64,000 nucleotides of DNA, from positions 282,857 through 346,856 of the IMG/VR virus record IMGVR_UViG_3300027759_000045; one strand, 5' to 3'. Position 1 is the first letter of the stretch, and every line of letters begins with the position of its first letter. A model generated the notes under the pieces. The model saw only the letters and a program-made list of their open reading frames with translations, made no database searches and was not told the origin of the DNA. Positions 1 through 64,000 of the stretch are shown one piece after another. A program made the translations under genes and the position numbers.

Positions 1-179
1 TTTGATCCATATTCTTCAAGATTCCAACATTTTTGACACGCCGAACTTTTAACTCCTGATAACAAGTCTGATTTAATTTGATCAATGTTGTAATTTCGAG
101 GTAGTAAACAGCAATGTGTTTCTTGGCCATTCCAAACTACTTCTTTTCCTACCCAGGGTAAAACACAAAATGTATCCAT
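1..179 (-). CDS. Radical SAM/Twitch-domain protein, N-terminal part (runs off window start)
   Basis: Manual translation MDTFCVLPWVGKEVVWNGQETHCCLLPRNYNIDQIKSDLLSGVKSSACQKCWNLEE matches the FCxxPW..CC..CxxCW..E N-terminus of the other radical SAM genes here; TAAATA at 184-189 on the minus strand. Confidence 0.8.
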   Translation of the reverse strand, partial: MDTFCVLPWVGKEVVWNGQETHCCLLPRNYNIDQIKSDLLSGVKSSACQKCWNLEEYGS

Positions 180-241
180 CTTTTATTTAAGTATAATGTA
201 TGTTAGAATCAAATAAATAACACAAAGGGTTCGGGACCAAA

Positions 242-490
242 ATGCAGAAGAAAACTCGTAGTTTATTAGAAGAATTAGACAGCATGTATGTGGAGCGCGA
301 CTCCCGCTATGTTATCGAAAATCGTGCTGGTAACATCATAGCCAGTGCTATACGCCTGCTAGAGCAGATTGACTCCAGTTATGAGCCCGAGGTGGCTAAA
401 AATTTGCAACGAAAGTTGATCAATGCTATCAACCTACGCGACCCTGGCAAATTTACAAGAACCGTGAGAAAAACTGATGCAAATTCATGA
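242..490 (+). CDS. Hypothetical phage protein (82 aa)
   Basis: ORF track; TAAATA at 214-219; overlaps the next gene. Confidence 0.7.
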   Translation: MQKKTRSLLEELDSMYVERDSRYVIENRAGNIIASAIRLLEQIDSSYEPEVAKNLQRKLINAINLRDPGKFTRTVRKTDANS

Positions 491-1964
491 GTTAAATCGT
501 CCACGTCGCACTGACGAAGGTGTTTGGGATGTGGTAAAAGGTGTTGGCAAAGCTGCCGCTACTGGACTCGCCCAAGCTGTATCTCCTGGAGCAGGAACAA
601 CGCAAGACTTCAGGGCATCAAGTGCAGGTATCCTTGATCCTGTAAAAAAATTAGCCGCTGTAAAGGCAAATTCAGCAATGGTCAAACTGGCAACAGAGTA
701 TGCTGATGCATGGTTAACAGATAAAAGATCACAAGTGTCGGCAGCTCCTGCACCTGCTCCTGCTCCTGCACCTGCGGCAGCTCCTGCTCCTGCACCTGCG
801 GCTGGTAAATTAACTCCAGCACAACAAAATGCATTGAAAGACAAATTGAAAGGGCAACGAGGCGCTGGCAAAACAACTGCCACCCAGACCGGCTCGGGAT
901 TCAAAGACTATGTTAGCGGAAGTCAAAACAAGTTAATTACCAATCCAGATGGTAGTACTTCAATGAAGAAACTACAGCGTGAATCAAACTATTATAATTT
1001 TGATTACATCTTAGAAAGCATTATTAACATCAACGAAAAAGCCGCAGTGGCCAATCAGCCTGTTACCAAACCAGCACCTGCCACTGGCAACGCTCAAGGA
1101 TTCAATTACAACAACGTGATGAAGATGCCGGGCATGGAAAAATATGCCACACCTGCAGGTCAGCCAAAGCCAGGACAGCCACCTGCAGGTCAGCCAAAGC
1201 CAGGGCAACCACCTGCAGGGCAACCCGATACTGACGCACAACCACCTGCAGGGCAACCAACGCCAGGGCAACCACCTGCTGGACAAGCACAACCACCTGC
1301 TGATGCAGGTGCCGGAGCAATGGGTGCTATGGCAGGACAACTAGCCAAAGGTGGAGCAGCAGGACCAAACACAATGGCTAATGCTCCAGTAAGCAAAACA
1401 AATAAAGCCAAGCCTGGAAATCCAAATGCCGGACAAGCACAACCACCTGACAATCCTGAATATATTAAAAACTTCTTAGAGTTTGCCAATGAAAAAGTTG
1501 CCATGCGCGATTCAGCCACGTACAAAATGCTTGGATTAACAGACGCTGAAGGATCTGAATTAGGGCCAGAGTTAGATGATGCCAAGCAAGCAGTTATTGA
1601 TGCCCAGGGCAATCCTGCCAACACTAAAACAGCAGTTAAAAATTATATTTTAACTGCTATGGCCGCACTACAACTGGTGACATCACAAAATTCTGTGAAG
1701 GCCGCATCACCCGAAGCACCTGCATATGGACAGCAACCACCACCGGCAGCCGGCACCACTGGAGCAGCCGCTGGCACTGCACCGGCTACAGGTCAATTGA
1801 CAGGAGCCAGTGCAGTGAAATTGTTAAACGATGCCGGGTTGACTGCTCAAATTTTAACCACAGCCGGGAAAAAAATTCAGGCCGCCACCGGCAACAAAAA
1901 ACTATCTACCTCAGGTGATTCGGTGATTGACACCATGCTACAAGGTATGGGATACACTGTATGA
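477..1964 (+). CDS. Pro/Ala/Gln-rich low-complexity protein, candidate internal head protein
   Basis: 495 aa; N-terminus MQIHEL; AP and PAGQP repeats. Confidence 0.7.
   Translation: MQIHELNRPRRTDEGVWDVVKGVGKAAATGLAQAVSPGAGTTQDFRASSAGILDPVKKLAAVKANSAMVKLATEYADAWLTDKRSQVSAAPAPAPAPAPAAAPAPAPAAGKLTPAQQNALKDKLKGQRGAGKTTATQTGSGFKDYVSGSQNKLITNPDGSTSMKKLQRESNYYNFDYILESIININEKAAVANQPVTKPAPATGNAQGFNYNNVMKMPGMEKYATPAGQPKPGQPPAGQPKPGQPPAGQPDTDAQPPAGQPTPGQPPAGQAQPPADAGAGAMGAMAGQLAKGGAAGPNTMANAPVSKTNKAKPGNPNAGQAQPPDNPEYIKNFLEFANEKVAMRDSATYKMLGLTDAEGSELGPELDDAKQAVIDAQGNPANTKTAVKNYILTAMAALQLVTSQNSVKAASPEAPAYGQQPPPAAGTTGAAAGTAPATGQLTGASAVKLLNDAGLTAQILTTAGKKIQAATGNKKLSTSGDSVIDTMLQGMGYTV
741..803 (+). repeat. 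Ala-Pro coding microrepeat
   Basis: gcwcct units encoding AAPAPAPAPAPAAAPAPAPAA. Confidence 0.85.
1152..1301 (+). repeat. Degenerate 30-bp tandem repeat (PAGQPKPGQP)
   Basis: Repeated cctgcaggtcagccaaagccagg / cctgcagggcaacc units. Confidence 0.85.
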
Positions 1965-3829
1965 TATTAAAAGAAGGCGGCAATGTTTTTAAAGACGCAA
2001 ATGGCCGTATACTAACACAGCGCATTAACCAAGCAGACGTTGCTCCCACACTCGCCTGGCTTGACCAAATGTTACCGGGCCTGGATCTACAAGACAATAC
2101 ATTAGGCTCCACAGGTAGAAAACCCACGTCGGGCGATTTGGATCTGGCAGTGGATGCCAATCAAGTCAGCAAAGAACAGTTGGTTACACGGCTGACACAA
2201 TGGTGTCAAAGCCATGGTTTCAAACCAGAAGACTACATTAAAAAGTCCGGCATTTCTGTACACTTTAAAACGCCCATCACTGGTAACCCCAATTCAGGTT
2301 ATGTGCAAACAGACTTTATGTTCTTGACTAATTTACCTTTTTCTAAATTTGTACTAAGTGCGCCTGCAGACAGTGCGTATCGTGGGCAAGACCGTAATGT
2401 GTTGATGAACAGCATTGCCAAAAGCATGGGTTACAAACTAAATCAAACTGCAGGCATTGCTGACCGTGCCACCAACAAGGTTATCACGGATGACCCGGAT
2501 AAGATTGCTCGACTGTTGTTGAATAAACAAGCAACTCGAGCAGACTTGAACAGTGTAGAAACCATTGTGGCCGCACTGGAAAATGATCCCAAGCGTGATG
2601 CCAAGCTGGCAGATGCACGTGAACACTTTGCCAAGATTGGCGTTCCTTTCATGGAAAGTGAAGAACCCTTATATAAAGAATACAACGAAGTGAACTTCTT
2701 GGCTCGACTGCGTGATCGCATTGTGAATCAAGGCATGTCAGTGATTGTGGAAGGCGCCAAGGATGCACGTATTGAACACCTGGAAGATCTAGTGTTTGAA
2801 AAAGGCACACGTGGTATTCGTGATGCAGTTGAAATCATGCGCCACGCCGCAGAAGACACACGCGGTACTACCACAGTGAAGTGGGATGGCAAGCCTGCTA
2901 TCATATTTGGCCGCAAGCCAGATGGCACGTTTGTGCTCACAGACAAAAGTGGATTTGGCGCCAAAGGATATGACGGCTTGGCCACATCTCCGGATCATAT
3001 TGCTAGAATGATGGCCATGCGGTCGGGAGATCGTACAGAGTTAATTGGGCTTTATCAAAAGTTGTTTCCATTGTTACGTGCTGCCACCCCAGACAACATG
3101 CGTGGGTTTGTACAGGGTGATTTACTGTACACCAACACACCTCCTGAACAGGCCGGCGCTTATGTGTTCCAGCCAAATTTTGTTGAATACAAGATACCTG
3201 CCAGCAGTAAACTGGGACAACGCATTGGCCGCAGTGAAGTGGGCGTGGCTGTACACACACGATATCGTGATGTTGATGCCGCTCCTGAAGCAATCAAACA
3301 GGTCACACTGAATGAAGTTCCGGGACTGTTGCTGATTGAGCCCAGTGTCAAAGACATTCGCAACGTTGAATTAAACAGTGGCCTAGTTAAACAGCTGAGT
3401 CAAATTGTGTCCACACAAGGCACTGCCATTGACAGTTTGTTCAACCCTGCTGACCTACGTGCTGCCGGCATTACTGATTTGCCACAGTTGTGCAAACGCT
3501 ACATCAACTCTAGAATTACCAGCAACTACGACAACTTGCTGAACGGCTTTGGAGACTGGCTAAAAACCAATGTAACACCACGCAAGTTCAACAACATTGT
3601 GGAATATCTGCAAAGTCCACGCACAAACATGGCGGGCATCACTTCGGCATTCACTGCATTCCTGTTGTTGCACGACATCAAAACAGACATGCTAGGGCAG
3701 TTAGATCGCCAACAGCCCGGGCAAGAAGGCTGGGTACTGGCCACCCCTGCAGGCCGTGCCAAACTGGTAAATCGCTTTGGATTCAGTGCCGGAAATCGTG
3801 CCCTAAACAATCCAGATCAAACAGCCTAA
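1961..3829 (+). CDS. Fusion of Pol-beta-type nucleotidyltransferase and DUF6267-like RNA-ligase-type adenylation domain
   Basis: N-half GSTG..SGDLDLAVD..QTDF; C-half KWDG, QGDLLY, EGWV, KLVN ligase motifs. Confidence 0.75.
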   Translation: MILKEGGNVFKDANGRILTQRINQADVAPTLAWLDQMLPGLDLQDNTLGSTGRKPTSGDLDLAVDANQVSKEQLVTRLTQWCQSHGFKPEDYIKKSGISVHFKTPITGNPNSGYVQTDFMFLTNLPFSKFVLSAPADSAYRGQDRNVLMNSIAKSMGYKLNQTAGIADRATNKVITDDPDKIARLLLNKQATRADLNSVETIVAALENDPKRDAKLADAREHFAKIGVPFMESEEPLYKEYNEVNFLARLRDRIVNQGMSVIVEGAKDARIEHLEDLVFEKGTRGIRDAVEIMRHAAEDTRGTTTVKWDGKPAIIFGRKPDGTFVLTDKSGFGAKGYDGLATSPDHIARMMAMRSGDRTELIGLYQKLFPLLRAATPDNMRGFVQGDLLYTNTPPEQAGAYVFQPNFVEYKIPASSKLGQRIGRSEVGVAVHTRYRDVDAAPEAIKQVTLNEVPGLLLIEPSVKDIRNVELNSGLVKQLSQIVSTQGTAIDSLFNPADLRAAGITDLPQLCKRYINSRITSNYDNLLNGFGDWLKTNVTPRKFNNIVEYLQSPRTNMAGITSAFTAFLLLHDIKTDMLGQLDRQQPGQEGWVLATPAGRAKLVNRFGFSAGNRALNNPDQTA

Positions 3830-3850
3830 ACCTGATTTTTTGTCAACTTG

Positions 3851-3858
3851 TATAAATA
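3851..3858 (+). promoter_or_regulatory. T4-type late promoter TATAAATA
   Basis: Exact T4 late consensus upstream of AAGGAG SD and the ATG at 3900. Confidence 0.8.
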
Positions 3859-3899
3859 ATTGCAGGTCCAACGTGACCATATACTAAGGAGATTTAAAA

Positions 3900-4310
3900 A
3901 TGGCTTATATTACACAAGTAAACGGCAACTTCGAACCAGTTGTTAATCAAGACTCAGGCACAGTTGCCGCATCACCTGGCGCAGGCTGGAACAGTGGTGC
4001 TAACACAGTGACCAGTGGCACAACAGTTAACGTTGCAGGCCCTAAGTTAGACTTCGGTACAGTTACTTTCACTGGTAACGCTACTGTAAGTGGTACTTCA
4101 TTGGGACAAGCATTCTTGACAATTCAGACACAATGCACAATTGCTATGTACGAATTCACAACCAACAGTAGTAACACTGCTACATTGGCTCTGGCTACAT
4201 ACCCAACTGGTGCATGGAACTATGCTAACGGTCAAGATCTAGACGTGGCATTGACTGCCGCTCTAGGCTATGCTGTTACCACAGCTGCCACAGCAACATT
4301 CACAAACTGA
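3900..4310 (+). CDS. Probable abundant virion structural/decoration protein (136 aa)
   Basis: Late promoter, strong SD, own terminator; Thr/Ala/Gly/Asn-rich, beta-strand-like composition. Confidence 0.65.
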   Translation: MAYITQVNGNFEPVVNQDSGTVAASPGAGWNSGANTVTSGTTVNVAGPKLDFGTVTFTGNATVSGTSLGQAFLTIQTQCTIAMYEFTTNSSNTATLALATYPTGAWNYANGQDLDVALTAALGYAVTTAATATFTN

Positions 4311-4330
4311 TCTAAACAGTTTTTGAAACA

Positions 4331-4363
4331 AAAACCCTGGAATAAAACCCAGGGTTTTCTTTT
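4331..4363 (+). terminator. Rho-independent terminator
   Basis: AAAACCCTGG-aataaaac-CCAGGGTTTT followed by ctttt. Confidence 0.85.
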
Positions 4364-4381
4364 GACGTTAAATACTTCATC

Positions 4382-4636
4382 ATGATGGTGAGCAAAATAA
4401 CTGAAGTAACAATATTTGAAAGCCCCGATGGTGGCCGCACAGTGTATGCTCGCCAACCTGGCAGTAGCGCAAGATCCTTGCACTATCAAGACCCCAAACT
4501 AAAACAAGAACTAGAAGATCTTGAAAACAAACGTCGTTGGGCAGAAATATTTGAATCACGTCACAACAGTGTAGCACTCAACGAACTATGCAACAAAGTT
4601 GAAGTGTTATACGAACTAATTAAAAAGACGCCATGA
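4382..4636 (+). CDS. Hypothetical protein (84 aa)
   Basis: ORF track; TAAATA 7 nt before ATG. Confidence 0.75.
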   Translation: MMVSKITEVTIFESPDGGRTVYARQPGSSARSLHYQDPKLKQELEDLENKRRWAEIFESRHNSVALNELCNKVEVLYELIKKTP

Positions 4637-5082
4637 GATTTGTAGTACAAACATTCTTTGACATCACTGCCACCGGCGTCACAGGACATTATAAACCTGC
4701 CCGGGTGCCGTTCCGAGATCACGCAGGCAATGTAATAACCGACGAGTTAGACTGGGGTCGTGCTAGAAATCAACAAAGAAACTGGGAAACACTCACACAA
4801 ATACTGGGACTACGTACACAGTTGTTCCGCATACAAGAACCCATGGTGGATGCATCAAATCGTGCATGGATGTTTGAATTTGAAACAGAAACTGACAACA
4901 TCTACGGCACAGATGATGATTTAACCTTGGTACTACGTGCAGATGCCGAAGGTGTGCCCATGCTGTTAGGACTGGACAATAGACCAGAAATGTCCACTGT
5001 GCTGATTACACATGGCCCCCAACAGAACATATGGTTCGCTCCGATCGCCATAAATAATGCATTGGAGACCCAACATGGTTGA
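4633..5082 (+). CDS. Hypothetical protein (149 aa)
   Basis: ATGA overlap with the upstream gene. Confidence 0.75.
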   Translation: MRFVVQTFFDITATGVTGHYKPARVPFRDHAGNVITDELDWGRARNQQRNWETLTQILGLRTQLFRIQEPMVDASNRAWMFEFETETDNIYGTDDDLTLVLRADAEGVPMLLGLDNRPEMSTVLITHGPQQNIWFAPIAINNALETQHG

Positions 5083-5338
5083 TACCACTGCTATTGAGAA
5101 AAAAAGTCTAGAAGCACACGTAGAACTGTGTGCAGAACGTTATAGTCAATTGGAACTGCGGTTAGATAACGTAGACTCTAAAATTGCCAGCCTGGAACAG
5201 ATGGTTGCACAGATACGTGATATGGTCAGAGACATGGCTGCCAAACGCAACGACCAATTGATTTCATGGGGTCTAGGTGCAATGGGCTCAATGGCCGCGG
5301 TCATTGGATGGCTGCTTGTGACTTATGTTTTTAAATGA
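5075..5338 (+). CDS. Coiled-coil protein with C-terminal TM helix (XhlA/holin-like topology)
   Basis: TAAATA at 5051 and GGAG SD favour ATG 5075; heptad region then ISWGLGAMGSMAAVIGWLLVTYVF. Confidence 0.65.
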   Translation: MVDTTAIEKKSLEAHVELCAERYSQLELRLDNVDSKIASLEQMVAQIRDMVRDMAAKRNDQLISWGLGAMGSMAAVIGWLLVTYVFK

Positions 5339-5832
5339 AAATAGATAAAGAAATTTCTCGAGAAATCCTTAAAGAATTCCCCACACTAGAACACAACAGT
5401 ATCTGGAAAAATTCTGATGGCGACTACACAGTATTTGGAAAATACAGTATTGTCAAAGAAAGTCAAGGCTACCGAGTACACTGTGCCTTAACTGATGTTG
5501 GCGTTTTTCACACTACTAAATCAGCATTGAGTTGGTGCATTGCCGACAAATTTAAACAATACAATGTGGCCCGCGATTTAATGCAGTTAGACAACAGTTT
5601 ACATCATTTAACCGTGGATATCGGCACCAGAGCCGCCATTGGTGATCGCACCAAAAATGCTGATCAACGTGAAATCATTCTAACCAAGTTAGAAAATAAG
5701 ATTTTAAAGAAAAAAGAAATAGAAAATAGATTAGCCAAATGTGTGAATTGGGCTAAATATTATCAACAACGAGGATTCGATAATGAAACTGCAAGAATTG
5801 GCCGTACTGCCGCAATCAAAACAAGTCGCTAA
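5335..5832 (+). CDS. Hypothetical protein (165 aa)
   Basis: ATGA overlap with the upstream gene. Confidence 0.7.
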   Translation: MKIDKEISREILKEFPTLEHNSIWKNSDGDYTVFGKYSIVKESQGYRVHCALTDVGVFHTTKSALSWCIADKFKQYNVARDLMQLDNSLHHLTVDIGTRAAIGDRTKNADQREIILTKLENKILKKKEIENRLAKCVNWAKYYQQRGFDNETARIGRTAAIKTSR

Positions 5833-6673
5833 AGTATTCGAAAGTTACTTTGGTAAAAGCATTACCTTTGAATCAATTTCAAAGCGTCAAGCACATGCCA
5901 TGTTAGGCCGTGTGCGTGGCTTACTGGGCGAACATCGCCGTACACCTGCATTCCATAAGAGCGAACAAGATTCAGCATACTTGAAATTAGTAATGCTAGA
6001 GCAGGTGTTGGCTAAAAAAATCAAAGAAGAGATTCCAGCGAACACAACAATGGGAATGCCAGATCCTAACAAAACAAAACAAGCTCTCAGTAAGATCACT
6101 GATCCTAAACTCAAGTCAGCAATGACCAAGAGTGCTGCCGGTCAAACGCTGTCACCAGACGAACAAAAGATGGTACAAGGTGCCGCATTATCTGCCGCCA
6201 TGGCCGCTGAAAGTCGTCGTAAAACAGGCCGTCGATTAGCCGAGAGCGAAGTACAACAAGCACAGGTTATCTTGGCCAGTCAAGACATGGTTGATCAAGT
6301 TCAGCGCATGATTGAACAAGTTACTTCTATTCAGTTCAAAGATTTGCCAGCCTTGGTTGATCAAATCCGTAACGAAATTGGCTATGACCAAGCTACCAAA
6401 TTCAATGCAGATGCCACAGCCGCACTGGGCGGAATGGTACAGAACCTACAGCAATCTAAGATTCAATTAGAAACTGCCATGGGCACAGTGACCGGACAAG
6501 CACCTGTGGTTCCGGGCGAAGTGGCTCCTGATGTTGGTGCAGAAATGCCTCCAATGGACGCTGGTGCAGAAATGCCTGCTGAACCCGGTGATGAACTAGA
6601 TGCACTGGCTGCCGATGCAGAAGCAGACCTCGAAGAGCCTGTTAAAACTGGACTAGGTCGCGAGCGTAGATAA
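5783..6673 (+). CDS. Helical acidic protein, candidate prohead core/scaffold-like
   Basis: MKLQEL N-terminus, coiled-coil composition, acidic Pro-rich tail. Confidence 0.6.
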   Translation: MKLQELAVLPQSKQVAKVFESYFGKSITFESISKRQAHAMLGRVRGLLGEHRRTPAFHKSEQDSAYLKLVMLEQVLAKKIKEEIPANTTMGMPDPNKTKQALSKITDPKLKSAMTKSAAGQTLSPDEQKMVQGAALSAAMAAESRRKTGRRLAESEVQQAQVILASQDMVDQVQRMIEQVTSIQFKDLPALVDQIRNEIGYDQATKFNADATAALGGMVQNLQQSKIQLETAMGTVTGQAPVVPGEVAPDVGAEMPPMDAGAEMPAEPGDELDALAADAEADLEEPVKTGLGRERR

Positions 6674-7014
6674 TGCGCCTACGAGAGTTTGACGAGTCTG
6701 CCAACAGCGCCCTTAAACTAGCGGCGCTGAGTCAGTTTCTCAGCGACAGAGCTGAAGACGAAGCAGCCTCAAAACAAATTAGTCAAGCAGCCTTTGTTGA
6801 CTTGGCACAGTCAATGGGTGTTAACGTAACTGAACAGAACCTAGGTGACATGATCAGCCGTGAACCATTGAGCAACTTGCTTGAACCACTTGAGCCAAAT
6901 TCGGGTGTGGTTAGATTCAAAGGCAACACCGAAGCCACAACAGGCATGAGTGTTGATCAAGCACGTGAAGTTGTTGACAGCAATGCCAAAGCAGCCTTGA
7001 AGCGTCGCCAATAA
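6673..7014 (+). CDS. Hypothetical protein, candidate head protein (113 aa)
   Basis: MRLREFDE N-terminus; TAATG overlap. Confidence 0.65.
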   Translation: MRLREFDESANSALKLAALSQFLSDRAEDEAASKQISQAAFVDLAQSMGVNVTEQNLGDMISREPLSNLLEPLEPNSGVVRFKGNTEATTGMSVDQAREVVDSNAKAALKRRQ

Positions 7015-7051
7015 AACACTCTCGCCAGACACTGGCATTAAATATCGCTAC

Positions 7052-7945
7052 ATGACACAAAAAATCTTGATTGACAAGTTAGAATTCTACATCACCAACG
7101 TGTGTAACTTAACTTGCAACGGCTGTAATCGCTACAACAATTATAAATTCAGCGGATGGCAAAGTTGGGCAGAAGCCGAACCTGTTCTCACTCGCTGGGC
7201 AGAAAAAATAGACATACGACATCCTGTAATCCTTGGTGGCGAGCCACTGCTTAATCCTGACATTGTTAAATGGATTAACGGTATTAGGCAATTGTGGCCC
7301 AAGCATTCGGGAGTTCAAGTGCAAAGCAACGGAACACGCATCGACTGCGTTAAAGGGTTAGATGAGGCTCTTAATCCTAAAGAGGGAAACTGGTTGGGCA
7401 TTAGTATACACAATCCCAATGACCGAGAAGAAATATTTGCTCGTGTACGAAACTTCTTAGGACCTACTGTAATAGAAACACAACGCAAAGATGATCCAAT
7501 TGGTAGCAATTATCAATTTATTAATGATAAAAAATTAACAATCCACGCCTGGATGAGCAACAAGTTTGTTCAAAGCAATATTATTGAACTTCCAGACAAC
7601 AAGTACACACTGTATCAGAGTGATCCTACACGGGCACACGAAAACTGTACCTTCCGTAGATTTAAAAACTATCACATGATCAATGGGAAAATCTACAAGT
7701 GCGGTCCAGCCGCTCTAATGCCCGAATTTGATGATCAATACCATTTTGAAATAAGCGATGAGGATCGTGCTATGCTACACAGCTATCGACCGTTGACCAT
7801 TGATGAGTTTGATCTACGTGGCAAAGAGTTTATTGACACGATTGATAACCAAATTGATCAATGCAAGTTTTGCCCAGAATCATACGAATACAAACCCATC
7901 ACATTCAGTGATCGTAAAAAACCCTGGATAAAAGAACCAAAATGA
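7052..7945 (+). CDS. Radical SAM protein
   Basis: TNVCNLTCNGC (CxxxCxxC), GGEPLL, C-terminal auxiliary Cys residues. Confidence 0.9.
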   Translation: MTQKILIDKLEFYITNVCNLTCNGCNRYNNYKFSGWQSWAEAEPVLTRWAEKIDIRHPVILGGEPLLNPDIVKWINGIRQLWPKHSGVQVQSNGTRIDCVKGLDEALNPKEGNWLGISIHNPNDREEIFARVRNFLGPTVIETQRKDDPIGSNYQFINDKKLTIHAWMSNKFVQSNIIELPDNKYTLYQSDPTRAHENCTFRRFKNYHMINGKIYKCGPAALMPEFDDQYHFEISDEDRAMLHSYRPLTIDEFDLRGKEFIDTIDNQIDQCKFCPESYEYKPITFSDRKKPWIKEPK

Positions 7946-8002
7946 TAGTAAATACATGCAGAATGTAGTATAATACATTTAATGTATGCAAAGGATACAA
8001 AG

Positions 8003-8299
8003 ATGAAAAAAATTCTTTTAGTCGTATTAATGACAATCGCAACAGCCGCATTTGCACAACACGGACACTTTAACCGTCACTACCATGGCGGGCATTGGCA
8101 ACGTGGGCACAGCGGCAATTGGGTTTGGATGGTCCCTGCAATCATTGGAGGTGCAATTGTATACGAAGCATCACGACAGGCACCACCGCAACCTGTAATT
8201 ATTCAACAGCAACAGTCTGTTGACACAAATTGTAGCCCTTGGACAGAAATACAAAATCCAGACGGCACAATAACCAGAACAAGAACTTGTACAAAGTAA
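8003..8299 (+). CDS. Exported His/Gly-rich small protein
   Basis: AAGGA SD; signal peptide MKKILLVVLMTIATAAFA-Q. Confidence 0.7.
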   Translation: MKKILLVVLMTIATAAFAQHGHFNRHYHGGHWQRGHSGNWVWMVPAIIGGAIVYEASRQAPPQPVIIQQQQSVDTNCSPWTEIQNPDGTITRTRTCTK

Positions 8300-8339
8300 T
8301 TGTAAATCAGTAAATTAAAACAGAAAGTAGTAGCAGTAT

Positions 8340-8543
8340 ATGGCATTAGGTAAAGTAAAGTGGTTTAATGAAACCAAAGGTTTTGGGTTTATTACTCCAG
8401 ACGAAGGTGGCGAAGAATTGTTTGCACACTATTCAGCAATTCAAACGCAAGGCTTCAAAGTCCTCAAAGAAAATCAACGTGTGACATACGATGTGGTTCA
8501 AGGACAAAAGGGCCTGCAGGCATCTAACATTAAACCAGAGTAA
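8340..8543 (+). CDS. cspA: Cold-shock protein
   Basis: [15 protein letters not shown] (RNP1), ELFAHYSAI (RNP2). Confidence 0.95.
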
Positions 8544-8549
8544 ACACAC

Positions 8550-8942
8550 ATGTCTTACAGCAAAAAGGTGGTCGATCACTATGAAAATCCCAGGAATGTC
8601 GGATCTTTTGACAAGACTGATACTGATATTGGTACTGGTATGGTTGGCGCACCTGCTTGCGGGGATGTCATGAAATTACAAATAAAGGTTGATAATGATA
8701 CAGGTATTATTACAGATGCAAAATTTAAAACGTATGGCTGCGGATCGGCTATTGCGAGCTCGAGCCTTATTACAGAGTGGGTCAAAGGCATGCACATCGA
8801 CCAAGCAGGAGCAATCAAAAACTCCGACATCGCTGAAGAATTGGCCTTACCCCCCGTGAAGATACATTGTAGCATTCTAGCCGAAGACGCAATCAAAGCG
8901 GCTGTGGACGACTATCGTAAGAAGCATGATCTCGTTAACTGA
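8550..8942 (+). CDS. iscU: Fe-S cluster scaffold IscU
   Basis: DHYENPRNVG, GAPACGD, FKTYGCGSA, LPPVKIHC. Confidence 0.95.
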   Translation: MSYSKKVVDHYENPRNVGSFDKTDTDIGTGMVGAPACGDVMKLQIKVDNDTGIITDAKFKTYGCGSAIASSSLITEWVKGMHIDQAGAIKNSDIAEELALPPVKIHCSILAEDAIKAAVDDYRKKHDLVN

Positions 8943-9246
8943 TGCTGCCGCTCGAAAAATACAACAAACAATAACTCGGCGTGGGCACGGTGAAGGAATA
9001 AGATTAGGTGTTAGAACCACTGGGTGTTCTGGACTTGCTTATGTGTTAGAATATGTGGATACACCGCAAGCAACAGATCAATGTTTTGACTGTACTGGTT
9101 GCCGAGTGTTTGTTGATCCCAAGTCTGGTGCTTACTTACAAGGTGTAACAGTTGACTATGTTCGCCAAGGGCTCAATGAAGGTTTTGAATTTCGCAATCC
9201 AAATGAACGTGATCGGTGTGGATGTGGAGAAAGTTTCCGTATTTAA
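8926..9246 (+). CDS. iscA: A-type Fe-S carrier IscA
   Basis: TTGCSG and CGCGESF motifs. Confidence 0.95.
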   Translation: MISLTDAAARKIQQTITRRGHGEGIRLGVRTTGCSGLAYVLEYVDTPQATDQCFDCTGCRVFVDPKSGAYLQGVTVDYVRQGLNEGFEFRNPNERDRCGCGESFRI

Positions 9247-9265
9247 AAGCCTCTAGACTAATAGT

Positions 9266-10084
9266 ATGAATTATTATTTTGAACCTGCTCCTTATCTTTC
9301 GTTAAATTTAAATCTAAAAACAGAATTGTCTAATTTAGATAGAAGCAAGTTAACAATTGCAGATGCAGCATTATATGACATGGATCCTGTGAGATTAAGT
9401 AACATAGTAGAAAACATTTATTCTGATGAAAAACAATGTTTTTTTGATTTTTACGGTGATAACTTTACTAATCTAGCATCATGCACCACCTGGTATCTGC
9501 CAGAGAAATTGGAAAAATTGTTACTCAGTGAGTATGAGTATTTTTTTAATTTAATCAACGAAGCTCCTGAAATACGATTACAAGCAATGACTGGTGTTCA
9601 ATTGCCTGTGCATGTTGATCGTCATAGAACTGTAAGTATCATACTTCCATTGAAGAATCATTCAAATACATGGACAAAATTTTATGATCACGACATTGAT
9701 ATTCTCCACTGGAACAACCACTATTCAAACAGCAAGGATCAGTCTTGGCCCGAATGCAAAACACTCTGGGATTTTAACTTTCTTCCCGAGTTCGTAAAAC
9801 AAGAATTGCTTGAAAATGCACACACTCATACACTGTTAACTGAAGGTATTCGTCGTCAACGAATACCACCCTTAGTTAATCCAACCCAGACAACTGAAGT
9901 TTGCGAAGTTGAAATTGATAAATTTCCTTATATACTCAATGTTGATAAATGCCACAGTGTTTACTGTCCTGACGCACCCACTGATGAGAATCCCCGCTTG
10001 GCAGTATTTTTCAAGTGGCGAGAAATTAAATTTACTCAAGTATTAGATGCTTATAATCAATTTGTCAAATTTAAAATTAATTAA
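9266..10084 (+). CDS. Putative 2OG-Fe(II) oxygenase/cupin
   Basis: PVHVD (HxD), distal KCHSV, PRLAV. Confidence 0.6.
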   Translation: MNYYFEPAPYLSLNLNLKTELSNLDRSKLTIADAALYDMDPVRLSNIVENIYSDEKQCFFDFYGDNFTNLASCTTWYLPEKLEKLLLSEYEYFFNLINEAPEIRLQAMTGVQLPVHVDRHRTVSIILPLKNHSNTWTKFYDHDIDILHWNNHYSNSKDQSWPECKTLWDFNFLPEFVKQELLENAHTHTLLTEGIRRQRIPPLVNPTQTTEVCEVEIDKFPYILNVDKCHSVYCPDAPTDENPRLAVFFKWREIKFTQVLDAYNQFVKFKIN

Positions 10085-10090
10085 AATTCA

Positions 10091-11374
10091 ATGATTACCC
10101 AAACAATTGAATGGATTAAAAATAATCCTACATTTTGCACAGCACCATATTCTGCCTACGATTTTAGATTCAACGTTGGCAAATTTAAAGTTACTACGTG
10201 CTGTAATTTAGACGTGTCCAAGACCAACCAAGCACTGGATTTTAATTTTATAGAAAACGTCAAACAAGACATGTCACAAGGACTAGTGCCCAAGGCTTGT
10301 TGGCGTTGTGCGTCCGAAGAACAAAACCAAGCACAGTCTGAACGTGTAAAGTACATGCTAGGACACACCGTTGCTGAATTAGAACAGTTTAAGGAAAATA
10401 AAAAAACAAACGAATTTCAAGTTGGTATGAAGTTTAGCAATCTTTGCAACTTAGCTTGTCGTAGTTGTAACGAAACTGACAGTAGTTTATGGGCCAAATT
10501 AATGAATACGCCTGCGCCTCCTGAATATGAAATTGACACGTCAACAGACCAGTTTCTTTGGGATCAAATGACCAATATGATTCGTTCTAAACATAAAGAA
10601 ACTGATAATTTCATTGTACATCCAATTGGCGGAGAAACAATGATTCAACCAGGATTTTTAAAATTAGTTGATTGGTTGATTGAAGAAAATTTAGCCAACA
10701 CCACTACACTACGAATTACCACCAGTCTTGTGCCCAGTATATCTGAAAAGTTTTCTGCAAAATTTGCACAGTTTCGCCGCATAGAATTTCTTTCCAGCAT
10801 CGACAGCATTGGAGAAAATTATCATTACGTCCGTTGGCCTGCCAGGTTCAACAAAATAGAAGATAACCTGGAAACATTCAATCTGTTGAGTCGGCAATAT
10901 CCTGGCAAATTTTCCTTGTCGGTCAGCCCGGTATTTTCATTAAATAACATTTTTTATGCAGTGGACTATCTTGATTGGTGGAAACGCTGGGCCGACCAAA
11001 CACAAACTGATTTATGGATGTCAAACATACACTTGTATAATCCTGAGCCATTGATGGTGGAAAGTTTATCATTACAATACTACCCGCAACTGATTGAACT
11101 GTTAGAGCAATGTGTAAACCACACAGTATTTAAAAAATACACACGCACTGCTGTGCTGAAAGAATTCTTTGTTGCCATGCTTGCAACAATTTCTAATAAC
11201 AAAAACAACAACAACGAGTTGCGTTTTCAAGAGTACCTGAAGTTCACTGCAGATTATGATAATCGCACAACCACCGATAGCTACACCTTAAATTCTAAAC
11301 TGTTTGATTTACTGTCAGACTCCCATAAACATATATACAACTCTCATTTGCAACATGTACAATCCAAAATTTAA
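10091..11374 (+). CDS. Radical SAM protein with N-terminal Twitch-like domain
   Basis: FCTAPY..CC..CWRC then SNLCNLACRSC, GGET. Confidence 0.9.
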   Translation: MITQTIEWIKNNPTFCTAPYSAYDFRFNVGKFKVTTCCNLDVSKTNQALDFNFIENVKQDMSQGLVPKACWRCASEEQNQAQSERVKYMLGHTVAELEQFKENKKTNEFQVGMKFSNLCNLACRSCNETDSSLWAKLMNTPAPPEYEIDTSTDQFLWDQMTNMIRSKHKETDNFIVHPIGGETMIQPGFLKLVDWLIEENLANTTTLRITTSLVPSISEKFSAKFAQFRRIEFLSSIDSIGENYHYVRWPARFNKIEDNLETFNLLSRQYPGKFSLSVSPVFSLNNIFYAVDYLDWWKRWADQTQTDLWMSNIHLYNPEPLMVESLSLQYYPQLIELLEQCVNHTVFKKYTRTAVLKEFFVAMLATISNNKNNNNELRFQEYLKFTADYDNRTTTDSYTLNSKLFDLLSDSHKHIYNSHLQHVQSKI

Positions 11375-12074
11375 TTACACACCAGTGCCACGTGTAGAAG
11401 TAAACGGCAAACGTTTCTATGCAACTCCCGACGGCAACAAGTTACCCAGTGTAACAACCATCCTTGACAAAACCAAGCCAGAAGAAAAGAAGTTAATTCT
11501 TGAACAGTGGCGACGACGTGTTGGCCACGAAAAGGCACAGCAGATCACCACTGAGGCTGCCAACCGTGGCACACGTATGCACACTTACTTAGAACACTAT
11601 GTAAAAAATGGTGAGCTTAAAGATCGTGGTACTAACCCATTTGGCTGGGCCAGTCATGCCATGGCACAAGTGGTAATTGACCAAGGAATTACCGACCGTG
11701 TGAATGAGTTTTGGGGGTATGAAGTTCCGCTGTATTTTTCCCAGGTGTATGCAGGCACAACAGATGCTGCCGGTGTACACCTAAACGAAGAAGCTATCCT
11801 AGACTATAAACAAACCAACAAGCCTAAAAAGCGTGAATGGATCGACGATTACTTTTTACAACTCTGCGCCTATGCAGAAGCACACAATGAACTGCACGGA
11901 ACTAACATTCGTAAGGGTGTTATTTTAATGTGTGTTAAGCCCACCACAGATGACATGGGCAACGTGCTTACTGAACCTGAATACCAGGAATTTGTGTTAG
12001 AAGGCGACGAGTTTGAAAAATATCGTGGACTTTGGTGGAAACGTGTGGAGCAGTATTATATGCTAAATAGTTAA
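11355..12074 (+). CDS. PD-(D/E)XK exonuclease
   Basis: LPSVTTIL, RGTRMH, YAGTTD..LDYK..YFLQLCAYA; start set at MYNPKF. Confidence 0.85.
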   Translation: MYNPKFNYTPVPRVEVNGKRFYATPDGNKLPSVTTILDKTKPEEKKLILEQWRRRVGHEKAQQITTEAANRGTRMHTYLEHYVKNGELKDRGTNPFGWASHAMAQVVIDQGITDRVNEFWGYEVPLYFSQVYAGTTDAAGVHLNEEAILDYKQTNKPKKREWIDDYFLQLCAYAEAHNELHGTNIRKGVILMCVKPTTDDMGNVLTEPEYQEFVLEGDEFEKYRGLWWKRVEQYYMLNS

Positions 12075-12092
12075 TCACAGAGGACAACTAAA

Positions 12093-13673
12093 TTGGCTAT
12101 TGTACAAATTTCGCGAATTACCCAGCGTAAAGGGTTACAGGAAAATCTACCACAACTGGCAGGCGCTGAATTCGGTTGGAGTATAGACGAACGCAGACTG
12201 TATATTGGTAACGGCACACTAGAAGACGGTGCTCCGGTCATTGGCAACACTGAAATACTGACAGAATTTTCTGAAATTATTCCATTGGTGCAGGACTATA
12301 CCTACAGCGGCGAAGAAGCCACTGGATACACAGTACAGACTGGTCCAAGTCCAGGAACTCCGGTGCAACTATCTCTCCAAAATTGGATGGATCAGTTTGC
12401 CACTGTGAAAGACTTTGGTGCAATGGGCGACGGCATCACAGATGACACTGCGGCCATTAACCGCGCACTGTATCAACTGTATTGTCGTGAAGTAAATCCT
12501 GCAATTCGTAGAAGTTTATTCTTCCCGGCTGGTGTGTATCTTGTCACTGGCACAATCAATGTTCCTCCTTATGCCACACTACAAGGTGAAGGCCCTAAGA
12601 ACAGTATCATTCAGATGGCGGCGGCTTCGGCTGCAACATATGTGGTACAAACCAGCGACAGTTTACAACAAACAGGTGCTAACATTGGCACCAATGGAGC
12701 CGAACCACCTACCAGTATCACCATTGAAAATATGTGTTTTCAGTCTTTAGACCCAATGGACATTGCTTTTGTTAATCGAGCATCCGAATGTATTTTTAAT
12801 CAAGTTCAGTTCATTGGACCATTGACCACAGCAGATCTCACAGTGGACACTGACAACACTGCTTGCGTTAGATTTGACAGTAGCGATGCGTTAGATGTAC
12901 ATCAAATTAAATTTGACAACTGCGGATTTACCGGAACAACGTACGGAGTTAGAACAGATCAACACGTTCGTGGAGTAGGCATCACCGGTACACATTTTTC
13001 AACCTTGTTCAAAGGCGTTCTATTAGAAGTCAATCCAGATGGTGCTGAATTCAGTCCACAGGGATTTGGAATCACCAGTTGCGATTTTGACACTATCTAT
13101 GATCAAGGCATTGTGTTTTATACTGATCGTAATGCCACTGCACAAAATACATTTGGCGACGTTGGCAACCACTTTGGTGGTGTAACACAACCTTACACTA
13201 GTATTATAGACTTCTTGTCTCCTAACAACCTGAGTGTTGGTGACATGTTTGAACGGGCAGATGCGTATGCTGTTGTTCATCCAAGAATTGATTTAAATGG
13301 CGAAGCAAGTATTGCATTTACAAACGGCCAACAGTTGGCCATGGGCACCTATGTTCGAAACTCCGGACTTACAGTTTCATTAACAAACAATGTCATTACT
13401 CCCACCAATGCAATTACCTACAGCCTTGGCGGTGTTGTTGCACTCAGCATCAACTATACCATTGTGAGAGGTACAGCGTACCGAACTGGTATTATCAATA
13501 TAACTACCACAGGAAGCGGCAGTTTAAACTACACAGATGATTTCACAGAAAATGCCAGTACTGGTATCACTCTCACTGTGACCCAGTCTGGCAGCACGGT
13601 TTTTGTAAAGTACATCAGTACCAACACCGGCGCTGCCGCGTCATTAACTTATAGTATAACACATTTGGCCTAA
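12093..13673 (+). CDS. Tail spike-like protein with pectate-lyase-type beta-helix
   Basis: TVKDFGAMGDGITDDTAAINRAL, FFPAGVY; TAAATA at 12064 and GAGG SD, TTG start. Confidence 0.75.
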   Translation: MAIVQISRITQRKGLQENLPQLAGAEFGWSIDERRLYIGNGTLEDGAPVIGNTEILTEFSEIIPLVQDYTYSGEEATGYTVQTGPSPGTPVQLSLQNWMDQFATVKDFGAMGDGITDDTAAINRALYQLYCREVNPAIRRSLFFPAGVYLVTGTINVPPYATLQGEGPKNSIIQMAAASAATYVVQTSDSLQQTGANIGTNGAEPPTSITIENMCFQSLDPMDIAFVNRASECIFNQVQFIGPLTTADLTVDTDNTACVRFDSSDALDVHQIKFDNCGFTGTTYGVRTDQHVRGVGITGTHFSTLFKGVLLEVNPDGAEFSPQGFGITSCDFDTIYDQGIVFYTDRNATAQNTFGDVGNHFGGVTQPYTSIIDFLSPNNLSVGDMFERADAYAVVHPRIDLNGEASIAFTNGQQLAMGTYVRNSGLTVSLTNNVITPTNAITYSLGGVVALSINYTIVRGTAYRTGIINITTTGSGSLNYTDDFTENASTGITLTVTQSGSTVFVKYISTNTGAAASLTYSITHLA

Positions 13674-13674
13674 C

Positions 13675-14103
13675 GTGGTTTGGCCTGTAACATTTGAATC
13701 TCGGCTTGATAGTTGGACACAACTACGCACTCGAGCCAATGCCTTGCCTGTCGATCAGGCATTAGACGCCATCAACACCTGGTGGTTCTCATCTCCCTGG
13801 ACTGGATATCACCTGCACTGGGATGATCAAACAGATTGGCCAGATCCCTGGCAATTATTGGATGACAACATGTTCTGCGAGGTTGCTCGCGGACTCGGAA
13901 TCCTGTATACTATAACTTTGTTGGACCGTGCGGATATACACTCAGCAGAACTGGTTTTAACAAAAAACGGTCATAATTTAGTCCTGGTCGACAAATCAAA
14001 ATATATACTGAATTGGGACAAGTCATCCATCGTAAATATCAATCCAGAAGCAAAAATAGTAAAAAAATTAACCCAATTACAGGTTAGTGAAAAGTACCGG
14101 TAA
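13675..14103 (+). CDS. Putative transglutaminase-like cysteine protease (BTLCP/LapG-like)
   Basis: WPDPWQLL..FCE..GHNLVLVD..ILNW gives a Cys-His-Asn order. Confidence 0.5.
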   Translation: MVWPVTFESRLDSWTQLRTRANALPVDQALDAINTWWFSSPWTGYHLHWDDQTDWPDPWQLLDDNMFCEVARGLGILYTITLLDRADIHSAELVLTKNGHNLVLVDKSKYILNWDKSSIVNINPEAKIVKKLTQLQVSEKYR

Positions 14104-14124
14104 CAAAAATAACAAGAGAAGCAG

Positions 14125-16446
14125 ATGTCAACAATAACAGTAGTAAAGCGCAGTGGGCAACGTGAACCCATTGCTATCGAAAAGTGGCAATCACAAGTAG
14201 CAAAAATATGTCAAGGTATAGCAGATGTCAGTCAAAGTATGGTGGAGATCAAAGCTCAACTGCACTTTTATGACGGCATCACAACCAAAGAAATTGATGG
14301 TATTACACTTAGAGCTATAGTGGATTTGATTGATGTTGAATCTAATCCCGACGTGGGGCATACCAACTATCAGTTTGTGGCCGGCAAGCAACGACTAAGC
14401 ATGTTGCGTAAAGATGTGTACGGATCATACGAGCCGCCACACCTATACGAAATAGTAAAAACCAATGTGGCCACAGGTTTGTATACTCCAGAACTACTGG
14501 AGTGGTACACAGAAGATGACTGGAATCGAATGAATGATATGATTGATCATTCCAAAGACGAACAGTACAGTTATGCTGCCATTGAACAACTGATAGAGAA
14601 GTACTTGGTAAAAAATAGAAGTACAAAGGAAATATATGAAACTCCGCAAGTTAGATATATGGTGGCAGCCGCTACAGTGTTTCACAAGGAAGAACCTAAC
14701 TCAGCCCGTATGCGCTATATTAAAGAATATTACAATGCTGCATCGGATGGCCTGTTTACTCTTGCTACCCCTGTACTTGCTGGTCTTGGTACACCAACCA
14801 AACAGTTTAGTAGTTGTGTGCTTATTCGCAGTGACGATGATCTTGACAGTATTTTTGCCTCCGGAGAAATGATGGCCAAATATGCCAGCAAGCGAGCAGG
14901 CATTGGTTTAGAAATTGGTCGACTACGTCCGTTGGGATCACCCATTCGTGGCGGTGAGATCATGCACACAGGTATGATACCATTCCTAAAAAAATGGTTT
15001 GGTGATTTACGCTCATGCTCACAAGGAGGTATCCGCAATGCAAGTGCTACTGTTTTCTATCCTATTTGGCATCATCAGTTTGATGATCTTATTGTACTTA
15101 AAAACAACCAAGGAACAGAAGAAACCCGAGTCCGTCATATGGATTATGGGGTTGTGCTTAGTGCTTTCTTCTGGAGACGATTTAAAAACAAAGAAAACAT
15201 AACCTTTTTTGACCCCAATGAAGTGCCCGACCTGTATGAAGCGTTCTACACAAACACTGCACTGTTTGAAGAACTGTATGTCAAGTACGAAAAGCGTAAG
15301 GACTTGCGTACAAAAACCATGGCAGCAGAAGAAGTATTCAAGTCGGGCATACTAAAAGAGCGCACTGATACCGGACGTATCTACCTTGTGTTCATTGACA
15401 ACGTGATGAAGCAAGGACCGTTTGATCCTGAGTATCACACCATTTACCAGAGTAACCTTTGCTGTGAAATACTTTTACCTACTAAATCCTTTAAACGTCT
15501 GGATGACGAGTCTGGTCGTATTGCACTTTGCACACTGGGCTCAATCAATTGGGGTGCGTTCCGTAACCCAGAAGATATGCGCCGTGCTTGTCGCATACTG
15601 CATCGTAGCCTCAACAACATTCTTGACTATCAAGACTTTCTTTCCATCCAGTCTAAGCTATCCAATGACGAAATCAGACCGCTTGGGATCGGCATCACCA
15701 ACCTTGCCTACTGGCACGCCAAGCGAAGCCTCAGTTACGGAGAGCGAGACTCCTTGGCTGAAGTCAAGACGTGGATGGAACACCAGGCCTACTACCTGAC
15801 AGAGATGTCAGTGGAACTGGCTAAGGAACGTGGTCGTTGTGTAGATTCTGACAGAACACGTTACGGCCAAGGTGTTTTTCCTTGGGAACTACGTGCCAAA
15901 GGTGTTAATGAACTTGCGGACTTTACACCAGAACTAAACTGGGAAAGTCTACGTGCAGAAATGCGCAGTTATGGTGTTCGCAATGCAACATCTATGGCCA
16001 TTGCTCCTGTGGAGAGTAGTTCAGTTGTGATCAACTCAACCAACGGCATCGAAATGCCAATGAGTTTGATCTCAGTTAAAGAATCCAAGGCAGGTTCGCT
16101 GACACAGGTTGTACCCGAGTATCACAAACTCAAGAATAAATATCAACAGATGTGGGCGCAGAAGGACTGCGATGGTTACTTGAAAACAGCGGCTGTGTTG
16201 GCGGCCTATGTTGACCAAAGTATCAGCACCAACACATTCTACAATCCAGCACACTTTGCTGACCGTAAAGTGCCAACTACATTGATTGCTCGGAACTTGA
16301 TGCAGGCACACCACTGGGGATTGAAAACATTCTACTACAGTTTGATCAACAAGGCCGGTAGTAAAATGAAAGTCACTGATGAAGCGGCACCTCTTGAAGC
16401 AATTGATTTTGATCTTGAGGAAGACTGCGAAAGCTGTAAACTGTGA
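14125..16446 (+). CDS. nrdA: Class Ia ribonucleotide reductase alpha subunit with ATP cone
   Basis: VVKRSG, FSSC, QSNLCCEI, KTFYY, C-terminal CESC. Confidence 0.97.
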   Translation: MSTITVVKRSGQREPIAIEKWQSQVAKICQGIADVSQSMVEIKAQLHFYDGITTKEIDGITLRAIVDLIDVESNPDVGHTNYQFVAGKQRLSMLRKDVYGSYEPPHLYEIVKTNVATGLYTPELLEWYTEDDWNRMNDMIDHSKDEQYSYAAIEQLIEKYLVKNRSTKEIYETPQVRYMVAAATVFHKEEPNSARMRYIKEYYNAASDGLFTLATPVLAGLGTPTKQFSSCVLIRSDDDLDSIFASGEMMAKYASKRAGIGLEIGRLRPLGSPIRGGEIMHTGMIPFLKKWFGDLRSCSQGGIRNASATVFYPIWHHQFDDLIVLKNNQGTEETRVRHMDYGVVLSAFFWRRFKNKENITFFDPNEVPDLYEAFYTNTALFEELYVKYEKRKDLRTKTMAAEEVFKSGILKERTDTGRIYLVFIDNVMKQGPFDPEYHTIYQSNLCCEILLPTKSFKRLDDESGRIALCTLGSINWGAFRNPEDMRRACRILHRSLNNILDYQDFLSIQSKLSNDEIRPLGIGITNLAYWHAKRSLSYGERDSLAEVKTWMEHQAYYLTEMSVELAKERGRCVDSDRTRYGQGVFPWELRAKGVNELADFTPELNWESLRAEMRSYGVRNATSMAIAPVESSSVVINSTNGIEMPMSLISVKESKAGSLTQVVPEYHKLKNKYQQMWAQKDCDGYLKTAAVLAAYVDQSISTNTFYNPAHFADRKVPTTLIARNLMQAHHWGLKTFYYSLINKAGSKMKVTDEAAPLEAIDFDLEEDCESCKL

Positions 16447-16634
16447 ACAGCGTAGAAAAGATCTGGGCTCGAGCAACTGGGCACTTGATGGGCGAGAGTG
16501 ATCATGACCGTCCTGATGTGCCTATACTAACACTTCGAGAAGCTCGAATAGCCTTGTTCTTTAAAACATTTTGGGTTATAATACATATTATAACTTGTGG
16601 TTTTATCATAGCCAACACAATTAGACACTGGTAA
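16443..16634 (+). CDS. Small membrane protein between nrdA and nrdB
   Basis: GTGA overlap; C-terminal hydrophobic helix. Confidence 0.7.
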   Translation: MNSVEKIWARATGHLMGESDHDRPDVPILTLREARIALFFKTFWVIIHIITCGFIIANTIRHW

Positions 16635-16638
16635 TACA

Positions 16639-17739
16639 ATGAGCCAACAACAATACAATTTAAAAACAAAAACAGACTATCTCAATCGCAAGATGTTTCT
16701 TGATCCTGCAGGCCCTGTGACTATCCAGCGATTTGAGGAGGTTAAATATCAGAAACTAGCCAAGTACGAGCAAGAGGCACGTGGATTCTTTTGGGTACCC
16801 GAAGAGATTTCGTTGACCAAAGATTCACAAGACTTTAAAGATGCGTCAGACACAGTCAAGCATATCTTCACCAGCAATCTGCTACGTCAAACTGCGCTGG
16901 ATAGTTTGCAAGGACGTGGTCCAAGTCAAATCTTTACGCCGGTAGTATCATTGCCAGAACTAGAAGCGTTGGTTTACAACTGGACGTTCTTTGAAACTAA
17001 CATTCATAGTCGCAGTTACAGTCATATTATTCGCAACATCTACAACGTGCCCAAGGAAATGTTCAACACAATTCATGACACTAAAGAAATTGTAGATATG
17101 GCATCAAGTGTAGGCAACTATTACGACCGACTACACATGATCAACTGCCGTAAAGAATTATTAGAAGACTTTCCCGAGCGTGAACACATCAAAGCAATCT
17201 GGATGGCCTTACATGCAAGCTACGCATTAGAAGCATTTCGCTTCATGGTATCATTTGCCACAAGTCTAGCCATGGTAGAGAACAAGATCTTCATTGGCAA
17301 CGGCAATATCATTCAGTTGATCCTGCAGGATGAAATCTTACACAAAGAGTGGACCGGTTGGATGATTAATCAAGTGGTCAAAGAAGATCCACGCTTTGCT
17401 GCCATCAAAGGTGAATGTGAAGCAGAAGTGTATCAGCTGTACATGGATGTTATTCGTGAAGAAAAAGAGTGGGCAGAATACCTGTTCAAGTTTGGGCCCG
17501 TGATTGGACTCAATGCCAACATCCTGCGTGACTTTGTGGACTTCACTGCTAAAAACGCACTCAATGAGATTGGCATTAAATATCTGGCACCTGCTCCTAA
17601 GTCAACACCAATCCCTTGGTTTAACAAACATGTCAACACGTCGAACAAACAAACTGCACTGCAAGAGAACGAGTCGACTAACTATGTTATCGGCATCATG
17701 AGTGACACGCTAGATTACGACGAATTACCAAATTTATAA
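16639..17739 (+). CDS. nrdB: Ribonucleotide reductase beta subunit
   Basis: FFWVPEEI, ETNIHSRSY, LEAFRF, DEILH. Confidence 0.97.
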   Translation: MSQQQYNLKTKTDYLNRKMFLDPAGPVTIQRFEEVKYQKLAKYEQEARGFFWVPEEISLTKDSQDFKDASDTVKHIFTSNLLRQTALDSLQGRGPSQIFTPVVSLPELEALVYNWTFFETNIHSRSYSHIIRNIYNVPKEMFNTIHDTKEIVDMASSVGNYYDRLHMINCRKELLEDFPEREHIKAIWMALHASYALEAFRFMVSFATSLAMVENKIFIGNGNIIQLILQDEILHKEWTGWMINQVVKEDPRFAAIKGECEAEVYQLYMDVIREEKEWAEYLFKFGPVIGLNANILRDFVDFTAKNALNEIGIKYLAPAPKSTPIPWFNKHVNTSNKQTALQENESTNYVIGIMSDTLDYDELPNL

Positions 17740-17749
17740 AAAGGAAAAT

Positions 17750-18007
17750 ATGAAAGCTACAGTATGGAGTAAAGATCAGTGCCCTTATTGCGACCAAGCC
17801 AAGGCATTGTTAAAGCAAAAGGGCATTGAGTTTGAAGAACGCAATGTGACTAGAGACTGGACTCGAGAACAACTATTAGAAGCAGTACCAACTGCTAGAA
17901 CAGTGCCGCAAATATTTTTAGATGATAAACTTGTTGGCGGATTTACAGAACTTAAAAAGTTATTTGAACAGGAAAACGCTGTTGGGTACAGCGACGGAGT
18001 ATTATAA
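17750..18007 (+). CDS. grx: Glutaredoxin
   Basis: CPYC, TVPQIF, VGGF. Confidence 0.95.
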   Translation: MKATVWSKDQCPYCDQAKALLKQKGIEFEERNVTRDWTREQLLEAVPTARTVPQIFLDDKLVGGFTELKKLFEQENAVGYSDGVL

Positions 18008-18008
18008 T

Positions 18009-18299
18009 ATGTTAATTGATAAAGGCGCCTCAATAGGTGAAGTAGTGACGTTTAAACTAACGTCCGGTGAAGAGTTAATTGGAAAATTAATTGAAGAAAC
18101 CGATGTATACTATAAACTGTCACGTCCAATGGTGATTGCCATGGGCGCCCAGGGTCCTGGACTGATGCCTTATTTGTTCACAGTGAGTCCGGACAAAGAT
18201 ATCAAACTGTCAAAGGGCACAGTCACAGTGGTGGCAGCCACAGATAAGGCCTTTGCTGATCAGTTTATTCAAAGCACCACCGGCATTATTGTACGATAA
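18009..18299 (+). CDS. Small beta-barrel (Sm/SH3-like) protein
   Basis: MLIDKG..VVTFKLTSGEELIGKL pattern; ATG directly after the grx stop. Confidence 0.55.
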   Translation: MLIDKGASIGEVVTFKLTSGEELIGKLIEETDVYYKLSRPMVIAMGAQGPGLMPYLFTVSPDKDIKLSKGTVTVVAATDKAFADQFIQSTTGIIVR

Positions 18300-18320
18300 A
18301 TAACGCACAAGGACAAACAC

Positions 18321-18614
18321 ATGCCAAACGTACAACGACAGGGTGACACAAACTCAGTAGGCGGAGCAGCCGGGGCAGGAGTGGCATCTGTGCGAGTAAA
18401 TGGCATACCTATTGTGGTTGACGGTACCAGTGTTTCGGCCCATGCACCATGGCCTCAACGTAGATACAACCCGCACCCACCACACGCTGCCGCAGGCACT
18501 GCTGGCGGCAGTGGCACAGTACGTGCCGGCGGCAAACCTGTTGTTAGAACAGGAGACGCTGACACATGTGGACATGCTCGTGTAGGCGGCAGTCCTGACG
18601 TAAGGGCAGGATAA
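18321..18614 (+). CDS. PAAR-repeat spike-tip protein (T4 gp5.4-like)
   Basis: QRQGD..VRVNGIP, VRAGGKPVVRTGD..CGH; TAAATA at 18297. Confidence 0.9.
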   Translation: MPNVQRQGDTNSVGGAAGAGVASVRVNGIPIVVDGTSVSAHAPWPQRRYNPHPPHAAAGTAGGSGTVRAGGKPVVRTGDADTCGHARVGGSPDVRAG

Positions 18615-20677
18615 TGGCCGGATCATTGTCGCCACTGCAACTGCAAGCTGCTGCTGGTTTATTTCAAAATCAAGGCTACATTATTGTTGCAAATTTAACT
18701 GCCAATGTTAATGCATATAACTCAACTGCGTTGTTGACTCCTTTGATAAATGCCATCGGCAATGCAGGACCCGCCGCCGGGAATTTAACACCAGAAACAA
18801 TAGCGTCACTACAAACATTTGCCAACACCACTTGCCCTGCACTAGCCGATTCCATAGTGGCCAACATTGTAGCACCTGTATCAACCACATTGAGTAATCC
18901 TGGAATGTCCGGCATTATTACACTGACCGCAGAAGCGTACATGGGCAACGTCGATCTCAGTATATTTGCACAGAATTTTATTCAGGCAAATAGTTATTGC
19001 TCAACTGTGAATAGTTTTATCAACAGCGCAGTAAACGCCAACGATTATTTAGGTCCTACATTTACTGGCATGGACAATCTTGTCACAGCAGGCCTTACTG
19101 AGATCAATCGTGCCACGGCAGCCACGGGCGATGACTTGTACAATGCTGGTCAATACATTGATCTAGGCAATCTTGACAACTACGGAACCCCGTTGGCACT
19201 GATACAACAGATATCTCGTCGTGCTGGAACCATTAGTCCGTTGATCTCAGTATTGAGCACAGCCGGCGTGCCCGATAACATTATTCTCAATCTCAATGAT
19301 CCTGCTGTGGTAGTTACTGACACTGTGCAAAAACTTATGTATAACGCATTGCTTGGTGTCACCGGTGACGAACTTGCAAATATATTAAGAATCCTAGATG
19401 TATGGACTCCAAACATCAACACATTGGCAGACTTATTGAATCCTGCTGTGATGTTGCCCAACAGTTATCCATCGCTGACAACACCAACTGCAGATGGTCC
19501 ACGTGCTATTTACATCACTGCTCCGGTGGAACCACCTGTTGACTACGATAATTTAACCCCTGAACAGAGTCAGTTAATACTCGACGAAGAAGCTGCCGTG
19601 AGAGCAATTGATCGTCCACTGGCCTGTGAGATACGTCAAAGTGAAAATCCAGTCACTGCAGGATCCACTGCCAGTCCTGTTACAGGAGACACTTCCGGCA
19701 ACACAGGATCTGGCAATCAATACACACCCAATAGTGCATTGTTACCAGCAGTGGCCGGCGACCAAGCTGGCATAAGTTATGAGCGACTGAGCGTGATGAC
19801 AACGCCAGGACTGGCACTGGTCAACAAAGCATTATCCTGCTCACTTGACCAAGTTACCAATATTGGTCGTATGAATTTACCACAGTTGTCTGCGGCATTT
19901 TTAGCAGCCGAGACCAACAAAGGGTTGCCAGCAATCCTAGACCAGACTGCTCCATTACCAACTGCAGACGTAAGCTACTATGCAAATAGTATAGCAACAG
20001 GATCTGGCGTAAATGGAACTATATTGTTGACTGATATTCTTGGAACTCCAGCAACCCAGAATGTTGCTGACAATATTGGAAACTGTGTTGCTATTATTAA
20101 TAATTTGCAAACAGCAAATGCATTGGGTAATTTGATTACCATATACAATGGCATATACGCAAACACAATTGCGTCAGACGAGGCCAATGTATTGTTGTTG
20201 ATTCCAATAGCAGTGACTGAGATTGGAAATATTATTGCTGCCTACCCTACAGAAACGGCCAGTCTTAACACAAACTTTTCAGCAATCAGCACACAGATAA
20301 CAAAAGAAACTGAATTACAAGTTCGAGCAGGTATGGATGTTGGCAATGTACTAGGCAATAACCAATCGGCTATTATGAGTTTTGTGTCGTCGCTACCGAG
20401 TTTTGGGCTTGACACCAAAGTAGGCGGTTCAGCGCAGTATCTAGAACTTGTGGCCAACATTGATTTGTCAACTGCCAATACCATTGCTGAAACAAGTGCA
20501 GGTCAATCTACTGTGGCAGTGCTACGTGAAGGCCGCACAACAGCCGCCCTTAATGTTGCAGGTGTAGGGACATCAGCTACCACTGTGGACCCAATACCAT
20601 CAACTCCGCCTCCGCAAGCTGTGTTAAGCAGTTCTAGAATCTTTGAAAGAGAAGCGCAGAGTCAAGTAATTTATTAA
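18614..20677 (+). CDS. Large probable virion/baseplate protein (687 aa)
   Basis: Translationally coupled to PAAR; Ala/Thr/Asn-rich. Confidence 0.6.
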   Translation: MAGSLSPLQLQAAAGLFQNQGYIIVANLTANVNAYNSTALLTPLINAIGNAGPAAGNLTPETIASLQTFANTTCPALADSIVANIVAPVSTTLSNPGMSGIITLTAEAYMGNVDLSIFAQNFIQANSYCSTVNSFINSAVNANDYLGPTFTGMDNLVTAGLTEINRATAATGDDLYNAGQYIDLGNLDNYGTPLALIQQISRRAGTISPLISVLSTAGVPDNIILNLNDPAVVVTDTVQKLMYNALLGVTGDELANILRILDVWTPNINTLADLLNPAVMLPNSYPSLTTPTADGPRAIYITAPVEPPVDYDNLTPEQSQLILDEEAAVRAIDRPLACEIRQSENPVTAGSTASPVTGDTSGNTGSGNQYTPNSALLPAVAGDQAGISYERLSVMTTPGLALVNKALSCSLDQVTNIGRMNLPQLSAAFLAAETNKGLPAILDQTAPLPTADVSYYANSIATGSGVNGTILLTDILGTPATQNVADNIGNCVAIINNLQTANALGNLITIYNGIYANTIASDEANVLLLIPIAVTEIGNIIAAYPTETASLNTNFSAISTQITKETELQVRAGMDVGNVLGNNQSAIMSFVSSLPSFGLDTKVGGSAQYLELVANIDLSTANTIAETSAGQSTVAVLREGRTTAALNVAGVGTSATTVDPIPSTPPPQAVLSSSRIFEREAQSQVIY

Positions 20678-20775
20678 ATCCACCCGCCAAAGTCGGTGGA
20701 TAAATTAATCGGATGAACTTCCCATCCGTCTTGTGCCCATCGTAGTAACATCAATAATGTGTCTAAATAGTTCAT
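20674..20775 (-). CDS. Microprotein (33 aa), not in ORF track
   Basis: MNYLDTLLMLLRWAQDGWEVHPINLSTDFGGWI; ATGA overlap with the upstream gene. Confidence 0.6.
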   Translation of the reverse strand: MNYLDTLLMLLRWAQDGWEVHPINLSTDFGGWI

Positions 20776-20855
20776 TTATCAAACTCCTGCACTAGATATA
20801 CGAGAATTATTGCCCCAAATATTATAATTTGAACCGCGACTAATCCTATGTCCAT
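20772..20855 (-). CDS. Single-TM microprotein (27 aa), not in ORF track
   Basis: MDIGLVAVQIIIFGAIILVYLVQEFDK; starts 2 nt after the upstream stop. Confidence 0.6.
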   Translation of the reverse strand: MDIGLVAVQIIIFGAIILVYLVQEFDK

Positions 20856-20857
20856 GA

Positions 20858-20962
20858 TTACTTCCAATAATTGTATTTGCTGGCAGGACTTTGACGATAT
20901 TCGTGAATCATCTCTGCCCAGGCAATTAACCCGTCATACACTGTGTTGATAATTTTTTTCAT
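20858..20962 (-). CDS. Microprotein (34 aa), not in ORF track
   Basis: MKKIINTVYDGLIAWAEMIHEYRQSPASKYNYWK; ATGA overlap. Confidence 0.6.
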   Translation of the reverse strand: MKKIINTVYDGLIAWAEMIHEYRQSPASKYNYWK

Positions 20963-21126
20963 AGATAACTTCCTTGCCGGCGGTCATATTCTCTAGTCCA
21001 ATGATCTACATCAGACACATCTTGTACATTCTTGCTTGCTAAGAAGGCTTCTAACTTGTTTTGATAGTTCTGTGATGGGAACATCTCGGCTAGACGCTCA
21101 ATTAGTTTTGCTATTGTTGCTGTCAT
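20959..21126 (-). CDS. DUF3563-like small protein (55 aa), not in ORF track
   Basis: MTATIAKLIERLAEMFPSQNYQNKLEAFLASKNVQDVSDVDHWTREYDRRQGSYL; AAGGA SD; TAAATA at 21172-21177. Confidence 0.7.
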   Translation of the reverse strand: MTATIAKLIERLAEMFPSQNYQNKLEAFLASKNVQDVSDVDHWTREYDRRQGSYL

Positions 21127-21171
21127 TGCTTTTTCCTTTAGTATTGTAGAAACTCGTGGTTTCTACTGAGT

Positions 21172-21191
21172 TATTTATGTTGCGTCGCAAT
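21172..21191 (-). promoter_or_regulatory. TGC-N3-GCA palindrome fused to a late promoter
   Basis: Minus strand TTGCGACGCAACATAAATA. Confidence 0.6.
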
Positions 21192-21226
21192 ATACCTAGT
21201 GGTTTCTACTAATAAAATAGTCAAAA

Positions 21227-21252
21227 ATAAACCCACTTGAAAGTGGGTTTAT
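21227..21252. terminator. Hairpin terminator
   Basis: Perfect inverted repeat ATAAACCCACTT-ga-AAGTGGGTTTAT; T-tract on the minus strand. Confidence 0.85.
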
Positions 21253-21426
21253 GTGGTACCGTGTGTTTCGTGATACCGTTTAAGCGCCAGCATTCTGGCC
21301 ACGTATAATCTATATTGAACGTAATCGGAAAGTTCGTCGTCCGGAACTAGTTGTCCAAACTCTGCGCTTCTCCGATTACGCCCAAATTTGACTTCATCAT
21401 CTATGACAAAGTCTTCATCATCAAGA

Positions 21427-21639
21427 TTATTTCGCGGCTGGAGTAGCGGCTTTGCTGTCTGCTTTAGGTGCGTCTTTCTTAGCAGGCTCACTTTTTGCAG
21501 GCGTTGCTGTCGCAGGAGCGGCAGGGGCTGTGGCAGCAGGTTTGGCTTCTGCTTTCTTTTCTTCTTTCTTGGCAGCAGGTGCTTGAGCAAATGCAGAAAG
21601 AGCAACAGTGGTGGCGATTAAAGCGATAAGTTGTTTCAT
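21427..21639 (-). CDS. Exported Ala/Lys/Pro-rich small protein
   Basis: AAGGAG SD; signal peptide MKQLIALIATTVALSAFA-Q. Confidence 0.8.
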   Translation of the reverse strand: MKQLIALIATTVALSAFAQAPAAKKEEKKAEAKPAATAPAAPATATPAKSEPAKKDAPKADSKAATPAAK

Positions 21640-21715
21640 GGTATCTCCTTGATTAGAAACTGTAGACCTGGACTTTCCTGGCTACACATATATAACGCCA
21701 CAGCCTGCACATCGG

Positions 21716-21744
21716 TTGACACAGAATTGGTATTTTGTTATAAT
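21716..21744 (+). promoter_or_regulatory. sigma70 early promoter P1
   Basis: TTGACA-17 bp-TATAAT. Confidence 0.85.
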
Positions 21745-21772
21745 TTGGGCATATAGTAAAAAAAAGGCACAT

Positions 21773-22174
21773 ATGGAATTGCACGTTGAAGCCGGACCCA
21801 AAACCAAACGCTACATTGAAGCACTGGTTCCCAGCATGTTGGCCCAGCTTGGACTTGCTAAAAATCAAAAATTGCTGATGATCAAAGTGGACCCTGATCT
21901 AGATGAATTGGGCACCACAATTCCCTTGACAGGAATTGACACTTACTTGGTGGTGTTAAAACCCACTAGAGATCTGTATGCCCTGGGCGTTACCCTGGCC
22001 CATGAGCTGGTGCATGTACGACAGATGGCTAGAGGCATACTAAAAATCATGCCAAAAGGCAAAAAATGGCGGGGCAAATACTATGGCAGAAATGTGGCAT
22101 ATTTACAACAGCCCTGGGAATTAGATGCCTTTGCCCGGCAAGAAATTGTGTTTCGCAGAGCAATTGAGTTGTGA
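21773..22174 (+). CDS. Zincin-like metallopeptidase
   Basis: LAHELVHVRQ (HExxH), PWELDA; start at MELHVE after an AAGG SD. Confidence 0.75.
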   Translation: MELHVEAGPKTKRYIEALVPSMLAQLGLAKNQKLLMIKVDPDLDELGTTIPLTGIDTYLVVLKPTRDLYALGVTLAHELVHVRQMARGILKIMPKGKKWRGKYYGRNVAYLQQPWELDAFARQEIVFRRAIEL

Positions 22175-22180
22175 TTTCGG

Positions 22181-22209
22181 TTGACCAATAATTCCCGAAC
22201 TGCTATAAT
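22181..22209 (+). promoter_or_regulatory. sigma70 early promoter P2
   Basis: TTGACC-aataattcccgaactgc-TATAAT. Confidence 0.85.
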
Positions 22210-22215
22210 CATAGT

Positions 22216-22449
22216 ATGAAATTAGATACAAATGAAATTTTGCAGTGGGCCGGGGCTATTTTTATAGTAGCAGGCCATAGCCTAAATGCAGTGGGTCCAA
22301 CAGCCCATCCTTACAATATCCTTACATTTTTTATTGGGACTATTTTGTTCCTGATCTGGACTGTGCGTGTTGCAAATAAACCACAGATGTTTGTAAATCT
22401 TGTAAGTGTTGCAATTGGGCTGATTGGGCTGATAAAAGCCATTGGTTGA
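22216..22449 (+). CDS. Small multi-TM membrane protein
   Basis: Three hydrophobic segments; ATG 6 nt after the -10 box. Confidence 0.75.
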   Translation: MKLDTNEILQWAGAIFIVAGHSLNAVGPTAHPYNILTFFIGTILFLIWTVRVANKPQMFVNLVSVAIGLIGLIKAIG

Positions 22450-22474
22450 CCGAATATTGCCCTTTTGCTATAAT
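22446..22474 (+). promoter_or_regulatory. sigma70 early promoter P3
   Basis: TTGACC-gaatattgcccttttgc-TATAAT. Confidence 0.85.
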
Positions 22475-22504
22475 ATAGCATAGTTTAACAAAAAGGAGCC
22501 AAAA

Positions 22505-22834
22505 ATGACTTTAAGATACGAAACAGTTGGTGAAATGATTACTCAAAACGAACAAGAAAAATCAATCCGCGTCGCGGTTGGACGAGACATGCAACGTCAA
22601 CGTGAAATTGGCATGTATGGCATCACCGAAGCTGACATGTGTGAAAACATCGAATCTTCGATCACATTCAAAACTTCGGGTCCTGCAATGATTGTGGCCA
22701 GCTTGATGAGTGATGCACAAGAGATGATGGCTTACGAAAAGCCCAATTCCCGCACTATTGAAGCTCAGCGTCAACTGCTCAATCGTGCTAAATTTGTCTT
22801 GTTTACCTACATCATGGACAAACAAAACGGTTGA
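22505..22834 (+). CDS. Hypothetical early protein (109 aa)
   Basis: AAGGAG SD. Confidence 0.75.
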   Translation: MTLRYETVGEMITQNEQEKSIRVAVGRDMQRQREIGMYGITEADMCENIESSITFKTSGPAMIVASLMSDAQEMMAYEKPNSRTIEAQRQLLNRAKFVLFTYIMDKQNG

Positions 22835-22859
22835 CCCGAAATTCCCAAACTGTTATAAT
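22831..22859 (+). promoter_or_regulatory. sigma70 early promoter P4
   Basis: TTGACC-cgaaattcccaaactgt-TATAAT. Confidence 0.85.
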
Positions 22860-22889
22860 ACTTGTATAGAAACTAAAAAGGATTCCGAA

Positions 22890-23243
22890 ATGACAGCAAT
22901 AGCAACACAGATCACAGAGCAGTTGGTACAAGATGCAACCAATGAAGCAGGCATTCAGGCACGTACAGCGGCCAAGGCATTCCACGCCAAACATGGCGAT
23001 CGTGATGCTTGTGGATTTGCTTGGGTCAATGTGTTTGGCGTTCGCTCAAACTCAAAATTGGGCAAGTGGTTGCAGGCCGCAGGCTTCCGTAAGGACTACA
23101 CAGGTGCATTGAGCCTGTGGAACCCCAGTGGCTTCCCAACACAGAGCATCAGCATTTTGGAAGCAGGTGCAGAAGCCTATGCCGAAGTACTGAAGACCAA
23201 ACTGGGCCTGACACAGGTCTACGCCGGAAGCAGATTAGATTGA
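22890..23243 (+). CDS. Hypothetical early protein
   Basis: AAGGA SD before MTAIATQ; CGFAWV motif. Confidence 0.75.
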   Translation: MTAIATQITEQLVQDATNEAGIQARTAAKAFHAKHGDRDACGFAWVNVFGVRSNSKLGKWLQAAGFRKDYTGALSLWNPSGFPTQSISILEAGAEAYAEVLKTKLGLTQVYAGSRLD

Positions 23244-23272
23244 TTGACCGATAATTCCCAAACTGCTATAAT
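23244..23272 (+). promoter_or_regulatory. sigma70 early promoter P5
   Basis: TTGACC-gataattcccaaactgc-TATAAT. Confidence 0.85.
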
Positions 23273-23301
23273 ATACACATAGTAAGAAAAAAGGAAAAAA
23301 G

Positions 23302-23502
23302 ATGTCAAGTTTTGCCGAAGATGTATTTGCAATTAATCCCAATATCACAGCAGAGAATGATGTTCTTGCACTAGGGTTTGAGGTTGTAAAAAAAGCACAA
23401 GGACTCAAGTCCGCCCGGTACTATTTTTGGTACCATGAAGATTTCCCTTCAGATTTAATTAATGAATATTTTTGGTTGCAACAACAGAAAGAGGTAGCGT
23501 AA
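23302..23502 (+). CDS. Hypothetical early protein (66 aa)
   Basis: AAGGA SD. Confidence 0.7.
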   Translation: MSSFAEDVFAINPNITAENDVLALGFEVVKKAQGLKSARYYFWYHEDFPSDLINEYFWLQQQKEVA

Positions 23503-23503
23503 A

Positions 23504-23980
23504 ATGGGTACACGTTCAAGAATTGGTGTCATGCACGGCGACGTTTGTAAATCAGTCTACTGTCACTGGGACGGCTATCTGGACCACAATGGTGTAATAT
23601 TGCAAGAGCACTATTATGACAGTGCCAAAGCCAACCACCTGGTGTCACTGGGCGACATTTCTTCTTTGGCTCGCAACATTGACTTTCCAGATGGCGAGTT
23701 TCATACTTTTGGTTCTCCTATGGAAAATGTAACTGTGTTTTACGGTCGTGACCGTGATGAAGACGGCACAGATTTTGCAACAGATCATACCTTTGAAGCG
23801 TTCTTTGAACGTGCCAAAAATTGCGGTGCAGAGTGGTATTACATTATGAAAGATGGTGTATGGTACGTGGGCAATACACATGAAAATGACGCCCGGTATT
23901 ACCAAAAGTTGGTGTTGTTATTGAAGGCCTTAGTGGACGAAATGGAAGTCAGCAAGACCTGGGACTCAGTTGACCTGTAA
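23504..23980 (+). CDS. Phage early protein (YCHWDGY motif)
   Basis: MGTRSRIG..YCHWDGY; GAGG SD. Confidence 0.75.
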   Translation: MGTRSRIGVMHGDVCKSVYCHWDGYLDHNGVILQEHYYDSAKANHLVSLGDISSLARNIDFPDGEFHTFGSPMENVTVFYGRDRDEDGTDFATDHTFEAFFERAKNCGAEWYYIMKDGVWYVGNTHENDARYYQKLVLLLKALVDEMEVSKTWDSVDL

Positions 23981-23998
23981 TTCCCAAACTGCTATAAT
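23970..23998 (+). promoter_or_regulatory. sigma70 early promoter P6
   Basis: TTGACC-tgtaattcccaaactgc-TATAAT. Confidence 0.85.
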
Positions 23999-24029
23999 AC
24001 ACACATAGTAAACGAAACAGGAGCCTGAG

Positions 24030-24302
24030 ATGGATATCAAAGAAATTAACTCTGCAATTATGTTTGGTAATTTGACCAATGATCAGTTGTCCAGTGTGAT
24101 TGATGCAGTGAAGTTTGCCCGAGCGCAACTGACCCAACAAAAGAAACGCAGTTTCTCAATCGGCGACAAGGTAAAGTTTACCAGCAATCGCAATGGATTG
24201 ACATACGTTGGCAACGTTCGTAAAGTTAAAATTAAATTTGTGCTGGTTAGTACGCCAGGCGGTGTGTTCAATGTGCCAGCCAACATGTTGGAGACAGCAT
24301 GA
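24030..24302 (+). CDS. Hypothetical early protein, SH3-like C-terminus
   Basis: AGGAG SD; FSIGDKVKF..GNVRKV. Confidence 0.75.
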   Translation: MDIKEINSAIMFGNLTNDQLSSVIDAVKFARAQLTQQKKRSFSIGDKVKFTSNRNGLTYVGNVRKVKIKFVLVSTPGGVFNVPANMLETA

Positions 24303-24478
24303 ACAACAAGATCTTCAGTTACAAAATGCAGATGCAACTGACCGAACAAGAACTGGCCCAGTTCCGTGCCGCGTTTGCCGAGTTACAAAATGAAGTAACA
24401 GAAATATTCTTAGAAACAGAACAGCACAATGGCTTTCAAGCCGCCAATAAAGTGATCAATCGTGTTCGGAACAGGTAA
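24299..24478 (+). CDS. Hypothetical protein (59 aa), not in ORF track
   Basis: MNNKIFSYKMQMQLTEQELAQFRAAF..; ATGA overlap and GGAG SD. Confidence 0.65.
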   Translation: MNNKIFSYKMQMQLTEQELAQFRAAFAELQNEVTEIFLETEQHNGFQAANKVINRVRNR

Positions 24479-24520
24479 GTGCCCGCACCTAGTTTCCGTC
24501 AACAAATCAGGAGAAAGACA

Positions 24521-24943
24521 ATGGGACTTGACATGTATGCATACGTGGCCGCAAAGGAAGGCCAACAACGTGAGTTTTATGAGAGTGCCGAATTTGATGA
24601 TGATACCAAAGATTTTGTTAACAAGACAGTAGAACAGCCTCGTGAGATTGCTTACTGGCGCAAGCATCCTAATCTGCATGGCTGGATGGAACAACTTTGG
24701 AAAAGTCGCAATGGCGGCAACTGTGATGGCAGCAACTTCAACGGCATTGAGTTAGAACTTACATGGGCGGATCTTGAAGCACTTGAACTGGATGTCATTG
24801 CTGGCACACTGCCCAGTACGTCAGGTTTCTTTTTTGGCAATGAAGCAGATGAACACTATCGAGAACAAGATCTCAAGTTTGTCCGCGACGCTCGTGCAGA
24901 ATTGTTTTGTGGATTGAAAGTATTTTACAATAGTAGTTGGTAA
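24521..24943 (+). CDS. Phage early protein (GLDMY/YWRKH motifs)
   Basis: AGGAG SD before MGLDMYAY. Confidence 0.75.
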   Translation: MGLDMYAYVAAKEGQQREFYESAEFDDDTKDFVNKTVEQPREIAYWRKHPNLHGWMEQLWKSRNGGNCDGSNFNGIELELTWADLEALELDVIAGTLPSTSGFFFGNEADEHYREQDLKFVRDARAELFCGLKVFYNSSW

Positions 24944-24949
24944 CATCAT

Positions 24950-25375
24950 ATGAAAATTGGACTTAGTTATAGCCGTTGCGTTCTAGACATTGTCGAAGGT
25001 CGTGTGGCCATTGAAGATGTGCTGGTATTAATCACTCGTACAGATTTTAATCCATGTGATGACGAACAGTGGGCAGGGATCTGGGATGGATACACCTTGG
25101 GTAGATTAAGCAATCCTGAATGGGGTCACTATGACTTTAACAGCAAGGACGACGAGGACAAGTTCCGTAGTGTGAGCTGTATGCTGTACGAAGATGGCAG
25201 AATGCATCAGCCTCGACAGTTTGGAGCTCGCCCAAGACGTCGACCCGAAATCTGGTTGGAAACAGTATTGCCTGACAGTGAGCTGGAATCTCGACCCGCT
25301 GTGAAAGATGCCTGGGATCAGTTTCAAACTCTAGCCGGTTTGACCAATGTCAAGCTAGACCGAGAATATCAATGA
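24950..25375 (+). CDS. Hypothetical protein (141 aa)
   Basis: ORF track; operon packing. Confidence 0.7.
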   Translation: MKIGLSYSRCVLDIVEGRVAIEDVLVLITRTDFNPCDDEQWAGIWDGYTLGRLSNPEWGHYDFNSKDDEDKFRSVSCMLYEDGRMHQPRQFGARPRRRPEIWLETVLPDSELESRPAVKDAWDQFQTLAGLTNVKLDREYQ

Positions 25376-25836
25376 AGAAAATCTATTACGAAAAAAAAGG
25401 CCGCAGGTATGTGCCTGTGAGTGAGTACGACAGCGAGTACTTGGACAGTTTCTCTCGAGGCACACATCTTGTAATGTGCTATCCGGGCGGACAGAGTCGT
25501 CGTTTCAATATTGATCCTGCTTATGCTCCTATGATTGCCGCTGGCCGTGTTGCTGAAGAAGCTATCTGCGAGGTGATTCGCAAAGTTAGCGAACTACGTC
25601 CACAACAAACTCCTATCACTCTGGGACAAAAGAAAGCCTGGGAGAAATTGGCCAAAGAATTTGGCAGCGAACTTGCCACATTGTCTGGGCTATGCATACG
25701 TGACTGTGCCGAAGCAGGGGTCAAGGCCATGCAGGCAGAAGCTGACAAATTGATGAAGCACGAAAGTGTTCGAGTGGCATATGAGCAATTCCTATTGGTA
25801 TGTAAACTAACACAATCTGACTCAGAACGAAAATAA
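25372..25836 (+). CDS. Hypothetical protein (154 aa)
   Basis: ATGA overlap. Confidence 0.7.
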   Translation: MKKIYYEKKGRRYVPVSEYDSEYLDSFSRGTHLVMCYPGGQSRRFNIDPAYAPMIAAGRVAEEAICEVIRKVSELRPQQTPITLGQKKAWEKLAKEFGSELATLSGLCIRDCAEAGVKAMQAEADKLMKHESVRVAYEQFLLVCKLTQSDSERK

Positions 25837-25840
25837 ATAT

Positions 25841-27214
25841 ATGAATGAAACAAACTTCTCAGACCCAAGGTTTGCGGGCACAATGGTAACAGGTTGGATT
25901 CATGACCTGGAAAGCTCGGACAGTCGAATACACAAAGAAAAAACTATTGAAAAGGCATTGGTAGCCGCCCAGTTGGGCAGTTCTGATGCACAGGCCTTCT
26001 TGTTCAATTGTTATCAGGCCTACAACCCTTTTTATGTGTTTGGCATCCGACAAGTGCCCGAGACTGAGGGCTTAACTGGTCAATCAAATCCATGGCCTAA
26101 GTTTTGGGCGTTGTTGGAAAGTCTACGTACCCGTAGCGTCACAGGTAATCGAGCACGTGAGGCCATTGATGAATGTAGCCAACAGTTTGACAGTGAAGAA
26201 TGGAACAACGTATGTCGTCGTGTCATTATTAAAGACCTGCGTTGTGGGATATCAGAGAAGACACTGAACAAAGTTCTGGGCCGAACTGAATGGAAGATCC
26301 CGGTGTTCAGTTGCCAACTGGCACAGGACAGTACAGACCATCCTAAGAAACTTCGAGGCATCAAACGTCTGGAAGTCAAGCTGGATGGTGTGCGTGTGTT
26401 GGCAGTTGTGAATGGATCTGCGTGTACATTGTACAGCCGTAATGGCAAAGAGTTTGAGAACTTCCCACAGATTGCAGACTTTATTGAAGAACATCGCAAA
26501 GCATTCCAACGTGATTCTGCCTTTGGCGGACAGTTTGTGTTGGATGGTGAGATTGTGGGCAAGAATTTCCAGGACTTGATGAAACAAGCACAACGCAAAC
26601 GAGATGCCAAAACCACAGACATGATTTATCATGTATTTGATATCTTGCCACTGAGTGAGTTCCGCGATGGTTTCTGTAATCTACAGCAACACAACCGTAT
26701 CGATCTGTTGAAACGTACACAAACACACCTGCCAGAATCTGGCTGTGTGCAGATCATGCCCGGCATGGATGTGGACTTGGACACAGCCGAAGGACATGAT
26801 GTCATGCGCAGGTTTGCCGAAGCCAGTGTGGAAGAAGGCTACGAAGGTATCATGATCAAAAGCATGGATGCGCCATATGAGTGCCGACGCAGTGACTTTT
26901 GGATGAAATGGAAACCCACAATCACAGTTGATCTCAATATTGTAGGTTTTGAAGAAGGAACTGGTCGCAATCAGGGCCGGTTGGGTGCTATAATATGTGA
27001 AGGAGTTGATAATGACAGAAATATTCGTGTTAATGTTGGTAGCGGTTTGTCTGATAGCAATCGCGATGAGTATTGGGCCGCTCGCGATGAGCTTCTTGCT
27101 CGGGTGGTTGAGGTTGAAGCGGACGCAGTTACTCAAAACCAAGACGGATCATACAGTTTGAGATTTCCTCGCTTTGTGCGATTCCGTGGATTTGAACCAG
27201 GAGAGAAATTGTGA
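25841..27214 (+). CDS. lig: ATP-dependent DNA ligase
   Basis: EVKLDGVR, LDGEI, EGIMIK, WMKWKP, OB-domain SLRFPRF. Confidence 0.95.
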   Translation: MNETNFSDPRFAGTMVTGWIHDLESSDSRIHKEKTIEKALVAAQLGSSDAQAFLFNCYQAYNPFYVFGIRQVPETEGLTGQSNPWPKFWALLESLRTRSVTGNRAREAIDECSQQFDSEEWNNVCRRVIIKDLRCGISEKTLNKVLGRTEWKIPVFSCQLAQDSTDHPKKLRGIKRLEVKLDGVRVLAVVNGSACTLYSRNGKEFENFPQIADFIEEHRKAFQRDSAFGGQFVLDGEIVGKNFQDLMKQAQRKRDAKTTDMIYHVFDILPLSEFRDGFCNLQQHNRIDLLKRTQTHLPESGCVQIMPGMDVDLDTAEGHDVMRRFAEASVEEGYEGIMIKSMDAPYECRRSDFWMKWKPTITVDLNIVGFEEGTGRNQGRLGAIICEGVDNDRNIRVNVGSGLSDSNRDEYWAARDELLARVVEVEADAVTQNQDGSYSLRFPRFVRFRGFEPGEKL

Positions 27215-27281
27215 AGGTACACCAAAAGTATTGACATATTAAACAGATTGTTATATACTACATGTTATTAAGGAAAACATC

Positions 27282-27494
27282 ATGGCGAAAACTAAAACAG
27301 TAAACAAAATCAGTGACAAATTGGTCAAGGTCGGCGAATCATTCTCAGTGTACATGTACGACAATGCATACATGATTGAAGTAAGTGGCCGCGACAGTGA
27401 AAACGACTACAAAACAGTCAAGCTCATGGTTCCTGCATTGGATCAATTGCAGGCCCTGATCAAAGAAACTACAGAAATGGACCGGGATGACTAA
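27282..27494 (+). CDS. Hypothetical protein (70 aa)
   Basis: TTGACA..TATACT promoter and AAGGA SD upstream. Confidence 0.7.
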   Translation: MAKTKTVNKISDKLVKVGESFSVYMYDNAYMIEVSGRDSENDYKTVKLMVPALDQLQALIKETTEMDRDD

Positions 27495-27496
27495 TC

Positions 27497-27907
27497 ATGG
27501 CAACTTGGATATTAAAAACCCTGCACAAAAAGTCTGCTGTTGAACGACAGTTCTGGTTCAAAGCCGGCAAAACAATCATTCGCGAAGAAGGTTATCGGTG
27601 GGGCGAATTCTATTGTGAAAGCGATGATCGACCAGAGATTGACTTGGTCAATGCTGATGGATATAATCTAAGCGAAAGCGACTACGACTGGGAACTGACC
27701 AGTCTTGATGATGGCTGTTGGGCTGATTGGACTTTTCCAGAAGACATGACGGAAGAAGAGCAAGCAGAGATTGAAGCAGCCTGGGATGAAGATTACTTTG
27801 ACGGCATGGAAGAATTGGGGTGGCGCAATGATGATACAGAATACATCTTACGAGGTCCGTTGGAACTGTCTGATGAAGATGGTACAGTAATAGCACAAGG
27901 AGAATGA
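27497..27907 (+). CDS. Acidic hypothetical protein (136 aa)
   Basis: Operon packing. Confidence 0.7.
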   Translation: MATWILKTLHKKSAVERQFWFKAGKTIIREEGYRWGEFYCESDDRPEIDLVNADGYNLSESDYDWELTSLDDGCWADWTFPEDMTEEEQAEIEAAWDEDYFDGMEELGWRNDDTEYILRGPLELSDEDGTVIAQGE

Positions 27908-28086
27908 TGATGGGTAAATTTTTAGAATGGTGTAATCGTAACAGTAAATCAATTAGCCTTACAATCGGCGGGTTGAATCTACTGTCTGGGCTAAGTGCAT
28001 TGATTAATAGCAACTATGCACTTGCTATAGTGGGATTTACAATTGGTGGCGCCCTTATATTTGACGCTTATCGGGGATTCAAATGA
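27904..28086 (+). CDS. Small 2-TM membrane protein
   Basis: GGAG SD; two hydrophobic segments. Confidence 0.65.
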   Translation: MMMGKFLEWCNRNSKSISLTIGGLNLLSGLSALINSNYALAIVGFTIGGALIFDAYRGFK

Positions 28087-28634
28087 TCACAATGCAACAG
28101 TTTATGGAAGCTATTAATTATCGTATCTCCGAAGGCGGCGATTACGGATGGGCTTGTTACGGTTCTAATTCACATCAACTGAGTGCGTGGAACGGTGTTC
28201 ACGGTACCGGCGGCTGGAGTGCCAATATTGTGTTTAGTACCAAAAGTCAAAAGGTATACGAAGTGACAGTGTGTGACTACACACACGAACGTGCATATCG
28301 CTTGATCAATCCCAAGTACCGAGACAAGAACACAGCCGAGGCTACCCGTCGTGGTGAGTTGGGTAATCAAGCATGGGACGATGTTGACTACATTGACTTG
28401 GAGATCGAAGAAGATTTCCTGGAAAAGATGGAGGCCATTGTGGCAGGTGAGATCTACGACACTCGTGTACAAATGCAAGTGGATTTTTCGGATGAAGAGC
28501 TGTTGACATACATGAAGCTAGCACATGACCAGGACATGACATTTAATGAATTTGTTGAACAAGCATTAAGAGCCGCAATTGAGCAACACAAGTCGGACAA
28601 GTTTGCAGATGACTATGCACAAGATTTAGGATAA
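28083..28634 (+). CDS. Hypothetical protein (183 aa)
   Basis: ATGA overlap. Confidence 0.7.
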   Translation: MITMQQFMEAINYRISEGGDYGWACYGSNSHQLSAWNGVHGTGGWSANIVFSTKSQKVYEVTVCDYTHERAYRLINPKYRDKNTAEATRRGELGNQAWDDVDYIDLEIEEDFLEKMEAIVAGEIYDTRVQMQVDFSDEELLTYMKLAHDQDMTFNEFVEQALRAAIEQHKSDKFADDYAQDLG

Positions 28635-28635
28635 T

Positions 28636-29100
28636 ATGGCCGTAATAAAAAGTGTACGGTCTGATTATTATTTAAATTTTATCAAGGACGATCCTGTTCG
28701 TCCTCACTTACCTGTCTTTTGGCGTGTGGATCCCAATCGTGAAGTGTATGTGTTAGAAGATGATACTACAAATGAAGTACTGGCCGTAATCTGTGCGGCA
28801 TTCTGCAATCAAGTTCCCACAGACGAAGGCGAGTTAGAAAAGTTTTCTACTCCTACCACTCCCGATGAACCTATTGGTGAAGTCGTGGTGTTCTACACAG
28901 TATGGAGTTACCGACCTGGTGCTGGCCGAGAACTTGTTTTGGGTGCAGCCAAACTGATCAAAGATACAATGCCAGTAAAACGATTTATAACATTAAGTCC
29001 GCAAACTGAAATGGCTCGTAAATTTCATTTGCGTAACGGTGCAGTTGTATTACAAGTCAACACAACATCGGTCAATTACGAATATCTATTCAATGAATGA
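28636..29100 (+). CDS. Possible GNAT-fold protein
   Basis: FYTVWSYRPGAGRELV resembles an acetyl-CoA-binding loop. Confidence 0.5.
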   Translation: MAVIKSVRSDYYLNFIKDDPVRPHLPVFWRVDPNREVYVLEDDTTNEVLAVICAAFCNQVPTDEGELEKFSTPTTPDEPIGEVVVFYTVWSYRPGAGRELVLGAAKLIKDTMPVKRFITLSPQTEMARKFHLRNGAVVLQVNTTSVNYEYLFNE

Positions 29101-29495
29101 TACAAGAAACCGAACAAGAAAAACTCATACGCTATCTTAAAGGCGTTCGGTATGTGGTCATTAACACATGCCATGGTGGATATGGGCTAAGTCAAGAAGC
29201 TGAGTTTTTATATCTTAAACAATCATTGACTGACTACACAACACAAGATCGAGAAAGCCGTTTTGATACTGAACGATACGGGCCGCTAATTCTGGTCAAT
29301 GGAAAGATCTGGTACAGCAGTGATATTCCGCGTGATGATCCAGTGCTGGTGTCAGTGGTGCGTGAGCTGGGTGACCGAGCCAATGGTAATTTTGCCGAGT
29401 TAAAAATTGTAGAGGTACCTGCCTCAGTAGACTGGCAAATAGACGAATATGACGGCAGAGAATGGATCGCCGAAGTGCATCGAACATGGGACTAA
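29097..29495 (+). CDS. Hypothetical phage protein (132 aa)
   Basis: VVINTCHGGYGLS..RDDPVLV..IDEYDGREW. Confidence 0.7.
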   Translation: MIQETEQEKLIRYLKGVRYVVINTCHGGYGLSQEAEFLYLKQSLTDYTTQDRESRFDTERYGPLILVNGKIWYSSDIPRDDPVLVSVVRELGDRANGNFAELKIVEVPASVDWQIDEYDGREWIAEVHRTWD

Positions 29496-29514
29496 AACAG
29501 ATAAATATTACACT

Positions 29515-31050
29515 ATGTTTCTAAGTTTAATTACGTTGGCAGTGGCACTGAGCCTGTCGGTCATTGCGGCCTGGTATTCAATTGCAGGCCTTGCGGCCAT
29601 ATTTGCCGCCGCTGTGGTGCCAATCATAATCATGGGTGGCATCCTAGAACTGGCCAAAGTAGTGGTCACGCTGTGGCTACATGAACACTGGCGCCAATGC
29701 CGTTGGTTAATGAAGGCTTATCTGGTACCAGCGGTGTTTATGCTGATGGTTATCACTTCCATGGGTATCTTTGGATTTCTTTCCAAAGCACATTCTGATC
29801 AAAGCATGGTGTCCGGCGACGTACAAGCCAAAATTGCTTTGTATGACGAAAAGATCAAAATTGAACGGGAAAACATAGATGCTAATCGCCGAGCACTCAA
29901 ACAGATGGATGAGGCTGTGGACCAAGTTATGGGTCGCAGTGCAGATGAAAAAGGGGCGGACAAAGCAGTTGCCATACGCAGAGCCCAGCAGAAAGAACGT
30001 GCTCGCCTCCTTACAGACATTGCAGAAGCTCAAAAGAAAATCACAGTTCTCAATGAACAACGTGCGCCGATTGCGGTCGAAGTACGCAAAGTAGAAGCCG
30101 AAGTTGGGCCGATCAAATACATAGCCGCACTTATCTATGGTGACAATCCTGACTCTAATCTATTAGAAAAAGCAGTACGCTGGGTGATTATAATATTGGT
30201 CACAGTGTTTGACCCATTGGCCATCATGATGCTGTTGGCTGCCAGTGAGAGTCTAAGGTGGCACAGAGAAAAAAAATACAAAGCAGACGACGGTCCATTG
30301 ACTGATGAACAAGTAGAACAGCTACGAGATCTAGTAGAAGATTTGCCTGCAGGAAACCCAGTTGTTGTCAGCACCTTGTTTCCAGAAGACACCACTATTA
30401 ACTGTGCCCGATGTGATACTACTCTGGTAGATGCACCTGGCATTGGACTATTTTGTCCCAACAAAGATTGTAACACAAACGGAGAGCAACATGACGCAGA
30501 CGAAGATTTACCCGTGGCAGAAGTTCCTACTGACAGGATTGATGAAACAGAAACAATCAAAAAGGATGTCGTTGCCGACAATATTGAAACACCCGATACA
30601 GAAGATGATCACCTGGACGAAATGGATGCTGAAACCAAAGCAGCCGCACGTCGGTGGAAAGAAGACCACCCGACCCGCACCTTAAAGGCACAACGACGTT
30701 TATACGAACTCGGTGCAATTGATAACCTACCTTGGATGGATCCTGCATATCTGGAACTAACACCTGACAACGCACCTGCAAAAGAAAACTCCACTGGATT
30801 TGGAACAGTATTTCCGTCGGCTCCAATGAAAGGTGACACTTTCTTGCGTGTTGATCGGTTGCCAAGTGTACTGTACAAGTACAATGGAAATAATTGGATA
30901 GAGGTAGACAAGCAATTAAACAATCGCTATGCTTACAATGAAGCCTACATTGATCACTTGATTGTGAAAATTGATTCAGGTGAATATGATCCGGACCTGT
31001 TGAGTGAAGCAGAACAAGAACAAATCAAACGCCGCTTGACTGGACAATAA
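29515..31050 (+). CDS. Multi-TM/coiled-coil membrane protein with Zn-ribbon-like and C-terminal virion-type motif
   Basis: TAAATA 7 nt before MFLSLI; several TMs; CARC..CPNKDC; GFGTVFP..GDTFLRVD. Confidence 0.75.
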   Translation: MFLSLITLAVALSLSVIAAWYSIAGLAAIFAAAVVPIIIMGGILELAKVVVTLWLHEHWRQCRWLMKAYLVPAVFMLMVITSMGIFGFLSKAHSDQSMVSGDVQAKIALYDEKIKIERENIDANRRALKQMDEAVDQVMGRSADEKGADKAVAIRRAQQKERARLLTDIAEAQKKITVLNEQRAPIAVEVRKVEAEVGPIKYIAALIYGDNPDSNLLEKAVRWVIIILVTVFDPLAIMMLLAASESLRWHREKKYKADDGPLTDEQVEQLRDLVEDLPAGNPVVVSTLFPEDTTINCARCDTTLVDAPGIGLFCPNKDCNTNGEQHDADEDLPVAEVPTDRIDETETIKKDVVADNIETPDTEDDHLDEMDAETKAAARRWKEDHPTRTLKAQRRLYELGAIDNLPWMDPAYLELTPDNAPAKENSTGFGTVFPSAPMKGDTFLRVDRLPSVLYKYNGNNWIEVDKQLNNRYAYNEAYIDHLIVKIDSGEYDPDLLSEAEQEQIKRRLTGQ

Positions 31051-31051
31051 C

Positions 31052-32251
31052 ATGATCTCTAAAACAACACCTACACATTGTAATTTTTGTAACAAGCACA
31101 AAGACCAAGTGGGCAAACTGATTGTAGGACACAATGTTGGTATATGCAACGAGTGTGTGGAATTCTGTCACGGGCTGTTGCTGTCAAAAGAACATGCTGT
31201 AAAATCTACTGTACAGTCTGTACTAGACCCACGTGAGATACACCAGTACCTGGATCAATATGTGATTGGACAGTCCGGTGCCAAGATTGTGTTAAGTGTA
31301 GCAATTACCAATCACTACAAACGAATTGGTAATCCAGATCCCCAAAACGAAATACAAAAAGCCAACATCTTAATGACTGGGCCAACCGGCACAGGTAAAA
31401 CACTTATGGCTCGCACAGTGGCCCGGTACTTGGATGTGCCGTTTGTTATTGCAGACGCCACAACACTGACAGAAGCAGGATATGTAGGTGACGATGTTGA
31501 CAGTTTAATTGCTAGACTATTCCATGCCAGCGGCAACGATGTTGAACGCACACAACGTGGAATTGTGTTCCTAGACGAAGTAGATAAGATTGCTCGCAAA
31601 GGTGAAAGTAGTACTGTATCACGTGATGTGAGTGGCGAAGGTGTTCAACAAGCACTGCTTAAACTGATCGAAGGCACACGATGTAAAGTGCCAAATCAAG
31701 GAGTGCGCAAAACATCCAGCAGTGAAACAATTGACATTGACACTGCCAACATACTGTTTATTGTAGGTGGTGCATTTGTTGGACTAGACAAAGTGATCAA
31801 AGCACGTACACAAGGCACGTCGATTGGGTTTGGCGCCAGCACTGTCAAAGAAAATGTATCCGAAGCAATCACACCCGACGATTTAGTACGTTATGGAATG
31901 ATTCCAGAGTTTGTGGGACGGTTCCCATCTATTATACAGTTGGAAGAACTAACTAAATCTCAACTTATTACTATTTTGACAGAAGTAAAAAACAACTTGG
32001 TCAGTCAGTACAGATGGTTGTTTAACCAGGATGGTGTGGCCCTGGACTTTGATGCCGACAGTATAGACCTAATTGCAGAACGCACAATCACCACAAAAAC
32101 TGGTGCTCGTGGATTACACACAGAACTCGAACGTGTACTCTTGCCCCATATGTACAACTTAAAAGATTATCAGTCTCGCAATATTTTAAAAATTGCCATT
32201 GATAAAACACAAGTTACTACTCCTATCCGATTAGAACAACAAAATTCGTAA
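31052..32251 (+). CDS. clpX: ClpX ATPase
   Basis: C4 zinc domain, GPTGTGKT, DEVDKI, RDVSGEGVQQALLK, IGF loop. Confidence 0.95.
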   Translation: MISKTTPTHCNFCNKHKDQVGKLIVGHNVGICNECVEFCHGLLLSKEHAVKSTVQSVLDPREIHQYLDQYVIGQSGAKIVLSVAITNHYKRIGNPDPQNEIQKANILMTGPTGTGKTLMARTVARYLDVPFVIADATTLTEAGYVGDDVDSLIARLFHASGNDVERTQRGIVFLDEVDKIARKGESSTVSRDVSGEGVQQALLKLIEGTRCKVPNQGVRKTSSSETIDIDTANILFIVGGAFVGLDKVIKARTQGTSIGFGASTVKENVSEAITPDDLVRYGMIPEFVGRFPSIIQLEELTKSQLITILTEVKNNLVSQYRWLFNQDGVALDFDADSIDLIAERTITTKTGARGLHTELERVLLPHMYNLKDYQSRNILKIAIDKTQVTTPIRLEQQNS

Positions 32252-32309
32252 CAGATCAGTTGACACAGCACTCAGCATGTGTTATAATTCATTATTATAA
32301 GGAAACACT

Positions 32310-32606
32310 ATGAAATTAATCCCTATTCGTGACCGCATCGTTGTGCAGTTGATTGAAGCAGAAACTACAACTGCCAGTGGTCTAATTATCCCAGATGCAG
32401 CCGCAGAAAAACCCAGCCAGGGCGATGTACTTGCTGTGGGCACAGGTCGTATTGCCGAAGATGGCGAACTAGTGCCGATGGTGGTTAAGGTCGGCGATCG
32501 TGTGTTGTTCAGCAAAACTGCTGTGCAAAAAGTCAAAGTTGACAACAAAGAATTTAACTTTGTGTACGAAACCGACATCATGGCAATTATAAAACAAACT
32601 GTATAA
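32310..32606 (+). CDS. groES: Co-chaperonin GroES
   Basis: PIRDRIVV, TASGLIIPD, VGTGR, VKVGDRVLF; TTGACA-17-TATAAT upstream. Confidence 0.93.
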   Translation: MKLIPIRDRIVVQLIEAETTTASGLIIPDAAAEKPSQGDVLAVGTGRIAEDGELVPMVVKVGDRVLFSKTAVQKVKVDNKEFNFVYETDIMAIIKQTV

Positions 32607-32684
32607 AATCTGTGATAAATAATATTGTAGTGCCCATAGTGGGGCTACATTATAAGTCATCTTGCTTAATAAAGGAGAAAACAA

Positions 32685-33140
32685 ATGACAAAAACTCTCA
32701 CCCTTCGCTCTTTCGACATTCCCGCACTGCACAAATTTGGTATCGGTTTTGATAACATGTTTGATGATCTTATGCGTGTGAGTGCTCAACAAGGCAACAC
32801 CAATTACCCGCCCTATAACATTGTACAAGTCAGCGATGACGAGTATAAGATCAGTATAGCTGTGGCCGGATTTAGTCTAGACAACTTGGCAGTGACCAAG
32901 GACAAAAAAATTCTAGTTATCGAAGGCAAACAAAATATAGGCGAGTTAATGGACGAAGAGTCTGTGAACTATTTGCACAAAGGAATCAGTGAGCGTAGTT
33001 TCCGTAGAGAATTCCAACTGGCGGACCATGTGGAAATTACCAATGCACATCTTGAACTTGGCATTTTAAGCATTCATCTAAAACGTGAAGTTCCAGAAGA
33101 AGCTCGGCCAAAGACCATTGCAATCACCTACACAGTCTAA
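32685..33140 (+). CDS. hsp20: Small heat-shock protein (IbpA/Hsp20)
   Basis: NYPPYNI, IAVAGF, YLHKGISERSFRREF, LGILSI. Confidence 0.95.
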   Translation: MTKTLTLRSFDIPALHKFGIGFDNMFDDLMRVSAQQGNTNYPPYNIVQVSDDEYKISIAVAGFSLDNLAVTKDKKILVIEGKQNIGELMDEESVNYLHKGISERSFRREFQLADHVEITNAHLELGILSIHLKREVPEEARPKTIAITYTV

Positions 33141-33158
33141 TATAATAGTGTAAATACA

Positions 33159-33181
33159 GTGGGGGCATGTCATGCCCCCAC
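33159..33181 (+). promoter_or_regulatory. GC-rich 5' hairpin after a late promoter, clpS leader
   Basis: TAAATA at 33151 then GTGGGGGCAT-gtc-ATGCCCCCAC. Confidence 0.7.
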
Positions 33182-33199
33182 ACTACAAAAGGATATAAA

Positions 33200-33505
33200 A
33201 TGGCAGATACAAATACAATACCAAAATCAAAAGTAGAATTTCGTGAGCCGCCATTATTCAAAATTATCTACTTGAACGATAACAAAACATCTGTGGATTT
33301 TGTAGTTGAAAGTTTGATACGACATTTTGAGTACACCGCAGAAACTGCTGTGACAATTACAGAAGATATTCACAATGCCGGATCTGCAATTGTTGCAATC
33401 TTGCCTTATGAAATTGCCGAACAAAAAGGCATTGAAGTTACACTGGATGCACGTAGTAACGATTATCCTTTGCAAATTAAATTAGAACCCGAAACCTCAC
33501 GTTAA
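33200..33505 (+). CDS. clpS: ClpS adaptor
   Basis: PPLFKIIYLNDNKT..DIHNAG..EIAEQK; AAGGA SD before ATG 33200. Confidence 0.9.
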   Translation: MADTNTIPKSKVEFREPPLFKIIYLNDNKTSVDFVVESLIRHFEYTAETAVTITEDIHNAGSAIVAILPYEIAEQKGIEVTLDARSNDYPLQIKLEPETSR

Positions 33506-34293
33506 CAATCAACCACAATGCGCTTGGGGTGATAAGTCGGAGTCCAGGTAGATGAATCTTCAACTCTGCCCCGGCAGTTGTTCACGTATCTAATGCCGTG
33601 CTGATGCTGGTCAATGGCATTATGATAGTGTCCAAAGCACCAAGTTTTAACTTTGTTTTCTGTATCGCCATCCAGTGCCATCTGCATAAGAGAATTTCCC
33701 ATTACATTAAACTTATAAGTTGACGTAATCTCCATGTCATAATTTATTAAATCTATGTTTGGCACAGTGTGTGTGACAAGAACAATTGATGTAACATCAG
33801 GATGTGTTTGAAGTTTTTTAATACTGTTTCTCAAGTAAGCAACATCGTTGTATGCCATGCTGTGTATAGCACTGGTAACAGGCATGCTGACATCCATGAC
33901 ATCGCAATACCATAATCTACACTGTTCATCATCAATGCTGGAATCTAGATCATATGTCCACCAGCCGTTGGTGCCAACAAATGCAACATTGTTAACAATC
34001 ACACAGTTGTCTTGTAGAAATACTACATTTTCTATTCCAGCAACAGCTTCTTGTAGTATGTTATAACTATCACTAAGTGAGTCTAAACTGTATCTATGTT
34101 CGTTGTTGCCGTCGATATAAAACACTGCTTGATAGCATTGACCAAGATGTTCTAATGTGTCTCGCACTATTTCAACATCCATGGAAATATCGCCGGCTAC
34201 GACACAGAATGGGCTGGTGGCTATTCCGGTCCAATCAAATGTGTCTGTGGGACCTAGGTGCAGGTCACTTATGAGATCAAATGTTAACGTCAC
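33502..34293 (-). CDS. Calcineurin-like metallophosphoesterase
   Basis: SDLH, AGD, GNNEH, THTVP, FGHYH. Confidence 0.9.
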   Translation of the reverse strand: MTLTFDLISDLHLGPTDTFDWTGIATSPFCVVAGDISMDVEIVRDTLEHLGQCYQAVFYIDGNNEHRYSLDSLSDSYNILQEAVAGIENVVFLQDNCVIVNNVAFVGTNGWWTYDLDSSIDDEQCRLWYCDVMDVSMPVTSAIHSMAYNDVAYLRNSIKKLQTHPDVTSIVLVTHTVPNIDLINYDMEITSTYKFNVMGNSLMQMALDGDTENKVKTWCFGHYHNAIDQHQHGIRYVNNCRGRVEDSSTWTPTYHPKRIVVDC

Positions 34294-34894
34294 GCTTTGT
34301 TCTCCTTGTTTTTTTAAATGTTGCTGACCGTAGTTTTTTTAATTTGGCTGCCTTCTCTGGTCCGTAAATTTCTTCGTATGTCTTGCCTTTGAGATGTTTT
34401 CTAGTGTTTTCACTTAGAAATTTTTTAGTCTCTTCTGAATGTGTTCGCCCCCACATACCGTTCTTTGATCCTGACATTGCTTTGCTATGATTTATCTTAG
34501 CCTCGTCACTGTGTAATTTACCAGTCATTATTTTAGAATGATTAATTTTCCATTCATCCGATTTTGACCGACCCTTCATTTTAGAGCTTACTATTTTCCT
34601 TGATTCTTCTCCCATAGCACCACCCGATCCGGATTCTTCTTTAAGATTAGCCCATGTTGGATCATTGACGATATTCCATAATTGACTGTAATATATTCCT
34701 TGATTTTTAATTTCTTCTTTATTATTACTTTCAAATAATATTTCGGTATGGACATTATCGCCGTGTTTTTTGAGATGCCTGCTCCAGTATTTTCCCGAAC
34801 CTTTGTATGTATAAGGGTCCTGAGAGGTGTACCCAAGATATTGTAATCCAGTTAGTAGGTGTGTTTTTTTGTACAGAGAAAGTTTATTCATCAT
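34277..34894 (-). mobile_element. Free-standing homing endonuclease (GIY-YIG/Seg-like with NUMOD3 repeats)
   Basis: YLGYT..YKGSG..W; repeated (H/K)S(D/E)ExK motifs; AT-rich; own TAAATA. Confidence 0.8.
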
Positions 34895-34917
34895 ACATAT
34901 TTAAAAGGAAACCGATC

Positions 34918-35280
34918 GTGAACATTATTATTGACCCTGCTCAAATTGAAACCTACCGTGAAAAGTACACAGTGCTAGAATTAGATACTATCCGAATTGT
35001 GCCCGAGAATAAACAAGTAACTGCATACTGTGTGGTTGACACAATTCCAATTATGGAATTGCCTCAGACCCAAAGCAAGATGGATCTTCATGCCAATCTG
35101 TTGACCAATTACCGTGCCCGTGATTGGAACTACTGCCATCAAGCACTGGATCATTTGATTGGTAGCTGGAACAAAGAACTGGATAGTTTCTACGAAGACA
35201 TTCGTAATCGTATTAACACATATATGGAAACAGATCCTGGCCCCGAGTGGGATGGAGTTATTGAAAAGCATCCTGATTGA
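34918..35280 (+). CDS. Protein resembling the C-terminal helical tail of class III adenylate cyclases
   Basis: GTG start after AAAGGA; YRARDW..WDGV. Confidence 0.55.
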   Translation: MNIIIDPAQIETYREKYTVLELDTIRIVPENKQVTAYCVVDTIPIMELPQTQSKMDLHANLLTNYRARDWNYCHQALDHLIGSWNKELDSFYEDIRNRINTYMETDPGPEWDGVIEKHPD

Positions 35281-35283
35281 TCC

Positions 35284-36438
35284 ATGACAAAATCATGTGT
35301 ACTTGCCAGACATGGTATAAGTGTAGAAACAAATGGTACTTTGAGGCCATGTTGTCAGTTTCACGAATTACCTCAAGATGAGCACAAATTTTATACATTC
35401 CATGAATACTCACAGTGGCGAATAGAAATGGACAAGCTATCCAACGATCTTGATGCAGGCATAGAAGATCCTAGGTGTCACCAGTGCTGGCATGATGAAA
35501 ATATTGGATACCGCAGTTTGCGAACAATGTCTAATACCCGTCATCAAGATGCTGATAAAAAGAATACCAAAAAAAATCGAGCATTTTTTAATCGGCATAC
35601 CTCACCATGGCATGTGGAATTTAAATTGGGAAATTTTTGTAATCTTCGATGTATAATGTGTAGTCCTTACTCAAGTTCAAGTATCTGGACAGAATATATA
35701 AAAAACAAACCAAGTTACAACTCTGCTAATATTTATTGGGATCCTCCAACTGGAGAGCACAAGTGGTGGGAAAGCAACGACTTTACTGAGTTCTGTGGTA
35801 GAATTTTACCAACAGTCAGATTTTTACATTTCTCCGGTGGCGAGCCGTTTATGGTTCCGGGACTGGCCAACATGCTGAATCAAGTTACCGAACCAAAAAA
35901 CGTAGATTTGTTATTTGTAACAAACATGACCATGATTGATAACACTGTGTTAGAACTGATAAAACAATTCAAATCAGTGAATTTTGCAATCAGTCTCGAA
36001 GGCACGGACCAACACAACGATTACATACGGTACGGAAGCGATTTTACTGTGATTGAAAAGAACATAGACCGAGTAAGAAATCTAATACCAGGACAAACTC
36101 ATTTGATCGTTAACCATACATTCCAACATACCAGCATTTATTCTCTTCCTGCGTTAATAGATTGGTGTCACGATCAAAATTTTAATATACACTTTTCTCT
36201 TCATGGCGGCGAGGATTACATGAGAATAAATTCTGTACCACCTGCGGACATGGCCCGGTTTAAGGATCAAATTGAGCAGTCTTTGACGGTTGACCCTGAT
36301 GTTAAATCATATGCGCTTAATGTAATCAAAGACTACCAATATGATTCTGAATTAAATGCTAAATTTCGCCGATATACCAACATGATTGACGGTGTCAGAG
36401 GCAACAACTATAATTTAACATTTGACCCTACTAATTAG
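35284..36438 (+). CDS. Radical SAM protein with N-terminal Twitch-like domain
   Basis: RPCC..CHQCW; LGNFCNLRCIMC; SGGEP. Confidence 0.9.
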   Translation: MTKSCVLARHGISVETNGTLRPCCQFHELPQDEHKFYTFHEYSQWRIEMDKLSNDLDAGIEDPRCHQCWHDENIGYRSLRTMSNTRHQDADKKNTKKNRAFFNRHTSPWHVEFKLGNFCNLRCIMCSPYSSSSIWTEYIKNKPSYNSANIYWDPPTGEHKWWESNDFTEFCGRILPTVRFLHFSGGEPFMVPGLANMLNQVTEPKNVDLLFVTNMTMIDNTVLELIKQFKSVNFAISLEGTDQHNDYIRYGSDFTVIEKNIDRVRNLIPGQTHLIVNHTFQHTSIYSLPALIDWCHDQNFNIHFSLHGGEDYMRINSVPPADMARFKDQIEQSLTVDPDVKSYALNVIKDYQYDSELNAKFRRYTNMIDGVRGNNYNLTFDPTN

Positions 36439-36492
36439 TTTTACAAATGTATTGGTAATGGTCTTTTGTATGTTGATATCAACTTCTTTTCT

Positions 36493-36975
36493 TTAAGATC
36501 GAACTATCATAGCAAAACTGAAAAGCACAACAGGGACAGATATTGCCATGAAACTTATGCCTATAAGTACTCTGTCTATCATGTCGGCCTGTGCTTGAAT
36601 TTTAGCATTTTTAATGTCTGCTTGTAGTTTGGCACGTTCTTTGTACATACGCACACGCTCAGCCATCATCTCATCCCAGACGTCTTTGTTGCCTGACCAT
36701 ATTAACATTTCTTTCAATTCTTTTTCAGCATCACGTAGAGCCTTACTCTGCATGGCAATTTGAATTGACATTGCCCTGATCTGTCCGTCAGTGAGAATAT
36801 TTTTGCTGGTTTGTGCTTTTATGTTTGCTTCATGGATGGTATCACTATTTTCAAAGAACTTGGCAAACTGTCCGTAAAGACTGTTAATATCTTTACCCAG
36901 GGCAATGGCTTTTTTAATATAACCAACTGATTGTTGAGCGGCTGTAAATGCCAGACCAAGGGTGATAGGATCCAT
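36493..36975 (-). CDS. Helical protein with C-terminal TM (160 aa)
   Basis: MDPITLGLAF..; last gene of the exported operon. Confidence 0.75.
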   Translation of the reverse strand: MDPITLGLAFTAAQQSVGYIKKAIALGKDINSLYGQFAKFFENSDTIHEANIKAQTSKNILTDGQIRAMSIQIAMQSKALRDAEKELKEMLIWSGNKDVWDEMMAERVRMYKERAKLQADIKNAKIQAQADMIDRVLIGISFMAISVPVVLFSFAMIVRS

Positions 36976-37127
36976 TATTTTTTCTTGGGCTCCTTGTCTT
37001 TAGGAGGAGGCTTGGACCATTCTAAACATACAACTACTCGGTTATAAACATCTCCTGACCAGGTCCATCTTACACATCTAGGCTCTTGGGCTAAAATGTA
37101 CAAGGATAACATGGTCGCGCCGATCAT
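36975..37127 (-). CDS. Small exported disulfide-hairpin peptide (50 aa)
   Basis: MIGATMLSLYILAQEPRCVRWTW..VCLEW; starts 1 nt after the upstream stop. Confidence 0.7.
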   Translation of the reverse strand: MIGATMLSLYILAQEPRCVRWTWSGDVYNRVVVCLEWSKPPPKDKEPKKK

Positions 37128-37128
37128 A

Positions 37129-37716
37129 TCACTTGTTGGCCAATGGATTATCAATGGCCTTTTGTATTTTGCTATCAACTTCTTTCTTTAACTGTACAAC
37201 TTCACGTTCAATTTCTCTACGTGCATCGGCCATTTCTCTACGAATAACACTGGCTTCGTTACGTGCCTTTTCTAAGTCCTCACGCACTGCCTTGCGCATG
37301 TCACGCATTTCTGCTTCAGTTTCACGCTGTGCTGTTTTAACACTGCGTTCTACCTGCTCAGTTACTGATTCGTTACGACGTAGATCATTCTTCAAGTCTG
37401 TTTTGATATCACGAGTGTAGTCCGAGGTCTTGGCTGAGTTTTCTTCTATGACTGCTAGGCGTTTGTCAAAGCCACTTAGGTCTGGTGCGGCATATTCAGC
37501 AATCTTTTTCTTCATGCCTACGTAGTCCTTGTACACTTCAAACGTGCCATACAGTCCGCCTAATATACTGCTGACAATAGTGGCGGCTACCATGAGTTTG
37601 GCAGGTGTGAACTCATAACCACCAATTGAGATCACAGTATCTTTTGAGGCATACTTCTTTGCAGCCGCCTCAAGTTCGTCAACCTTGGCATCAACGCTTT
37701 TAATTTCTTCAGTCAT
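37129..37716 (-). CDS. Single-TM coiled-coil protein
   Basis: GGAG SD before MTEEIK; TM LMVAATIVSSILGGLYG then long heptads. Confidence 0.75.
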   Translation of the reverse strand: MTEEIKSVDAKVDELEAAAKKYASKDTVISIGGYEFTPAKLMVAATIVSSILGGLYGTFEVYKDYVGMKKKIAEYAAPDLSGFDKRLAVIEENSAKTSDYTRDIKTDLKNDLRRNESVTEQVERSVKTAQRETEAEMRDMRKAVREDLEKARNEASVIRREMADARREIEREVVQLKKEVDSKIQKAIDNPLANK

Positions 37717-37718
37717 TT

Positions 37719-37880
37719 TTAAGCTCCTATTTTTATTCTTGTGGATACCATTCTTATCCATTCTTTTTTGGCTTCTAGATTGTCTCGGGCATTCTGCACT
37801 CGTGTACTATTTTTTGTTATGATGCTGGATGTTGATAATCCTAGACCAATCCCTATAATTACATAAACAATGTATTCCAT
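37719..37880 (-). CDS. Single-TM microprotein (53 aa), not in ORF track
   Basis: AAGGAG SD; MEYIVYVIIGIGLGLSTSS.. Confidence 0.6.
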   Translation of the reverse strand: MEYIVYVIIGIGLGLSTSSIITKNSTRVQNARDNLEAKKEWIRMVSTRIKIGA

Positions 37881-37890
37881 GTTGTTCTCC

Positions 37891-40122
37891 TTATTTGTAC
37901 TGCAAGTCTATCAACTGTTGGTGAAGTCTATCGCTACCCAGTCCGCGTAACAATCTTGCATTGTCAACATTGACTTGATTCCGGTATATTTCTCTTGGTG
38001 CATAAAATGCCACATCCGGCATGGCTGTTGAATATGATTGATAACCTGCCGGCTGTGTGGCCATTCTGGTCAAATCAACTCCGCCGGCCAGTTCATTTGA
38101 CTGCACATTTTTGTTTACTGAGTCTGTGCGCTGTTCTTGTGTGCCAGCACTTGGTAACACAGAACGTTGTTCCATGGCATCATTTAGTACAGAACGGCCG
38201 CCAATTTTGATACCTTCAATCTGTGGTGTTTCTAGTTCCGGTTGTGTGTTGTTGCGCCCTGGCGCTGATTGCAAACTGTACATATCAAACTGACCCGGCA
38301 TCATGCTTGATGACAAAGACATATTGGGATCAGCAAATACACTTGATGTTACTGGGCGTAGACCACCAATTGTGACCACAGTGGTCGATGCTACGCTGGC
38401 TACATTTACCATGGACATTTGTGATTGACTGCTAGATACCACTAATCCTGTGCCTGTGCTGGCCTGTGTCATGCTACCAGCAATGCTTTGAGCAGTAAGT
38501 GCGCCGGCCACATTCTCTGCTTGTTGTTGTGCTTGTTGCGCATCTTTGGCAGCGGCTGTTTCTGCGGCCTGTACAACAGACTTTGCTTCGTTGCCTATTC
38601 TAGCTTGATTGCTACTAATCATGCTCATAACACTGCCTAGACTTGGCGCTGACTTGCTGTTGCTATCGCTGGCTGTTTTAACTTCACCTGCTCGAGGTTG
38701 ACTACTACCACCCTGTGGAGGAGGTTGATTTGCTGGTGTGCTATTTGTATTGCTAGAAGCCGGAGGTGGTGCACCTTGAGGCGGGGGAGGGCTACCAGGA
38801 GGAGGTTCTGAACCTGGAGGAGGTGGACTGCCTGGTGGTGGGGGAGGGCTACCAGGAGGAGGCGCTGGCTGTGCGGGATCATTCACTGACATTCCCGTAG
38901 TTGGATCCATTGTTGTGATCTGTGTACCATCTGTAGTTGGTGTGCTTGCTGGCGCCAATTGTTTGGCTATAGCTAATGCGTATCCTTTACAATCAGGGCT
39001 GTATAAAGGATTAGCTAGACAAGGGTCAGCTGTGTAAATCATTGTTGCCCAGGCACCTTCTATAGACGAACCGGTGCCAGATGCTGACCCTACAATTCTA
39101 CCTGTGCCTAACAATGATTGATTCATGCTTGATGGCAACAAGTACTTTTCACTTACTGATCCACTGGTACCGTCACCTGTGAAACTATAACTCTTTGAAT
39201 GTATAGATTGGTTACTACTGTTAGTCAACGAAAAAGATGCATTAGCATACGCAGGTACGTTCATATACCACGAACACGATCCGTCTTGGTTGGTAGCAGT
39301 ACATCCGTACCAACTTTGTCCAACTCTCCAGTTAAACCCGTAATTAAATCCGTGTATCCTTGCACCAACGCCAGCACTTTCCAGTGCGGTATTAATTGCA
39401 AATGCTTGATTTAGACTTGAACCTCCCTTGGTTGAATCTAATAAATTATTAGTGTTAATAATGTTACCAAAGCCAGCACAAGTTGAACTATAAGCAGGAT
39501 TGTTAGCACAAGGATCAATTGAGTACTTTAATTTAGCATACACATCGGTAACCACTGGTCCATACAAACCAGCCCAGCCCCCTGAGTCAACACCTGAGAA
39601 TGAAATGTTTAATTTGTTAAGTCCGGTAAGTGAGTACGGTGTTGCAAAGTTAACATTTTGATTTTCTTGTTGCCATGCATATACCCATGTGTTATAATTA
39701 AAATTCTGAGAATATACATTAGTACCAGCAGAGTTAGTTAAACTAACATTGGCACTTAATTGGTCAACTATGCCATTTGAATCAAAGCAAGATTGTTCCC
39801 CGCCTATTTTGTTCTTACACCAGTTGGCATATCGCCATCCATATTGTAGTCCACTAACAATAATACCGGTGCCAGTCAAGGCTTGATTGACTGCAATTGA
39901 TTGTGATACTGTGCCAGCTTGCCAACTAAATTGATACCCGTCACTGCCGCCAGCGCCAAACATTCCAGCGGTGCCGTTTCCAGTTGTAGTCCATCCAGTG
40001 GAGCCATTGGTAAATCCTGGATTGGTAATTAAATTACCGCTGACGTAATCCTGTGCGTTAGAATAACTTGTGGACAAGAACGCCAAGGATAGCGCCAATG
40101 CCAACTTTCTTATAAGTGTCAT
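37891..40122 (-). CDS. Large exported protein: two jelly-roll/lectin-like domains, Pro-rich linker, C-terminal domain
   Basis: Signal peptide SNA-Q; DPCxxNPxYSxxC twice; PPPGS repeats. Confidence 0.75.
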   Translation of the reverse strand: MTLIRKLALALSLAFLSTSYSNAQDYVSGNLITNPGFTNGSTGWTTTGNGTAGMFGAGGSDGYQFSWQAGTVSQSIAVNQALTGTGIIVSGLQYGWRYANWCKNKIGGEQSCFDSNGIVDQLSANVSLTNSAGTNVYSQNFNYNTWVYAWQQENQNVNFATPYSLTGLNKLNISFSGVDSGGWAGLYGPVVTDVYAKLKYSIDPCANNPAYSSTCAGFGNIINTNNLLDSTKGGSSLNQAFAINTALESAGVGARIHGFNYGFNWRVGQSWYGCTATNQDGSCSWYMNVPAYANASFSLTNSSNQSIHSKSYSFTGDGTSGSVSEKYLLPSSMNQSLLGTGRIVGSASGTGSSIEGAWATMIYTADPCLANPLYSPDCKGYALAIAKQLAPASTPTTDGTQITTMDPTTGMSVNDPAQPAPPPGSPPPPPGSPPPPGSEPPPGSPPPPQGAPPPASSNTNSTPANQPPPQGGSSQPRAGEVKTASDSNSKSAPSLGSVMSMISSNQARIGNEAKSVVQAAETAAAKDAQQAQQQAENVAGALTAQSIAGSMTQASTGTGLVVSSSQSQMSMVNVASVASTTVVTIGGLRPVTSSVFADPNMSLSSSMMPGQFDMYSLQSAPGRNNTQPELETPQIEGIKIGGRSVLNDAMEQRSVLPSAGTQEQRTDSVNKNVQSNELAGGVDLTRMATQPAGYQSYSTAMPDVAFYAPREIYRNQVNVDNARLLRGLGSDRLHQQLIDLQYK
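38761..38870 (-). repeat. PPPGS coding repeats
   Basis: APPPGSPPPPPGSPPPPGSEPPPGSPPPP. Confidence 0.85.
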
Positions 40123-41179
40123 CTAGTTTTGCCTCGTCAATCTTTGGAATCCGGTCTGGATTTGCTTCCCAACTTGCTTTTGCTTGTTCACCAATCTTGC
40201 CTTCGTATGGGCAAGGTGTGCCAGCTGCCAACATGGCATCAAACACACGACGGTCTTGACACATGGTAGCAACTGCCGCTACCTTCATGCCCATGTCATA
40301 TAGAGTTTTACTTAACTTCAAGCGTTCGCAATTCATGTCACGTACTGTTCCACCTGAACTTACGCCAAACACTTGTGTCTGCACAGATCCCGAACTGCCA
40401 GTTGAACATAAGTCAGCATTGCCACCACTCAGCATAGCAGGAGCAACCGCAGTTGGCGGAGGTTGAATGATTCGTTGTGTAATCTCACTGGTGTTAATAT
40501 TACGATTGGTCATATCACCAGTCTGCATGTTTTGATTAACTGCTGTACTTTGATTAACGTTATTGTTAACATTGTTGCTGGTGCTGGTCGACGTGTTGAT
40601 ATTACGATTGGTCATATCACCAGTATTAACGTTGTTGTTGGTGGCTGTGCTGGTGTTAACGTTGTTGTTATTGTTGGTGGCTGTGCTGACATTGTTGTTG
40701 TTGTAGGTCATTGTGCCACTATTAATATTATTGTTGGTGTTTACATTGGTAGCAGTACTGGCGTTGACATTGTTGTTGTTATAAGTCATTGTGCCTGAGT
40801 TGACATTGTTATTGTTGTAGGTCATTGAACCTGAATTAACGTTGTTGTTGTTAATGGTACTTGTGCCAGAGTTAATATTGTTATTGGTATTGACACTGGT
40901 GTTAGCATTGGTATTGTTACTGGTACTGTTGACCGCGGCTGTGCTAGTGCTGTTGCTATTACTAGTAGTATTGCTGTTGGAAGTAACGGTGCTGGTACTA
41001 TTGCTGGTACTATTAGTGTCAACCAGGCTCTTAGAGTCGTAGGTACCTTGATTGATCAGTGTGCTTGTGCCTGTGGTCGTTCCACCGGTTGTGCCAGACG
41101 TAGTGGTTGTTTGTGCTGTTGCCGTTGCTGATACTACTAAAACAAGCCAGGCTACGCCCCTGAATAGTCTCTGTTTCAT
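40058..41179 (-). CDS. Exported Asn/Thr-rich repeat protein with Cys-rich C-terminal domain
   Basis: Signal peptide ATA-Q; NNNNVNSGTMTY-type repeats; four Cys; TAAATA at 41211-41216. Confidence 0.8.
   Translation of the reverse strand: MKQRLFRGVAWLVLVVSATATAQTTTTSGTTGGTTTGTSTLINQGTYDSKSLVDTNSTSNSTSTVTSNSNTTSNSNSTSTAAVNSTSNNTNANTSVNTNNNINSGTSTINNNNVNSGSMTYNNNNVNSGTMTYNNNNVNASTATNVNTNNNINSGTMTYNNNNVSTATNNNNNVNTSTATNNNVNTGDMTNRNINTSTSTSNNVNNNVNQSTAVNQNMQTGDMTNRNINTSEITQRIIQPPPTAVAPAMLSGGNADLCSTGSSGSVQTQVFGVSSGGTVRDMNCERLKLSKTLYDMGMKVAAVATMCQDRRVFDAMLAAGTPCPYEGKIGEQAKASWEANPDRIPKIDEAKLDDTYKKVGIGAILGVLVHKLF
40490..40990 (-). repeat. Asn-rich degenerate coding repeats (boundaries approximate)
   Basis: gttgttgtt arrays; TGDMTNRNINTS twice; SG(T/S)MTYNNNNV three times. 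Confidence 0.8.
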
Positions 41180-41365
41180 GCTATCACCTTTATAGTTATT
41201 ATTATCTTGATATTTATTGCGTTAGAGCAATAAAATTCAGTGGGCATAGATCCGTTTACTTTTTTTGGGCATGGTACTGTAAACCGATAAATTAATACAC
41301 AATCAATAAAATTGTTCTACAAATAGAACACAGTAATACAATCTATCCGAAAGAATACTCATAAT

Positions 41366-42610
41366 ATGAAAAATATAGGCTTCATTGGCATTGGAAAATT
41401 AGGTCTGGAATGTGCAGAAGTACTGGCTGAAAAGTTCACAGTCCGGGGCTACGACACAAGCCCAAGAACCAGTGACCTGGTACGAGTTTGCAGTATTGAA
41501 GAAACCATAAACAAAAGTGAGTGGATTTTTATTGCTGTTCCTACTCCTCATGCTGAGGGGTATGACGGAAGCACTCCGTCAAGTCATTTGACTCCCAAAG
41601 ATTTTGGACATGACGCAGTCAAAGAAGCCATTACAAACATCAACCAGTATGCTACATCACCTAAGAAAGTTGTGCTGATTTCCACAGTGTTGCCCGGTAC
41701 CACTCGCAAATACTTTGTACCATTGTTAGATGCAAAACATCAATTTTTATATAACCCATATTTGATTGCCATGGGATCAGTTAAATGGGACATGGTCAAC
41801 CCAGAAATGATTATGATTGGTACAGAAGATGGCAATCCAAATGCACTGGCTGGAGAGTTGGTAGAAATTTACAATCAAGTTATGCAAAACAACCCACGCT
41901 ACGAAATTGGCACCTGGGATGAATGCGAAGCAATCAAGATCTTCTACAACACATTCATTTCGGCCAAGATCGGTCTTGCAAACATGATTCAAGACTTTGC
42001 ACTAAAAATTGGCAACATCAATGTGGATGTGGTAACCAATGCATTGGCTCGTTCAACCATGCGTATTATGGGTCCCAAATACATGACAGCAGGTATGGGG
42101 GATGCAGGTGCATGTCATCCCAGAGACAACATTGCCCTGCGTTGGTTAGCCGAAGAATATGATCTTGGCTATGACATGTTTGATACTATCATGTATGCTC
42201 GCGAAATACAAGCAAAAAATCTTGCTAAGTTTTTAGTAGACACCGCAAAAGAACGCGGCATGAGCATTGTAATTCATGGCAAAGCCTACAAGCCAGATGT
42301 TGCGTACTGTATTGGATCGTACTCAACTCTGATTGGACATTTTGTAAAAGAATTTGGATTTAATGTTAGATATGTTGATCCTCTAGCAGATGATCCAACA
42401 GAAGTAGTGTCAGAGTTGATTGGTCCTTGTGTGCTGTTGCTGGCACACAACCGCCAGGTGACATACGGCTACACCGGAAACACAGTCAAGGATGGATTCT
42501 ATTGCGACATACCTAAAGGCAGTGTTGTTGTTGATCCTTGGCGCTCAATGCTGTCACCAACAGCCAACCTTGAAGTAATACACTACGGAAACACACGAAA
42601 CAAAAAATGA
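41366..42610 (+). CDS. UDP-glucose/GDP-mannose dehydrogenase family
   Basis: GIGKLG, IAVPTP, STVLPGT, IKIFYN, GACHPRD. Confidence 0.9.
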   Translation: MKNIGFIGIGKLGLECAEVLAEKFTVRGYDTSPRTSDLVRVCSIEETINKSEWIFIAVPTPHAEGYDGSTPSSHLTPKDFGHDAVKEAITNINQYATSPKKVVLISTVLPGTTRKYFVPLLDAKHQFLYNPYLIAMGSVKWDMVNPEMIMIGTEDGNPNALAGELVEIYNQVMQNNPRYEIGTWDECEAIKIFYNTFISAKIGLANMIQDFALKIGNINVDVVTNALARSTMRIMGPKYMTAGMGDAGACHPRDNIALRWLAEEYDLGYDMFDTIMYAREIQAKNLAKFLVDTAKERGMSIVIHGKAYKPDVAYCIGSYSTLIGHFVKEFGFNVRYVDPLADDPTEVVSELIGPCVLLLAHNRQVTYGYTGNTVKDGFYCDIPKGSVVVDPWRSMLSPTANLEVIHYGNTRNKK

Positions 42611-43122
42611 TATACAATCCACGGAAATACCAATTATATAAATTCTGGGATGAAGAGTTTAAAAACTTGGATTACATTCAAGAGCCTTTTAACGATCCTG
42701 CAAGTTTAGAACTATGGCAAAGTCAAGGATATCAAAGTAAAATTTGTGGCGAACTATGTGACATGCGACACAGACTTCCGGACTGGGCACCAAAGTTTAT
42801 AGATATGTACCGGGCACAAGGCTGGCAAGACATTGGCCTAGCGTTTTATCGCATGCCCACCGGCACAGTTATGCCGGTGCATAGAGATCTGTACAAGCGT
42901 TATATCGAACTGTTTAATTTGCAAGGTCGAGAACGATCAATACGTCGAGCATTGGTGTTGTTAGAAGATTGGAAACCCGGACACTACCTTGAAGTAGATG
43001 GTGTTCCTTATGTCAATTGGAAAGCAGGACAAACATCAGAATGGGTGTATGATGCACCGCACATGGCAGCCAACATTGGACTTGAAGATCGGTACACATT
43101 GCAAATTACAGGGCACCTATGA
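42607..43122 (+). CDS. 2OG-Fe(II) oxygenase
   Basis: MPVHRD, APHMAAN, RYTLQITG. Confidence 0.75.
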   Translation: MIYNPRKYQLYKFWDEEFKNLDYIQEPFNDPASLELWQSQGYQSKICGELCDMRHRLPDWAPKFIDMYRAQGWQDIGLAFYRMPTGTVMPVHRDLYKRYIELFNLQGRERSIRRALVLLEDWKPGHYLEVDGVPYVNWKAGQTSEWVYDAPHMAANIGLEDRYTLQITGHL

Positions 43123-44036
43123 TAGACAGCCGTAACGAATGGGATCCACTGGAAGCCATAGTAGTTGGCAGTGCAACCAACGCCAATTGGCCCAGCAATG
43201 ATCCGGTATTTGCTATAGAATCGTCTAAAACATCCTGGACCGAAACACCTGTGCCAACTGGTCCTGTACCCAACTGGATTGTTGAAGAAGCCAACGCGGA
43301 ACTTGATCGCCTGTCAGAGATATTAGCTGACTACGGCGCAGTAGTGTACAGACCCAAACCGATGGACTTTGTTGAGTTAGGTGGAATGTACAACTATTGT
43401 CCACGTGATAGATTGTTAGTAGCAGGCGACACTGTGGTTGATGTAAACATGATGTATCCTTGCCGGAATCAAGAAACCGAAGGCCTACAACAAATTATTC
43501 AACAAGCTAACACAGTGTTAACAATGCCCCGGGATCAAGGCATGATTTTAGATGCTGCCAATGTATGCAGACTAGGTGGCACCTGGTTATACCTACAAAG
43601 TCACAGTGGTAATTTGGCCGCATATGATTGGCTGTGCAATCAATTCCCTGCGATTGACATTGAGCTGTGTAACTTTTATTCCGGAGTACACATTGACAGT
43701 ACCATTGTGCCTGTGCGGGAAGGATTGGTATTGTTGAATGCCAGTCGTGTAACTGAATCAAATTGTCCGGCAGCGTTTGATTCCTGGGAAAAAATCTACA
43801 TCGACGATGTAGTGCCACAGGGCTTTTATCAATATCCGTATGCATCCAAATGGATTGCCATGAATATGTTGGTGCTGGATCCCCGAACAGTTATTGTAGA
43901 TGCCGCACAAACAGCACTAATTACTGTATTAAAGTCAAAAGGCATTGATGCTATACCTCATACGCTAAGCCACAGCCGTACATTAGGTGGTGGGTTTCAT
44001 TGCGTGACACTTGACACACGGAGAAAACATGATTGA
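43119..44036 (+). CDS. Amidinotransferase (glycine/inosamine-phosphate amidinotransferase family)
   Basis: NEWDPLEAIVVG, YCPRD, HIDST, GGGFHCVT. Confidence 0.9.
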   Translation: MIDSRNEWDPLEAIVVGSATNANWPSNDPVFAIESSKTSWTETPVPTGPVPNWIVEEANAELDRLSEILADYGAVVYRPKPMDFVELGGMYNYCPRDRLLVAGDTVVDVNMMYPCRNQETEGLQQIIQQANTVLTMPRDQGMILDAANVCRLGGTWLYLQSHSGNLAAYDWLCNQFPAIDIELCNFYSGVHIDSTIVPVREGLVLLNASRVTESNCPAAFDSWEKIYIDDVVPQGFYQYPYASKWIAMNMLVLDPRTVIVDAAQTALITVLKSKGIDAIPHTLSHSRTLGGGFHCVTLDTRRKHD

Positions 44037-45306
44037 TACTGATGTAATAACACGCATGATAGAACAGCAAATTGCTGACACAGTCAATGATCATGTGTAC
44101 GGAGTGCTTACATCAACTGAGTGGTCCAAACCTCTTGAAGATAAGATATTAAAGTACACACAAGATCGTATACTTTCAAAATTTGCCAACTCAACAACCA
44201 TGCCTGAAATCCTTGAAGCTGTTAAAACCACGGTTGCCGAATTATTTGCTGCTGGCACAGTTCCTGGCGTTGCACAGTTTGTCAACAACAATCTCATTAA
44301 GACCACTGTTGACCAAGAAGTAGATCGCATCACACGAACCGCAGTTACAGAATTGTTCACGGACGTGGTATGGTTAGAAAAGATTGAAAAAACGCTTAAT
44401 CAAATGGTAGTGCACCGCACAGTGGCAACCATTGGGTCAATTGACATCAACACTGTTATTCATCAGCGTGTGGATGAAAATATGGCTCGATTAAAAATTG
44501 AATTGTTAAACAATTTTTCCAGCACAGGCATTGATGACCAGGCCACATCTTGCCAACTGACAATCTTAGATGAAACAACAGTGATTGAAAATGTGTTAAC
44601 TGCCCGTGCTGCCAAGTTTGTAGAGTCAGTCACAGTTAAAGACCTGGCAGTTACCGGATCTATCAACACAGATAATCAAAGTTGGAATGTGTTGGCTGCC
44701 GACATAAGTGCCAAGACGCTAGCACAACTGAATCAAGACTGGAAAGATCGTTTGGTTGAGCAGGTTGCAGAAGAAATTAAACGGAATGGCATTAAATTTG
44801 ACAATGTCACTGTTGATGACCAGTTGTTGGTGTCCGGCAACCAGTTGGCACGAACTATCACACAAAGTAATTTACAAAAAGTAGGTCGGCTTCGAGATCT
44901 GACAGTGGAAGGTGAAACCAGTCTAAACGAAACTGTTGTTGTAGTTAAAAAGCGGCTGGGTGTCAATACAGAACATCCGGACTCTGCACTGAATGTATGG
45001 GACGAAGAAATCAGTATATCCGCAGGCAAGTACAAGAATCAAGAAGCATATATTGGTACCAGTCGCGACCAAGCACTGAACATTGGCGTTAATAAACTAC
45101 CTCAACTGACCATTGGAACAGATGGCATAACTGCTGTCAAAAAATTACGTGTGGCACAGTACATGATAGGACACGGAACAACTGTTCCTAACTATTCCGG
45201 AACCAAGGGCGACATCGTATTCAATGCTGATCCCATGCCCAATGGTGCCTTTGCCTGGGTGTGTCTAGGCAACTACAAATGGAAAACACTAAAGGCTGTT
45301 GAATGA
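44029..45306 (+). CDS. Probable virion/fibre-associated protein (425 aa)
   Basis: GGAG SD; C-terminal GDIVFN..AWVCLG..W motif. Confidence 0.6.
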   Translation: MIDTDVITRMIEQQIADTVNDHVYGVLTSTEWSKPLEDKILKYTQDRILSKFANSTTMPEILEAVKTTVAELFAAGTVPGVAQFVNNNLIKTTVDQEVDRITRTAVTELFTDVVWLEKIEKTLNQMVVHRTVATIGSIDINTVIHQRVDENMARLKIELLNNFSSTGIDDQATSCQLTILDETTVIENVLTARAAKFVESVTVKDLAVTGSINTDNQSWNVLAADISAKTLAQLNQDWKDRLVEQVAEEIKRNGIKFDNVTVDDQLLVSGNQLARTITQSNLQKVGRLRDLTVEGETSLNETVVVVKKRLGVNTEHPDSALNVWDEEISISAGKYKNQEAYIGTSRDQALNIGVNKLPQLTIGTDGITAVKKLRVAQYMIGHGTTVPNYSGTKGDIVFNADPMPNGAFAWVCLGNYKWKTLKAVE

Positions 45307-45860
45307 GAATCAATTGGGTTGTGTCAGACTCCACTGTGTTACCACCAGACGTTGATGTCACTGTGCTCAAAGACATTGCAGCCATCTGGGGTGGCTGGCG
45401 CACCTGGCGCGGTTGTAGCACTGACAATGTTGTGTGTGATGATGCAGGCAAAGCACGTGAGTTGCTAAAACGCAAAATGAATGAAATGTGCAACATGTAT
45501 GTGCCTTCATCAATCTATGCCGAGCTTGACCGACCCCGAGGCGTACAACTGTACGAAGGGCAGTTTACTTTTGAAATAGACAACAAAGACGAATTGATCA
45601 GTATTCAGTTAGTGGCCGGTCAAAGTGATGTTGTGTTGCTTGTGGGATTTGACTGGACCGAACGACCCAAGAGTGCAGATCGGTTAACAGCGCATCGAGC
45701 AACAAATTATCAGCGTTTTGTCAAAGATGCCATTTCGAGCAATCCCGCAGTGCAATGGGTTTTGGTTGACCATGCAGGAGAAGTCTGGCCCGAATTGGCT
45801 GAATTCGAAAATCTTACCAAAGACACGTTGGACAACGTGATCGAACTACTAAAGACTTGA
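45303..45860 (+). CDS. Hypothetical protein, possible glycosyltransferase-like fold
   Basis: ATGA overlap; DNVVCDD and LLVGFD motifs. Confidence 0.5.
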   Translation: MRINWVVSDSTVLPPDVDVTVLKDIAAIWGGWRTWRGCSTDNVVCDDAGKARELLKRKMNEMCNMYVPSSIYAELDRPRGVQLYEGQFTFEIDNKDELISIQLVAGQSDVVLLVGFDWTERPKSADRLTAHRATNYQRFVKDAISSNPAVQWVLVDHAGEVWPELAEFENLTKDTLDNVIELLKT

Positions 45861-45896
45861 CACCTTAGAAAATGTAATATCTCAGTTTAAGTAATG

Positions 45897-46166
45897 TTAC
45901 TCAACCACAATGTCAACGTTGACATCTGGGTATAGATCGATCCAACAAGATAGTACTAAATTTTTATAGGCTTCTGCAGTAGCGTTATCGACCCAGGCCC
46001 AGCGGTTGACACACCTAACCCCTGTGCTAGGATTGTTTGTAAACTCAAGTTCTCCGGTGTATTTTCCTTCAGCTTGCCAGGCAGCGCATTGATTCATAAT
46101 ATTATCATGCTGTGGCTGTAAGTGAAACGGTGTAGTTTGGGTAAGTGTAAGGATGGTTTTAATCAT
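45897..46166 (-). CDS. Hypothetical protein, tandem copy 2
   Basis: Paralog of 46193-46459. Confidence 0.75.
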   Translation of the reverse strand: MIKTILTLTQTTPFHLQPQHDNIMNQCAAWQAEGKYTGELEFTNNPSTGVRCVNRWAWVDNATAEAYKNLVLSCWIDLYPDVNVDIVVE

Positions 46167-46192
46167 ATGATATTCTACAATTTTAAGTAATG

Positions 46193-46459
46193 TTACTCAA
46201 CCACAATGTCAACGTTGATATCTGGGTATAGATCGATCCAACTAGCCAGTACTAAATTTTTATAGGCTTCTGCAGTAGCGTTATCGACCCAGGCCCAGCG
46301 TTCAACACGTCTAACTCCTGTAACAGTATTGTGTGTGATGTCAAGTTCTCCGGTGTATTTTCCTTCGGTTTGCCAGGTAGCGCATTGGTTCATAATATTA
46401 TCCATTTGTGGCTGTGGAAATGGTGCAGTGTGGGTAATTGTAAGGATGGTTTTAATCAT
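46193..46459 (-). CDS. Hypothetical protein, tandem copy 1
   Basis: TAAATA at 46479-46484 and GGAG SD. Confidence 0.75.
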   Translation of the reverse strand: MIKTILTITHTAPFPQPQMDNIMNQCATWQTEGKYTGELDITHNTVTGVRRVERWAWVDNATAEAYKNLVLASWIDLYPDINVDIVVE

Positions 46460-46495
46460 ATGGTATTCTCCGATGAATTATTTATCAAAAAGCAT

Positions 46496-46524
46496 TTGAC
46501 TTTTAATTAAACATACTGTACAAT
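46496..46524 (+). promoter_or_regulatory. sigma70 promoter for uvdE
   Basis: TTGACT-17 bp-TACAAT; ATG 6 nt downstream. Confidence 0.7.
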
Positions 46525-46530
46525 TACAGC

Positions 46531-47547
46531 ATGACTACACCTAGAATTGGCTTTTGTTGCAAGTGGCTAAATGACCCCACAGAATGTGGTGGCATGAAAG
46601 TCAATGCACGGGACCGTGACCTAAACGGCAGATCAACTACCATGAGGTGGCTTCGCGAACATGCCAGCGAAGCAGACCAGCGTCAGTGGGACATTATGAA
46701 TCACAACACCGCTGCCGCTGTGAAGATGATCGAACGTGTGGCCACATTGCCAGAAGGTCGTAGAATGGTACGGTTAGGTAGCGAAATGCTACAGGGCTAT
46801 ACCGAACCTTCGTGGATTGACTGGTGGCAACGTACAGAGATCCAGGATCACTGTGCCCAAATCTTTGCACCCATTGGTGAAACTGCTCGTAGACTGGGAG
46901 TTAGATTGAGTTTTCACCCTGGGCAGTTCTGTGTTTTGGCCAGTGAGAATCCCGGCATCGTAAATAGAAGTATACAGGAGTTTGAATATCATGCAGATAT
47001 GGTCAGGTGGATGGGATACGGCAAGACTTTTCAGGATTTTAAAATCAACGTACACATCTCGGGTAAACAAGGCCCCGCAGGTATTCGCTCTGCCCTCCAG
47101 CGTCTTAGTCCCGAAGCAAGAAACTGTATCACCATCGAAAACGACGAAAACGCCTGGGGAATTGATTCAAGCCTTGAACTTGCCAACGACTGTGCCCTTG
47201 TGCTTGATATACACCATCACTGGATCCGTACAGGAGACTACATTCAACCCTCCGACGATAGAGTTTCGCGTGTGATTGATTCCTGGCGCGGAGTAAGGCC
47301 GGCACTGCATTATTCAGTCAGCCGAGAAGACTTTCTGGTGGGGCATGACGCAGATGTATTGCCGGACATGGCCGCATTGTTGGCACAGGGCTATAAAAAA
47401 CAAAAACTACGAGCACACAGTGACTTCTATTGGAATTCAGCTGTGACTGACTGGGCATTGACCTTTGCTGAAAAGTTTGATATCCAATGCGAAGCCAAAG
47501 GCAAAAATTTGGCCAGTGAACAGGTTTATGAACGATATATTGCTTAA
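46531..47547 (+). CDS. uvdE: UV-damage endonuclease
   Basis: RIGFCC, RLGSE, SFHPGQF, IEND, LDIHHH, HYS, AHSD, EAKGK. Confidence 0.9.
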   Translation: MTTPRIGFCCKWLNDPTECGGMKVNARDRDLNGRSTTMRWLREHASEADQRQWDIMNHNTAAAVKMIERVATLPEGRRMVRLGSEMLQGYTEPSWIDWWQRTEIQDHCAQIFAPIGETARRLGVRLSFHPGQFCVLASENPGIVNRSIQEFEYHADMVRWMGYGKTFQDFKINVHISGKQGPAGIRSALQRLSPEARNCITIENDENAWGIDSSLELANDCALVLDIHHHWIRTGDYIQPSDDRVSRVIDSWRGVRPALHYSVSREDFLVGHDADVLPDMAALLAQGYKKQKLRAHSDFYWNSAVTDWALTFAEKFDIQCEAKGKNLASEQVYERYIA

Positions 47548-47815
47548 CACATTTGACTGGATACGAGATGATTTTAAGTCCCACCGAACTCGCTTTGTTA
47601 TTGAGTTGCTTGCTTGGGCTATTAGTATTGGCTGTTCAATTACTATGGCACTTACCGTACCCACGCCTCCGCTTCTTGCTCTTTACCCTGTGTGGATCTT
47701 TGGCTGTGCTCTGTATGCTTGGGCTAGTTGGACTAGGAAATCTTTTGGCATGCTGGCTAACTATCTATTGTTAACCACAATCGATAGTGTGGGATTAATT
47801 CGCATGCTTACATAA
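47528..47815 (+). CDS. Small multi-TM membrane protein
   Basis: Three hydrophobic helices; start at MNDILL. Confidence 0.7.
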   Translation: MNDILLNTFDWIRDDFKSHRTRFVIELLAWAISIGCSITMALTVPTPPLLALYPVWIFGCALYAWASWTRKSFGMLANYLLLTTIDSVGLIRMLT

Positions 47816-47833
47816 TATGCTCAATAAATAGAT

Positions 47834-48478
47834 GTGATGAAAACTATTGCACTATTTGTACATCAACCCAAATGCTCTGTGCAAAGCGGCAACGGAATTA
47901 TACAAGCATTAAGCCCACATTACAGTTTTAAAATTTTTACCCGCCACGAAGTTGAGCGGGATTTCTTTGACGATGTAGATTGTGTAGCAATACCCGGGGG
48001 CATTGGTGATGCTAGTAGTTTTAAATATTTGTTAAAAGACAACGGGTCACGTATACGTGACTTTGTAAACAATGGCGGAGCATATTTAGGAATCTGCATG
48101 GGCGCATATTGGGCCGGTAGCAATTACTTTGATATAATTAAAGATGTTGATGCAGAACAATACATGTGCAGGCCAGGGACAGATACAAGACGCCCCCATG
48201 CTAAGAATATTGATATAACTTGGAACAATACGCCAATGAAGATGTTTTGGTATGATGGGTGTGCTCTAGTAGGTGATGAGTCAAAGTTCAAAACTGTGGC
48301 TCGTTATACAGGAAATAACGACCCCATGGCTATTGTGCAAGGCCGTACAGGATTAATCGGGTGCCACCCCGAAAGCACACCTCATTGGTATTCTTCCTAC
48401 AGTTGGATGCGTGATCAATTCCACAACGGCCAACATCATCAATTATTGTTAAGATTTGTTAACGAATTACTGTTGTAA
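47834..48478 (+). CDS. BPL-N / class I glutamine amidotransferase-like protein
   Basis: PGG, YLGICMGAY, GCHPE. Confidence 0.8.
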   Translation: MMKTIALFVHQPKCSVQSGNGIIQALSPHYSFKIFTRHEVERDFFDDVDCVAIPGGIGDASSFKYLLKDNGSRIRDFVNNGGAYLGICMGAYWAGSNYFDIIKDVDAEQYMCRPGTDTRRPHAKNIDITWNNTPMKMFWYDGCALVGDESKFKTVARYTGNNDPMAIVQGRTGLIGCHPESTPHWYSSYSWMRDQFHNGQHHQLLLRFVNELLL

Positions 48479-48511
48479 CAAAATTGTAACAGTCTTTGTC
48501 TTAAATAACAG

Positions 48512-49375
48512 ATGAAGACATATCGCTCAATCTTTGTTAGTGATGTCCACCTTGGAACCAAAGATTGTCAAGCCGATCGTCTCAATAACTTCCTCAAACA
48601 CAACTCTTGCGACACACTGTACCTAGTAGGCGATATTATCGACGCCTGGAAGATTCAACAAAACAAGTGGCGTTGGAAACAAAGCCACACTAATGTAGTT
48701 CGTCGTGTATTAGGTCATGCCAAGCGTGGCACTAGAGTTGTATTCATTGCAGGCAACCATGATGAATTCTTAAGACCTATGATACCATATGGTTTTAGTT
48801 TTGGTCTTGTTGAGATACACAATCAAATAGAGCACATAGGTGCAGATGGTCGACACTATCTAGTTGTTCACGGAGACCTGTTTGACGGCATTACCCGTCT
48901 GGCACCGTGGATAGCATTCCTGGGAGACAAAGCATATGACTTTGTTCTTGAACTCAACAATAAGTTTAATTGGATACGTCGTCGTATGGGTTTCGGCTAC
49001 TGGAGCCTTAGCCGTTATCTTAAATACAAGGTTAAAAAAGCTGTAGACTTTGTGTTCAAGTTTGAAGAGAACTTGGCTAACTACTGCAAGAAGCGTGGAT
49101 TTGATGGTGTCATCTGTGGGCACATACATCACGCAGAGATAAAAGAAATCAATGGCGTAACTTATATGAATGACGGTGACTGGGTCGAGTCATGTACCGC
49201 ACTGGTAGAGCACTGGGACGGTAAGTGGGAAATCATAACCTGGACCAAGGAGAAGGACGATGTGGATACTGATAATACTGGCAGTTCACTTAAACGACTC
49301 AAAAGACGTGCCGGGGCGAGTGGAATTGACATTCCAGGACCAACACACTTGCCTGCAGGTGTTAAGTACAATTAA
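48512..49375 (+). CDS. LpxH-like UDP-2,3-diacylglucosamine hydrolase family
   Basis: SDVHLG, GDIID, GNHD, HGD, GHIH. Confidence 0.85.
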   Translation: MKTYRSIFVSDVHLGTKDCQADRLNNFLKHNSCDTLYLVGDIIDAWKIQQNKWRWKQSHTNVVRRVLGHAKRGTRVVFIAGNHDEFLRPMIPYGFSFGLVEIHNQIEHIGADGRHYLVVHGDLFDGITRLAPWIAFLGDKAYDFVLELNNKFNWIRRRMGFGYWSLSRYLKYKVKKAVDFVFKFEENLANYCKKRGFDGVICGHIHHAEIKEINGVTYMNDGDWVESCTALVEHWDGKWEIITWTKEKDDVDTDNTGSSLKRLKRRAGASGIDIPGPTHLPAGVKYN

Positions 49376-49414
49376 GTACAAACTGAAATTTGAAAATTTT
49401 AAGGTGGTAGCAGA

Positions 49415-50131
49415 ATGCAAACGACAATAAGTGATAAAATTACCATAGTGGTACCTTGCAAGAATGAGGAAACGTACATTCATCATTTGTTAAACTCTCT
49501 AAGAGAACAAAACATTGGCACAACTAGAATCATCATTGCTGACTGCTCAACTGACAGTACTAGACAGGTTATACTAGACAACAAGGGTTTGTTAAATGTA
49601 GAAATCATTGAGGGTGGGCCTGTTAGCGTGGCCAAAAACTGTGGCGCACGGTTGGTCACTACTCCGTACATCTTGTTCATTGATGCTGATGTGCGTTTTT
49701 TTAAAAATACAGTGATTCAGGATGCTGTTGACACAATAGAATCAAAAAACTTGGACCTAATAGGTTTAAAAATAAAATGTTATGATCGAGACCCAAGAAC
49801 CAAGATTGGTTTTGTTATCTTTAACACCATAAATCACGCATTGAAATTCTTCTCTCCTTTTGCTGTAGGAGCATTTATGTTGACACGCAGAGATCGTTTT
49901 GAAGAATTTGGTGGGTTCCCTGAACAGTTTGCAACGTCAGAAGATTTCTTCTTAAGTCGCAAGTACAGTCCTAAAAAGTTTAAAATTGTTCGACACCACT
50001 TTGGTCAGGATAGTCGTAGATTCAAGAAGATGGGGTACATGGGCATGGCCAAATACCTTGTCAAGAACTTTGTCAATCGCAATAATCGAGCGTACTGGGA
50101 CAAGTTAGATTCATCCAAGTACTGGAATTAA
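49415..50131 (+). CDS. Glycosyltransferase family 2
   Basis: IVVPCKNE, DCSTD, FIDAD, SED. Confidence 0.9.
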   Translation: MQTTISDKITIVVPCKNEETYIHHLLNSLREQNIGTTRIIIADCSTDSTRQVILDNKGLLNVEIIEGGPVSVAKNCGARLVTTPYILFIDADVRFFKNTVIQDAVDTIESKNLDLIGLKIKCYDRDPRTKIGFVIFNTINHALKFFSPFAVGAFMLTRRDRFEEFGGFPEQFATSEDFFLSRKYSPKKFKIVRHHFGQDSRRFKKMGYMGMAKYLVKNFVNRNNRAYWDKLDSSKYWN

Positions 50132-50152
50132 AAAAGTCTCTTTCGAGACTTT

Positions 50153-50365
50153 TTACTTTACAACTGGTTTTTTGGGTGCCCGTGGTTTTGCTGGTGCTTT
50201 AGGCTTGGGCGCTGTCTTGGGTTTGGCAATTGGTTTAGCAACTGGGGTAGGGTCTGCTTTTGCCACCGGTGCTGGTGTCTCAACCTTGTAGGGTGCAGAC
50301 GCCTGGACTTCTACTTCGAGTTGAGTTGGTTTACCAAACAAGAATTCTTTGATTTTTGTTAACAT
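50153..50365 (-). CDS. Small Pro/Lys/Ala-rich protein
   Basis: TAAATA at 50384-50389; AGGAG SD. Confidence 0.75.
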   Translation of the reverse strand: MLTKIKEFLFGKPTQLEVEVQASAPYKVETPAPVAKADPTPVAKPIAKPKTAPKPKAPAKPRAPKKPVVK

Positions 50366-50445
50366 AATGTTCTCCTATACAGTTATTTATTACTCGTAAA
50401 CGGCTAACAAAATTAGTGACCATTCACTAATAAAAATACCAAAAG

Positions 50446-50467
50446 ATGTTGCGTTGCAACATAAATA
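50446..50467 (+). promoter_or_regulatory. TGC-N3-GCA palindrome fused to a late promoter
   Basis: ATGTTGCGTTGCAACATAAATA. Confidence 0.6.
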
Positions 50468-50537
50468 ATGTTACAATAGAACATAGGGTGCTGAATAGGT
50501 CGGGCCTTATGGTAAACTCGCTTAATAGGAGAAAATT

Positions 50538-50816
50538 ATGTTTACATTAGACGCAACAATCGACGCCGTTCAAACCGGTAAAAAACAATTTGTCAAGACA
50601 TTTGTTCAAAACGAAAAGGTAGCAGACGCAATGAACACTTTCATTGATGAGCAAGCTTCTTATACCAAAAAAGCTGCCAAAGTTGGTTCTGACACATTTG
50701 CTGTATTGTCCAGTGAAATGGTTAAAACTGCACAAGAAGCCACCAAGTTTGACTACACCAAGTTTGGTGAAGGTATCATGAAGGCTTACCAAACTACTCA
50801 ATCCAAAGCCAAATAA
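50538..50816 (+). CDS. Amphipathic helical protein, phasin-like
   Basis: AGGAG SD; Ala/Lys/Thr-rich helices; function inferred from composition and the upstream operator. Confidence 0.45.
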   Translation: MFTLDATIDAVQTGKKQFVKTFVQNEKVADAMNTFIDEQASYTKKAAKVGSDTFAVLSSEMVKTAQEATKFDYTKFGEGIMKAYQTTQSKAK

Positions 50817-50838
50817 TAACCGTTTGGCCCAAAAGGCA

Positions 50839-50867
50839 TTGACCAATTAATCCAGTTCGTGTATAAT
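50839..50867 (+). promoter_or_regulatory. sigma70 promoter
   Basis: TTGACC-17 bp-TATAAT. Confidence 0.8.
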
Positions 50868-50944
50868 ACACACATGAACTGGATTTTTCTTGGGTGTAAA
50901 CAAACCATATCGGTTAACCGGAAAAAGACACAAAAGGTATCGAA

Positions 50945-51637
50945 ATGAAAAGTCGTATTTTATCTGCCACAGCCGTAGCAGTGCTGGTAACATTGGCTGG
51001 ATGCAGTTCCAATCCGCTGAGCCAAAATAGTAGCATTGCACCCGGGTCCAATGCCACTGCTCCTATTAGCGAACAAACTGCCACTAGCGACTTTACTCGC
51101 CAAGGTGTCACGATCAAGTATAGTCTGTGGTCTGGTGCTGTTGAGAGCATTGAGGTCATTGGCTACGCACCTGTCTGGGGCAACAGCCAAAACGCACTGC
51201 GTGAATCGTTCCGTGTGGCTGAACTTGAAGCTAAGAAAAGTCTCAATGACTTTATCAATAAAGAGAACATCACAAGTCGTACATCTGTGCGCATGATCAG
51301 TAGCAACCTGGAACAGGCCAACGACAACAAGAAAAACAACTTTACCACCAATGTTGTTAAATCTACAGATGACACAGACGTTGCGGCCGACCTAAATCCG
51401 CAAAAGAATAGTGGTACCTCTTCCAAAGAAGATAACACTGCTGTTCGTAATGATGCGTTAAGAATTGCCAGCAGAGTCAACAATGTCATCACCACACAGA
51501 ATGCTGGCATCCTGTCGGGCTTGTATCTGGTCAAGGGTGAAGTGATCAACAGTGGTAAAAACGTTAAGGTGGTGTATCGTTGGGACAAAAAATCCAACGC
51601 AGTGCGCCCAGTGGTACGTGGCCTGATGATGCAGTAA
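50945..51637 (+). CDS. Lipoprotein (LPP20-like)
   Basis: Lipobox LAGC. Confidence 0.75.
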   Translation: MKSRILSATAVAVLVTLAGCSSNPLSQNSSIAPGSNATAPISEQTATSDFTRQGVTIKYSLWSGAVESIEVIGYAPVWGNSQNALRESFRVAELEAKKSLNDFINKENITSRTSVRMISSNLEQANDNKKNNFTTNVVKSTDDTDVAADLNPQKNSGTSSKEDNTAVRNDALRIASRVNNVITTQNAGILSGLYLVKGEVINSGKNVKVVYRWDKKSNAVRPVVRGLMMQ

Positions 51638-51638
51638 C

Positions 51639-52709
51639 ATGTTAAGGCGTTTACTGGTTGCAGTCAGTGCTGTTGTGGTCGTGACTGCCGCACACAGCGT
51701 TACTATTGCCGATGTTATTCGCAGTCCTATTGGAAATGGAATAACTGTGGCTCGTTGGATCTACGAAGCTGCCAACTCTGAAAAGGTCTTGTATGTGGAA
51801 GTTATCAGTGAAGGCAACACTTTTGAGCAAGCCAAACAACAAGGTTTTAGATTGGCAGTAGAACATGCAGTTGGAACAGTTGTGTCTTCTGAAACAGAAG
51901 TGCGCAATGACCGGCAGACACGGGATGAAATCATCACCTATGCATCGGGCTACGTAGATCGATTTGAAGTGGTTGAACAGCAAAGAGTAGGTAACCGAGT
52001 TCTTGTTAATATGAAGGTTTGGGTCCGGCCTAGCAAAATTGCCAACCGTTTGTTAAATAAATCTGCCACAGCAGGCACAGTGGAAGGTGGACGCATCAGT
52101 ACACAAATACAAACGCTACAGCATGAAAGGACGTCCGGTGATAGGTTGCTTAAATCTGTACTAGCTGACTATCCCAAACGAGCGTTTGTGATTGAAATGG
52201 ATAAAACACAGGTCATGTTTGATGCTAACCGTACTGGACAATTAGAAGTTGCGTTTTGGTTATCATGGAGTAAAGAGTACCTTGAAAGCATTGCAGAAGC
52301 ACTCTCCGCAATAAACCAACGCTCGGACTGTGGCGGCCTATTTGGATGCAGAAATGTTGCATCTCAGATTGATGTGATACGCCCAGGATTCGGATCAACT
52401 ACCCAAACTTGGTTCAACGATAAAGTTGCCGATCAAATGGTGCGTAAAGAGATGATCCAAAGCCAGCCCACTATCCGTATTGCCATTGTGGACACTGCAG
52501 GAAAAGAGCAATTTAAACAGTGTTTTTATGCTAAAGAATTGGACTACCGCGATCATTCTGCTTGGTACTATGTAAATCAGGATCATGACCGAGTGGCAAT
52601 TAATGGCAAAGCAGTCAAAAGATTCAACACTTTTATTGATCTCAGCCGGTTGCCCACAGCCAATTTAGACCAGATTAAAATAGCCATGGTTCGCGGTCCA
52701 AATTGTTAA
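51639..52709 (+). CDS. Exported protein with LPP20/FlgT-N-like domain
   Basis: Signal peptide; AKQQGFRLAVEHAVGTVVSSET..GYVDRFEVV. Confidence 0.65.
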   Translation: MLRRLLVAVSAVVVVTAAHSVTIADVIRSPIGNGITVARWIYEAANSEKVLYVEVISEGNTFEQAKQQGFRLAVEHAVGTVVSSETEVRNDRQTRDEIITYASGYVDRFEVVEQQRVGNRVLVNMKVWVRPSKIANRLLNKSATAGTVEGGRISTQIQTLQHERTSGDRLLKSVLADYPKRAFVIEMDKTQVMFDANRTGQLEVAFWLSWSKEYLESIAEALSAINQRSDCGGLFGCRNVASQIDVIRPGFGSTTQTWFNDKVADQMVRKEMIQSQPTIRIAIVDTAGKEQFKQCFYAKELDYRDHSAWYYVNQDHDRVAINGKAVKRFNTFIDLSRLPTANLDQIKIAMVRGPNC

Positions 52710-52800
52710 TTTTTGGCGCCAACATTGCGCCATAAGTAGTTGTGCATCTTGACAGTTCAGTAGTATAATACTGAACACACACAAATTAACTGATTTAAAC

Positions 52801-53376
52801 ATGGCCACACAGCAAGATTTTGACACCGTTAAAGACCACACACAAGCACTAGCAGATAATGGCATGTACGTTTTCATGGGCGAAGTAGACCATGAAAGTA
52901 TAAAGCCTGCAATCGAATGGATTCTGCACGAGAACTTTGTTGTAAAGAGAAAACGCAAAGAACTGTTGTTGATGATCTGTTCAGAGGGCGGAGACATGAG
53001 TGCTGCCTTTGCCCTGATTGATGTGATGCGCAGTTCCAACATATTCATTAAGACTGTGGGCCTGGGTCAGATTGCCAGTGCTGGCCTGTTGATCTTTTTA
53101 GCAGGATCCCCGGGTCGTAGAACACTCACCCCCAACACTAGTATCATGAGTCATCAGTATGCCTGGGGTAATGATGGCAAGCATCACGAGTTAATGGCCA
53201 CAATGAAAGAGTTTGATCTCACACAAAAGCGCATGGTTGCACACTATGTGCAGTGTACAGGATTATCAGAAGAAGAAATCAAACGAACATTGTTGCCAGC
53301 ACACGATGTGTATCTCAGTGCAGAAGAAGCCTTGAAGCTTGGCATCTGCGACAACATCTCTATACTAAATCGTTAA
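52801..53376 (+). CDS. Divergent ClpP-family protease
   Basis: CSEGGD, IASAG (Ser), MSHQ (His). Confidence 0.85.
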   Translation: MATQQDFDTVKDHTQALADNGMYVFMGEVDHESIKPAIEWILHENFVVKRKRKELLLMICSEGGDMSAAFALIDVMRSSNIFIKTVGLGQIASAGLLIFLAGSPGRRTLTPNTSIMSHQYAWGNDGKHHELMATMKEFDLTQKRMVAHYVQCTGLSEEEIKRTLLPAHDVYLSAEEALKLGICDNISILNR

Positions 53377-54818
53377 CGCTGACGCTTGCGTCCCAGCGTT
53401 TTATCGTTACCAATCTGCACAGGTTTTGCAGGTTCTACCGTTTCTTCAACTGCACCAGTGGGACTTAATTTAAAATTAAACCCTCCGCCTCCTGGGTCTA
53501 CAGCACTGCTTTTATTTTCCATAGTAATCTTGCCATCTAGTTTGGCTGGCCACTGTGTGTTAAACACAAGAGAACCCGATTTTCTCACTAAACTTGTGTA
53601 CTGCTGAATAAAATTATAATCTAAAATTTCTAAAACAGCAGCCTGAAATTCTGGAACAGCACCGCTATTAACAATATTCTTCACAGCCTGTTTAGTAACA
53701 TAAGTTAATTTGCCGCCGTCGGTGCCGGTACTATCGACCATGCTGGTTATTTTTTTGTACTTGGGAAGATCAACTCGTTGGCTTCTTGGTGCAAGTCTAC
53801 TTGCATTTATTTCATCAACGATTGATGACGGCCATGGCAAGAAAGGTTTAAACACCGCAGGAATAGACTCTGGAATCCGTTCGTTTAACAGATTCATTGC
53901 TTGGAATGCCTGACTGATTGCAGTAGGTTTAGGTAAATTTGCATTTTGCGTCAAATCAATTAGGTCAATTGCAGTACGGTATGATTTTTTCTTTCTAAGA
54001 TGATCCGGAATACGTAAGCCACTCACTGCTGGTGATGCGCCACCGCCAGTGCCTTTACTAGAAATGTTGATTTGATGATTGGTGGTAGGGTTAGTAATCT
54101 CAGCAATACTGTCGGCCAGTGGATTATTTTCTTTACTTGGAAAATTTAAAATTAAACTGTCAAGACTTCCGCCCAGCCACTTGGTAAAATCTGCTTGATT
54201 GGGAAAATTAGTTCGACCGTAGATCAGGGCCAGCACGCCTAGATATTCTCCAGCATAGTCAACAATGGCAGCAGTTACAGGCCCTGATGCTAAAATTTCT
54301 TTAGGGATCACTGGAGTTTGCCCGGCTATGATTGCCTTGGCACAGGCAACGACTGCCTGGCCGTGCGGTGTACTATTTAGAATTGGGTTGTTGATGATGA
54401 CCCGACCAAGTTGACCTGCTTTGATCGGTTGGTCAGTAATGCCAATCTGATTGGGCTTTAAGCCAGCAGCATCTTTGCTGAGCTTGCTAGCATCATCATC
54501 GGGTTTAGCAGTGGCTCCACCGAAGTCAGCAGTTTTACTAAAGCTACTCAATGGCCAGATGTTTCCTTTGGCATCAGTGCCGGTTAATCCACCTTTAAAT
54601 TTGTTTTCTCTTGCTAGTGCTAAAAAGCGTTCAGCCTCTGAAGGGTCTAGTATAACTTCGGTTCCCTTGGGGAACCCGTTAACATCTTTGTCAAGATAAA
54701 ATGGCTTGCCATTTGCAATATGTCCAATGAAGGCATTAAACCGATCTTCATACTTGTTAATCTCACCGGCTGATAATGCCACTTCGTGAAGGTCAATTAA
54801 ATTAAGTAGGTCGCGCAT
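53373..54818 (-). CDS. Hypothetical protein with possible PD-(D/E)XK fold
   Basis: MRDLLNLIDLHE start; PLADSIAE..NISSKG. Confidence 0.6.
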   Translation of the reverse strand: MRDLLNLIDLHEVALSAGEINKYEDRFNAFIGHIANGKPFYLDKDVNGFPKGTEVILDPSEAERFLALARENKFKGGLTGTDAKGNIWPLSSFSKTADFGGATAKPDDDASKLSKDAAGLKPNQIGITDQPIKAGQLGRVIINNPILNSTPHGQAVVACAKAIIAGQTPVIPKEILASGPVTAAIVDYAGEYLGVLALIYGRTNFPNQADFTKWLGGSLDSLILNFPSKENNPLADSIAEITNPTTNHQINISSKGTGGGASPAVSGLRIPDHLRKKKSYRTAIDLIDLTQNANLPKPTAISQAFQAMNLLNERIPESIPAVFKPFLPWPSSIVDEINASRLAPRSQRVDLPKYKKITSMVDSTGTDGGKLTYVTKQAVKNIVNSGAVPEFQAAVLEILDYNFIQQYTSLVRKSGSLVFNTQWPAKLDGKITMENKSSAVDPGGGGFNFKLSPTGAVEETVEPAKPVQIGNDKTLGRKRQR

Positions 54819-54862
54819 GGTGTATTCTTTTCCGTTGTTGTTTACTTATCATAAATCAATAT

Positions 54863-56137
54863 ATGAAACAAAGTAATTTATACTGTATTTTGGCCGACAA
54901 AGGACTGGGCTTGCACAATTCTGGCCGAACGTATCTGTGCTGCCACAGTAGAAAATACCTAGAAGATGCACAGGGTGAACAGATATATCTAGACACCCAC
55001 ACGTTAGAACAGGCGTGGACCAGCCCTACACGCAGAGAAATACAAGAATCTTTGGAAAACAATCAAGAGCATGCTAGTTGCCAGGCCTGCTGGGACGATG
55101 AACACGCCGGCAAAAAGTCACGCAGACAGTGGCACAACGGTATGAATCATCCTGTGACTGACCGTGATGATCAGCCGCAAATACTAGATTTAAAAATGGG
55201 CAACACCTGCAACATGAAATGCAGAACCTGTAACCCAGAAGTGTCCAGTCAATGGTATCGAGAAGATTGGGAATTGGCAGCACAGCCTGCAGAAGGCGTT
55301 TCATATTCCGAGTATCTCAAACGCTGGCGCAGAATTCCTGCCAGTTATAGTGACAACAATCAAGACCTTTGGAACACCATGAGCAAGTGGGTGCCCAACA
55401 CAGTGTACATTGACTATTACGGTGCAGAGCCCATGCTGATCAAAAAGAACTTTGATGTGTTACAGACCGCAGTGGATCAAGGCACAGCAAAAAACATAGA
55501 CTTGCATTTTAGCACCAATGGCACTGTTTGGAATGATGAGTTAGAAAACTTATTAAAACAATTTAAACAAGTTTACTTTGATTTGAGCATCGATGACATT
55601 GAAGATAGGTGTGGATATATTCGCTATTCTAGTACCTGGGATCTGGTGGCCAGCAATCTTGAACGATTCCTACAGGCACAACGCACAAACAAAAACTTTC
55701 AATTTGGCGTGTGTATCACTGTCAACAGTTTGAATGTGTATTACCTGGATGAGATATTTGATTTCTTTGCAAAGAAAGGACTAGGCTGCAACTTCAACAT
55801 GTTGCACTTGCCATATCAACTGTGCGTGAAAAGTTTGCCTGATGCTGTTAAAACCGCAATCACTGATAAATTGTCAAAGTATGTGACGGGAGATGATATT
55901 GGGCCGTGGCACCAACGCTACTGGAAAGACCATTGTGAAATTGTGTTGAACTTTTTGAATACGCCAATGGAAGGACAACAGCATCACTTCCGGGAATTTC
56001 ATCGCTATACTCGCGGACTTGATCTCAGTCGTGACCAAACATTTGAAACAGCCTTACCTGAATTTGCAGAGTTAATCAAGCCGTGGTTTGCACCGCTTGA
56101 TCAGTTGCTTGTGGTTGATTCTCCAGTTTCAAAGTGA
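54863..56137 (+). CDS. Radical SAM protein with N-terminal Twitch-like domain
   Basis: YC..LCC..CQACW; MGNTCNMKCRTC; YGAEP. Confidence 0.9.
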   Translation: MKQSNLYCILADKGLGLHNSGRTYLCCHSRKYLEDAQGEQIYLDTHTLEQAWTSPTRREIQESLENNQEHASCQACWDDEHAGKKSRRQWHNGMNHPVTDRDDQPQILDLKMGNTCNMKCRTCNPEVSSQWYREDWELAAQPAEGVSYSEYLKRWRRIPASYSDNNQDLWNTMSKWVPNTVYIDYYGAEPMLIKKNFDVLQTAVDQGTAKNIDLHFSTNGTVWNDELENLLKQFKQVYFDLSIDDIEDRCGYIRYSSTWDLVASNLERFLQAQRTNKNFQFGVCITVNSLNVYYLDEIFDFFAKKGLGCNFNMLHLPYQLCVKSLPDAVKTAITDKLSKYVTGDDIGPWHQRYWKDHCEIVLNFLNTPMEGQQHHFREFHRYTRGLDLSRDQTFETALPEFAELIKPWFAPLDQLLVVDSPVSK

Positions 56138-56735
56138 GTCCCAACAAGATACTGTAGCGTGTTTTGTCAGTGCGATTCCATCCGTCGTGCCAGGTGTTCC
56201 AGTCGTTGCTGTGTATCCATCCGGCGCCGTAACCAGTGGCAACACGACGCGGATTGTGTCGATCCGGATGATCATAAAAACAACTGGCTGAGTCCGGATC
56301 GTCACCCTCGGCCAGGTATATCATACCGGTGCCCACCAATCGTCGCATGTCGCAGTGAATACCGTTTTCAAAGCCCGGCAAGTCTTTGGTAAATTCTGCA
56401 TGCAGTTCAGTATTTGTACTCATGCGCCAAGGATACATCTGCCAGTTGACTTGCAGTATAGCCTTGTCTCGATACAGACATTCAATAACGTAATCTTTTA
56501 CAGAATCCTGCCTGAAGAATTGAGAAATTTGTTGCAACTTAGGGCTACGAGGACGATGTACTTTAAACCGTTTGCCGGTCCATTCGTCATGTTTAACAGC
56601 AGTTTCGGCTCCGTATGGTTTCCAGTCTTCCTGCTCAAAGTCAGCTATTAATTCTTCTCGGCTCCATGGAAAGGTTGTCTGAACTCGAGAGTACGCATAG
56701 TCTTCTGGAAAAATTTCAAATTTAATGTCTTGCAT
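56076..56735 (-). CDS. 2OG-Fe(II) oxygenase-like protein
   Basis: GIHCD, GMIYL, TWHDG, RYSILL; start at MQDIKF. Confidence 0.7.
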   Translation of the reverse strand: MQDIKFEIFPEDYAYSRVQTTFPWSREELIADFEQEDWKPYGAETAVKHDEWTGKRFKVHRPRSPKLQQISQFFRQDSVKDYVIECLYRDKAILQVNWQMYPWRMSTNTELHAEFTKDLPGFENGIHCDMRRLVGTGMIYLAEGDDPDSASCFYDHPDRHNPRRVATGYGAGWIHSNDWNTWHDGWNRTDKTRYSILLGLTLKLENQPQATDQAVQTTA

Positions 56736-56796
56736 ATGATCACTTTGTGTGTTATACTTACTTATATTACACACCCATGCATAACAAGGAAATTCC

Positions 56797-57420
56797 ATGC
56801 CTAATTTAGTACCTATTGTTCTAGAACAAACTGCCAAAGGCGAACGTTCATATGACATCTACAGTCGACTGCTACGTGACCGTGTGATCATGCTGGACAC
56901 AGAAGTCAGCGAACATTCAGCCAGTTTAATTGTGGCACAGATGCTGTTCTTGGAAAGCGAAAATCCTGACAAGGATATCTCATTGTACATCAATTCACCT
57001 GGCGGTGCTGTCACAGCCGGCCTGGCCATTTACGATACCATGCAGTTTATCAAATGCGATGTACAGACCATTGTGCTGGGCCAGGCTGCAAGTATGGGAT
57101 CCATGTTGGCACAAGCAGGTGCCGCAGGTAAACGTATGGTGCTACCCGAAGCACGTACAATGATACACCGTGTGAGTTCTGGCACACCGGGCACACGTGG
57201 TTCAGTTCATGTGCAGGATCTGCAGTTCGAAGATTCAAAACGTGCGTTTGAAGAAAGTGTACGAATAAATAAACGTCTTACCGAGCTGTACGTCAAGCAC
57301 AACACCGCCAGCAAGACCTATGAAGAACTGTATGAAACTATGAAGTTTGATACATTCTTAAGCGCACAGCAAGCAGTTGATTTTGGACTTGCTGATAAAA
57401 TTATTGAAAAACGAGTTTAA
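56797..57420 (+). CDS. clpP: ClpP protease
   Basis: [35 protein letters not shown]. Confidence 0.95.
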
Positions 57421-58718
57421 TGAGTTTCGAGCAAACATTCTGCGCTAGTCCGTGGTTGCATATGAGGATCACTAACTCTGGCACCTACGAACCCTGCAGA
57501 TGGATGGCTCACACCAACAGCACTCGAGTCAGCATTGATCGCAGTATACAAACAGTATCTCCGTTAACATACTTTCAACAGCACATGGCTCCGTTGCGAG
57601 CAGAATTACTCGAAGGCAACGCACCGGCAATGTGCAATGACTGCTTGGTTATGGAACAGCATGGCAAGCCAAGTGGGCGTCAGCGACAGTTGCTCAAGGT
57701 TGGAATACAAGACGAGTATTTTGAAAAAAGACTGGCCAGTTCTCCGTTAAAGACTGCATTTGATTACAGCAACAATAATGCCGGCCATACCGACCGCACA
57801 GTAACAGACTGGCAAATAGACCTGGGTAATTACTGCAATGGTGCTTGTGTGTTTTGTAATCCGGAGAGTTCAAGCAGTTTAGCCACGGAATTTAAAAAGC
57901 TAGGCTTGATTGAACAAGCGCCGACATCTGCCTGGTGTGACGATCCTGTGTTGTTGGAAAAGTTTATCAACGACCTGTCTCAAACTCCTAATCTACACTA
58001 CTTACACTTCCTTGGCGGCGAAACAGTGATCACTCCAGGATTTAAAAAGATACTGGCAGCATTGATTACCTCCGGTCTAGCAAAACAAATAACAATTGGC
58101 TTTACCACTAATCTCACTGTGTGGTCTGACTCAGTGGTTGAACTATTAATGCAGTTTCACCAAGTCAATCTGGGAATGAGCATAGAAACACTAACGCCTG
58201 TTAATGACTATGTAAGATACCCCAGCCAAATTGGATTGGTACAGCAGACATTGGATCGTTGGGTACAACTAGGACAGAAACAAAATTGGTTAATGCAGTT
58301 ACGCATTACTCCTACGTGTCTAACTGTACACGAATTACACACTGTGTATGATTATGCTTGGCAGAATATGATTGCTGTTGAAAGTTGTAACTTTATCAAT
58401 CGTCCAGAAGTAATGCGCATTGGTGTATTGCCAAAATATCAACGTGATCAAGCTGTACACGTTTTGAAAACTTGGATTGATCAACATCCAATTGCTGACC
58501 ATGCACAGATTATCAACACACGAGATCCAAACATTGCTAGAGAACAAATTATTCAAGACGCCACAAGTTATTTGACCTATCTCGAATCAGCTGTAGATGA
58601 AAGCGCAAGACTACCGGACCTGATTGCGTATCTTAAAAGATTAGAAGGCAATCGTGGCAATAGCATTTTAACTTATATTCCTCAATATGAAAACCTATTC
58701 AGATCTGCAGGATATTGA
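57420..58718 (+). CDS. Radical SAM protein with N-terminal Twitch-like domain
   Basis: FCASPW..CNDC; LGNYCNGACVFC; GGET. Confidence 0.9.
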   Translation: MSFEQTFCASPWLHMRITNSGTYEPCRWMAHTNSTRVSIDRSIQTVSPLTYFQQHMAPLRAELLEGNAPAMCNDCLVMEQHGKPSGRQRQLLKVGIQDEYFEKRLASSPLKTAFDYSNNNAGHTDRTVTDWQIDLGNYCNGACVFCNPESSSSLATEFKKLGLIEQAPTSAWCDDPVLLEKFINDLSQTPNLHYLHFLGGETVITPGFKKILAALITSGLAKQITIGFTTNLTVWSDSVVELLMQFHQVNLGMSIETLTPVNDYVRYPSQIGLVQQTLDRWVQLGQKQNWLMQLRITPTCLTVHELHTVYDYAWQNMIAVESCNFINRPEVMRIGVLPKYQRDQAVHVLKTWIDQHPIADHAQIINTRDPNIAREQIIQDATSYLTYLESAVDESARLPDLIAYLKRLEGNRGNSILTYIPQYENLFRSAGY

Positions 58719-59112
58719 TCAATCGATCAATGTTAAAATTAACTTGCGTCCTGTTGGTATGCCGAATATCAGTGTGTCAATCAATCAAACAATGTTTGAA
58801 TATACTGTATTATTAAATCCTGTTGTGTTGGAATATCGGGTAGGATTATTGGATAATATCAATATTATTATAAAATTATATGATAAAGAATATGATATCA
58901 ATAACAAAACTGCGGTAATAATTGATAATATTGTTATTGATAATATTGATATTGTTCCTAAGTTTGATTATCTGGCAGAGTACATTAATGATCACAACAA
59001 TAACAATCCCACCAGTTACTTGGGATTCAATGGCACATGGCAATTGAATATCGATCAGCCATTTTATCATTGGTTACACAAACACACTGGCCAAGGTTGG
59101 CTTTTAACATAA
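58687..59112 (+). CDS. Hypothetical AT-rich protein (141 aa)
   Basis: ORF track; overlaps the radical SAM 3' end. Confidence 0.65.
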   Translation: MKTYSDLQDIDQSINVKINLRPVGMPNISVSINQTMFEYTVLLNPVVLEYRVGLLDNINIIIKLYDKEYDINNKTAVIIDNIVIDNIDIVPKFDYLAEYINDHNNNNPTSYLGFNGTWQLNIDQPFYHWLHKHTGQGWLLT

Positions 59113-59125
59113 CAAGTATATGATA

Positions 59126-59210
59126 ATAGATAATCGATAATATTATCTATAATCCCCCAAGGTAATACTCAAGTATTACCTTTTTTTTGTGGTTTTTTTA
59201 CCACAAAAAA
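59126..59210. repeat. Three consecutive inverted repeats
   Basis: ATAGATAAT/ATTATCTAT, GGTAATACT/AGTATTACC, TTTTTTGTGGT/ACCACAAAAAA. Confidence 0.85.
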
Positions 59211-59214
59211 CTGT

Positions 59215-59243
59215 TTGACCAGAAATTCTCGATTTGCTATAAT
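59215..59243 (+). promoter_or_regulatory. sigma70 early promoter P7
   Basis: TTGACC-agaaattctcgatttgc-TATAAT. Confidence 0.85.
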
Positions 59244-59249
59244 ACTTGT

Positions 59250-59588
59250 ATGGAACTTAAAAAGCAATCACGTAAAAAACGCACCGACCGTACTCACATC
59301 ATTTATATGATTGAAAGCGGCACAGACTTCTACATTGGCGTCACTGCCAAGACAATGAGCACTGTGAAGAAGAGCGTGTTGGTTCGTTGCAACAAGCACA
59401 TGTACCGCATGCGCTCGGAAGACAAATCATGGATGCTGTATGAGACCATGCGTGAACGTGGTACTGACGCATTCACTGTTCGTGTTGTGGCTGTGGTTCG
59501 TGGCAAAGCAGAAGCACACACTGTTGAACGTGACATGATCCGTACTATGAAACCTAACCTTAACACTGATACTCGTGGTGTTGCGTAA
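59250..59588 (+). CDS. GIY-YIG nuclease family protein
   Basis: HIIYMI..FYIGVT..R..H..E; ATG 6 nt after the -10 box. Confidence 0.75.
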   Translation: MELKKQSRKKRTDRTHIIYMIESGTDFYIGVTAKTMSTVKKSVLVRCNKHMYRMRSEDKSWMLYETMRERGTDAFTVRVVAVVRGKAEAHTVERDMIRTMKPNLNTDTRGVA

Positions 59589-59606
59589 AAGCAACAGAAA
59601 GAACAT

Positions 59607-59747
59607 ATGAAACGGTTTATTATTTCTGCAATTTTAATGGGCGTTGTCACAGTGGCATCTGCTCAAAAACCCCGGTGTATGAAATGGACTTGGTATAACA
59701 TTGACGGTGTTCAGCACACGGTATGCCTGCTGTGGGCCAATCGTTAA
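59607..59747 (+). CDS. Small exported disulfide-hairpin peptide (46 aa), not in ORF track
   Basis: MKRFIISAILMGVVTVASA-QKPRCMKWTWYNIDGVQHTVCLLWANR. Confidence 0.7.
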   Translation: MKRFIISAILMGVVTVASAQKPRCMKWTWYNIDGVQHTVCLLWANR

Positions 59748-59752
59748 AACGG

Positions 59753-59781
59753 TTGACCCGAAATTGCCAATTTGCTATAAT
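59753..59781 (+). promoter_or_regulatory. sigma70 early promoter P8
   Basis: TTGACC-cgaaattgccaatttgc-TATAAT. Confidence 0.85.
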
Positions 59782-59811
59782 ATAGCATAGTTTAACAAAA
59801 AGGAATAGAAA

Positions 59812-60087
59812 ATGAAAGCACTTACTGCATACATTGATCGTCAAAACAAATACCAGGCCCTGTTCCGAGGCCAACGTACAGAACCCCTGTACGAAGTCAC
59901 CACTGCCGCAGGCCGCAAGCGTGTGGCAGACATGATTGATTGCGCACTGAGCCCTGAAAATCTTTCATGTGATGGCGAACTGCCTCGTGCAGAAGTTAAC
60001 CGTCGCTATCGTGAACTCACAGCGGCCGCAAAGGATCTGATCAAGTTGGATCCTACTATGGCTCAACACATGTACGAATTTGGTTGA
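59812..60087 (+). CDS. Hypothetical early protein (91 aa)
   Basis: AAGGA SD; LSPENLSCDGE. Confidence 0.75.
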   Translation: MKALTAYIDRQNKYQALFRGQRTEPLYEVTTAAGRKRVADMIDCALSPENLSCDGELPRAEVNRRYRELTAAAKDLIKLDPTMAQHMYEFG

Positions 60088-60112
60088 CCCGAAATTGCTG
60101 ATTTGCTATAAT
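60084..60112 (+). promoter_or_regulatory. sigma70 early promoter P9
   Basis: TTGACC-cgaaattgctgatttgc-TATAAT. Confidence 0.85.
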
Positions 60113-60142
60113 ATGAACATAGTAAGAAATAAGGAGCTCGAA

Positions 60143-60508
60143 ATGGAACAGTTTAAAAGTTGGGAAGAGTTGACAGAGTTGGAACAGGCTCAGGCCACCT
60201 ACTGGGACATGTACAAGGATGCCCATAACTTCCGTCCACGTCACGTTGACACCAGCACCTGGACCCTGGCTGACTTTGATCGCGAGTTCACAGAATTGGG
60301 TCAGATCATGACAGCCAACCATGAGGCAGAGCAAATTGCCCAGGCCGCGGCAGTAGAAGCATTCGAACGCCGTGTAGCAGAGATGCTGACACTGGGTGCC
60401 AAAGACATAGAAATGGCCATGCGTTGGATTCACGAAGCCGAAGACACCAACGGTGATGAAGACTACCTTGCATGGACTCTGGGCTTGCCTTACAGATATT
60501 TTGCGTAA
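60143..60508 (+). CDS. Hypothetical early protein (DMYKDAHNFRPR motif)
   Basis: AAGGAG SD before MEQFKSW. Confidence 0.75.
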   Translation: MEQFKSWEELTELEQAQATYWDMYKDAHNFRPRHVDTSTWTLADFDREFTELGQIMTANHEAEQIAQAAAVEAFERRVAEMLTLGAKDIEMAMRWIHEAEDTNGDEDYLAWTLGLPYRYFA

Positions 60509-60521
60509 CTGGGAGACGGAT

Positions 60522-60725
60522 ATGTCATACGATAAAACACACGGTAGTTGGTATGATCGAGGTGCCGCAGACAATTACTACGGTCGCAGACCCAACCCAC
60601 ATCGTGGCGGTGTAGGTGGCGAATCCGGCCCAAGAATTGAAGCAGGGCATCCTGAAGAAGTTGAGGCCTACATGGCCGGCTATAAAGATAACGAAGCCTC
60701 TGGCGATAAGAAAGATTGGAACTGA
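60522..60725 (+). CDS. Hypothetical protein
   Basis: GGAG SD; MSYDKTHGSWYDRG. Confidence 0.7.
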   Translation: MSYDKTHGSWYDRGAADNYYGRRPNPHRGGVGGESGPRIEAGHPEEVEAYMAGYKDNEASGDKKDWN

Positions 60726-60726
60726 T

Positions 60727-60888
60727 ATGAGCAAGATGAGCGATTTAACTGTGGAAATTTCTGACATGCTGGAAGCAGGCTACTTGCCTGTGACAGTGGC
60801 TAGACTGTTGGAAATCCCTGTGAACTGGGTTTACGAAACTGCTGATCCAGAAGAAGAACTTAGCCCTTTTCAAACTGTGAATTCCTAA
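60727..60888 (+). CDS. Hypothetical protein (53 aa)
   Basis: MSKMSDL..; abuts the upstream stop. Confidence 0.65.
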   Translation: MSKMSDLTVEISDMLEAGYLPVTVARLLEIPVNWVYETADPEEELSPFQTVNS

Positions 60889-60898
60889 GGAGAACACA

Positions 60899-61030
60899 AT
60901 GACTAAACTGCAATATCTTTTGTTAAGTGTGATACTGATCACTGTGTCAGGTTGCGGCACAATGGGCGGTGCTGTGAGTGGCGCAGGTCAAGACTTGTCT
61001 CGTGCAGGCGAGTGGATTCGGTCACGATGA
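60899..61030 (+). CDS. Entericidin EcnA/B-like lipoprotein (43 aa), not in ORF track
   Basis: AAGGAG SD; lipobox VSGC then GTMGGAVSGAGQDLSRAGEWI. Confidence 0.7.
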   Translation: MTKLQYLLLSVILITVSGCGTMGGAVSGAGQDLSRAGEWIRSR

Positions 61031-61380
61031 AAGTCGTACAGGAAACTACAGATTGGGGCAACACCGACAGCCCCAATCATGTGTACTTTTTAAACAACAG
61101 CCGCGACAAGATGTTTGCCTATGTCCGGCATGGATCAGTACAGGTCAAGCAGTTTCGGAGCCCAATCAGTTTTTACACTCGTGGACGCAAGTTTCAGGAA
61201 GTGCCAAATACCTGGGGATATTCACCGGGTCAAGCGGCAGAACCAGAAGGCCGCTCTTGGACTGTGGCCGGATCAAAAGGTGCAGAATACACTGTGACAG
61301 AACTGAATGGTCAGATCACGTGTTCCTGCCCTGGTCACAAATATCGTGGCGCTTGTAAACACATCAAGGAAAAAGCATAA
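61027..61380 (+). CDS. SWIM zinc-finger protein
   Basis: ATGA overlap; CSCPG..CKHI. Confidence 0.75.
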   Translation: MKVVQETTDWGNTDSPNHVYFLNNSRDKMFAYVRHGSVQVKQFRSPISFYTRGRKFQEVPNTWGYSPGQAAEPEGRSWTVAGSKGAEYTVTELNGQITCSCPGHKYRGACKHIKEKA

Positions 61381-61586
61381 TGTGGACATTGTTATTAGTC
61401 ACAGCAATCAACACCGCACCTGCTCCGGTTGGAACATTCGCCACACAACAGGCCTGCCAAACCTCTGCCAAAGAATGGCAAGTGCAGGGTGTCAAAGCCG
61501 GATGCGTTCAACAGCCGTCTGTCGAGGATGCTATGAAACAGGCCATTGCTATGATGAATGTGTTTATAAACAGCATGCCGAAATAA
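61380..61586 (+). CDS. Small exported protein (68 aa)
   Basis: TAATG overlap; hydrophobic N-terminus; two Cys. Confidence 0.65.
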   Translation: MWTLLLVTAINTAPAPVGTFATQQACQTSAKEWQVQGVKAGCVQQPSVEDAMKQAIAMMNVFINSMPK

Positions 61587-61701
61587 CCCTGTATAATGAC
61601 AAAAGTGATCCATTACTGGGCCCAACAGCCCTGTTTCACGCCGTCACTCTTAAATAAATGTACGGGCCTTACGGGCCTGTTAACTTAAAGGAGTCTATTA
61701 A

Positions 61702-61932
61702 ATGGACAAAGCATTTGCAGTAGCAGGAAATCTTGTTAGTAACATCACTTCAATTGGTATCAAACTAATTGCAGTCACAGTGGTTCTCCAAATTTTATTT
61801 GGCGCCGCAGTACCATTCTTAGGATTGGATGTGATCACTAACATTACCAAAATAGTTGCATCACTTGGTAGTCAAGGCCTAGTTGGCTTGGTTGCAGTGG
61901 CAGTGCTGTATTGGAGTTTCAACAAAGCCTAA
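61702..61932 (+). CDS. Small 2-3 TM membrane protein
   Basis: TAAATA at 61651, AAGGAG SD, terminator downstream. Confidence 0.8.
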   Translation: MDKAFAVAGNLVSNITSIGIKLIAVTVVLQILFGAAVPFLGLDVITNITKIVASLGSQGLVGLVAVAVLYWSFNKA

Positions 61933-61955
61933 TAGACTCTGAGTCTATCTAATAG

Positions 61956-61983
61956 AAAGCCACTTCACAGTGGCTTTTCTTTT
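61956..61983. terminator. Bidirectional terminator between convergent genes
   Basis: AAAGCCACT-tcac-AGTGGCTTT then tctttt. Confidence 0.85.
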
Positions 61984-61986
61984 GGC

Positions 61987-62712
61987 TTATAATCCGTAGT
62001 CAAGTGCTAGAGCATTGTAGTTCTGTTTTATTTGGTCAGCATTTAATGCTCGTCCATATACCGCAGTGACACCAATATCGCCATACCAGAAGTTGTCGAG
62101 TCGACCTACATTTTCAGTTGAACTGCTCTGATACTGGGCAAATGTCTGCCCGGCCACAGTTCCTACCGCTTGTCCGTTGAAATAGAAAGTCACTACACCA
62201 CCGGTGGTCTGTGTCACAGCAACAATCACCCAGGTGTTTGCGGGAATTGACACATTGTTACTGAGTCCGCCAAAACTGTTTGCACTGTAATGTATTTGTA
62301 AATTGTTCGAAACATCGTGGTGTATATAAGTGTTGAAGTTTCTAAGGCCAGTGTTTGTGCCAAATATTCCACGGTAAGAATCAAGCCCAGGAGTCCAAGC
62401 ACTGGCATTAATTCTTATGGCCGCCATGACAGTTTTGCCAGTGTAGGTTTGATTGTATTTGTTAGAGACAGTGGACGCATACTGTGAACCGGTGCCGTTG
62501 AGACTGAAGTAACTGGCTGTGCCAGCATTGGTCCAAGTTGGACTACCCACTAATGTGGCTGTGTTGTTGTTGCCCGACAGGTCAGTCCATGTGGTTCCAG
62601 AACCAGGATAACTGGCAGTGTTTCCTGGATCTAAATACAGTAGCGCACCCGTTGAATTGAACGATGCATCGTACACAACGGTATTGCTGAGTTTTACGCC
62701 TTGTATGATCAT
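61987..62712 (-). CDS. LamG/concanavalin-A-like lectin domain virion protein
   Basis: LYLDPGN..SYPGSGTTWTDLSGNNN; W(V/I)IVAVT..FYFNG; YGRAL..QIKQNY. Confidence 0.85.
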   Translation of the reverse strand: MIIQGVKLSNTVVYDASFNSTGALLYLDPGNTASYPGSGTTWTDLSGNNNTATLVGSPTWTNAGTASYFSLNGTGSQYASTVSNKYNQTYTGKTVMAAIRINASAWTPGLDSYRGIFGTNTGLRNFNTYIHHDVSNNLQIHYSANSFGGLSNNVSIPANTWVIVAVTQTTGGVVTFYFNGQAVGTVAGQTFAQYQSSSTENVGRLDNFWYGDIGVTAVYGRALNADQIKQNYNALALDYGL

Positions 62713-62722
62713 TGTTGATCCA

Positions 62723-64000
62723 TTAACTGATTGCTATCCAACCGTAACGCACAGTGACATTACCGCCGCTGGTGTTGTTGATGCCAAAGTCAAATCTATT
62801 GGTAGTTGCACTTGGCGCGGTATTACTACGAACTATGGCGTTTGCTGTACCTACAAACTGATTGGGTATGTTGGTAAAGTCAATGGGTGTGCCGCCACCG
62901 TCGTAGACCCAGGCATACTGATAACCCACTACAGGCACATTGGTGTTGGTAACGGTAGCTGTGGCGTTCCAAACCAAGATACCATTGGGAATATTGCAAT
63001 CAACCCACATTTGATAGGTCTCGTTGATACCCACAGTGAAACTTTGAGTGCTGTTGCCCACAGGCACAGTCCAGGAGCTTTCAAATCTTGTGACTGGATT
63101 CACTGGTGTATTGTTGGCATAGTTTACGGCAAATGTGTTACCTGGTAGTGTTAGATTGCCTGTGTTGTCAAACACAGTTGAATAACTACCGGCAACTAAA
63201 GTAACATTTGGTTGTGTGCCCACAACATTGCCGGTGATACTAATATTGCCTACAAAGTTGCTGGCAGTGACGTTGCCTGTGGTGCTGATAGCATTGCTGC
63301 CAAATGCAGCCAGGAAGGTGGCCACATTGGCGTTGCCATAACTTGCGGCTATGCCAGTTAATTGGCTACCATTGCCAATAAAAAAGTTGCCAGACACATT
63401 GCCAGTGGCACTAACAATGCCTGCAGTTAGAATGTTGCCACTAGTGACGTTGCCAGTTGAACTGATCAATCCAACAGTTCTAATGTTACCACCAACAACG
63501 TTACCAGTGGCACTGATATTTCCAGAAGATTTTATAGTGCCGGTAGCAGGTTCAACAGTGGCATAGTTTACATATTTTAGGTTGCCATCATAGGTCATCA
63601 TGCTCATATCACCAGTGGAGGCAATATCTTGTGCAACTGTGGGAGCTGGTAAACTGGTCAATTCACTGCCGTTGCCTTTGATATAAACACCGGTAACGTT
63701 GCCCGTAGCACTGATGTTGCCAGGAGCAGTCAAGTTGCCAGCAGTGTCAAATGTCCAGGTTTTGGTCCCACTGACATTGCCGGCCTGTATGGCCACATTG
63801 CCTCCTTGTAAAACGGCAATATTGGCTTCCTCATCTGTGCCCAAAATCAAATTGGCGCCAGCGGCCCCGGCTGCCACATGTATATCCGCGGCCCCGGTCA
63901 AGTAAATATTTACATATGCGGCAGCATCAGCAGGGTCTGGTTGTAGGTTCAAGTTACCTGTGCCAATGATATTGACGTCATTGAATGTGACATTGCCTGT
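62723..64000 (-). CDS. Tail fibre-like protein, C-terminal part (open to window end)
   Basis: Frame open through 64000; repeated ISATGNV and GNGSQLTG units. Confidence 0.8.
   Translation of the reverse strand, partial: TGNVTFNDVNIIGTGNLNLQPDPADAAAYVNIYLTGAADIHVAAGAAGANLILGTDEEANIAVLQGGNVAIQAGNVSGTKTWTFDTAGNLTAPGNISATGNVTGVYIKGNGSELTSLPAPTVAQDIASTGDMSMMTYDGNLKYVNYATVEPATGTIKSSGNISATGNVVGGNIRTVGLISSTGNVTSGNILTAGIVSATGNVSGNFFIGNGSQLTGIAASYGNANVATFLAAFGSNAISTTGNVTASNFVGNISITGNVVGTQPNVTLVAGSYSTVFDNTGNLTLPGNTFAVNYANNTPVNPVTRFESSWTVPVGNSTQSFTVGINETYQMWVDCNIPNGILVWNATATVTNTNVPVVGYQYAWVYDGGGTPIDFTNIPNQFVGTANAIVRSNTAPSATTNRFDFGINNTSGGNVTVRYGWIAIS

What the first reader, a model, noticed from the sequence alone, without database searches (positions are those of the whole stretch)
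21713..24030. Array of promoter-bounded early gene cassettes (second block at 59215-60143)
Seen: nine sigma70 promoters share not only TTGAC(C) and TG(C/T)TATAAT but also spacer sequence (e.g. aattcccaaactg, aaattgc..tttg), and each heads one or a few small genes. The upstream gene's stop is embedded in the TTGAC box (22449, 22834, 60087), abuts it (23243) or lies in the spacer (23980). Established: PeSL regulatory cassettes mediate modular shuffling in T4-type phages. Inference: an integron-like, recombination-shuffled library of host-takeover or anti-defence genes with the promoter as the crossover unit.
Basis: partly seen in the sequence, partly recalled or inferred. Interest (0 to 1): 0.6.

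Follow-up and report, generated by a model that had tools for sequence, protein, structure and literature searches.

The report
Shuffled early-promoter gene cassettes, jumbo phage
An uncultured 347-kb freshwater phage related to T4 carries rows of tiny unknown genes, each behind its own near-identical strong promoter. Comparison with 80 relatives shows these promoter-plus-gene units are gained, lost and moved around the genome, much like the PeSL cassettes already described in T4-type phages.

Summary
Nine near-consensus sigma70-type promoters lie on the + strand (11 pattern hits against 0.25 expected by chance). They share GGTTGACC, a conserved AATTCCC spacer core, TGCTATAAT and a roughly 30-nt leader with a strong ribosome-binding site.

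The window is the last 64 kb of a 346,856-bp IMG/VR jumbo phage with a T4 gp23-type capsid.

In 80 related loci, the slot between a conserved 687-aa gene and the ligase holds 0 to 7 promoter-headed cassettes drawn from about 30 unrelated ORFan families.
- Empty sites carry one chimeric promoter.
- Five cassette families sit at different promoter arrays in different genomes.
- Promoter junctions are mosaic breakpoints 2-3 times more often than other gene junctions.

There are limits to the recombination reading.
- About 65-80% of gene-content differences lie at junctions without a promoter.
- The spacer consensus is conserved across the whole clade, which points to functional constraint.
- The genome encodes no integrase or resolvase, and there are no attC-like hairpins.
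- Internal units lack the PeSL stem-loop.

Verdict: this is a PeSL-like early-promoter cassette array, a new variant of a known kind, and it is not integron-like. The functions of the cassette genes are unknown.

The parts
18614..20677 (+). Conserved 687-aa gene ('BIG'), the left anchor of the variable slot
   Evidence: Present in nearly all 80 related loci. No Pfam match.
21227..21710 (-). Minus-strand insert: a 70-aa signal-peptide, low-complexity ORF (21427-21639) with its own terminator (21227-21252)
   Evidence: Absent from L011/L033; the homology break lies at 21226/21710, abutting promoter 1.
21716..21772 (+). Promoter unit 1 (TTGACA, 17-nt spacer, TGTTATAAT) plus leader
21773..22174 (+). 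g1, 133 aa, small HExxH zincin-like putative metallopeptidase
   Evidence: Weak DUF6782 hit and two PHROGs of unknown function. Atlas neighbours are M78/SprT-like.
22181..22215 (+). Promoter unit 2; ATG lies 6 nt after the -10 box (leaderless candidate)
22216..22449 (+). g2, 77-aa membrane protein (DUF6552-like); its stop is the TGA of the next TTGAC
   Evidence: The family recurs in other array contexts.
22446..22504 (+). Promoter unit 3 plus leader; 84% identical to unit 59753, with a 34-nt exact match
   Evidence: Chimeric relative to the two units in L020.
22505..22834 (+). g3, 109-aa ORFan; its stop is the TGA of the next TTGAC
22831..22889 (+). Promoter unit 4 plus leader
22890..23243 (+). 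g4, 117 aa, PHROG 22149 (unknown function)
23244..23301 (+). Promoter unit 5 plus leader
   Evidence: Shares a 22-nt exact match with unit 6.
23302..23980 (+). Two-gene cassette g5 (66 aa) plus g6 (158 aa, PHROG 1987); absent as a block in L028/L030/L032
23970..24029 (+). Promoter unit 6 plus leader; heads the conserved g7-g9 run before the ligase
   Evidence: Homology with L013 and similar loci starts exactly at 23970.
24030..25836 (+). g7, g8, g9, g10 and g11, tightly coupled genes with no strong promoter between them; g10-g11 are lost in relatives at junctions without a promoter
25841..27214 (+). ATP-dependent DNA ligase, the right anchor
59159..59210 (+). Two terminator hairpins immediately upstream of promoter 7 (head of the array)
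   Evidence: Fold z-score -5.4.
59215..59249 (+). Promoter unit 7; ATG lies 6 nt after the -10 box (leaderless candidate)
59250..59588 (+). 112-aa GIY-YIG-like small nuclease candidate
   Evidence: PHROG homing-endonuclease families at E 7e-6 to 6e-4. The Pfam GIY-YIG model found no match at E <= 0.001.
59607..59747 (+). 46-aa signal-peptide ORF; absent in L092/L093, with the right breakpoint exactly at promoter 8
59753..59811 (+). Promoter unit 8 plus leader
59812..60087 (+). 91-aa cassette gene (family 38). In relatives G001-G003 and in L013 and similar loci it sits in the BIG-ligase slot
60084..60142 (+). Promoter unit 9 plus leader
60143..60508 (+). 121-aa gene, PHROG 21968 (unknown function)

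Best explanation
The two blocks are arrays of strong host-sigma70-type, presumably early, promoter-leader units in hyperplastic regions of a T4-superfamily jumbo phage. Each unit drives one or two small accessory ORFan genes.

A unit has these elements, in order:
- GG followed by TTGACC.
- A 17-nt spacer with a conserved AATTCCC core.
- TGCTATAAT.
- Either a roughly 30-nt leader with an AAAAGGAG ribosome-binding site, or an ATG placed right at the predicted transcript start.

The units abut the preceding gene, and its stop codon is often the TGA of TTGAC. Inside an array there is no terminator, so transcription is additive along the row. A terminator usually precedes only the first unit.

Because every cassette starts and ends in the same 30-60 nt of sequence, general homologous recombination can delete, insert or move whole promoter-plus-gene cassettes without damaging neighbours. 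The phage encodes a RecA/UvsX-like protein, and recombination could occur within one genome or between co-infecting relatives. This is the PeSL mechanism of T4-type phages.

What is shown: the architecture, the hypervariability, the chimeric junctions and the relocation of cassettes.

What is inferred: promoter activity and early timing, that promoter homology rather than selection alone places the crossovers, and any role of the cassette genes.
For: Promoters:
- 11 hits against 0.25 expected.
- 24-27 per genome, all on one strand, in G000.
- 17-27 per genome, all on one strand and clustered, in five near-complete relatives.

Conserved unit: the clade-wide consensus, with start codons 56-62 nt after the -35 start, comes.

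Hypervariable slot: 0-7 cassettes from about 30 families lie between the same anchors.

Precise promoter-flanked indels with a single chimeric unit at the empty site:
- Window g2|g3 against L020.
- L035 against L013, which has a long perfect direct repeat (about 54 nt in the printed alignment).
- L032 against the window.
- Overall, 24 unique events have a promoter on both sides and one promoter at the empty site.

Breakpoint enrichment:
- At 85% identity or more, 53% of promoter units are breakpoints against 24% of other junctions. At 90% or more the figures are 26% against 8%.
- Density per kb is 7.9 at promoter units, 3.8 at other junctions and 0.32 inside genes.
- Conservation of gene adjacency at 80-90% ligase identity is 10% at promoter junctions against 51% elsewhere.

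Relocation:
- Five families found in the slot in relatives sit behind other promoters in G000.
- Family 38 lies in the slot in G001-G003 but in a block-2-like array in G000, G004 and G005.
- Its similarity does not follow the ligase: 87% to G004 (ligase 74%) against 82% to G001 (ligase 92%).
- DNA homology of moved cassettes runs from -35 box to next promoter unit (family 38) or from -35 box to near the gene end (family 55).

Other points:
- Adjacent units are more alike than shuffled order predicts (0 of 5000 permutations).
- A RecA-family gene is present.
- The cassette genes are not paralogues of each other.
Against: - About 65-80% of gene-content differences in these loci lie at junctions without a promoter, which are ATGA or TAAnATG overlaps with no repeat.
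- Among the closest genome pairs, only 1 of 5 differences touches a promoter.
- Exact homology between units in this genome is short, 6-22 nt for most pairs and 34 nt at most.
- Units within one genome are not significantly more alike than units from different genomes (55.4% against 53.2%; 109 of 1000 permutations reach the observed value).
- The spacer consensus is conserved across phages with only 74% ligase identity. The shared spacer is therefore mostly selected for function and is not evidence of recent copying.
- Comparisons between loci are not phylogenetically independent.
- There are no expression data and no raw reads. The promoter-to-promoter joints seen in contigs have sides of only 24-31 nt.
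Confidence: 0.68

Rival explanations
1. The units are purely regulatory. Each is just a strong early promoter, and its extended consensus is fixed by selection for RNA polymerase capture. Mosaic breakpoints fall on them only because they are the sole non-coding DNA between dispensable, fast-turnover early genes. Recombination is illegitimate or uses microhomology, and selection keeps only products with intact genes.
For: - The spacer and leader consensus is conserved clade-wide.
- There is no significant homogenisation within genomes.
- Most indels occur at junctions without a promoter or any repeat.
- Most pairs of units share short exact homology.
- T4 early promoters also show consensus outside the core elements (PMC2988021).
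Against: - A 2-3-fold excess of breakpoints remains relative to other gene junctions, which are equally 'safe' places to break.
- The events are scarless, leaving one full-length chimeric unit.
- A long perfect direct repeat flanks a polymorphic cassette in L013.
- Relocated cassettes always arrive with a unit on both sides.
- Adjacent units are more alike than chance.
Confidence: 0.24
2. This is a site-specific, integron-like or otherwise enzyme-directed cassette system. A dedicated phage protein recognises the invariant GGTTGACC / AATTCCC part of the unit and cuts or exchanges cassettes there. The protein could be, for example, the small GIY-YIG-like nuclease at 59250-59588.
For: - Positions outside the RNA polymerase contact elements are conserved: GG before the -35 box and the AATTCCC spacer core.
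- A GIY-YIG-like gene sits directly behind one unit.
- HSP ends cluster at the two edges of the unit.
Against: - The genome has no tyrosine integrase and no serine recombinase.
- The GIY-YIG assignment is weak. The Pfam model finds no match at E <= 0.001, and the gene is rare among relatives.
- The units have no structured site (z-scores -1.6 to +0.75).
- Crossover points inferred from chimeras lie at different places within the unit.
Confidence: 0.05
3. The arrays arose by tandem duplication of one promoter-gene unit followed by divergence.
For: The arrays are head-to-tail, and adjacent units are slightly more similar than non-adjacent ones.
Against: The cassette proteins show no similarity to each other even at E <= 1. 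They fall into about 30 separate families.
Confidence: 0.02

Closest known systems
PeSL (promoter-early stem-loop) cassettes of T4-type phages phi1/RB49, PST/T4 and nt-1/KVP40 (Arbiol et al. 2010, PMC2839356; Comeau et al. 2014, PMC4122927)
   Same: - Repeated near-consensus sigma70 promoters with a ribosome-binding site and start codon at the 3' end.
- Concentrated in hyperplastic regions directly upstream of ORFans.
- Uninterrupted rows of promoter-separated small genes; nt-1 has a row of six.
- Indels and replacements between relatives are bounded by the units, with one unit left at the empty site.
- The host phage has a T4 gp23-type capsid.
   Different: - Internal units here have no stem-loop or terminator and no AT-rich upstream tract.
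- They are fused to the preceding gene, whose stop is often the TGA of the -35 box.
- Hairpins occur mainly at the heads of arrays (34 of 57 heads against 9 of 86 internal units).
- The spacer core and leader are conserved.
- The phage belongs to an uncultured ~320-365-kb freshwater clade whose capsid is closest to Phosso, Vibrio 2.275.O and PA5oct, not to a classical T4-like phage.
- Mini-circles are not shown here.
T4 early promoters, described as 'über' UP/-35/TGn/-10 promoters (Hinton 2010, PMC2988021)
   Same: - -35, TGn and -10 elements combined in one promoter.
- Additional consensus positions outside the core elements.
- They head non-essential early genes of unknown function.
   Different: - There is no UP element here.
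- The consensus differs: TTGACC and an AATTCCC spacer.
- Activity and any modification-dependent stimulation are untested.
SPO1 host-takeover module (from my own knowledge of Stewart et al. 1998; mentioned in PMC6873191 and PMC10531801)
   Same: A dense cluster of small early genes served by many strong host-sigma promoters and strong ribosome-binding sites.
   Different: The SPO1 module lies in the terminal redundancy, and shut-off functions are known for several of its genes. Here neither location at a terminus nor any function is shown, and the emphasis is on turnover of cassettes among relatives.
Integron cassette arrays
   Same: Head-to-tail rows of unrelated single-gene cassettes with variable content at a fixed genomic slot.
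   Different: - No IntI-type recombinase.
- No attC hairpin sites.
- Every cassette carries its own promoter, whereas integron cassettes are promoterless and read from a common Pc.

Membership tests
PeSL regulatory cassettes (T4-type phages) | Strong sigma70-like promoter, with -35 and -10 near consensus, repeated many times in the genome | tested here: met
   Nine exact pattern matches in the window against 0.25 expected. 24-27 in G000, all on one strand. 17-27 in each of five relatives. This is sequence-level evidence only.
PeSL regulatory cassettes (T4-type phages) | Stable stem-loop (terminator or attenuator) as part of each unit | tested here: not met
   Eight of nine window units fold no better than shuffles (z -1.6 to +0.75). 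Only the unit at 59215 has hairpins upstream (z -5.4). Across 143 contexts, a terminator-like hairpin precedes 34 of 57 array heads but only 9 of 86 internal units.
PeSL regulatory cassettes (T4-type phages) | AT-rich tract upstream of the -35 box | tested here: not met
   The upstream sequence is coding DNA. Only a short TTT before GG is conserved.
PeSL regulatory cassettes (T4-type phages) | Shine-Dalgarno sequence and start codon of the downstream gene at the 3' end of the unit | tested here: met
   Start codons lie 56-62 nt after the -35 start, with an AAAAGGAG-type site, in about 100 of 143 contexts. A minority look leaderless.
PeSL regulatory cassettes (T4-type phages) | Located in hyperplastic regions, directly upstream of ORFans | tested here: met
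   Slot content varies from 0 to 7 cassettes. Cassette proteins have no informative family.
PeSL regulatory cassettes (T4-type phages) | Indels and replacements between related phages are bounded by the units, with one chimeric unit at the empty site | tested here: met
   Three-way alignments. 24 events flanked on both sides. 2-3-fold enrichment over other junctions. The association is not exclusive: most differences lie at junctions without a promoter.
PeSL regulatory cassettes (T4-type phages) | Excised mini-circles carrying one unit and the cassette | tested here: inconclusive
   Only Logan contigs were available. Promoter-to-promoter skips (22468 to 22854) and one back-joint (22501 to 22178) have sides of 24-31 nt and may come from relatives.
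PeSL regulatory cassettes (T4-type phages) | Demonstrated promoter activity and early timing | not testable with these tools
   No RNA run holds the stretch. The host is uncultured and unknown.
PeSL regulatory cassettes (T4-type phages) | Host genome belongs to the T4 superfamily | tested here: met
   The Gp23 capsid family matches at E 8e-98. The nearest cultured capsids are those of jumbo phages Phosso, Vibrio 2.275.O and PA5oct at 68-72% identity, so the relationship is distant.
Integron | IntI-type tyrosine recombinase next to the array | tested here: not met
   No PF00589 match anywhere in the 346,856-bp genome; the control genomes all match. No resolvase either.
Integron | attC sites: structured imperfect inverted repeats at cassette ends | tested here: not met
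   The junction units show no significant folding.
Integron | Promoterless cassettes expressed from one common promoter | tested here: not met
   Every cassette has its own full promoter unit.
Homing-endonuclease-driven gene mobility | A homing endonuclease gene (GIY-YIG or HNH) adjacent to the mobile segment | tested here: inconclusive
   One 112-aa GIY-YIG-like ORF at 59250-59588 matches PHROG homing-endonuclease families weakly (E 7e-6). The Pfam GIY-YIG model finds no match at E <= 0.001. There is none in block 1.

The most novel reading that the evidence does not exclude
The conserved positions that RNA polymerase does not obviously need are the GG before the -35 box, the AATTCCC spacer core and the fixed leader. 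These could be recognised by a dedicated phage factor, making the units true portable exchange sites. On this reading, at least five promoter arrays per genome form one network across which single-gene cassettes circulate through a whole clade of more than 400 freshwater jumbo phages. That would be a promoter-based, integrase-free counterpart of an integron gene library. The stop codon built into the -35 box would keep every insertion in-frame-safe.
Probability: 0.1. Interest if true: 0.75.

Novelty: new variant of a known kind. Interest (0 to 1): 0.45.

Why it matters
This extends promoter-associated modular shuffling, so far shown for a few cultured T4-like phage pairs, to a large uncultured clade of ~320-365-kb freshwater jumbo phages. 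It rests on far more comparative depth: 80 loci and about 30 cassette families at a single slot.

The data show that the stem-loop is dispensable for the pattern. They also show that the promoter consensus itself is under clade-wide selection.

The analysis puts a number on how much of the gene turnover is promoter-associated: roughly 20-35%, a 2-3-fold excess. This tempers the idea that such units are the main engine of plasticity.

The arrays also mark out a compact, self-expressing library of small early ORFans. These are natural candidates for host-takeover or anti-defence screens.

Tried and rejected
- **DNA search of cultured phages.** Searching the block against 50,697 cultured phage records found nothing. 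The ligase finds only matches below 60% identity, the best listed about 37%.
- **Anchors for block 2.** The two radical-SAM genes are themselves rare, with only 2 and 5 related loci. Block 2 therefore has few comparators. L092/L093 show one indel whose right end lies exactly at promoter 59753.
- **Crude HSP-end analysis.** At low identity thresholds this did not separate promoter junctions from other junctions. Only high-identity HSPs did.
- **Concerted evolution within genomes.** The test was not significant.
- **Linkage of spacer or leader to neighbouring gene families.** It is weak at this divergence.
- **Solved-structure searches.** Sequence searches for g1, g4 and g6 gave nothing.
- **ESM Atlas.** It gave only 'hypothetical viral' for g6, and M78/SprT-like neighbours for g1.
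- **RNA features.** There are no Rfam families and no tRNAs in the window.
- **Sequencing runs.** The runs are kept only as contigs, so circles, transcript starts and expression could not be assessed. The short-sided joints are not taken as evidence.
- **Closely spaced promoter pairs.** The listed pairs under 200 nt apart hold tiny genes of 32-46 aa, not empty units.
- **Rejected models.** Tandem duplication is rejected. The integron model is rejected.
Full report
**Context**

The window is bases 282,857-346,856 of a 346,856-bp IMG/VR virus record. The record has 43.6% G+C and a 134-bp terminal direct repeat, so the assembly is effectively circular. Its major capsid protein belongs to the T4 Gp23 family (E 8e-98). 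The nearest cultured capsids are those of jumbo phages Sinorhizobium Phosso (72%), Vibrio 2.275.O (69%) and Pseudomonas PA5oct (68%). No cultured phage matches the block at DNA level. The stretch occurs in freshwater and lake metagenomes from many studies. The genome encodes a RecA/UvsX-family protein but no tyrosine integrase and no serine recombinase.

**Observation**

All nine promoters are present on the + strand, at 21716, 22181, 22446, 22831, 23244, 23970, 59215, 59753 and 60084. A pattern that includes two spacer positions gives 11 hits against 0.25 expected.

Aligned, the units share the following elements:
- GG before TTGACC.
- A spacer core AATTCCC.
- TGCTATAAT.
- A conserved start region (ATAGTAA).
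- An AAAAGGAG ribosome-binding site about 30 nt after the -10 box.

The stop-codon claims are correct. Genome-wide a position weight matrix finds 26-27 units, and none lies on the other strand. Five near-complete relatives have 17-27 each, again on a single strand and in small clusters.

**Anatomy**

- Seven of the nine window units have the start codon 57-60 nt after the -35 start.
- Two units (g2 at 22216 and the GIY-YIG-like gene at 59250) have the ATG 6 nt after the -10 box with no ribosome-binding site. These are leaderless-mRNA candidates. The g2 family keeps this arrangement in many relatives.
- The units abut the preceding gene. Among 61 upstream ORFs that end inside a unit, across 143 unique contexts, 45 use the TGA of TTGAC. 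One third would be expected if reading frames were random.
- Internal units have no terminator (fold z-scores -1.6 to +0.75). Only the head of block 2 is preceded by two strong hairpins (z -5.4).
- Across relatives, terminator-like hairpins precede 34 of 57 array heads but only 9 of 86 internal units.
- Junctions without a promoter in the same region are ATGA or TAAnATG overlaps with no repeated motif.

**Cassette genes**

They are unrelated to each other (no hit at E <= 1) and almost all are ORFans.
- g1 is a small HExxH zincin-like protein.
- g2 is a DUF6552-like membrane protein.
- g4, g6 and the 60143 gene match PHROGs of unknown function.
- The 59250 gene resembles GIY-YIG nucleases weakly, and the Pfam model finds no match at E <= 0.001.
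- Ten cassette families from relatives gave nothing useful.
- Host-takeover or anti-defence roles are therefore plausible by position only.

**Comparative test**

The ligase has 428 relatives in IMG/VR, and 80 loci with 10-kb flanks were analysed. Gene-family maps show a conserved frame: the 687-aa gene, then a variable slot, then promoter-g7-(16)-g9-ligase.

- The slot holds 0 to 7 promoter-headed cassettes. L072 has none; the window has five before the g7 promoter and L020 has seven. They are drawn from about 30 families in many combinations and orders.
- Three-way alignments of sites with and without a cassette show one full-length unit at the empty site. Its upstream part matches the left unit of the occupied site and its downstream part matches the right unit. 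Examples are window g2|g3 against L020, L032 g4|g7 against the window, and L035 against L013. In L013 a long perfect direct repeat (about 54 nt in the printed alignment) flanks the polymorphic cassette.
- 24 unique events have a promoter on both sides and one promoter at the empty site.

**Relocation**

Five families that occupy the slot in relatives sit behind other promoters in this genome:
- Family 38 is window 59812-60087, in block 2.
- Family 55 is at G000:123119.
- Family 103 is at G000:12013.
- Family 72 is at G000:12849.
- Family 89 is at G000:268368.

Family 38 is single-copy in six genomes. It lies 1-2 kb upstream of the ligase in G001-G003, but 34-58 kb downstream in G000, G004 and G005. 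Its similarity runs against the ligase tree: 87% to G004 (ligase 74%) against 82% to G001 (ligase 92%). DNA homology of the moved family 38 cassette spans exactly from its own -35 box to the end of the next unit. Family 55 runs from its -35 box to near the gene end, about 16 nt short of its stop.

**How much is due to the promoter?**

- For HSPs of at least 85% identity, 53% of promoter units are breakpoints against 24% of other junctions. At 90% or more the figures are 26% against 8%.
- Density per kb is 7.9 at promoter units, 3.8 at other junctions and 0.32 inside genes.
- Conservation of gene adjacency falls much faster at promoter junctions: 10% against 51% at 80-90% ligase identity.
- Yet 272 of 337 unique presence/absence events, and 65-72% of differences in three divergence bins, involve no promoter.
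- The g10-g11 indel has only ATATG microhomology.
- Among the closest pairs, 1 of 5 differences touches a promoter.
- Promoter junctions make up about 9.5% of junctions, so the excess is 2-3-fold. This is a real but contributory effect. The comparisons are not phylogenetically independent.

**Why is the spacer shared?**

- Units from unrelated contexts in phages with only 74% ligase identity still agree at 60-70% of spacer positions. Flanking DNA agrees at about 26%.
- The consensus recurs in all five complete relatives.
- Units within one genome are not significantly more alike than units from different genomes. Neighbours in an array are slightly more alike (59.5% against 56.4%; 0 of 5000 permutations).
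- The shared spacer is therefore mainly a selected property of the promoter. T4 early promoters likewise have consensus beyond the core elements (PMC2988021).
- The recombination homology it provides is modest in this genome: exact runs of 6-22 nt, with a maximum of 34 nt between 22446 and 59753.

**Comparison with the known**

PeSLs of T4-type phages are strong sigma70-like promoters with an AT-rich upstream tract, a stem-loop terminator and a ribosome-binding site. They are concentrated before ORFans in hyperplastic regions and are associated with indels and with mini-circles (PMC2839356). Vibrio phage nt-1 has an uninterrupted row of six such ORFs (PMC4122927).

The present arrays match in promoter type, location, ORFan association and indel pattern. 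They differ in three ways: internal units lack the stem-loop and the AT-rich tract, the units are fused to the upstream stop codon, and they occur in a distant jumbo branch of the T4 superfamily. The integron analogy fails on all three of its defining features.

**Sequencing runs**

Only Logan contigs were available. They show promoter-to-promoter skips (22468 or 22475 to 22854, in four runs), a 22877-to-24019 skip, and a well-supported 24945-to-25834 deletion that involves no promoter. The sides of the promoter joints are only 24-31 nt, so they may come from relatives. One back-joint (22501 to 22178) may reflect a different arrangement of units in a relative and is not evidence for a circle.

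**Verdict**

This is a PeSL-like early-promoter cassette array without internal terminators in an uncultured freshwater jumbo phage clade. It is a new variant of a known kind, of moderate interest.

Noticed in passing
window 22181-22216 and 59215-59250; g2-family loci such as L011:6878-6913: Two units place the ATG 6 nt after the -10 box with no ribosome-binding site. These are candidate leaderless mRNAs. The g2 (DUF6552-like) family keeps this arrangement across many relatives.
   Followed up: partly
143 promoter contexts in window and L011-L088: There is a strong frame bias. Of 61 upstream ORFs that end inside a unit, 45 stop at the TGA of TTGAC, so the proteins end in Gly encoded by the conserved GGT. 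One third would be expected by chance.
   Followed up: yes
window 21227-21710 (- strand): A minus-strand insert lies between the 687-aa gene and promoter 1. It holds a 70-aa signal-peptide protein rich in Ala, Pro and Lys, with its own terminator. It is absent in L011/L033. This stretch draws very high contig depth in metagenomes, probably because of its low complexity.
   Followed up: partly
L031:7284-8189 and family 44 in about 11 loci: Some relatives carry a Gram-negative porin gene (Porin_4, E 1.8e-15) just upstream of the array. This hints at a Gram-negative host and is an unusual auxiliary gene.
   Followed up: no
window 31052-32251, 54863-56137, 56797-57420, 57420-58718: The phage encodes ClpX, ClpP and two radical-SAM proteins (one with a SPASM domain). 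The stretch 57421-59105 is replaced by unrelated DNA in L092/L093. Both radical-SAM genes are rare among relatives.
   Followed up: partly
L020:6851-7008, L050:8978-9135, L040:8149-8345, L045:8827-8976: There are micro-cassettes only 131-197 bp from promoter to promoter. They encode peptides of 32-46 aa, including a basic Lys/Arg-rich peptide and a membrane peptide.
   Followed up: partly
window 24944-25834: g10-g11 are missing as a block in many relatives and in metagenome contigs (run X4, side 67 nt). The junctions lie at compact stop/start overlaps without a promoter and with only ATATG microhomology.
   Followed up: yes
G000:1-17000 and window 59215-64000: The window ends at the arbitrary end of a circular assembly (134-bp terminal repeat). 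Units of the same type continue at G000 9098, 11978, 12219, 12785 and 16789. Block 2 is therefore part of a promoter-rich region of about 21 kb that spans the record's ends.
   Followed up: partly
window 32260-32288 and 50839 (G000:333695): Further single units of the same class lie outside the two blocks. The one at 32260 follows ClpX directly and heads a 98-aa gene.
   Followed up: no

Follow-up and report, generated by a model that had tools for sequence, protein, structure and literature searches.

A T4-like freshwater phage with a 347-kb genome carries five genes on the same strand at positions 41366-45860 of the window (the whole 64,000-nucleotide stretch analyzed here). As the first three genes (O1, O2, and O3) appear to encode a nucleotide-sugar dehydrogenase, an oxygenase, and an amidinotransferase, the locus raises the question of what these enzymes may make together and where the product may be attached.

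Gene layout and enzyme assignments

The preliminary description had read the five genes as joined by overlaps of 4-8 nt, and the junctions, read directly, measure 4, 4, 8, and 4 nt. Those at O1/O2, O2/O3, and O4/O5 are ATGA overlaps, and the O3/O4 junction is ATGATTGA. The mechanical ORF of O4 starts at a TTG at 44011, and the ATG at 44029 has a GGAG 9 nt before it. Through these junctions, O1-O2-O3 are translationally coupled, and O4 likewise to O3. A consensus scan placed a sigma-70-like promoter candidate (TTGATA-18-TAAAAT; 41207..41236, + strand) ahead of O1, in a divergent intergenic region of 186 bp, and no terminator-like site with a convincing T-run was found on the + strand inside the operon.

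O1 (41366-42610, + strand, 414 aa) is a putative divergent, NAD-dependent nucleotide-sugar dehydrogenase of the UDPG/GDP-Man dehydrogenase family that matches PF03721 and PF00984 above the Pfam cut-off, phrog_9148 at 4e-86, and UDP-glucose dehydrogenases (UGDHs) in the PDB at around 1e-14. The C-terminal UDP-binding (nucleotide-binding) domain had no Pfam match, and the score for the NCBIfam nucleotide-sugar dehydrogenase model TIGR03026 was 131.6 bits, under the cut-off of 189.8. The catalytic Lys and Cys and the unusual NPYLIAMG and GACHPRD motifs had been pointed out before. Alignments bear this out, as the two motifs align with NPEFLAEG and GGSCFQKD of UDP-glucose dehydrogenases, and Lys191, Asn195, Cys250, and Asp254 are invariant across the phage subfamily. 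The orthologs in Bellamy (55% identity, tblastn), HTVC008M (47%), and the metagenomic contig L035 (50%) have YNPYLIA(M/Q)G and CHPRDN in common. The Glu of NPE normally activates water for thioester hydrolysis, and its replacement by Tyr in O1 therefore suggests that O1 may yield something other than the simple uronic acid that had been expected. The missing Glu, the low TIGR03026 score, and the lack of a UDP-binding match together suggest that O1 may not use a UDP-sugar. O1 also does not seem dedicated to O3, because the Bellamy and HTVC008M orthologs occur without any amidinotransferase and adjoin a NadE-like amidating enzyme.

The oxygenase family of O2 (42607-43122, + strand, 171 aa) was missed by the Pfam search. 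Its predicted fold (pLDDT 96.5) is a prolyl-hydroxylase-like double-stranded beta-helix (DSBH) with the residues H92xD94...H152...R162, all four at least 90% conserved among 75 homologs. The HxD..H..R reading of the preliminary description thus holds, and O2 can be assigned as a small 2OG/Fe(II) oxygenase, the predicted model confirming the fold together with the metal and 2OG ligands. Stand-alone 2OG oxygenases are numerous in T4-like marine phages. Hundreds of phage proteins combine an O2 domain with a second large domain in one chain. A glycosyltransferase identity for the 420-aa domain X fused to O2 homologs was considered and not borne out. The sole PDB match of its profile was T4 DNA beta-glucosyltransferase at a marginal E of 0.007, which the C-terminal profile did not reproduce.

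O3 (43119-44036, + strand, 305 aa) matches phrog_25854 and is predicted to be a StrB1-like, L-arginine-dependent amidinotransferase of pentein fold with an intact triad. Among solved structures (phmmer against the PDB), StrB1 (1bwd; 5.3e-61) scores far above the enzymes of glycine, polyamine, and toxin pathways, the weaker matches being AGAT (1.5e-27), HsvA (3e-27), and SxtG (1e-24). The Asp/His/Cys triad that had been recognized in the letters corresponds to D145, H191, and C295, which align to the triad of StrB1 and AGAT. Every one of the 20 aligned phage homologs keeps H191 and C295, and D145 is invariant in the 16 of them that are of the O3 type. As judged from these alignments, the motifs of O1, O2, and O3 are conserved features of real families and not chance resemblances.

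O4 (44029-45306, + strand, 425 aa from the ATG) is a conserved protein of unassigned family with 906 homologs, all unannotated and all on large phage contigs, and no match in Pfam, PHROG, NCBIfam, the PDB, or cultured phages. O5 (45303-45860, + strand, 185 aa), the acidic product of the final gene in the overlapping set, likewise had no match in Pfam, PHROG, NCBIfam, the PDB, or cultured phages. Language-model neighbors of O4, with scores under 0.9, include PTL_trimer, Mtd_N, DUF2793, and T4 gp9/10, and as a lead only, O4 is possibly fiber-like. Of 62 related IMG/VR loci, 47 contain O4 and 24 have O5 downstream of the amidinotransferase; both are absent from the two independent phage lineages described below. 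Since neither has a detectable family, the virion-fiber link made in the preliminary description stays a weak lead and is unsupported by these data. O4 and O5 may be co-translated passengers or partners of the cassette.

Conservation across phages and bacteria

A within-clade census covered 80 related IMG/VR loci (O3 identity of 62-100%), whose counts are not independent events because all belong to one clade; O2 abuts O3 in 77 of the 80 and lies no more than 2 kb away in 79. O1 is located upstream of O2-O3 in 60/73 related loci and a divergently transcribed X-family member in 59/73, and one or the other is present in all 73.

The pair also recurs in two independent lineages. In the cyanomyovirus S-SCSM2R, ORF308 (33% identical to O2) overlaps ORF309 (33% identical to O3). 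The surrounding genes encode four glycosyltransferases, a short DegT-like protein, and a radical SAM enzyme, and a GT2 gene follows the pair. The second lineage consists of five metagenomic contigs (L035, L036, L201, L202, and L203) with the order short DegT-like protein, amidinotransferase (32-34% identical to O3), and a fusion of an O2 domain with domain X. L035, L036, L202, and L203 have a carbamoyltransferase close by, and the 4.9-kb L201 ends before one could appear. L202 also has a nucleotidyltransferase/mannose-phosphate-isomerase-like gene. The same order occurs on a 240-kb contig, as judged from gene sizes and Pfam labels only, and an O1 ortholog (50%, NPY and CHPRD kept) lies upstream in L035, L203, and this contig. 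O2-O3 adjacency is kept in three lineages at an O3 identity of only 32-34%, with gene order differing between them.

The closest bacterial amidinotransferase loci included none (0/80) with O1-, O2-, or X-like neighbors, and the O1-O2-O3 cassette appears to be phage-specific. The preliminary description had tied its proposed pathway to co-conservation of the genes, and adjacency of O2 and O3, and less so of O1, was indeed found in the clade and both independent lineages.

Possible products of the cassette

Our preferred reading, held tentatively and at slightly less than even weight, is that O1-O2-O3 constitute a cytoplasmic tailoring cassette specific to phages, which would install a guanidino group on a nucleotide-sugar or on an aminocyclitol or aminosugar made from such a sugar. 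O1, being of the C-6 dehydrogenase type, would oxidize a sugar carbon. The operon itself has no aminotransferase, and the amino group may be supplied by one encoded elsewhere in the genome, where a DegT gene (G000 C1:130430-131461) and a short DegT-like gene (C1:82590-83123) are candidates. O3 would then pass the amidino group of L-arginine via Cys295 to the amine, releasing ornithine and leaving a guanidino group, a transfer that StrB1 performs on inosamine phosphate. O2 may hydroxylate the sugar or an acceptor that later bears it, and glycosyltransferases would probably move the finished unit onto a macromolecular acceptor; a GT2 gene is located 3.5 kb downstream of the cassette within the window. 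Recurring partners across lineages are DegT-like aminotransferases, carbamoyltransferase, radical-SAM enzymes, glycosyltransferases, and a nucleotidyltransferase, and this company, all but the radical-SAM enzymes, supports sugar-linked chemistry. Of the guanidino-sugar pathway proposed earlier, the three enzyme assignments and the sugar-linked chemistry thus stand, the virion-fiber link does not, and a DNA target is weakened by the lack of a ThyA match.

StrB1 as the closest solved relative of O3 would also suit a free small molecule, either aminocyclitol- or aminoglycoside-like or another guanidino metabolite, made by streptidine logic (oxidize, transaminate, amidinate, carbamoylate). Such a compound would serve as an antibiotic, signal, or inhibitor, either within the infected cell or after its release. 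The partner set (dehydrogenase, DegT/StsC-type enzyme, amidinotransferase, carbamoyltransferase, and B12-radical SAM) is that of aminoglycoside pathways, and a few actinomycete amidinotransferase loci carry carbamoyltransferase or DegT genes. The S-SCSM2R homologs, annotated as 2OG-Fe(II) oxygenase and inosamine amidinotransferase, were labeled ‘antibiotic synthesis genes’ by the authors (PMC12801897), although this label rests on annotation only. However, the annotated neighbors include neither an inositol-phosphate synthase nor a sugar kinase or exporter, O1 falls in the NDP-sugar 6-dehydrogenase family and not that of inositol dehydrogenases, and the glycosyltransferase surroundings in S-SCSM2R and the Campylobacter phage CP220 fit assembly of a polymer or conjugate better. 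We consider a free product unlikely, albeit worth keeping in mind.

Direct protein modification is quite unlikely. O2 would then act as a prolyl or lysyl hydroxylase on Pro/Ser/Thr-rich secreted or fiber proteins of the phage, O3 would amidinate a protein amine (Lys to a homoarginine-type residue), and O1 would only supply sugar for O-glycosylation of the new hydroxyl. The best structural neighbors of O2 are indeed protein prolyl hydroxylases (P. putida PHD with EF-Tu, animal and Dictyostelium PHDs, and PBCV-1 and Chlamydomonas P4H), and an Atlas neighbor carries PF13640. The fusions of O2 to a large domain recall bifunctional hydroxylase-glycosyltransferases. Moreover, two divergently transcribed neighbors (37891-41179) encode proteins that start like signal peptides and contain S/T/N-rich repeats and an extensin-like GSPPPP run, but few relatives keep these Pro-rich neighbors in synteny, and no member of this amidinotransferase family is known to us to act on protein. 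The S-SCSM2R virion proteome did contain a 2OG oxygenase and an amidinotransferase (PMC12801897), but the latter, ORF266, is of the other paralog type, without the triad Asp.

It is very unlikely that the genes are unrelated auxiliary metabolic genes adjoining by chance, with O3 diverting arginine of the host to supply ornithine, guanidinoacetate, or homoarginine and O1 making ordinary UDP-glucuronate. The Bellamy and HTVC008M orthologs of O1 without O3 and the many 2OG oxygenases of marine phages would fit such a scenario, but the overlapping stop and start codons, the adjacency in three lineages, and the much closer relation of O3 to StrB1 than to the glycine enzyme AGAT argue against it.

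Least probable of all is hypermodification of phage DNA, in which a base would carry, for example, an amidino group or a guanidino-sugar and so evade restriction: large phages often encode base-hypermodification pathways using sugar and amino-acid chemistry, and 37/51 related loci have the DNA-repair gene UvdE immediately downstream, but this adjacency can be plain synteny, the T4 DNA beta-glucosyltransferase match of domain X is the marginal one above, and the amidinotransferases of the deazaguanine literature are a different enzyme family. A genome scan found no match to a ThyA-type dNMP hydroxymethylase, which leaves base glycosylation without its usual handles and makes modification via hydroxymethyl bases look unlikely; a Tet/JBP scan of the genome also gave no match, but its own control gave no signal either, which makes this result uninformative.

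Comparison with known systems

StrB1, the L-arginine:inosamine-phosphate amidinotransferase of streptomycin biosynthesis (PDB 1bwd), aligns with O3 in both halves, and its Cys-His-Asp triad and guanidino-binding Asp residues are kept. O3 is approximately 40 residues shorter, the gap falling between the two aligned blocks. The StrB1 acceptor is a sugar-like aminocyclitol phosphate. O3 is phage-encoded, and no inositol-pathway genes were seen beside it. The UDP-glucose 6-dehydrogenase family (human/C. elegans UGDH, PDB 2o3j) has the Rossmann N-domain, the central domain, and the catalytic Lys, Asn, Cys, and Asp in common with O1, in which NPE is changed to NPY and the second Glu to Met; unlike UGDH, O1 belongs with the Bellamy and HTVC008M proteins to the phage-specific subfamily phrog_9148. 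P4H/PHD-type oxygenases (P. putida PHD, 4iw3/4j25; PBCV-1 vCPH, 5c5t) share with O2 the DSBH core, the HxD...H triad, and a basic residue 10 positions past the distal His at a sequence identity of only 10-18%. In comparison, O2 is minimal at 171 aa, and its homologs are frequently fused to the X domain, which P4H/PHD enzymes lack.

Genes of these types have been noticed earlier in phages (PMC12801897; PMC2853527), while our full-text search on amidinotransferases and related phage genes found no experimental characterization, and the view that no characterized phage pathway has this combination holds within the literature searched. ORF308-309 of the T4-like S-SCSM2R have the O2-O3 order and 4-nt overlap seen here, but without an adjoining O1-type dehydrogenase, the UGDH of that phage having the canonical NPE motif; glycosyltransferases flank that pair, whereas O4 and O5 flank O2-O3 here. 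In the T4-like Campylobacter phage CP220/CPt10 (PMC2853527), a gene of amidinotransferase fold is located amid many radical SAM genes and sugar transferases, in CP220 with radical SAM genes on one side and two nucleotide-diphospho-sugar transferases on the other. The CP220 enzyme is only 24% identical to O3, the gene upstream of it is not an O2 homolog, and there is no O1-type dehydrogenase. Like CP220, the genome studied here is rich in radical SAM genes, with 20 matches and a second amidinotransferase within a radical SAM cluster.

Operon organization and genomic setting

The operon consists of five plus-strand ORFs at 41366-45860, encoding a divergent nucleotide-sugar dehydrogenase (O1, 41366-42610), a small 2OG/Fe(II) oxygenase (O2, 42607-43122), a StrB1-like amidinotransferase (O3, 43119-44036), and two proteins without a detectable family (O4, 44029-45306; O5, 45303-45860). 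The genes are translationally coupled, with successive junctions reading ATGA, ATGA, ATGATTGA (O3/O4), and ATGA, and the overlaps of 4-8 nt noted in the preliminary description are thus borne out. The likely start of O4 is the ATG at 44029, with GGAG upstream. A promoter-like site lies within the 186-bp gap 5′ of O1, and no convincing terminator was seen inside the operon. In a lake metatranscriptome (n = 1), five short contigs, four of them identical to the stretch that they cover, fall in the last three genes of the operon (O3-O5) and in a minus-strand ORF beyond them, which is too few for a claim of transcription or of an operon.

The source is a giant T4-like freshwater myovirus without a cultured close relative, because the genome (346,856 bp with direct terminal repeats, of which the window is the final 64 kb) has genes for an ATP-dependent ligase, a ribonucleotide reductase of class Ia, and a major capsid protein of the T4 type (PF07068, E 8e-98), the locus is present in many lake-water metagenomes, and a megablast search with the operon returned zero matches among 50,697 cultured-phage records.

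O4 and O5 had no match in Pfam, PHROG, NCBIfam, the PDB, or cultured phages. More than 900 homologues of O4 occur on large phage contigs, all unannotated, and its language-model neighbours with fibre domains all score below 0.9, which is sub-threshold. Membership of O4 in the X family described below was rejected, and nothing was found with an O4 profile in the PDB or in a comparison with a 1234-aa protein of metagenomic contig L035. The preliminary description had linked the enzymes to probable virion genes. The observation itself is confirmed, all of the quoted motifs being present and conserved, and its interpretation is partly supported. A virion role of O4 and O5 stands as a weak lead, with empty library searches and fibre-like neighbours at sub-threshold scores only.

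Two minus-strand genes divergent from the operon encode proteins with signal-peptide-like N-termini. One, of 743 aa (37891-40122), has an extensin-like run PPPGSPPPPPGSPPPPGSEPPPGSPPPP. The other, of 373 aa (40058-41179), consists almost entirely of S/T/N-rich repeats NNNNVNSGTMTY; it ends in a hydrophobic tail and has numerous N-x-S/T sites. Both proteins are possible substrates for hydroxylation or glycosylation. In a few relatives, homologues are encoded at a distance of 5-10 kb from the amidinotransferase gene. A 205-aa ORF (34277-34894, minus strand) carries the NUMOD3 motif, which is typical of homing endonucleases. On the other side of the operon, a UvdE UV-damage endonuclease is encoded on the plus strand (46531-47547; PF03851, 1.8e-31) and, in 37 of 51 related loci, is no farther than 5 kb from the amidinotransferase gene. 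Further downstream are genes for a class-I glutamine-amidotransferase-like protein, a metallophosphoesterase, a GT2 glycosyltransferase, and two ClpP paralogues (47834-48478, 48512-49375, 49415-50131, 52801-53376, and 56797-57420).

Enzyme families and catalytic residues

By its sequence, O3 belongs to the AGAT/StrB1 family of amidinotransferases (pentein superfamily), and arginine-dependent amidino transfer to an amine, with release of ornithine, is predicted. In a phmmer search of the PDB, O3 matched StrB1 at 5.3e-61 in two blocks (residues 2-120 and 139-302), with AGAT, HsvA, and SxtG well behind (1e-24 to 1e-27). The similarity covers the whole catalytic domain, and the triad C295, H191, and D145 aligns with the StrB1 residues. 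D97 and D193, the aspartates for guanidino binding, are likewise conserved, and all five residues are invariant in 16 O3-type sequences. Despite this strong pairing with StrB1, curated models miss O3 because the sequence is too divergent: no Pfam family matched at E ≤ 0.01, and the sole NCBIfam match was a weak one to dimethylargininase (8e-5), far under the cut-off. O3 is approximately 40 residues shorter than StrB1, the gap sitting between both matched blocks, and the shorter protein may have a more open active site.

Amidinotransferases are known in the creatine, streptomycin, and cyanotoxin pathways. A saxitoxin- or cylindrospermopsin-like pathway, considered for the carbamoyl- and sulfotransferase-like genes of the genome, was set aside because SxtG scores far under StrB1 and no polyketide-type core was seen. 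Amidinotransferases of a paralogue type, including ORF266 of the cultured cyanomyovirus S-SCSM2R and a second copy in this genome, keep the His, Asp, and Cys, while the triad Asp is gone. In S-SCSM2R, this second amidinotransferase is directly followed by another 2OG oxygenase (ORF266-267, L037:17354-18932).

O2 matched nothing in Pfam, PHROG, or NCBIfam, and PF05118 (21% of members) or PF13640 appeared only on related Atlas clusters, not on O2 itself. An AlphaFold2 model from a 75-sequence alignment (pLDDT 96.5) predicts the double-stranded beta-helix of 2OG/Fe(II) oxygenases. H92, D94, and H152 correspond to the HxD/E...H iron triad, and R162, 10 positions past H152, to the basic residue that pairs with the C-5 carboxylate of 2OG; conservation of these four residues is 90% or more across the 75 sequences. 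With these ligands and the predicted fold, the oxygenase call initially made from an HxD..H..R pattern is correct. A second O2 paralogue (source genome C1:37705-38367; 220 aa; hhalign probability 99.2; HxD...H...R) adjoins genes for a sulfotransferase-like protein and a TctC-like binding protein.

An exhaustive phmmer search with O2 matched 503 cluster representatives. O2 is a stand-alone protein, and in homologues the oxygenase is joined to a further domain of 420 aa, here called X and of interest as the Rosetta-stone partner of O2. Fusions of an O2-like domain and X were seen in hundreds of metagenomic phage proteins (P0010, P0015, P0018, P0026, P0027, P0051, P0073, P0099, P0123, and 461 relatives; loci L035 and L201-L203), with an X-O2-X architecture in P0027 and P0154 (~1018 aa). 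X is multi-copy in this genome. The sole PDB match of its profile was T4 DNA beta-glucosyltransferase (E 0.007), its members have no Pfam family in common, and a profile of its C-terminal part had no matches. The identity of X as a GT10 fucosyltransferase, prompted by the motif ETRF…SEK…PF(I/V)LV and an Atlas neighbour at 0.78, was unconfirmed, as the GT10 model PF00852 matched nothing in the whole genome and an hhalign comparison with a GT10 protein was insignificant (E 0.68). Gp085 of Campylobacter phage CP220 was ruled out as an O2 homologue (hhalign probability 0.1), and ORF301 of S-SCSM2R was rejected as an X homologue.

O1 is assigned to the UDPG/GDP-mannose dehydrogenase fold family, with the Cys, Lys, Asn, and Asp residues in place. 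Its N-terminal NAD-binding domain (PF03721, 53.3 bits) and central domain (PF00984, 55.3 bits) score above cut-off, its PHROG match is phrog_9148 (4e-86), and solved UDP-glucose dehydrogenases (UGDHs) match at ~1e-14. K191, N195, C250, and D254 are invariant and align with UGDH catalytic residues. The motif NPYLIAMG pairs with NPEFLAEG, with both Glu replaced, and GACHPRD pairs with GGSCFQKD. In UGDH, the NPE glutamate activates water for thioester hydrolysis. The C-terminal UDP-binding domain family was not among the Pfam matches of O1, and TIGR03026 scored 131.6 bits, under its cut-off of 189.8. O1 thus departs from a standard UDP-glucose 6-dehydrogenase in two of the features that define that enzyme, and it may differ from it in substrate and in how far the product is oxidised. 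Alignment with orthologues from the phages Bellamy (55% identity by tblastn) and HTVC008M (47%) and from an unrelated 364-kb phage (50%) defines a phage O1 subfamily by YNPYLIA(M/Q)G and CHPRDN, whereas the UGDH of S-SCSM2R retains the canonical NPE.

Bellamy (L038) and HTVC008M (L039), both cultured marine T4-like phages, carry their NPY-type O1 orthologues in a conserved block with no amidinotransferase. The block contains genes for a glycosyltransferase, a Nol-like carbamoyltransferase, a NadE-like amidating enzyme, a methyltransferase, and a dehydrogenase, which suggests a uronamide-type sugar. A NadE-like partner of this kind is not in the present genome. In lake metagenome contigs, the summed depth over the O1 catalytic core (41736-42103) is 5-8x the depth over the remaining parts of the operon, and this segment is common, at ≥90% identity, to many related phages of the same lakes.

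Recurrence of the oxygenase-amidinotransferase pair in phages

Relatives of O3 were found on at least 525 IMG/VR contigs. Among the best 80 of these loci (62-100% identity), which are related so that the counts are not independent, O2 is immediately adjacent to O3 in 77 and no more than 2 kb away in 79. Upstream, O1 is present in 60 of the 73 loci with enough flank and a divergent ~430-aa X-family gene in 59, with one or the other in all 73. Downstream of O3, O4 occurs in 47/62 loci and O5 in 24/62.

Three other settings are more telling than this census. In S-SCSM2R, ORF308 (33% identity to O2) overlaps ORF309 (33% to O3), and around the pair is a run of genes for glycosyltransferases, a radical SAM enzyme, and a DegT-like protein of 195 aa. 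The next setting is a second lineage, from metagenomes, with five contigs (L035, L036, and L201-L203), in which a short DegT-like gene is followed by an amidinotransferase (32-34% to O3) and then by a fusion of O2, at the N-terminus, with X. A carbamoyltransferase is near this block in L035, L036, L202, and L203 (L201 is short and stops before one could appear). The same order is found, from gene sizes and Pfam labels only, in a 240-kb contig. In this contig and in L035, L202, and L203, a gene for a B12-radical SAM enzyme lies ahead of the block, and an NPY-type O1 orthologue is upstream in this contig, L035, and L203. The third setting is Campylobacter phage CP220, whose amidinotransferase has radical SAM genes and a pair of sugar transferases around it, although the upstream gene is not an O2 homologue. 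Conservation of the gene neighborhood, the check proposed in the preliminary description, holds for the O2-O3 pairing, which is kept in the clade and recurs in two independent phage lineages, with O1 less constant.

In bacteria, the 80 closest amidinotransferase loci (≤40% identity; from cyanobacteria, actinomycetes, myxobacteria, and other groups) all lack neighbours resembling O1, O2, or X. The gene combination is phage-specific.

In several lineages, a conserved half-length (~195-205 aa) DegT/DnrJ/EryC1-like protein is encoded beside the amidinotransferase or beside homologues of O2 (source genome C1:82590-83123; contigs L035:6448-7038, L199:1268-1882, L201:1365-1946, L202:2708-3301, and L203:4426-5028; S-SCSM2R ORF305), and its constant length argues against a pseudogene. 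Outside the window, the genome contains a larger second cluster (C1:130430-153449) with a full-length DegT aminotransferase, four X paralogues, approximately nine radical SAM genes, a Nol-like carbamoyltransferase, and an amidinotransferase missing the triad Asp (C1:136557-137576). The radical SAM family has 20 matches in the genome, 13 of them above the curated cut-off, and five lie in the window (7052-7945, 10091-11374, 35284-36438, 54863-56137, and 57420-58718). Campylobacter phages CP220 and CPt10 have fewer, with 11-12 radical SAM genes (PMC2853527).

The 2010 genome paper on these two phages recorded the amidinotransferase among the radical SAM genes (PMC2853527), and the 2025 paper on S-SCSM2R labelled the homologues as antibiotic synthesis genes by annotation alone (PMC12801897). 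Among the papers listed, the remaining phage mentions of amidinotransferase are of unrelated deazaguanine enzymes. The full-text papers listed for amidinotransferase and phage and for neighbouring themes yielded no experimental characterisation of a phage amidinotransferase, and as far as this literature extends, the earlier statement that no characterised phage pathway has such a combination stands. We know of no amidinotransferase that has been studied in any virus. The cassette is phage-specific and new within phage sugar-tailoring islands built of known enzyme families. It is also widespread. In an abundant clade of ~340-kb freshwater phages, the amidinotransferase is locked to an oxygenase of its own on 525 IMG/VR contigs or more, and the pair occurs as well in a marine lineage and a culturable cyanophage. 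The S-SCSM2R/Synechococcus WH7803 system makes the question open to experiment, and the NPY dehydrogenase variant and the 420-aa X domain pose enzymology questions in their own right.

Proposed pathway and comparison with known systems

The most economical reading of the cassette is a sugar-type tailoring pathway. In streptidine biosynthesis, a carbon is oxidised and transaminated, and an amidino group is moved from arginine to give a guanidine. In parallel with this logic, the phage pathway would proceed from oxidation through transamination to amidino transfer from arginine. Hydroxylation, carbamoylation, and radical-SAM chemistry would decorate the product further, and its delivery would fall to glycosyltransferases. 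Enzyme families, catalytic residues, coupling of translation, and co-conservation are shown here; the class of substrate, the reaction order, the product, and its acceptor are inferred. A guanidino-sugar product would be a new virus-made glycan chemistry, would likely affect adsorption, host-surface remodelling, or immunity evasion, and would give the first functional handle on the large radical-SAM/sugar islands of T4-like phages.

Virion fibres, DNA, and the host surface had been named at the outset as possible targets. There are only hints of a protein acceptor: O2 has prolyl-hydroxylase-like neighbours, the two divergent gene products have signal-peptide-like N-termini and are S/T/N-rich in one case and marked by an extensin-like GSPPPP run in the other, and the virion proteome of S-SCSM2R includes an amidinotransferase and a 2OG oxygenase (PMC12801897), although that amidinotransferase (ORF266) is of the other paralogue type, not the O3 type. 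DNA as the target is weakened, since a genome scan found no match to a ThyA-type hydroxymethylase; a scan for Tet/JBP was also empty, but its control stayed silent too and the result is uninformative. With a protein acceptor, large T4-like phages of lakes and oceans might make a cationic guanidino-sugar with DegT-like, carbamoyltransferase, radical-SAM, and X partners, and attach it via O2-made hydroxyls to their own virion or secreted Ser/Thr/Pro-rich proteins, a specific scheme that we consider improbable as a whole.

Compared with the streptidine gene set, which has an inositol-type dehydrogenase, O1 belongs to another family. The streptidine set pairs its amidinotransferase with an StsC-type aminotransferase, whereas the present operon is without an aminotransferase and DegT-type genes lie elsewhere in the genome; in the second lineage, a short DegT-like gene lies directly 5′ of the amidinotransferase. 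The streptidine set also has a kinase, and none was seen among the annotated neighbours here. A second comparison is with PLOD3 and mimivirus L230, which we take to be of the bifunctional hydroxylase-glycosyltransferase type. In these proteins an oxygenase is fused to a glycosyltransferase. O2 is unfused, and the X domain of its homologues has the T4 beta-glucosyltransferase match as its sole signal. If the guanidino-sugar scheme given above were true, the phages would encode a hydroxylation-glycosylation-guanidinylation system without a described counterpart in cells or viruses.
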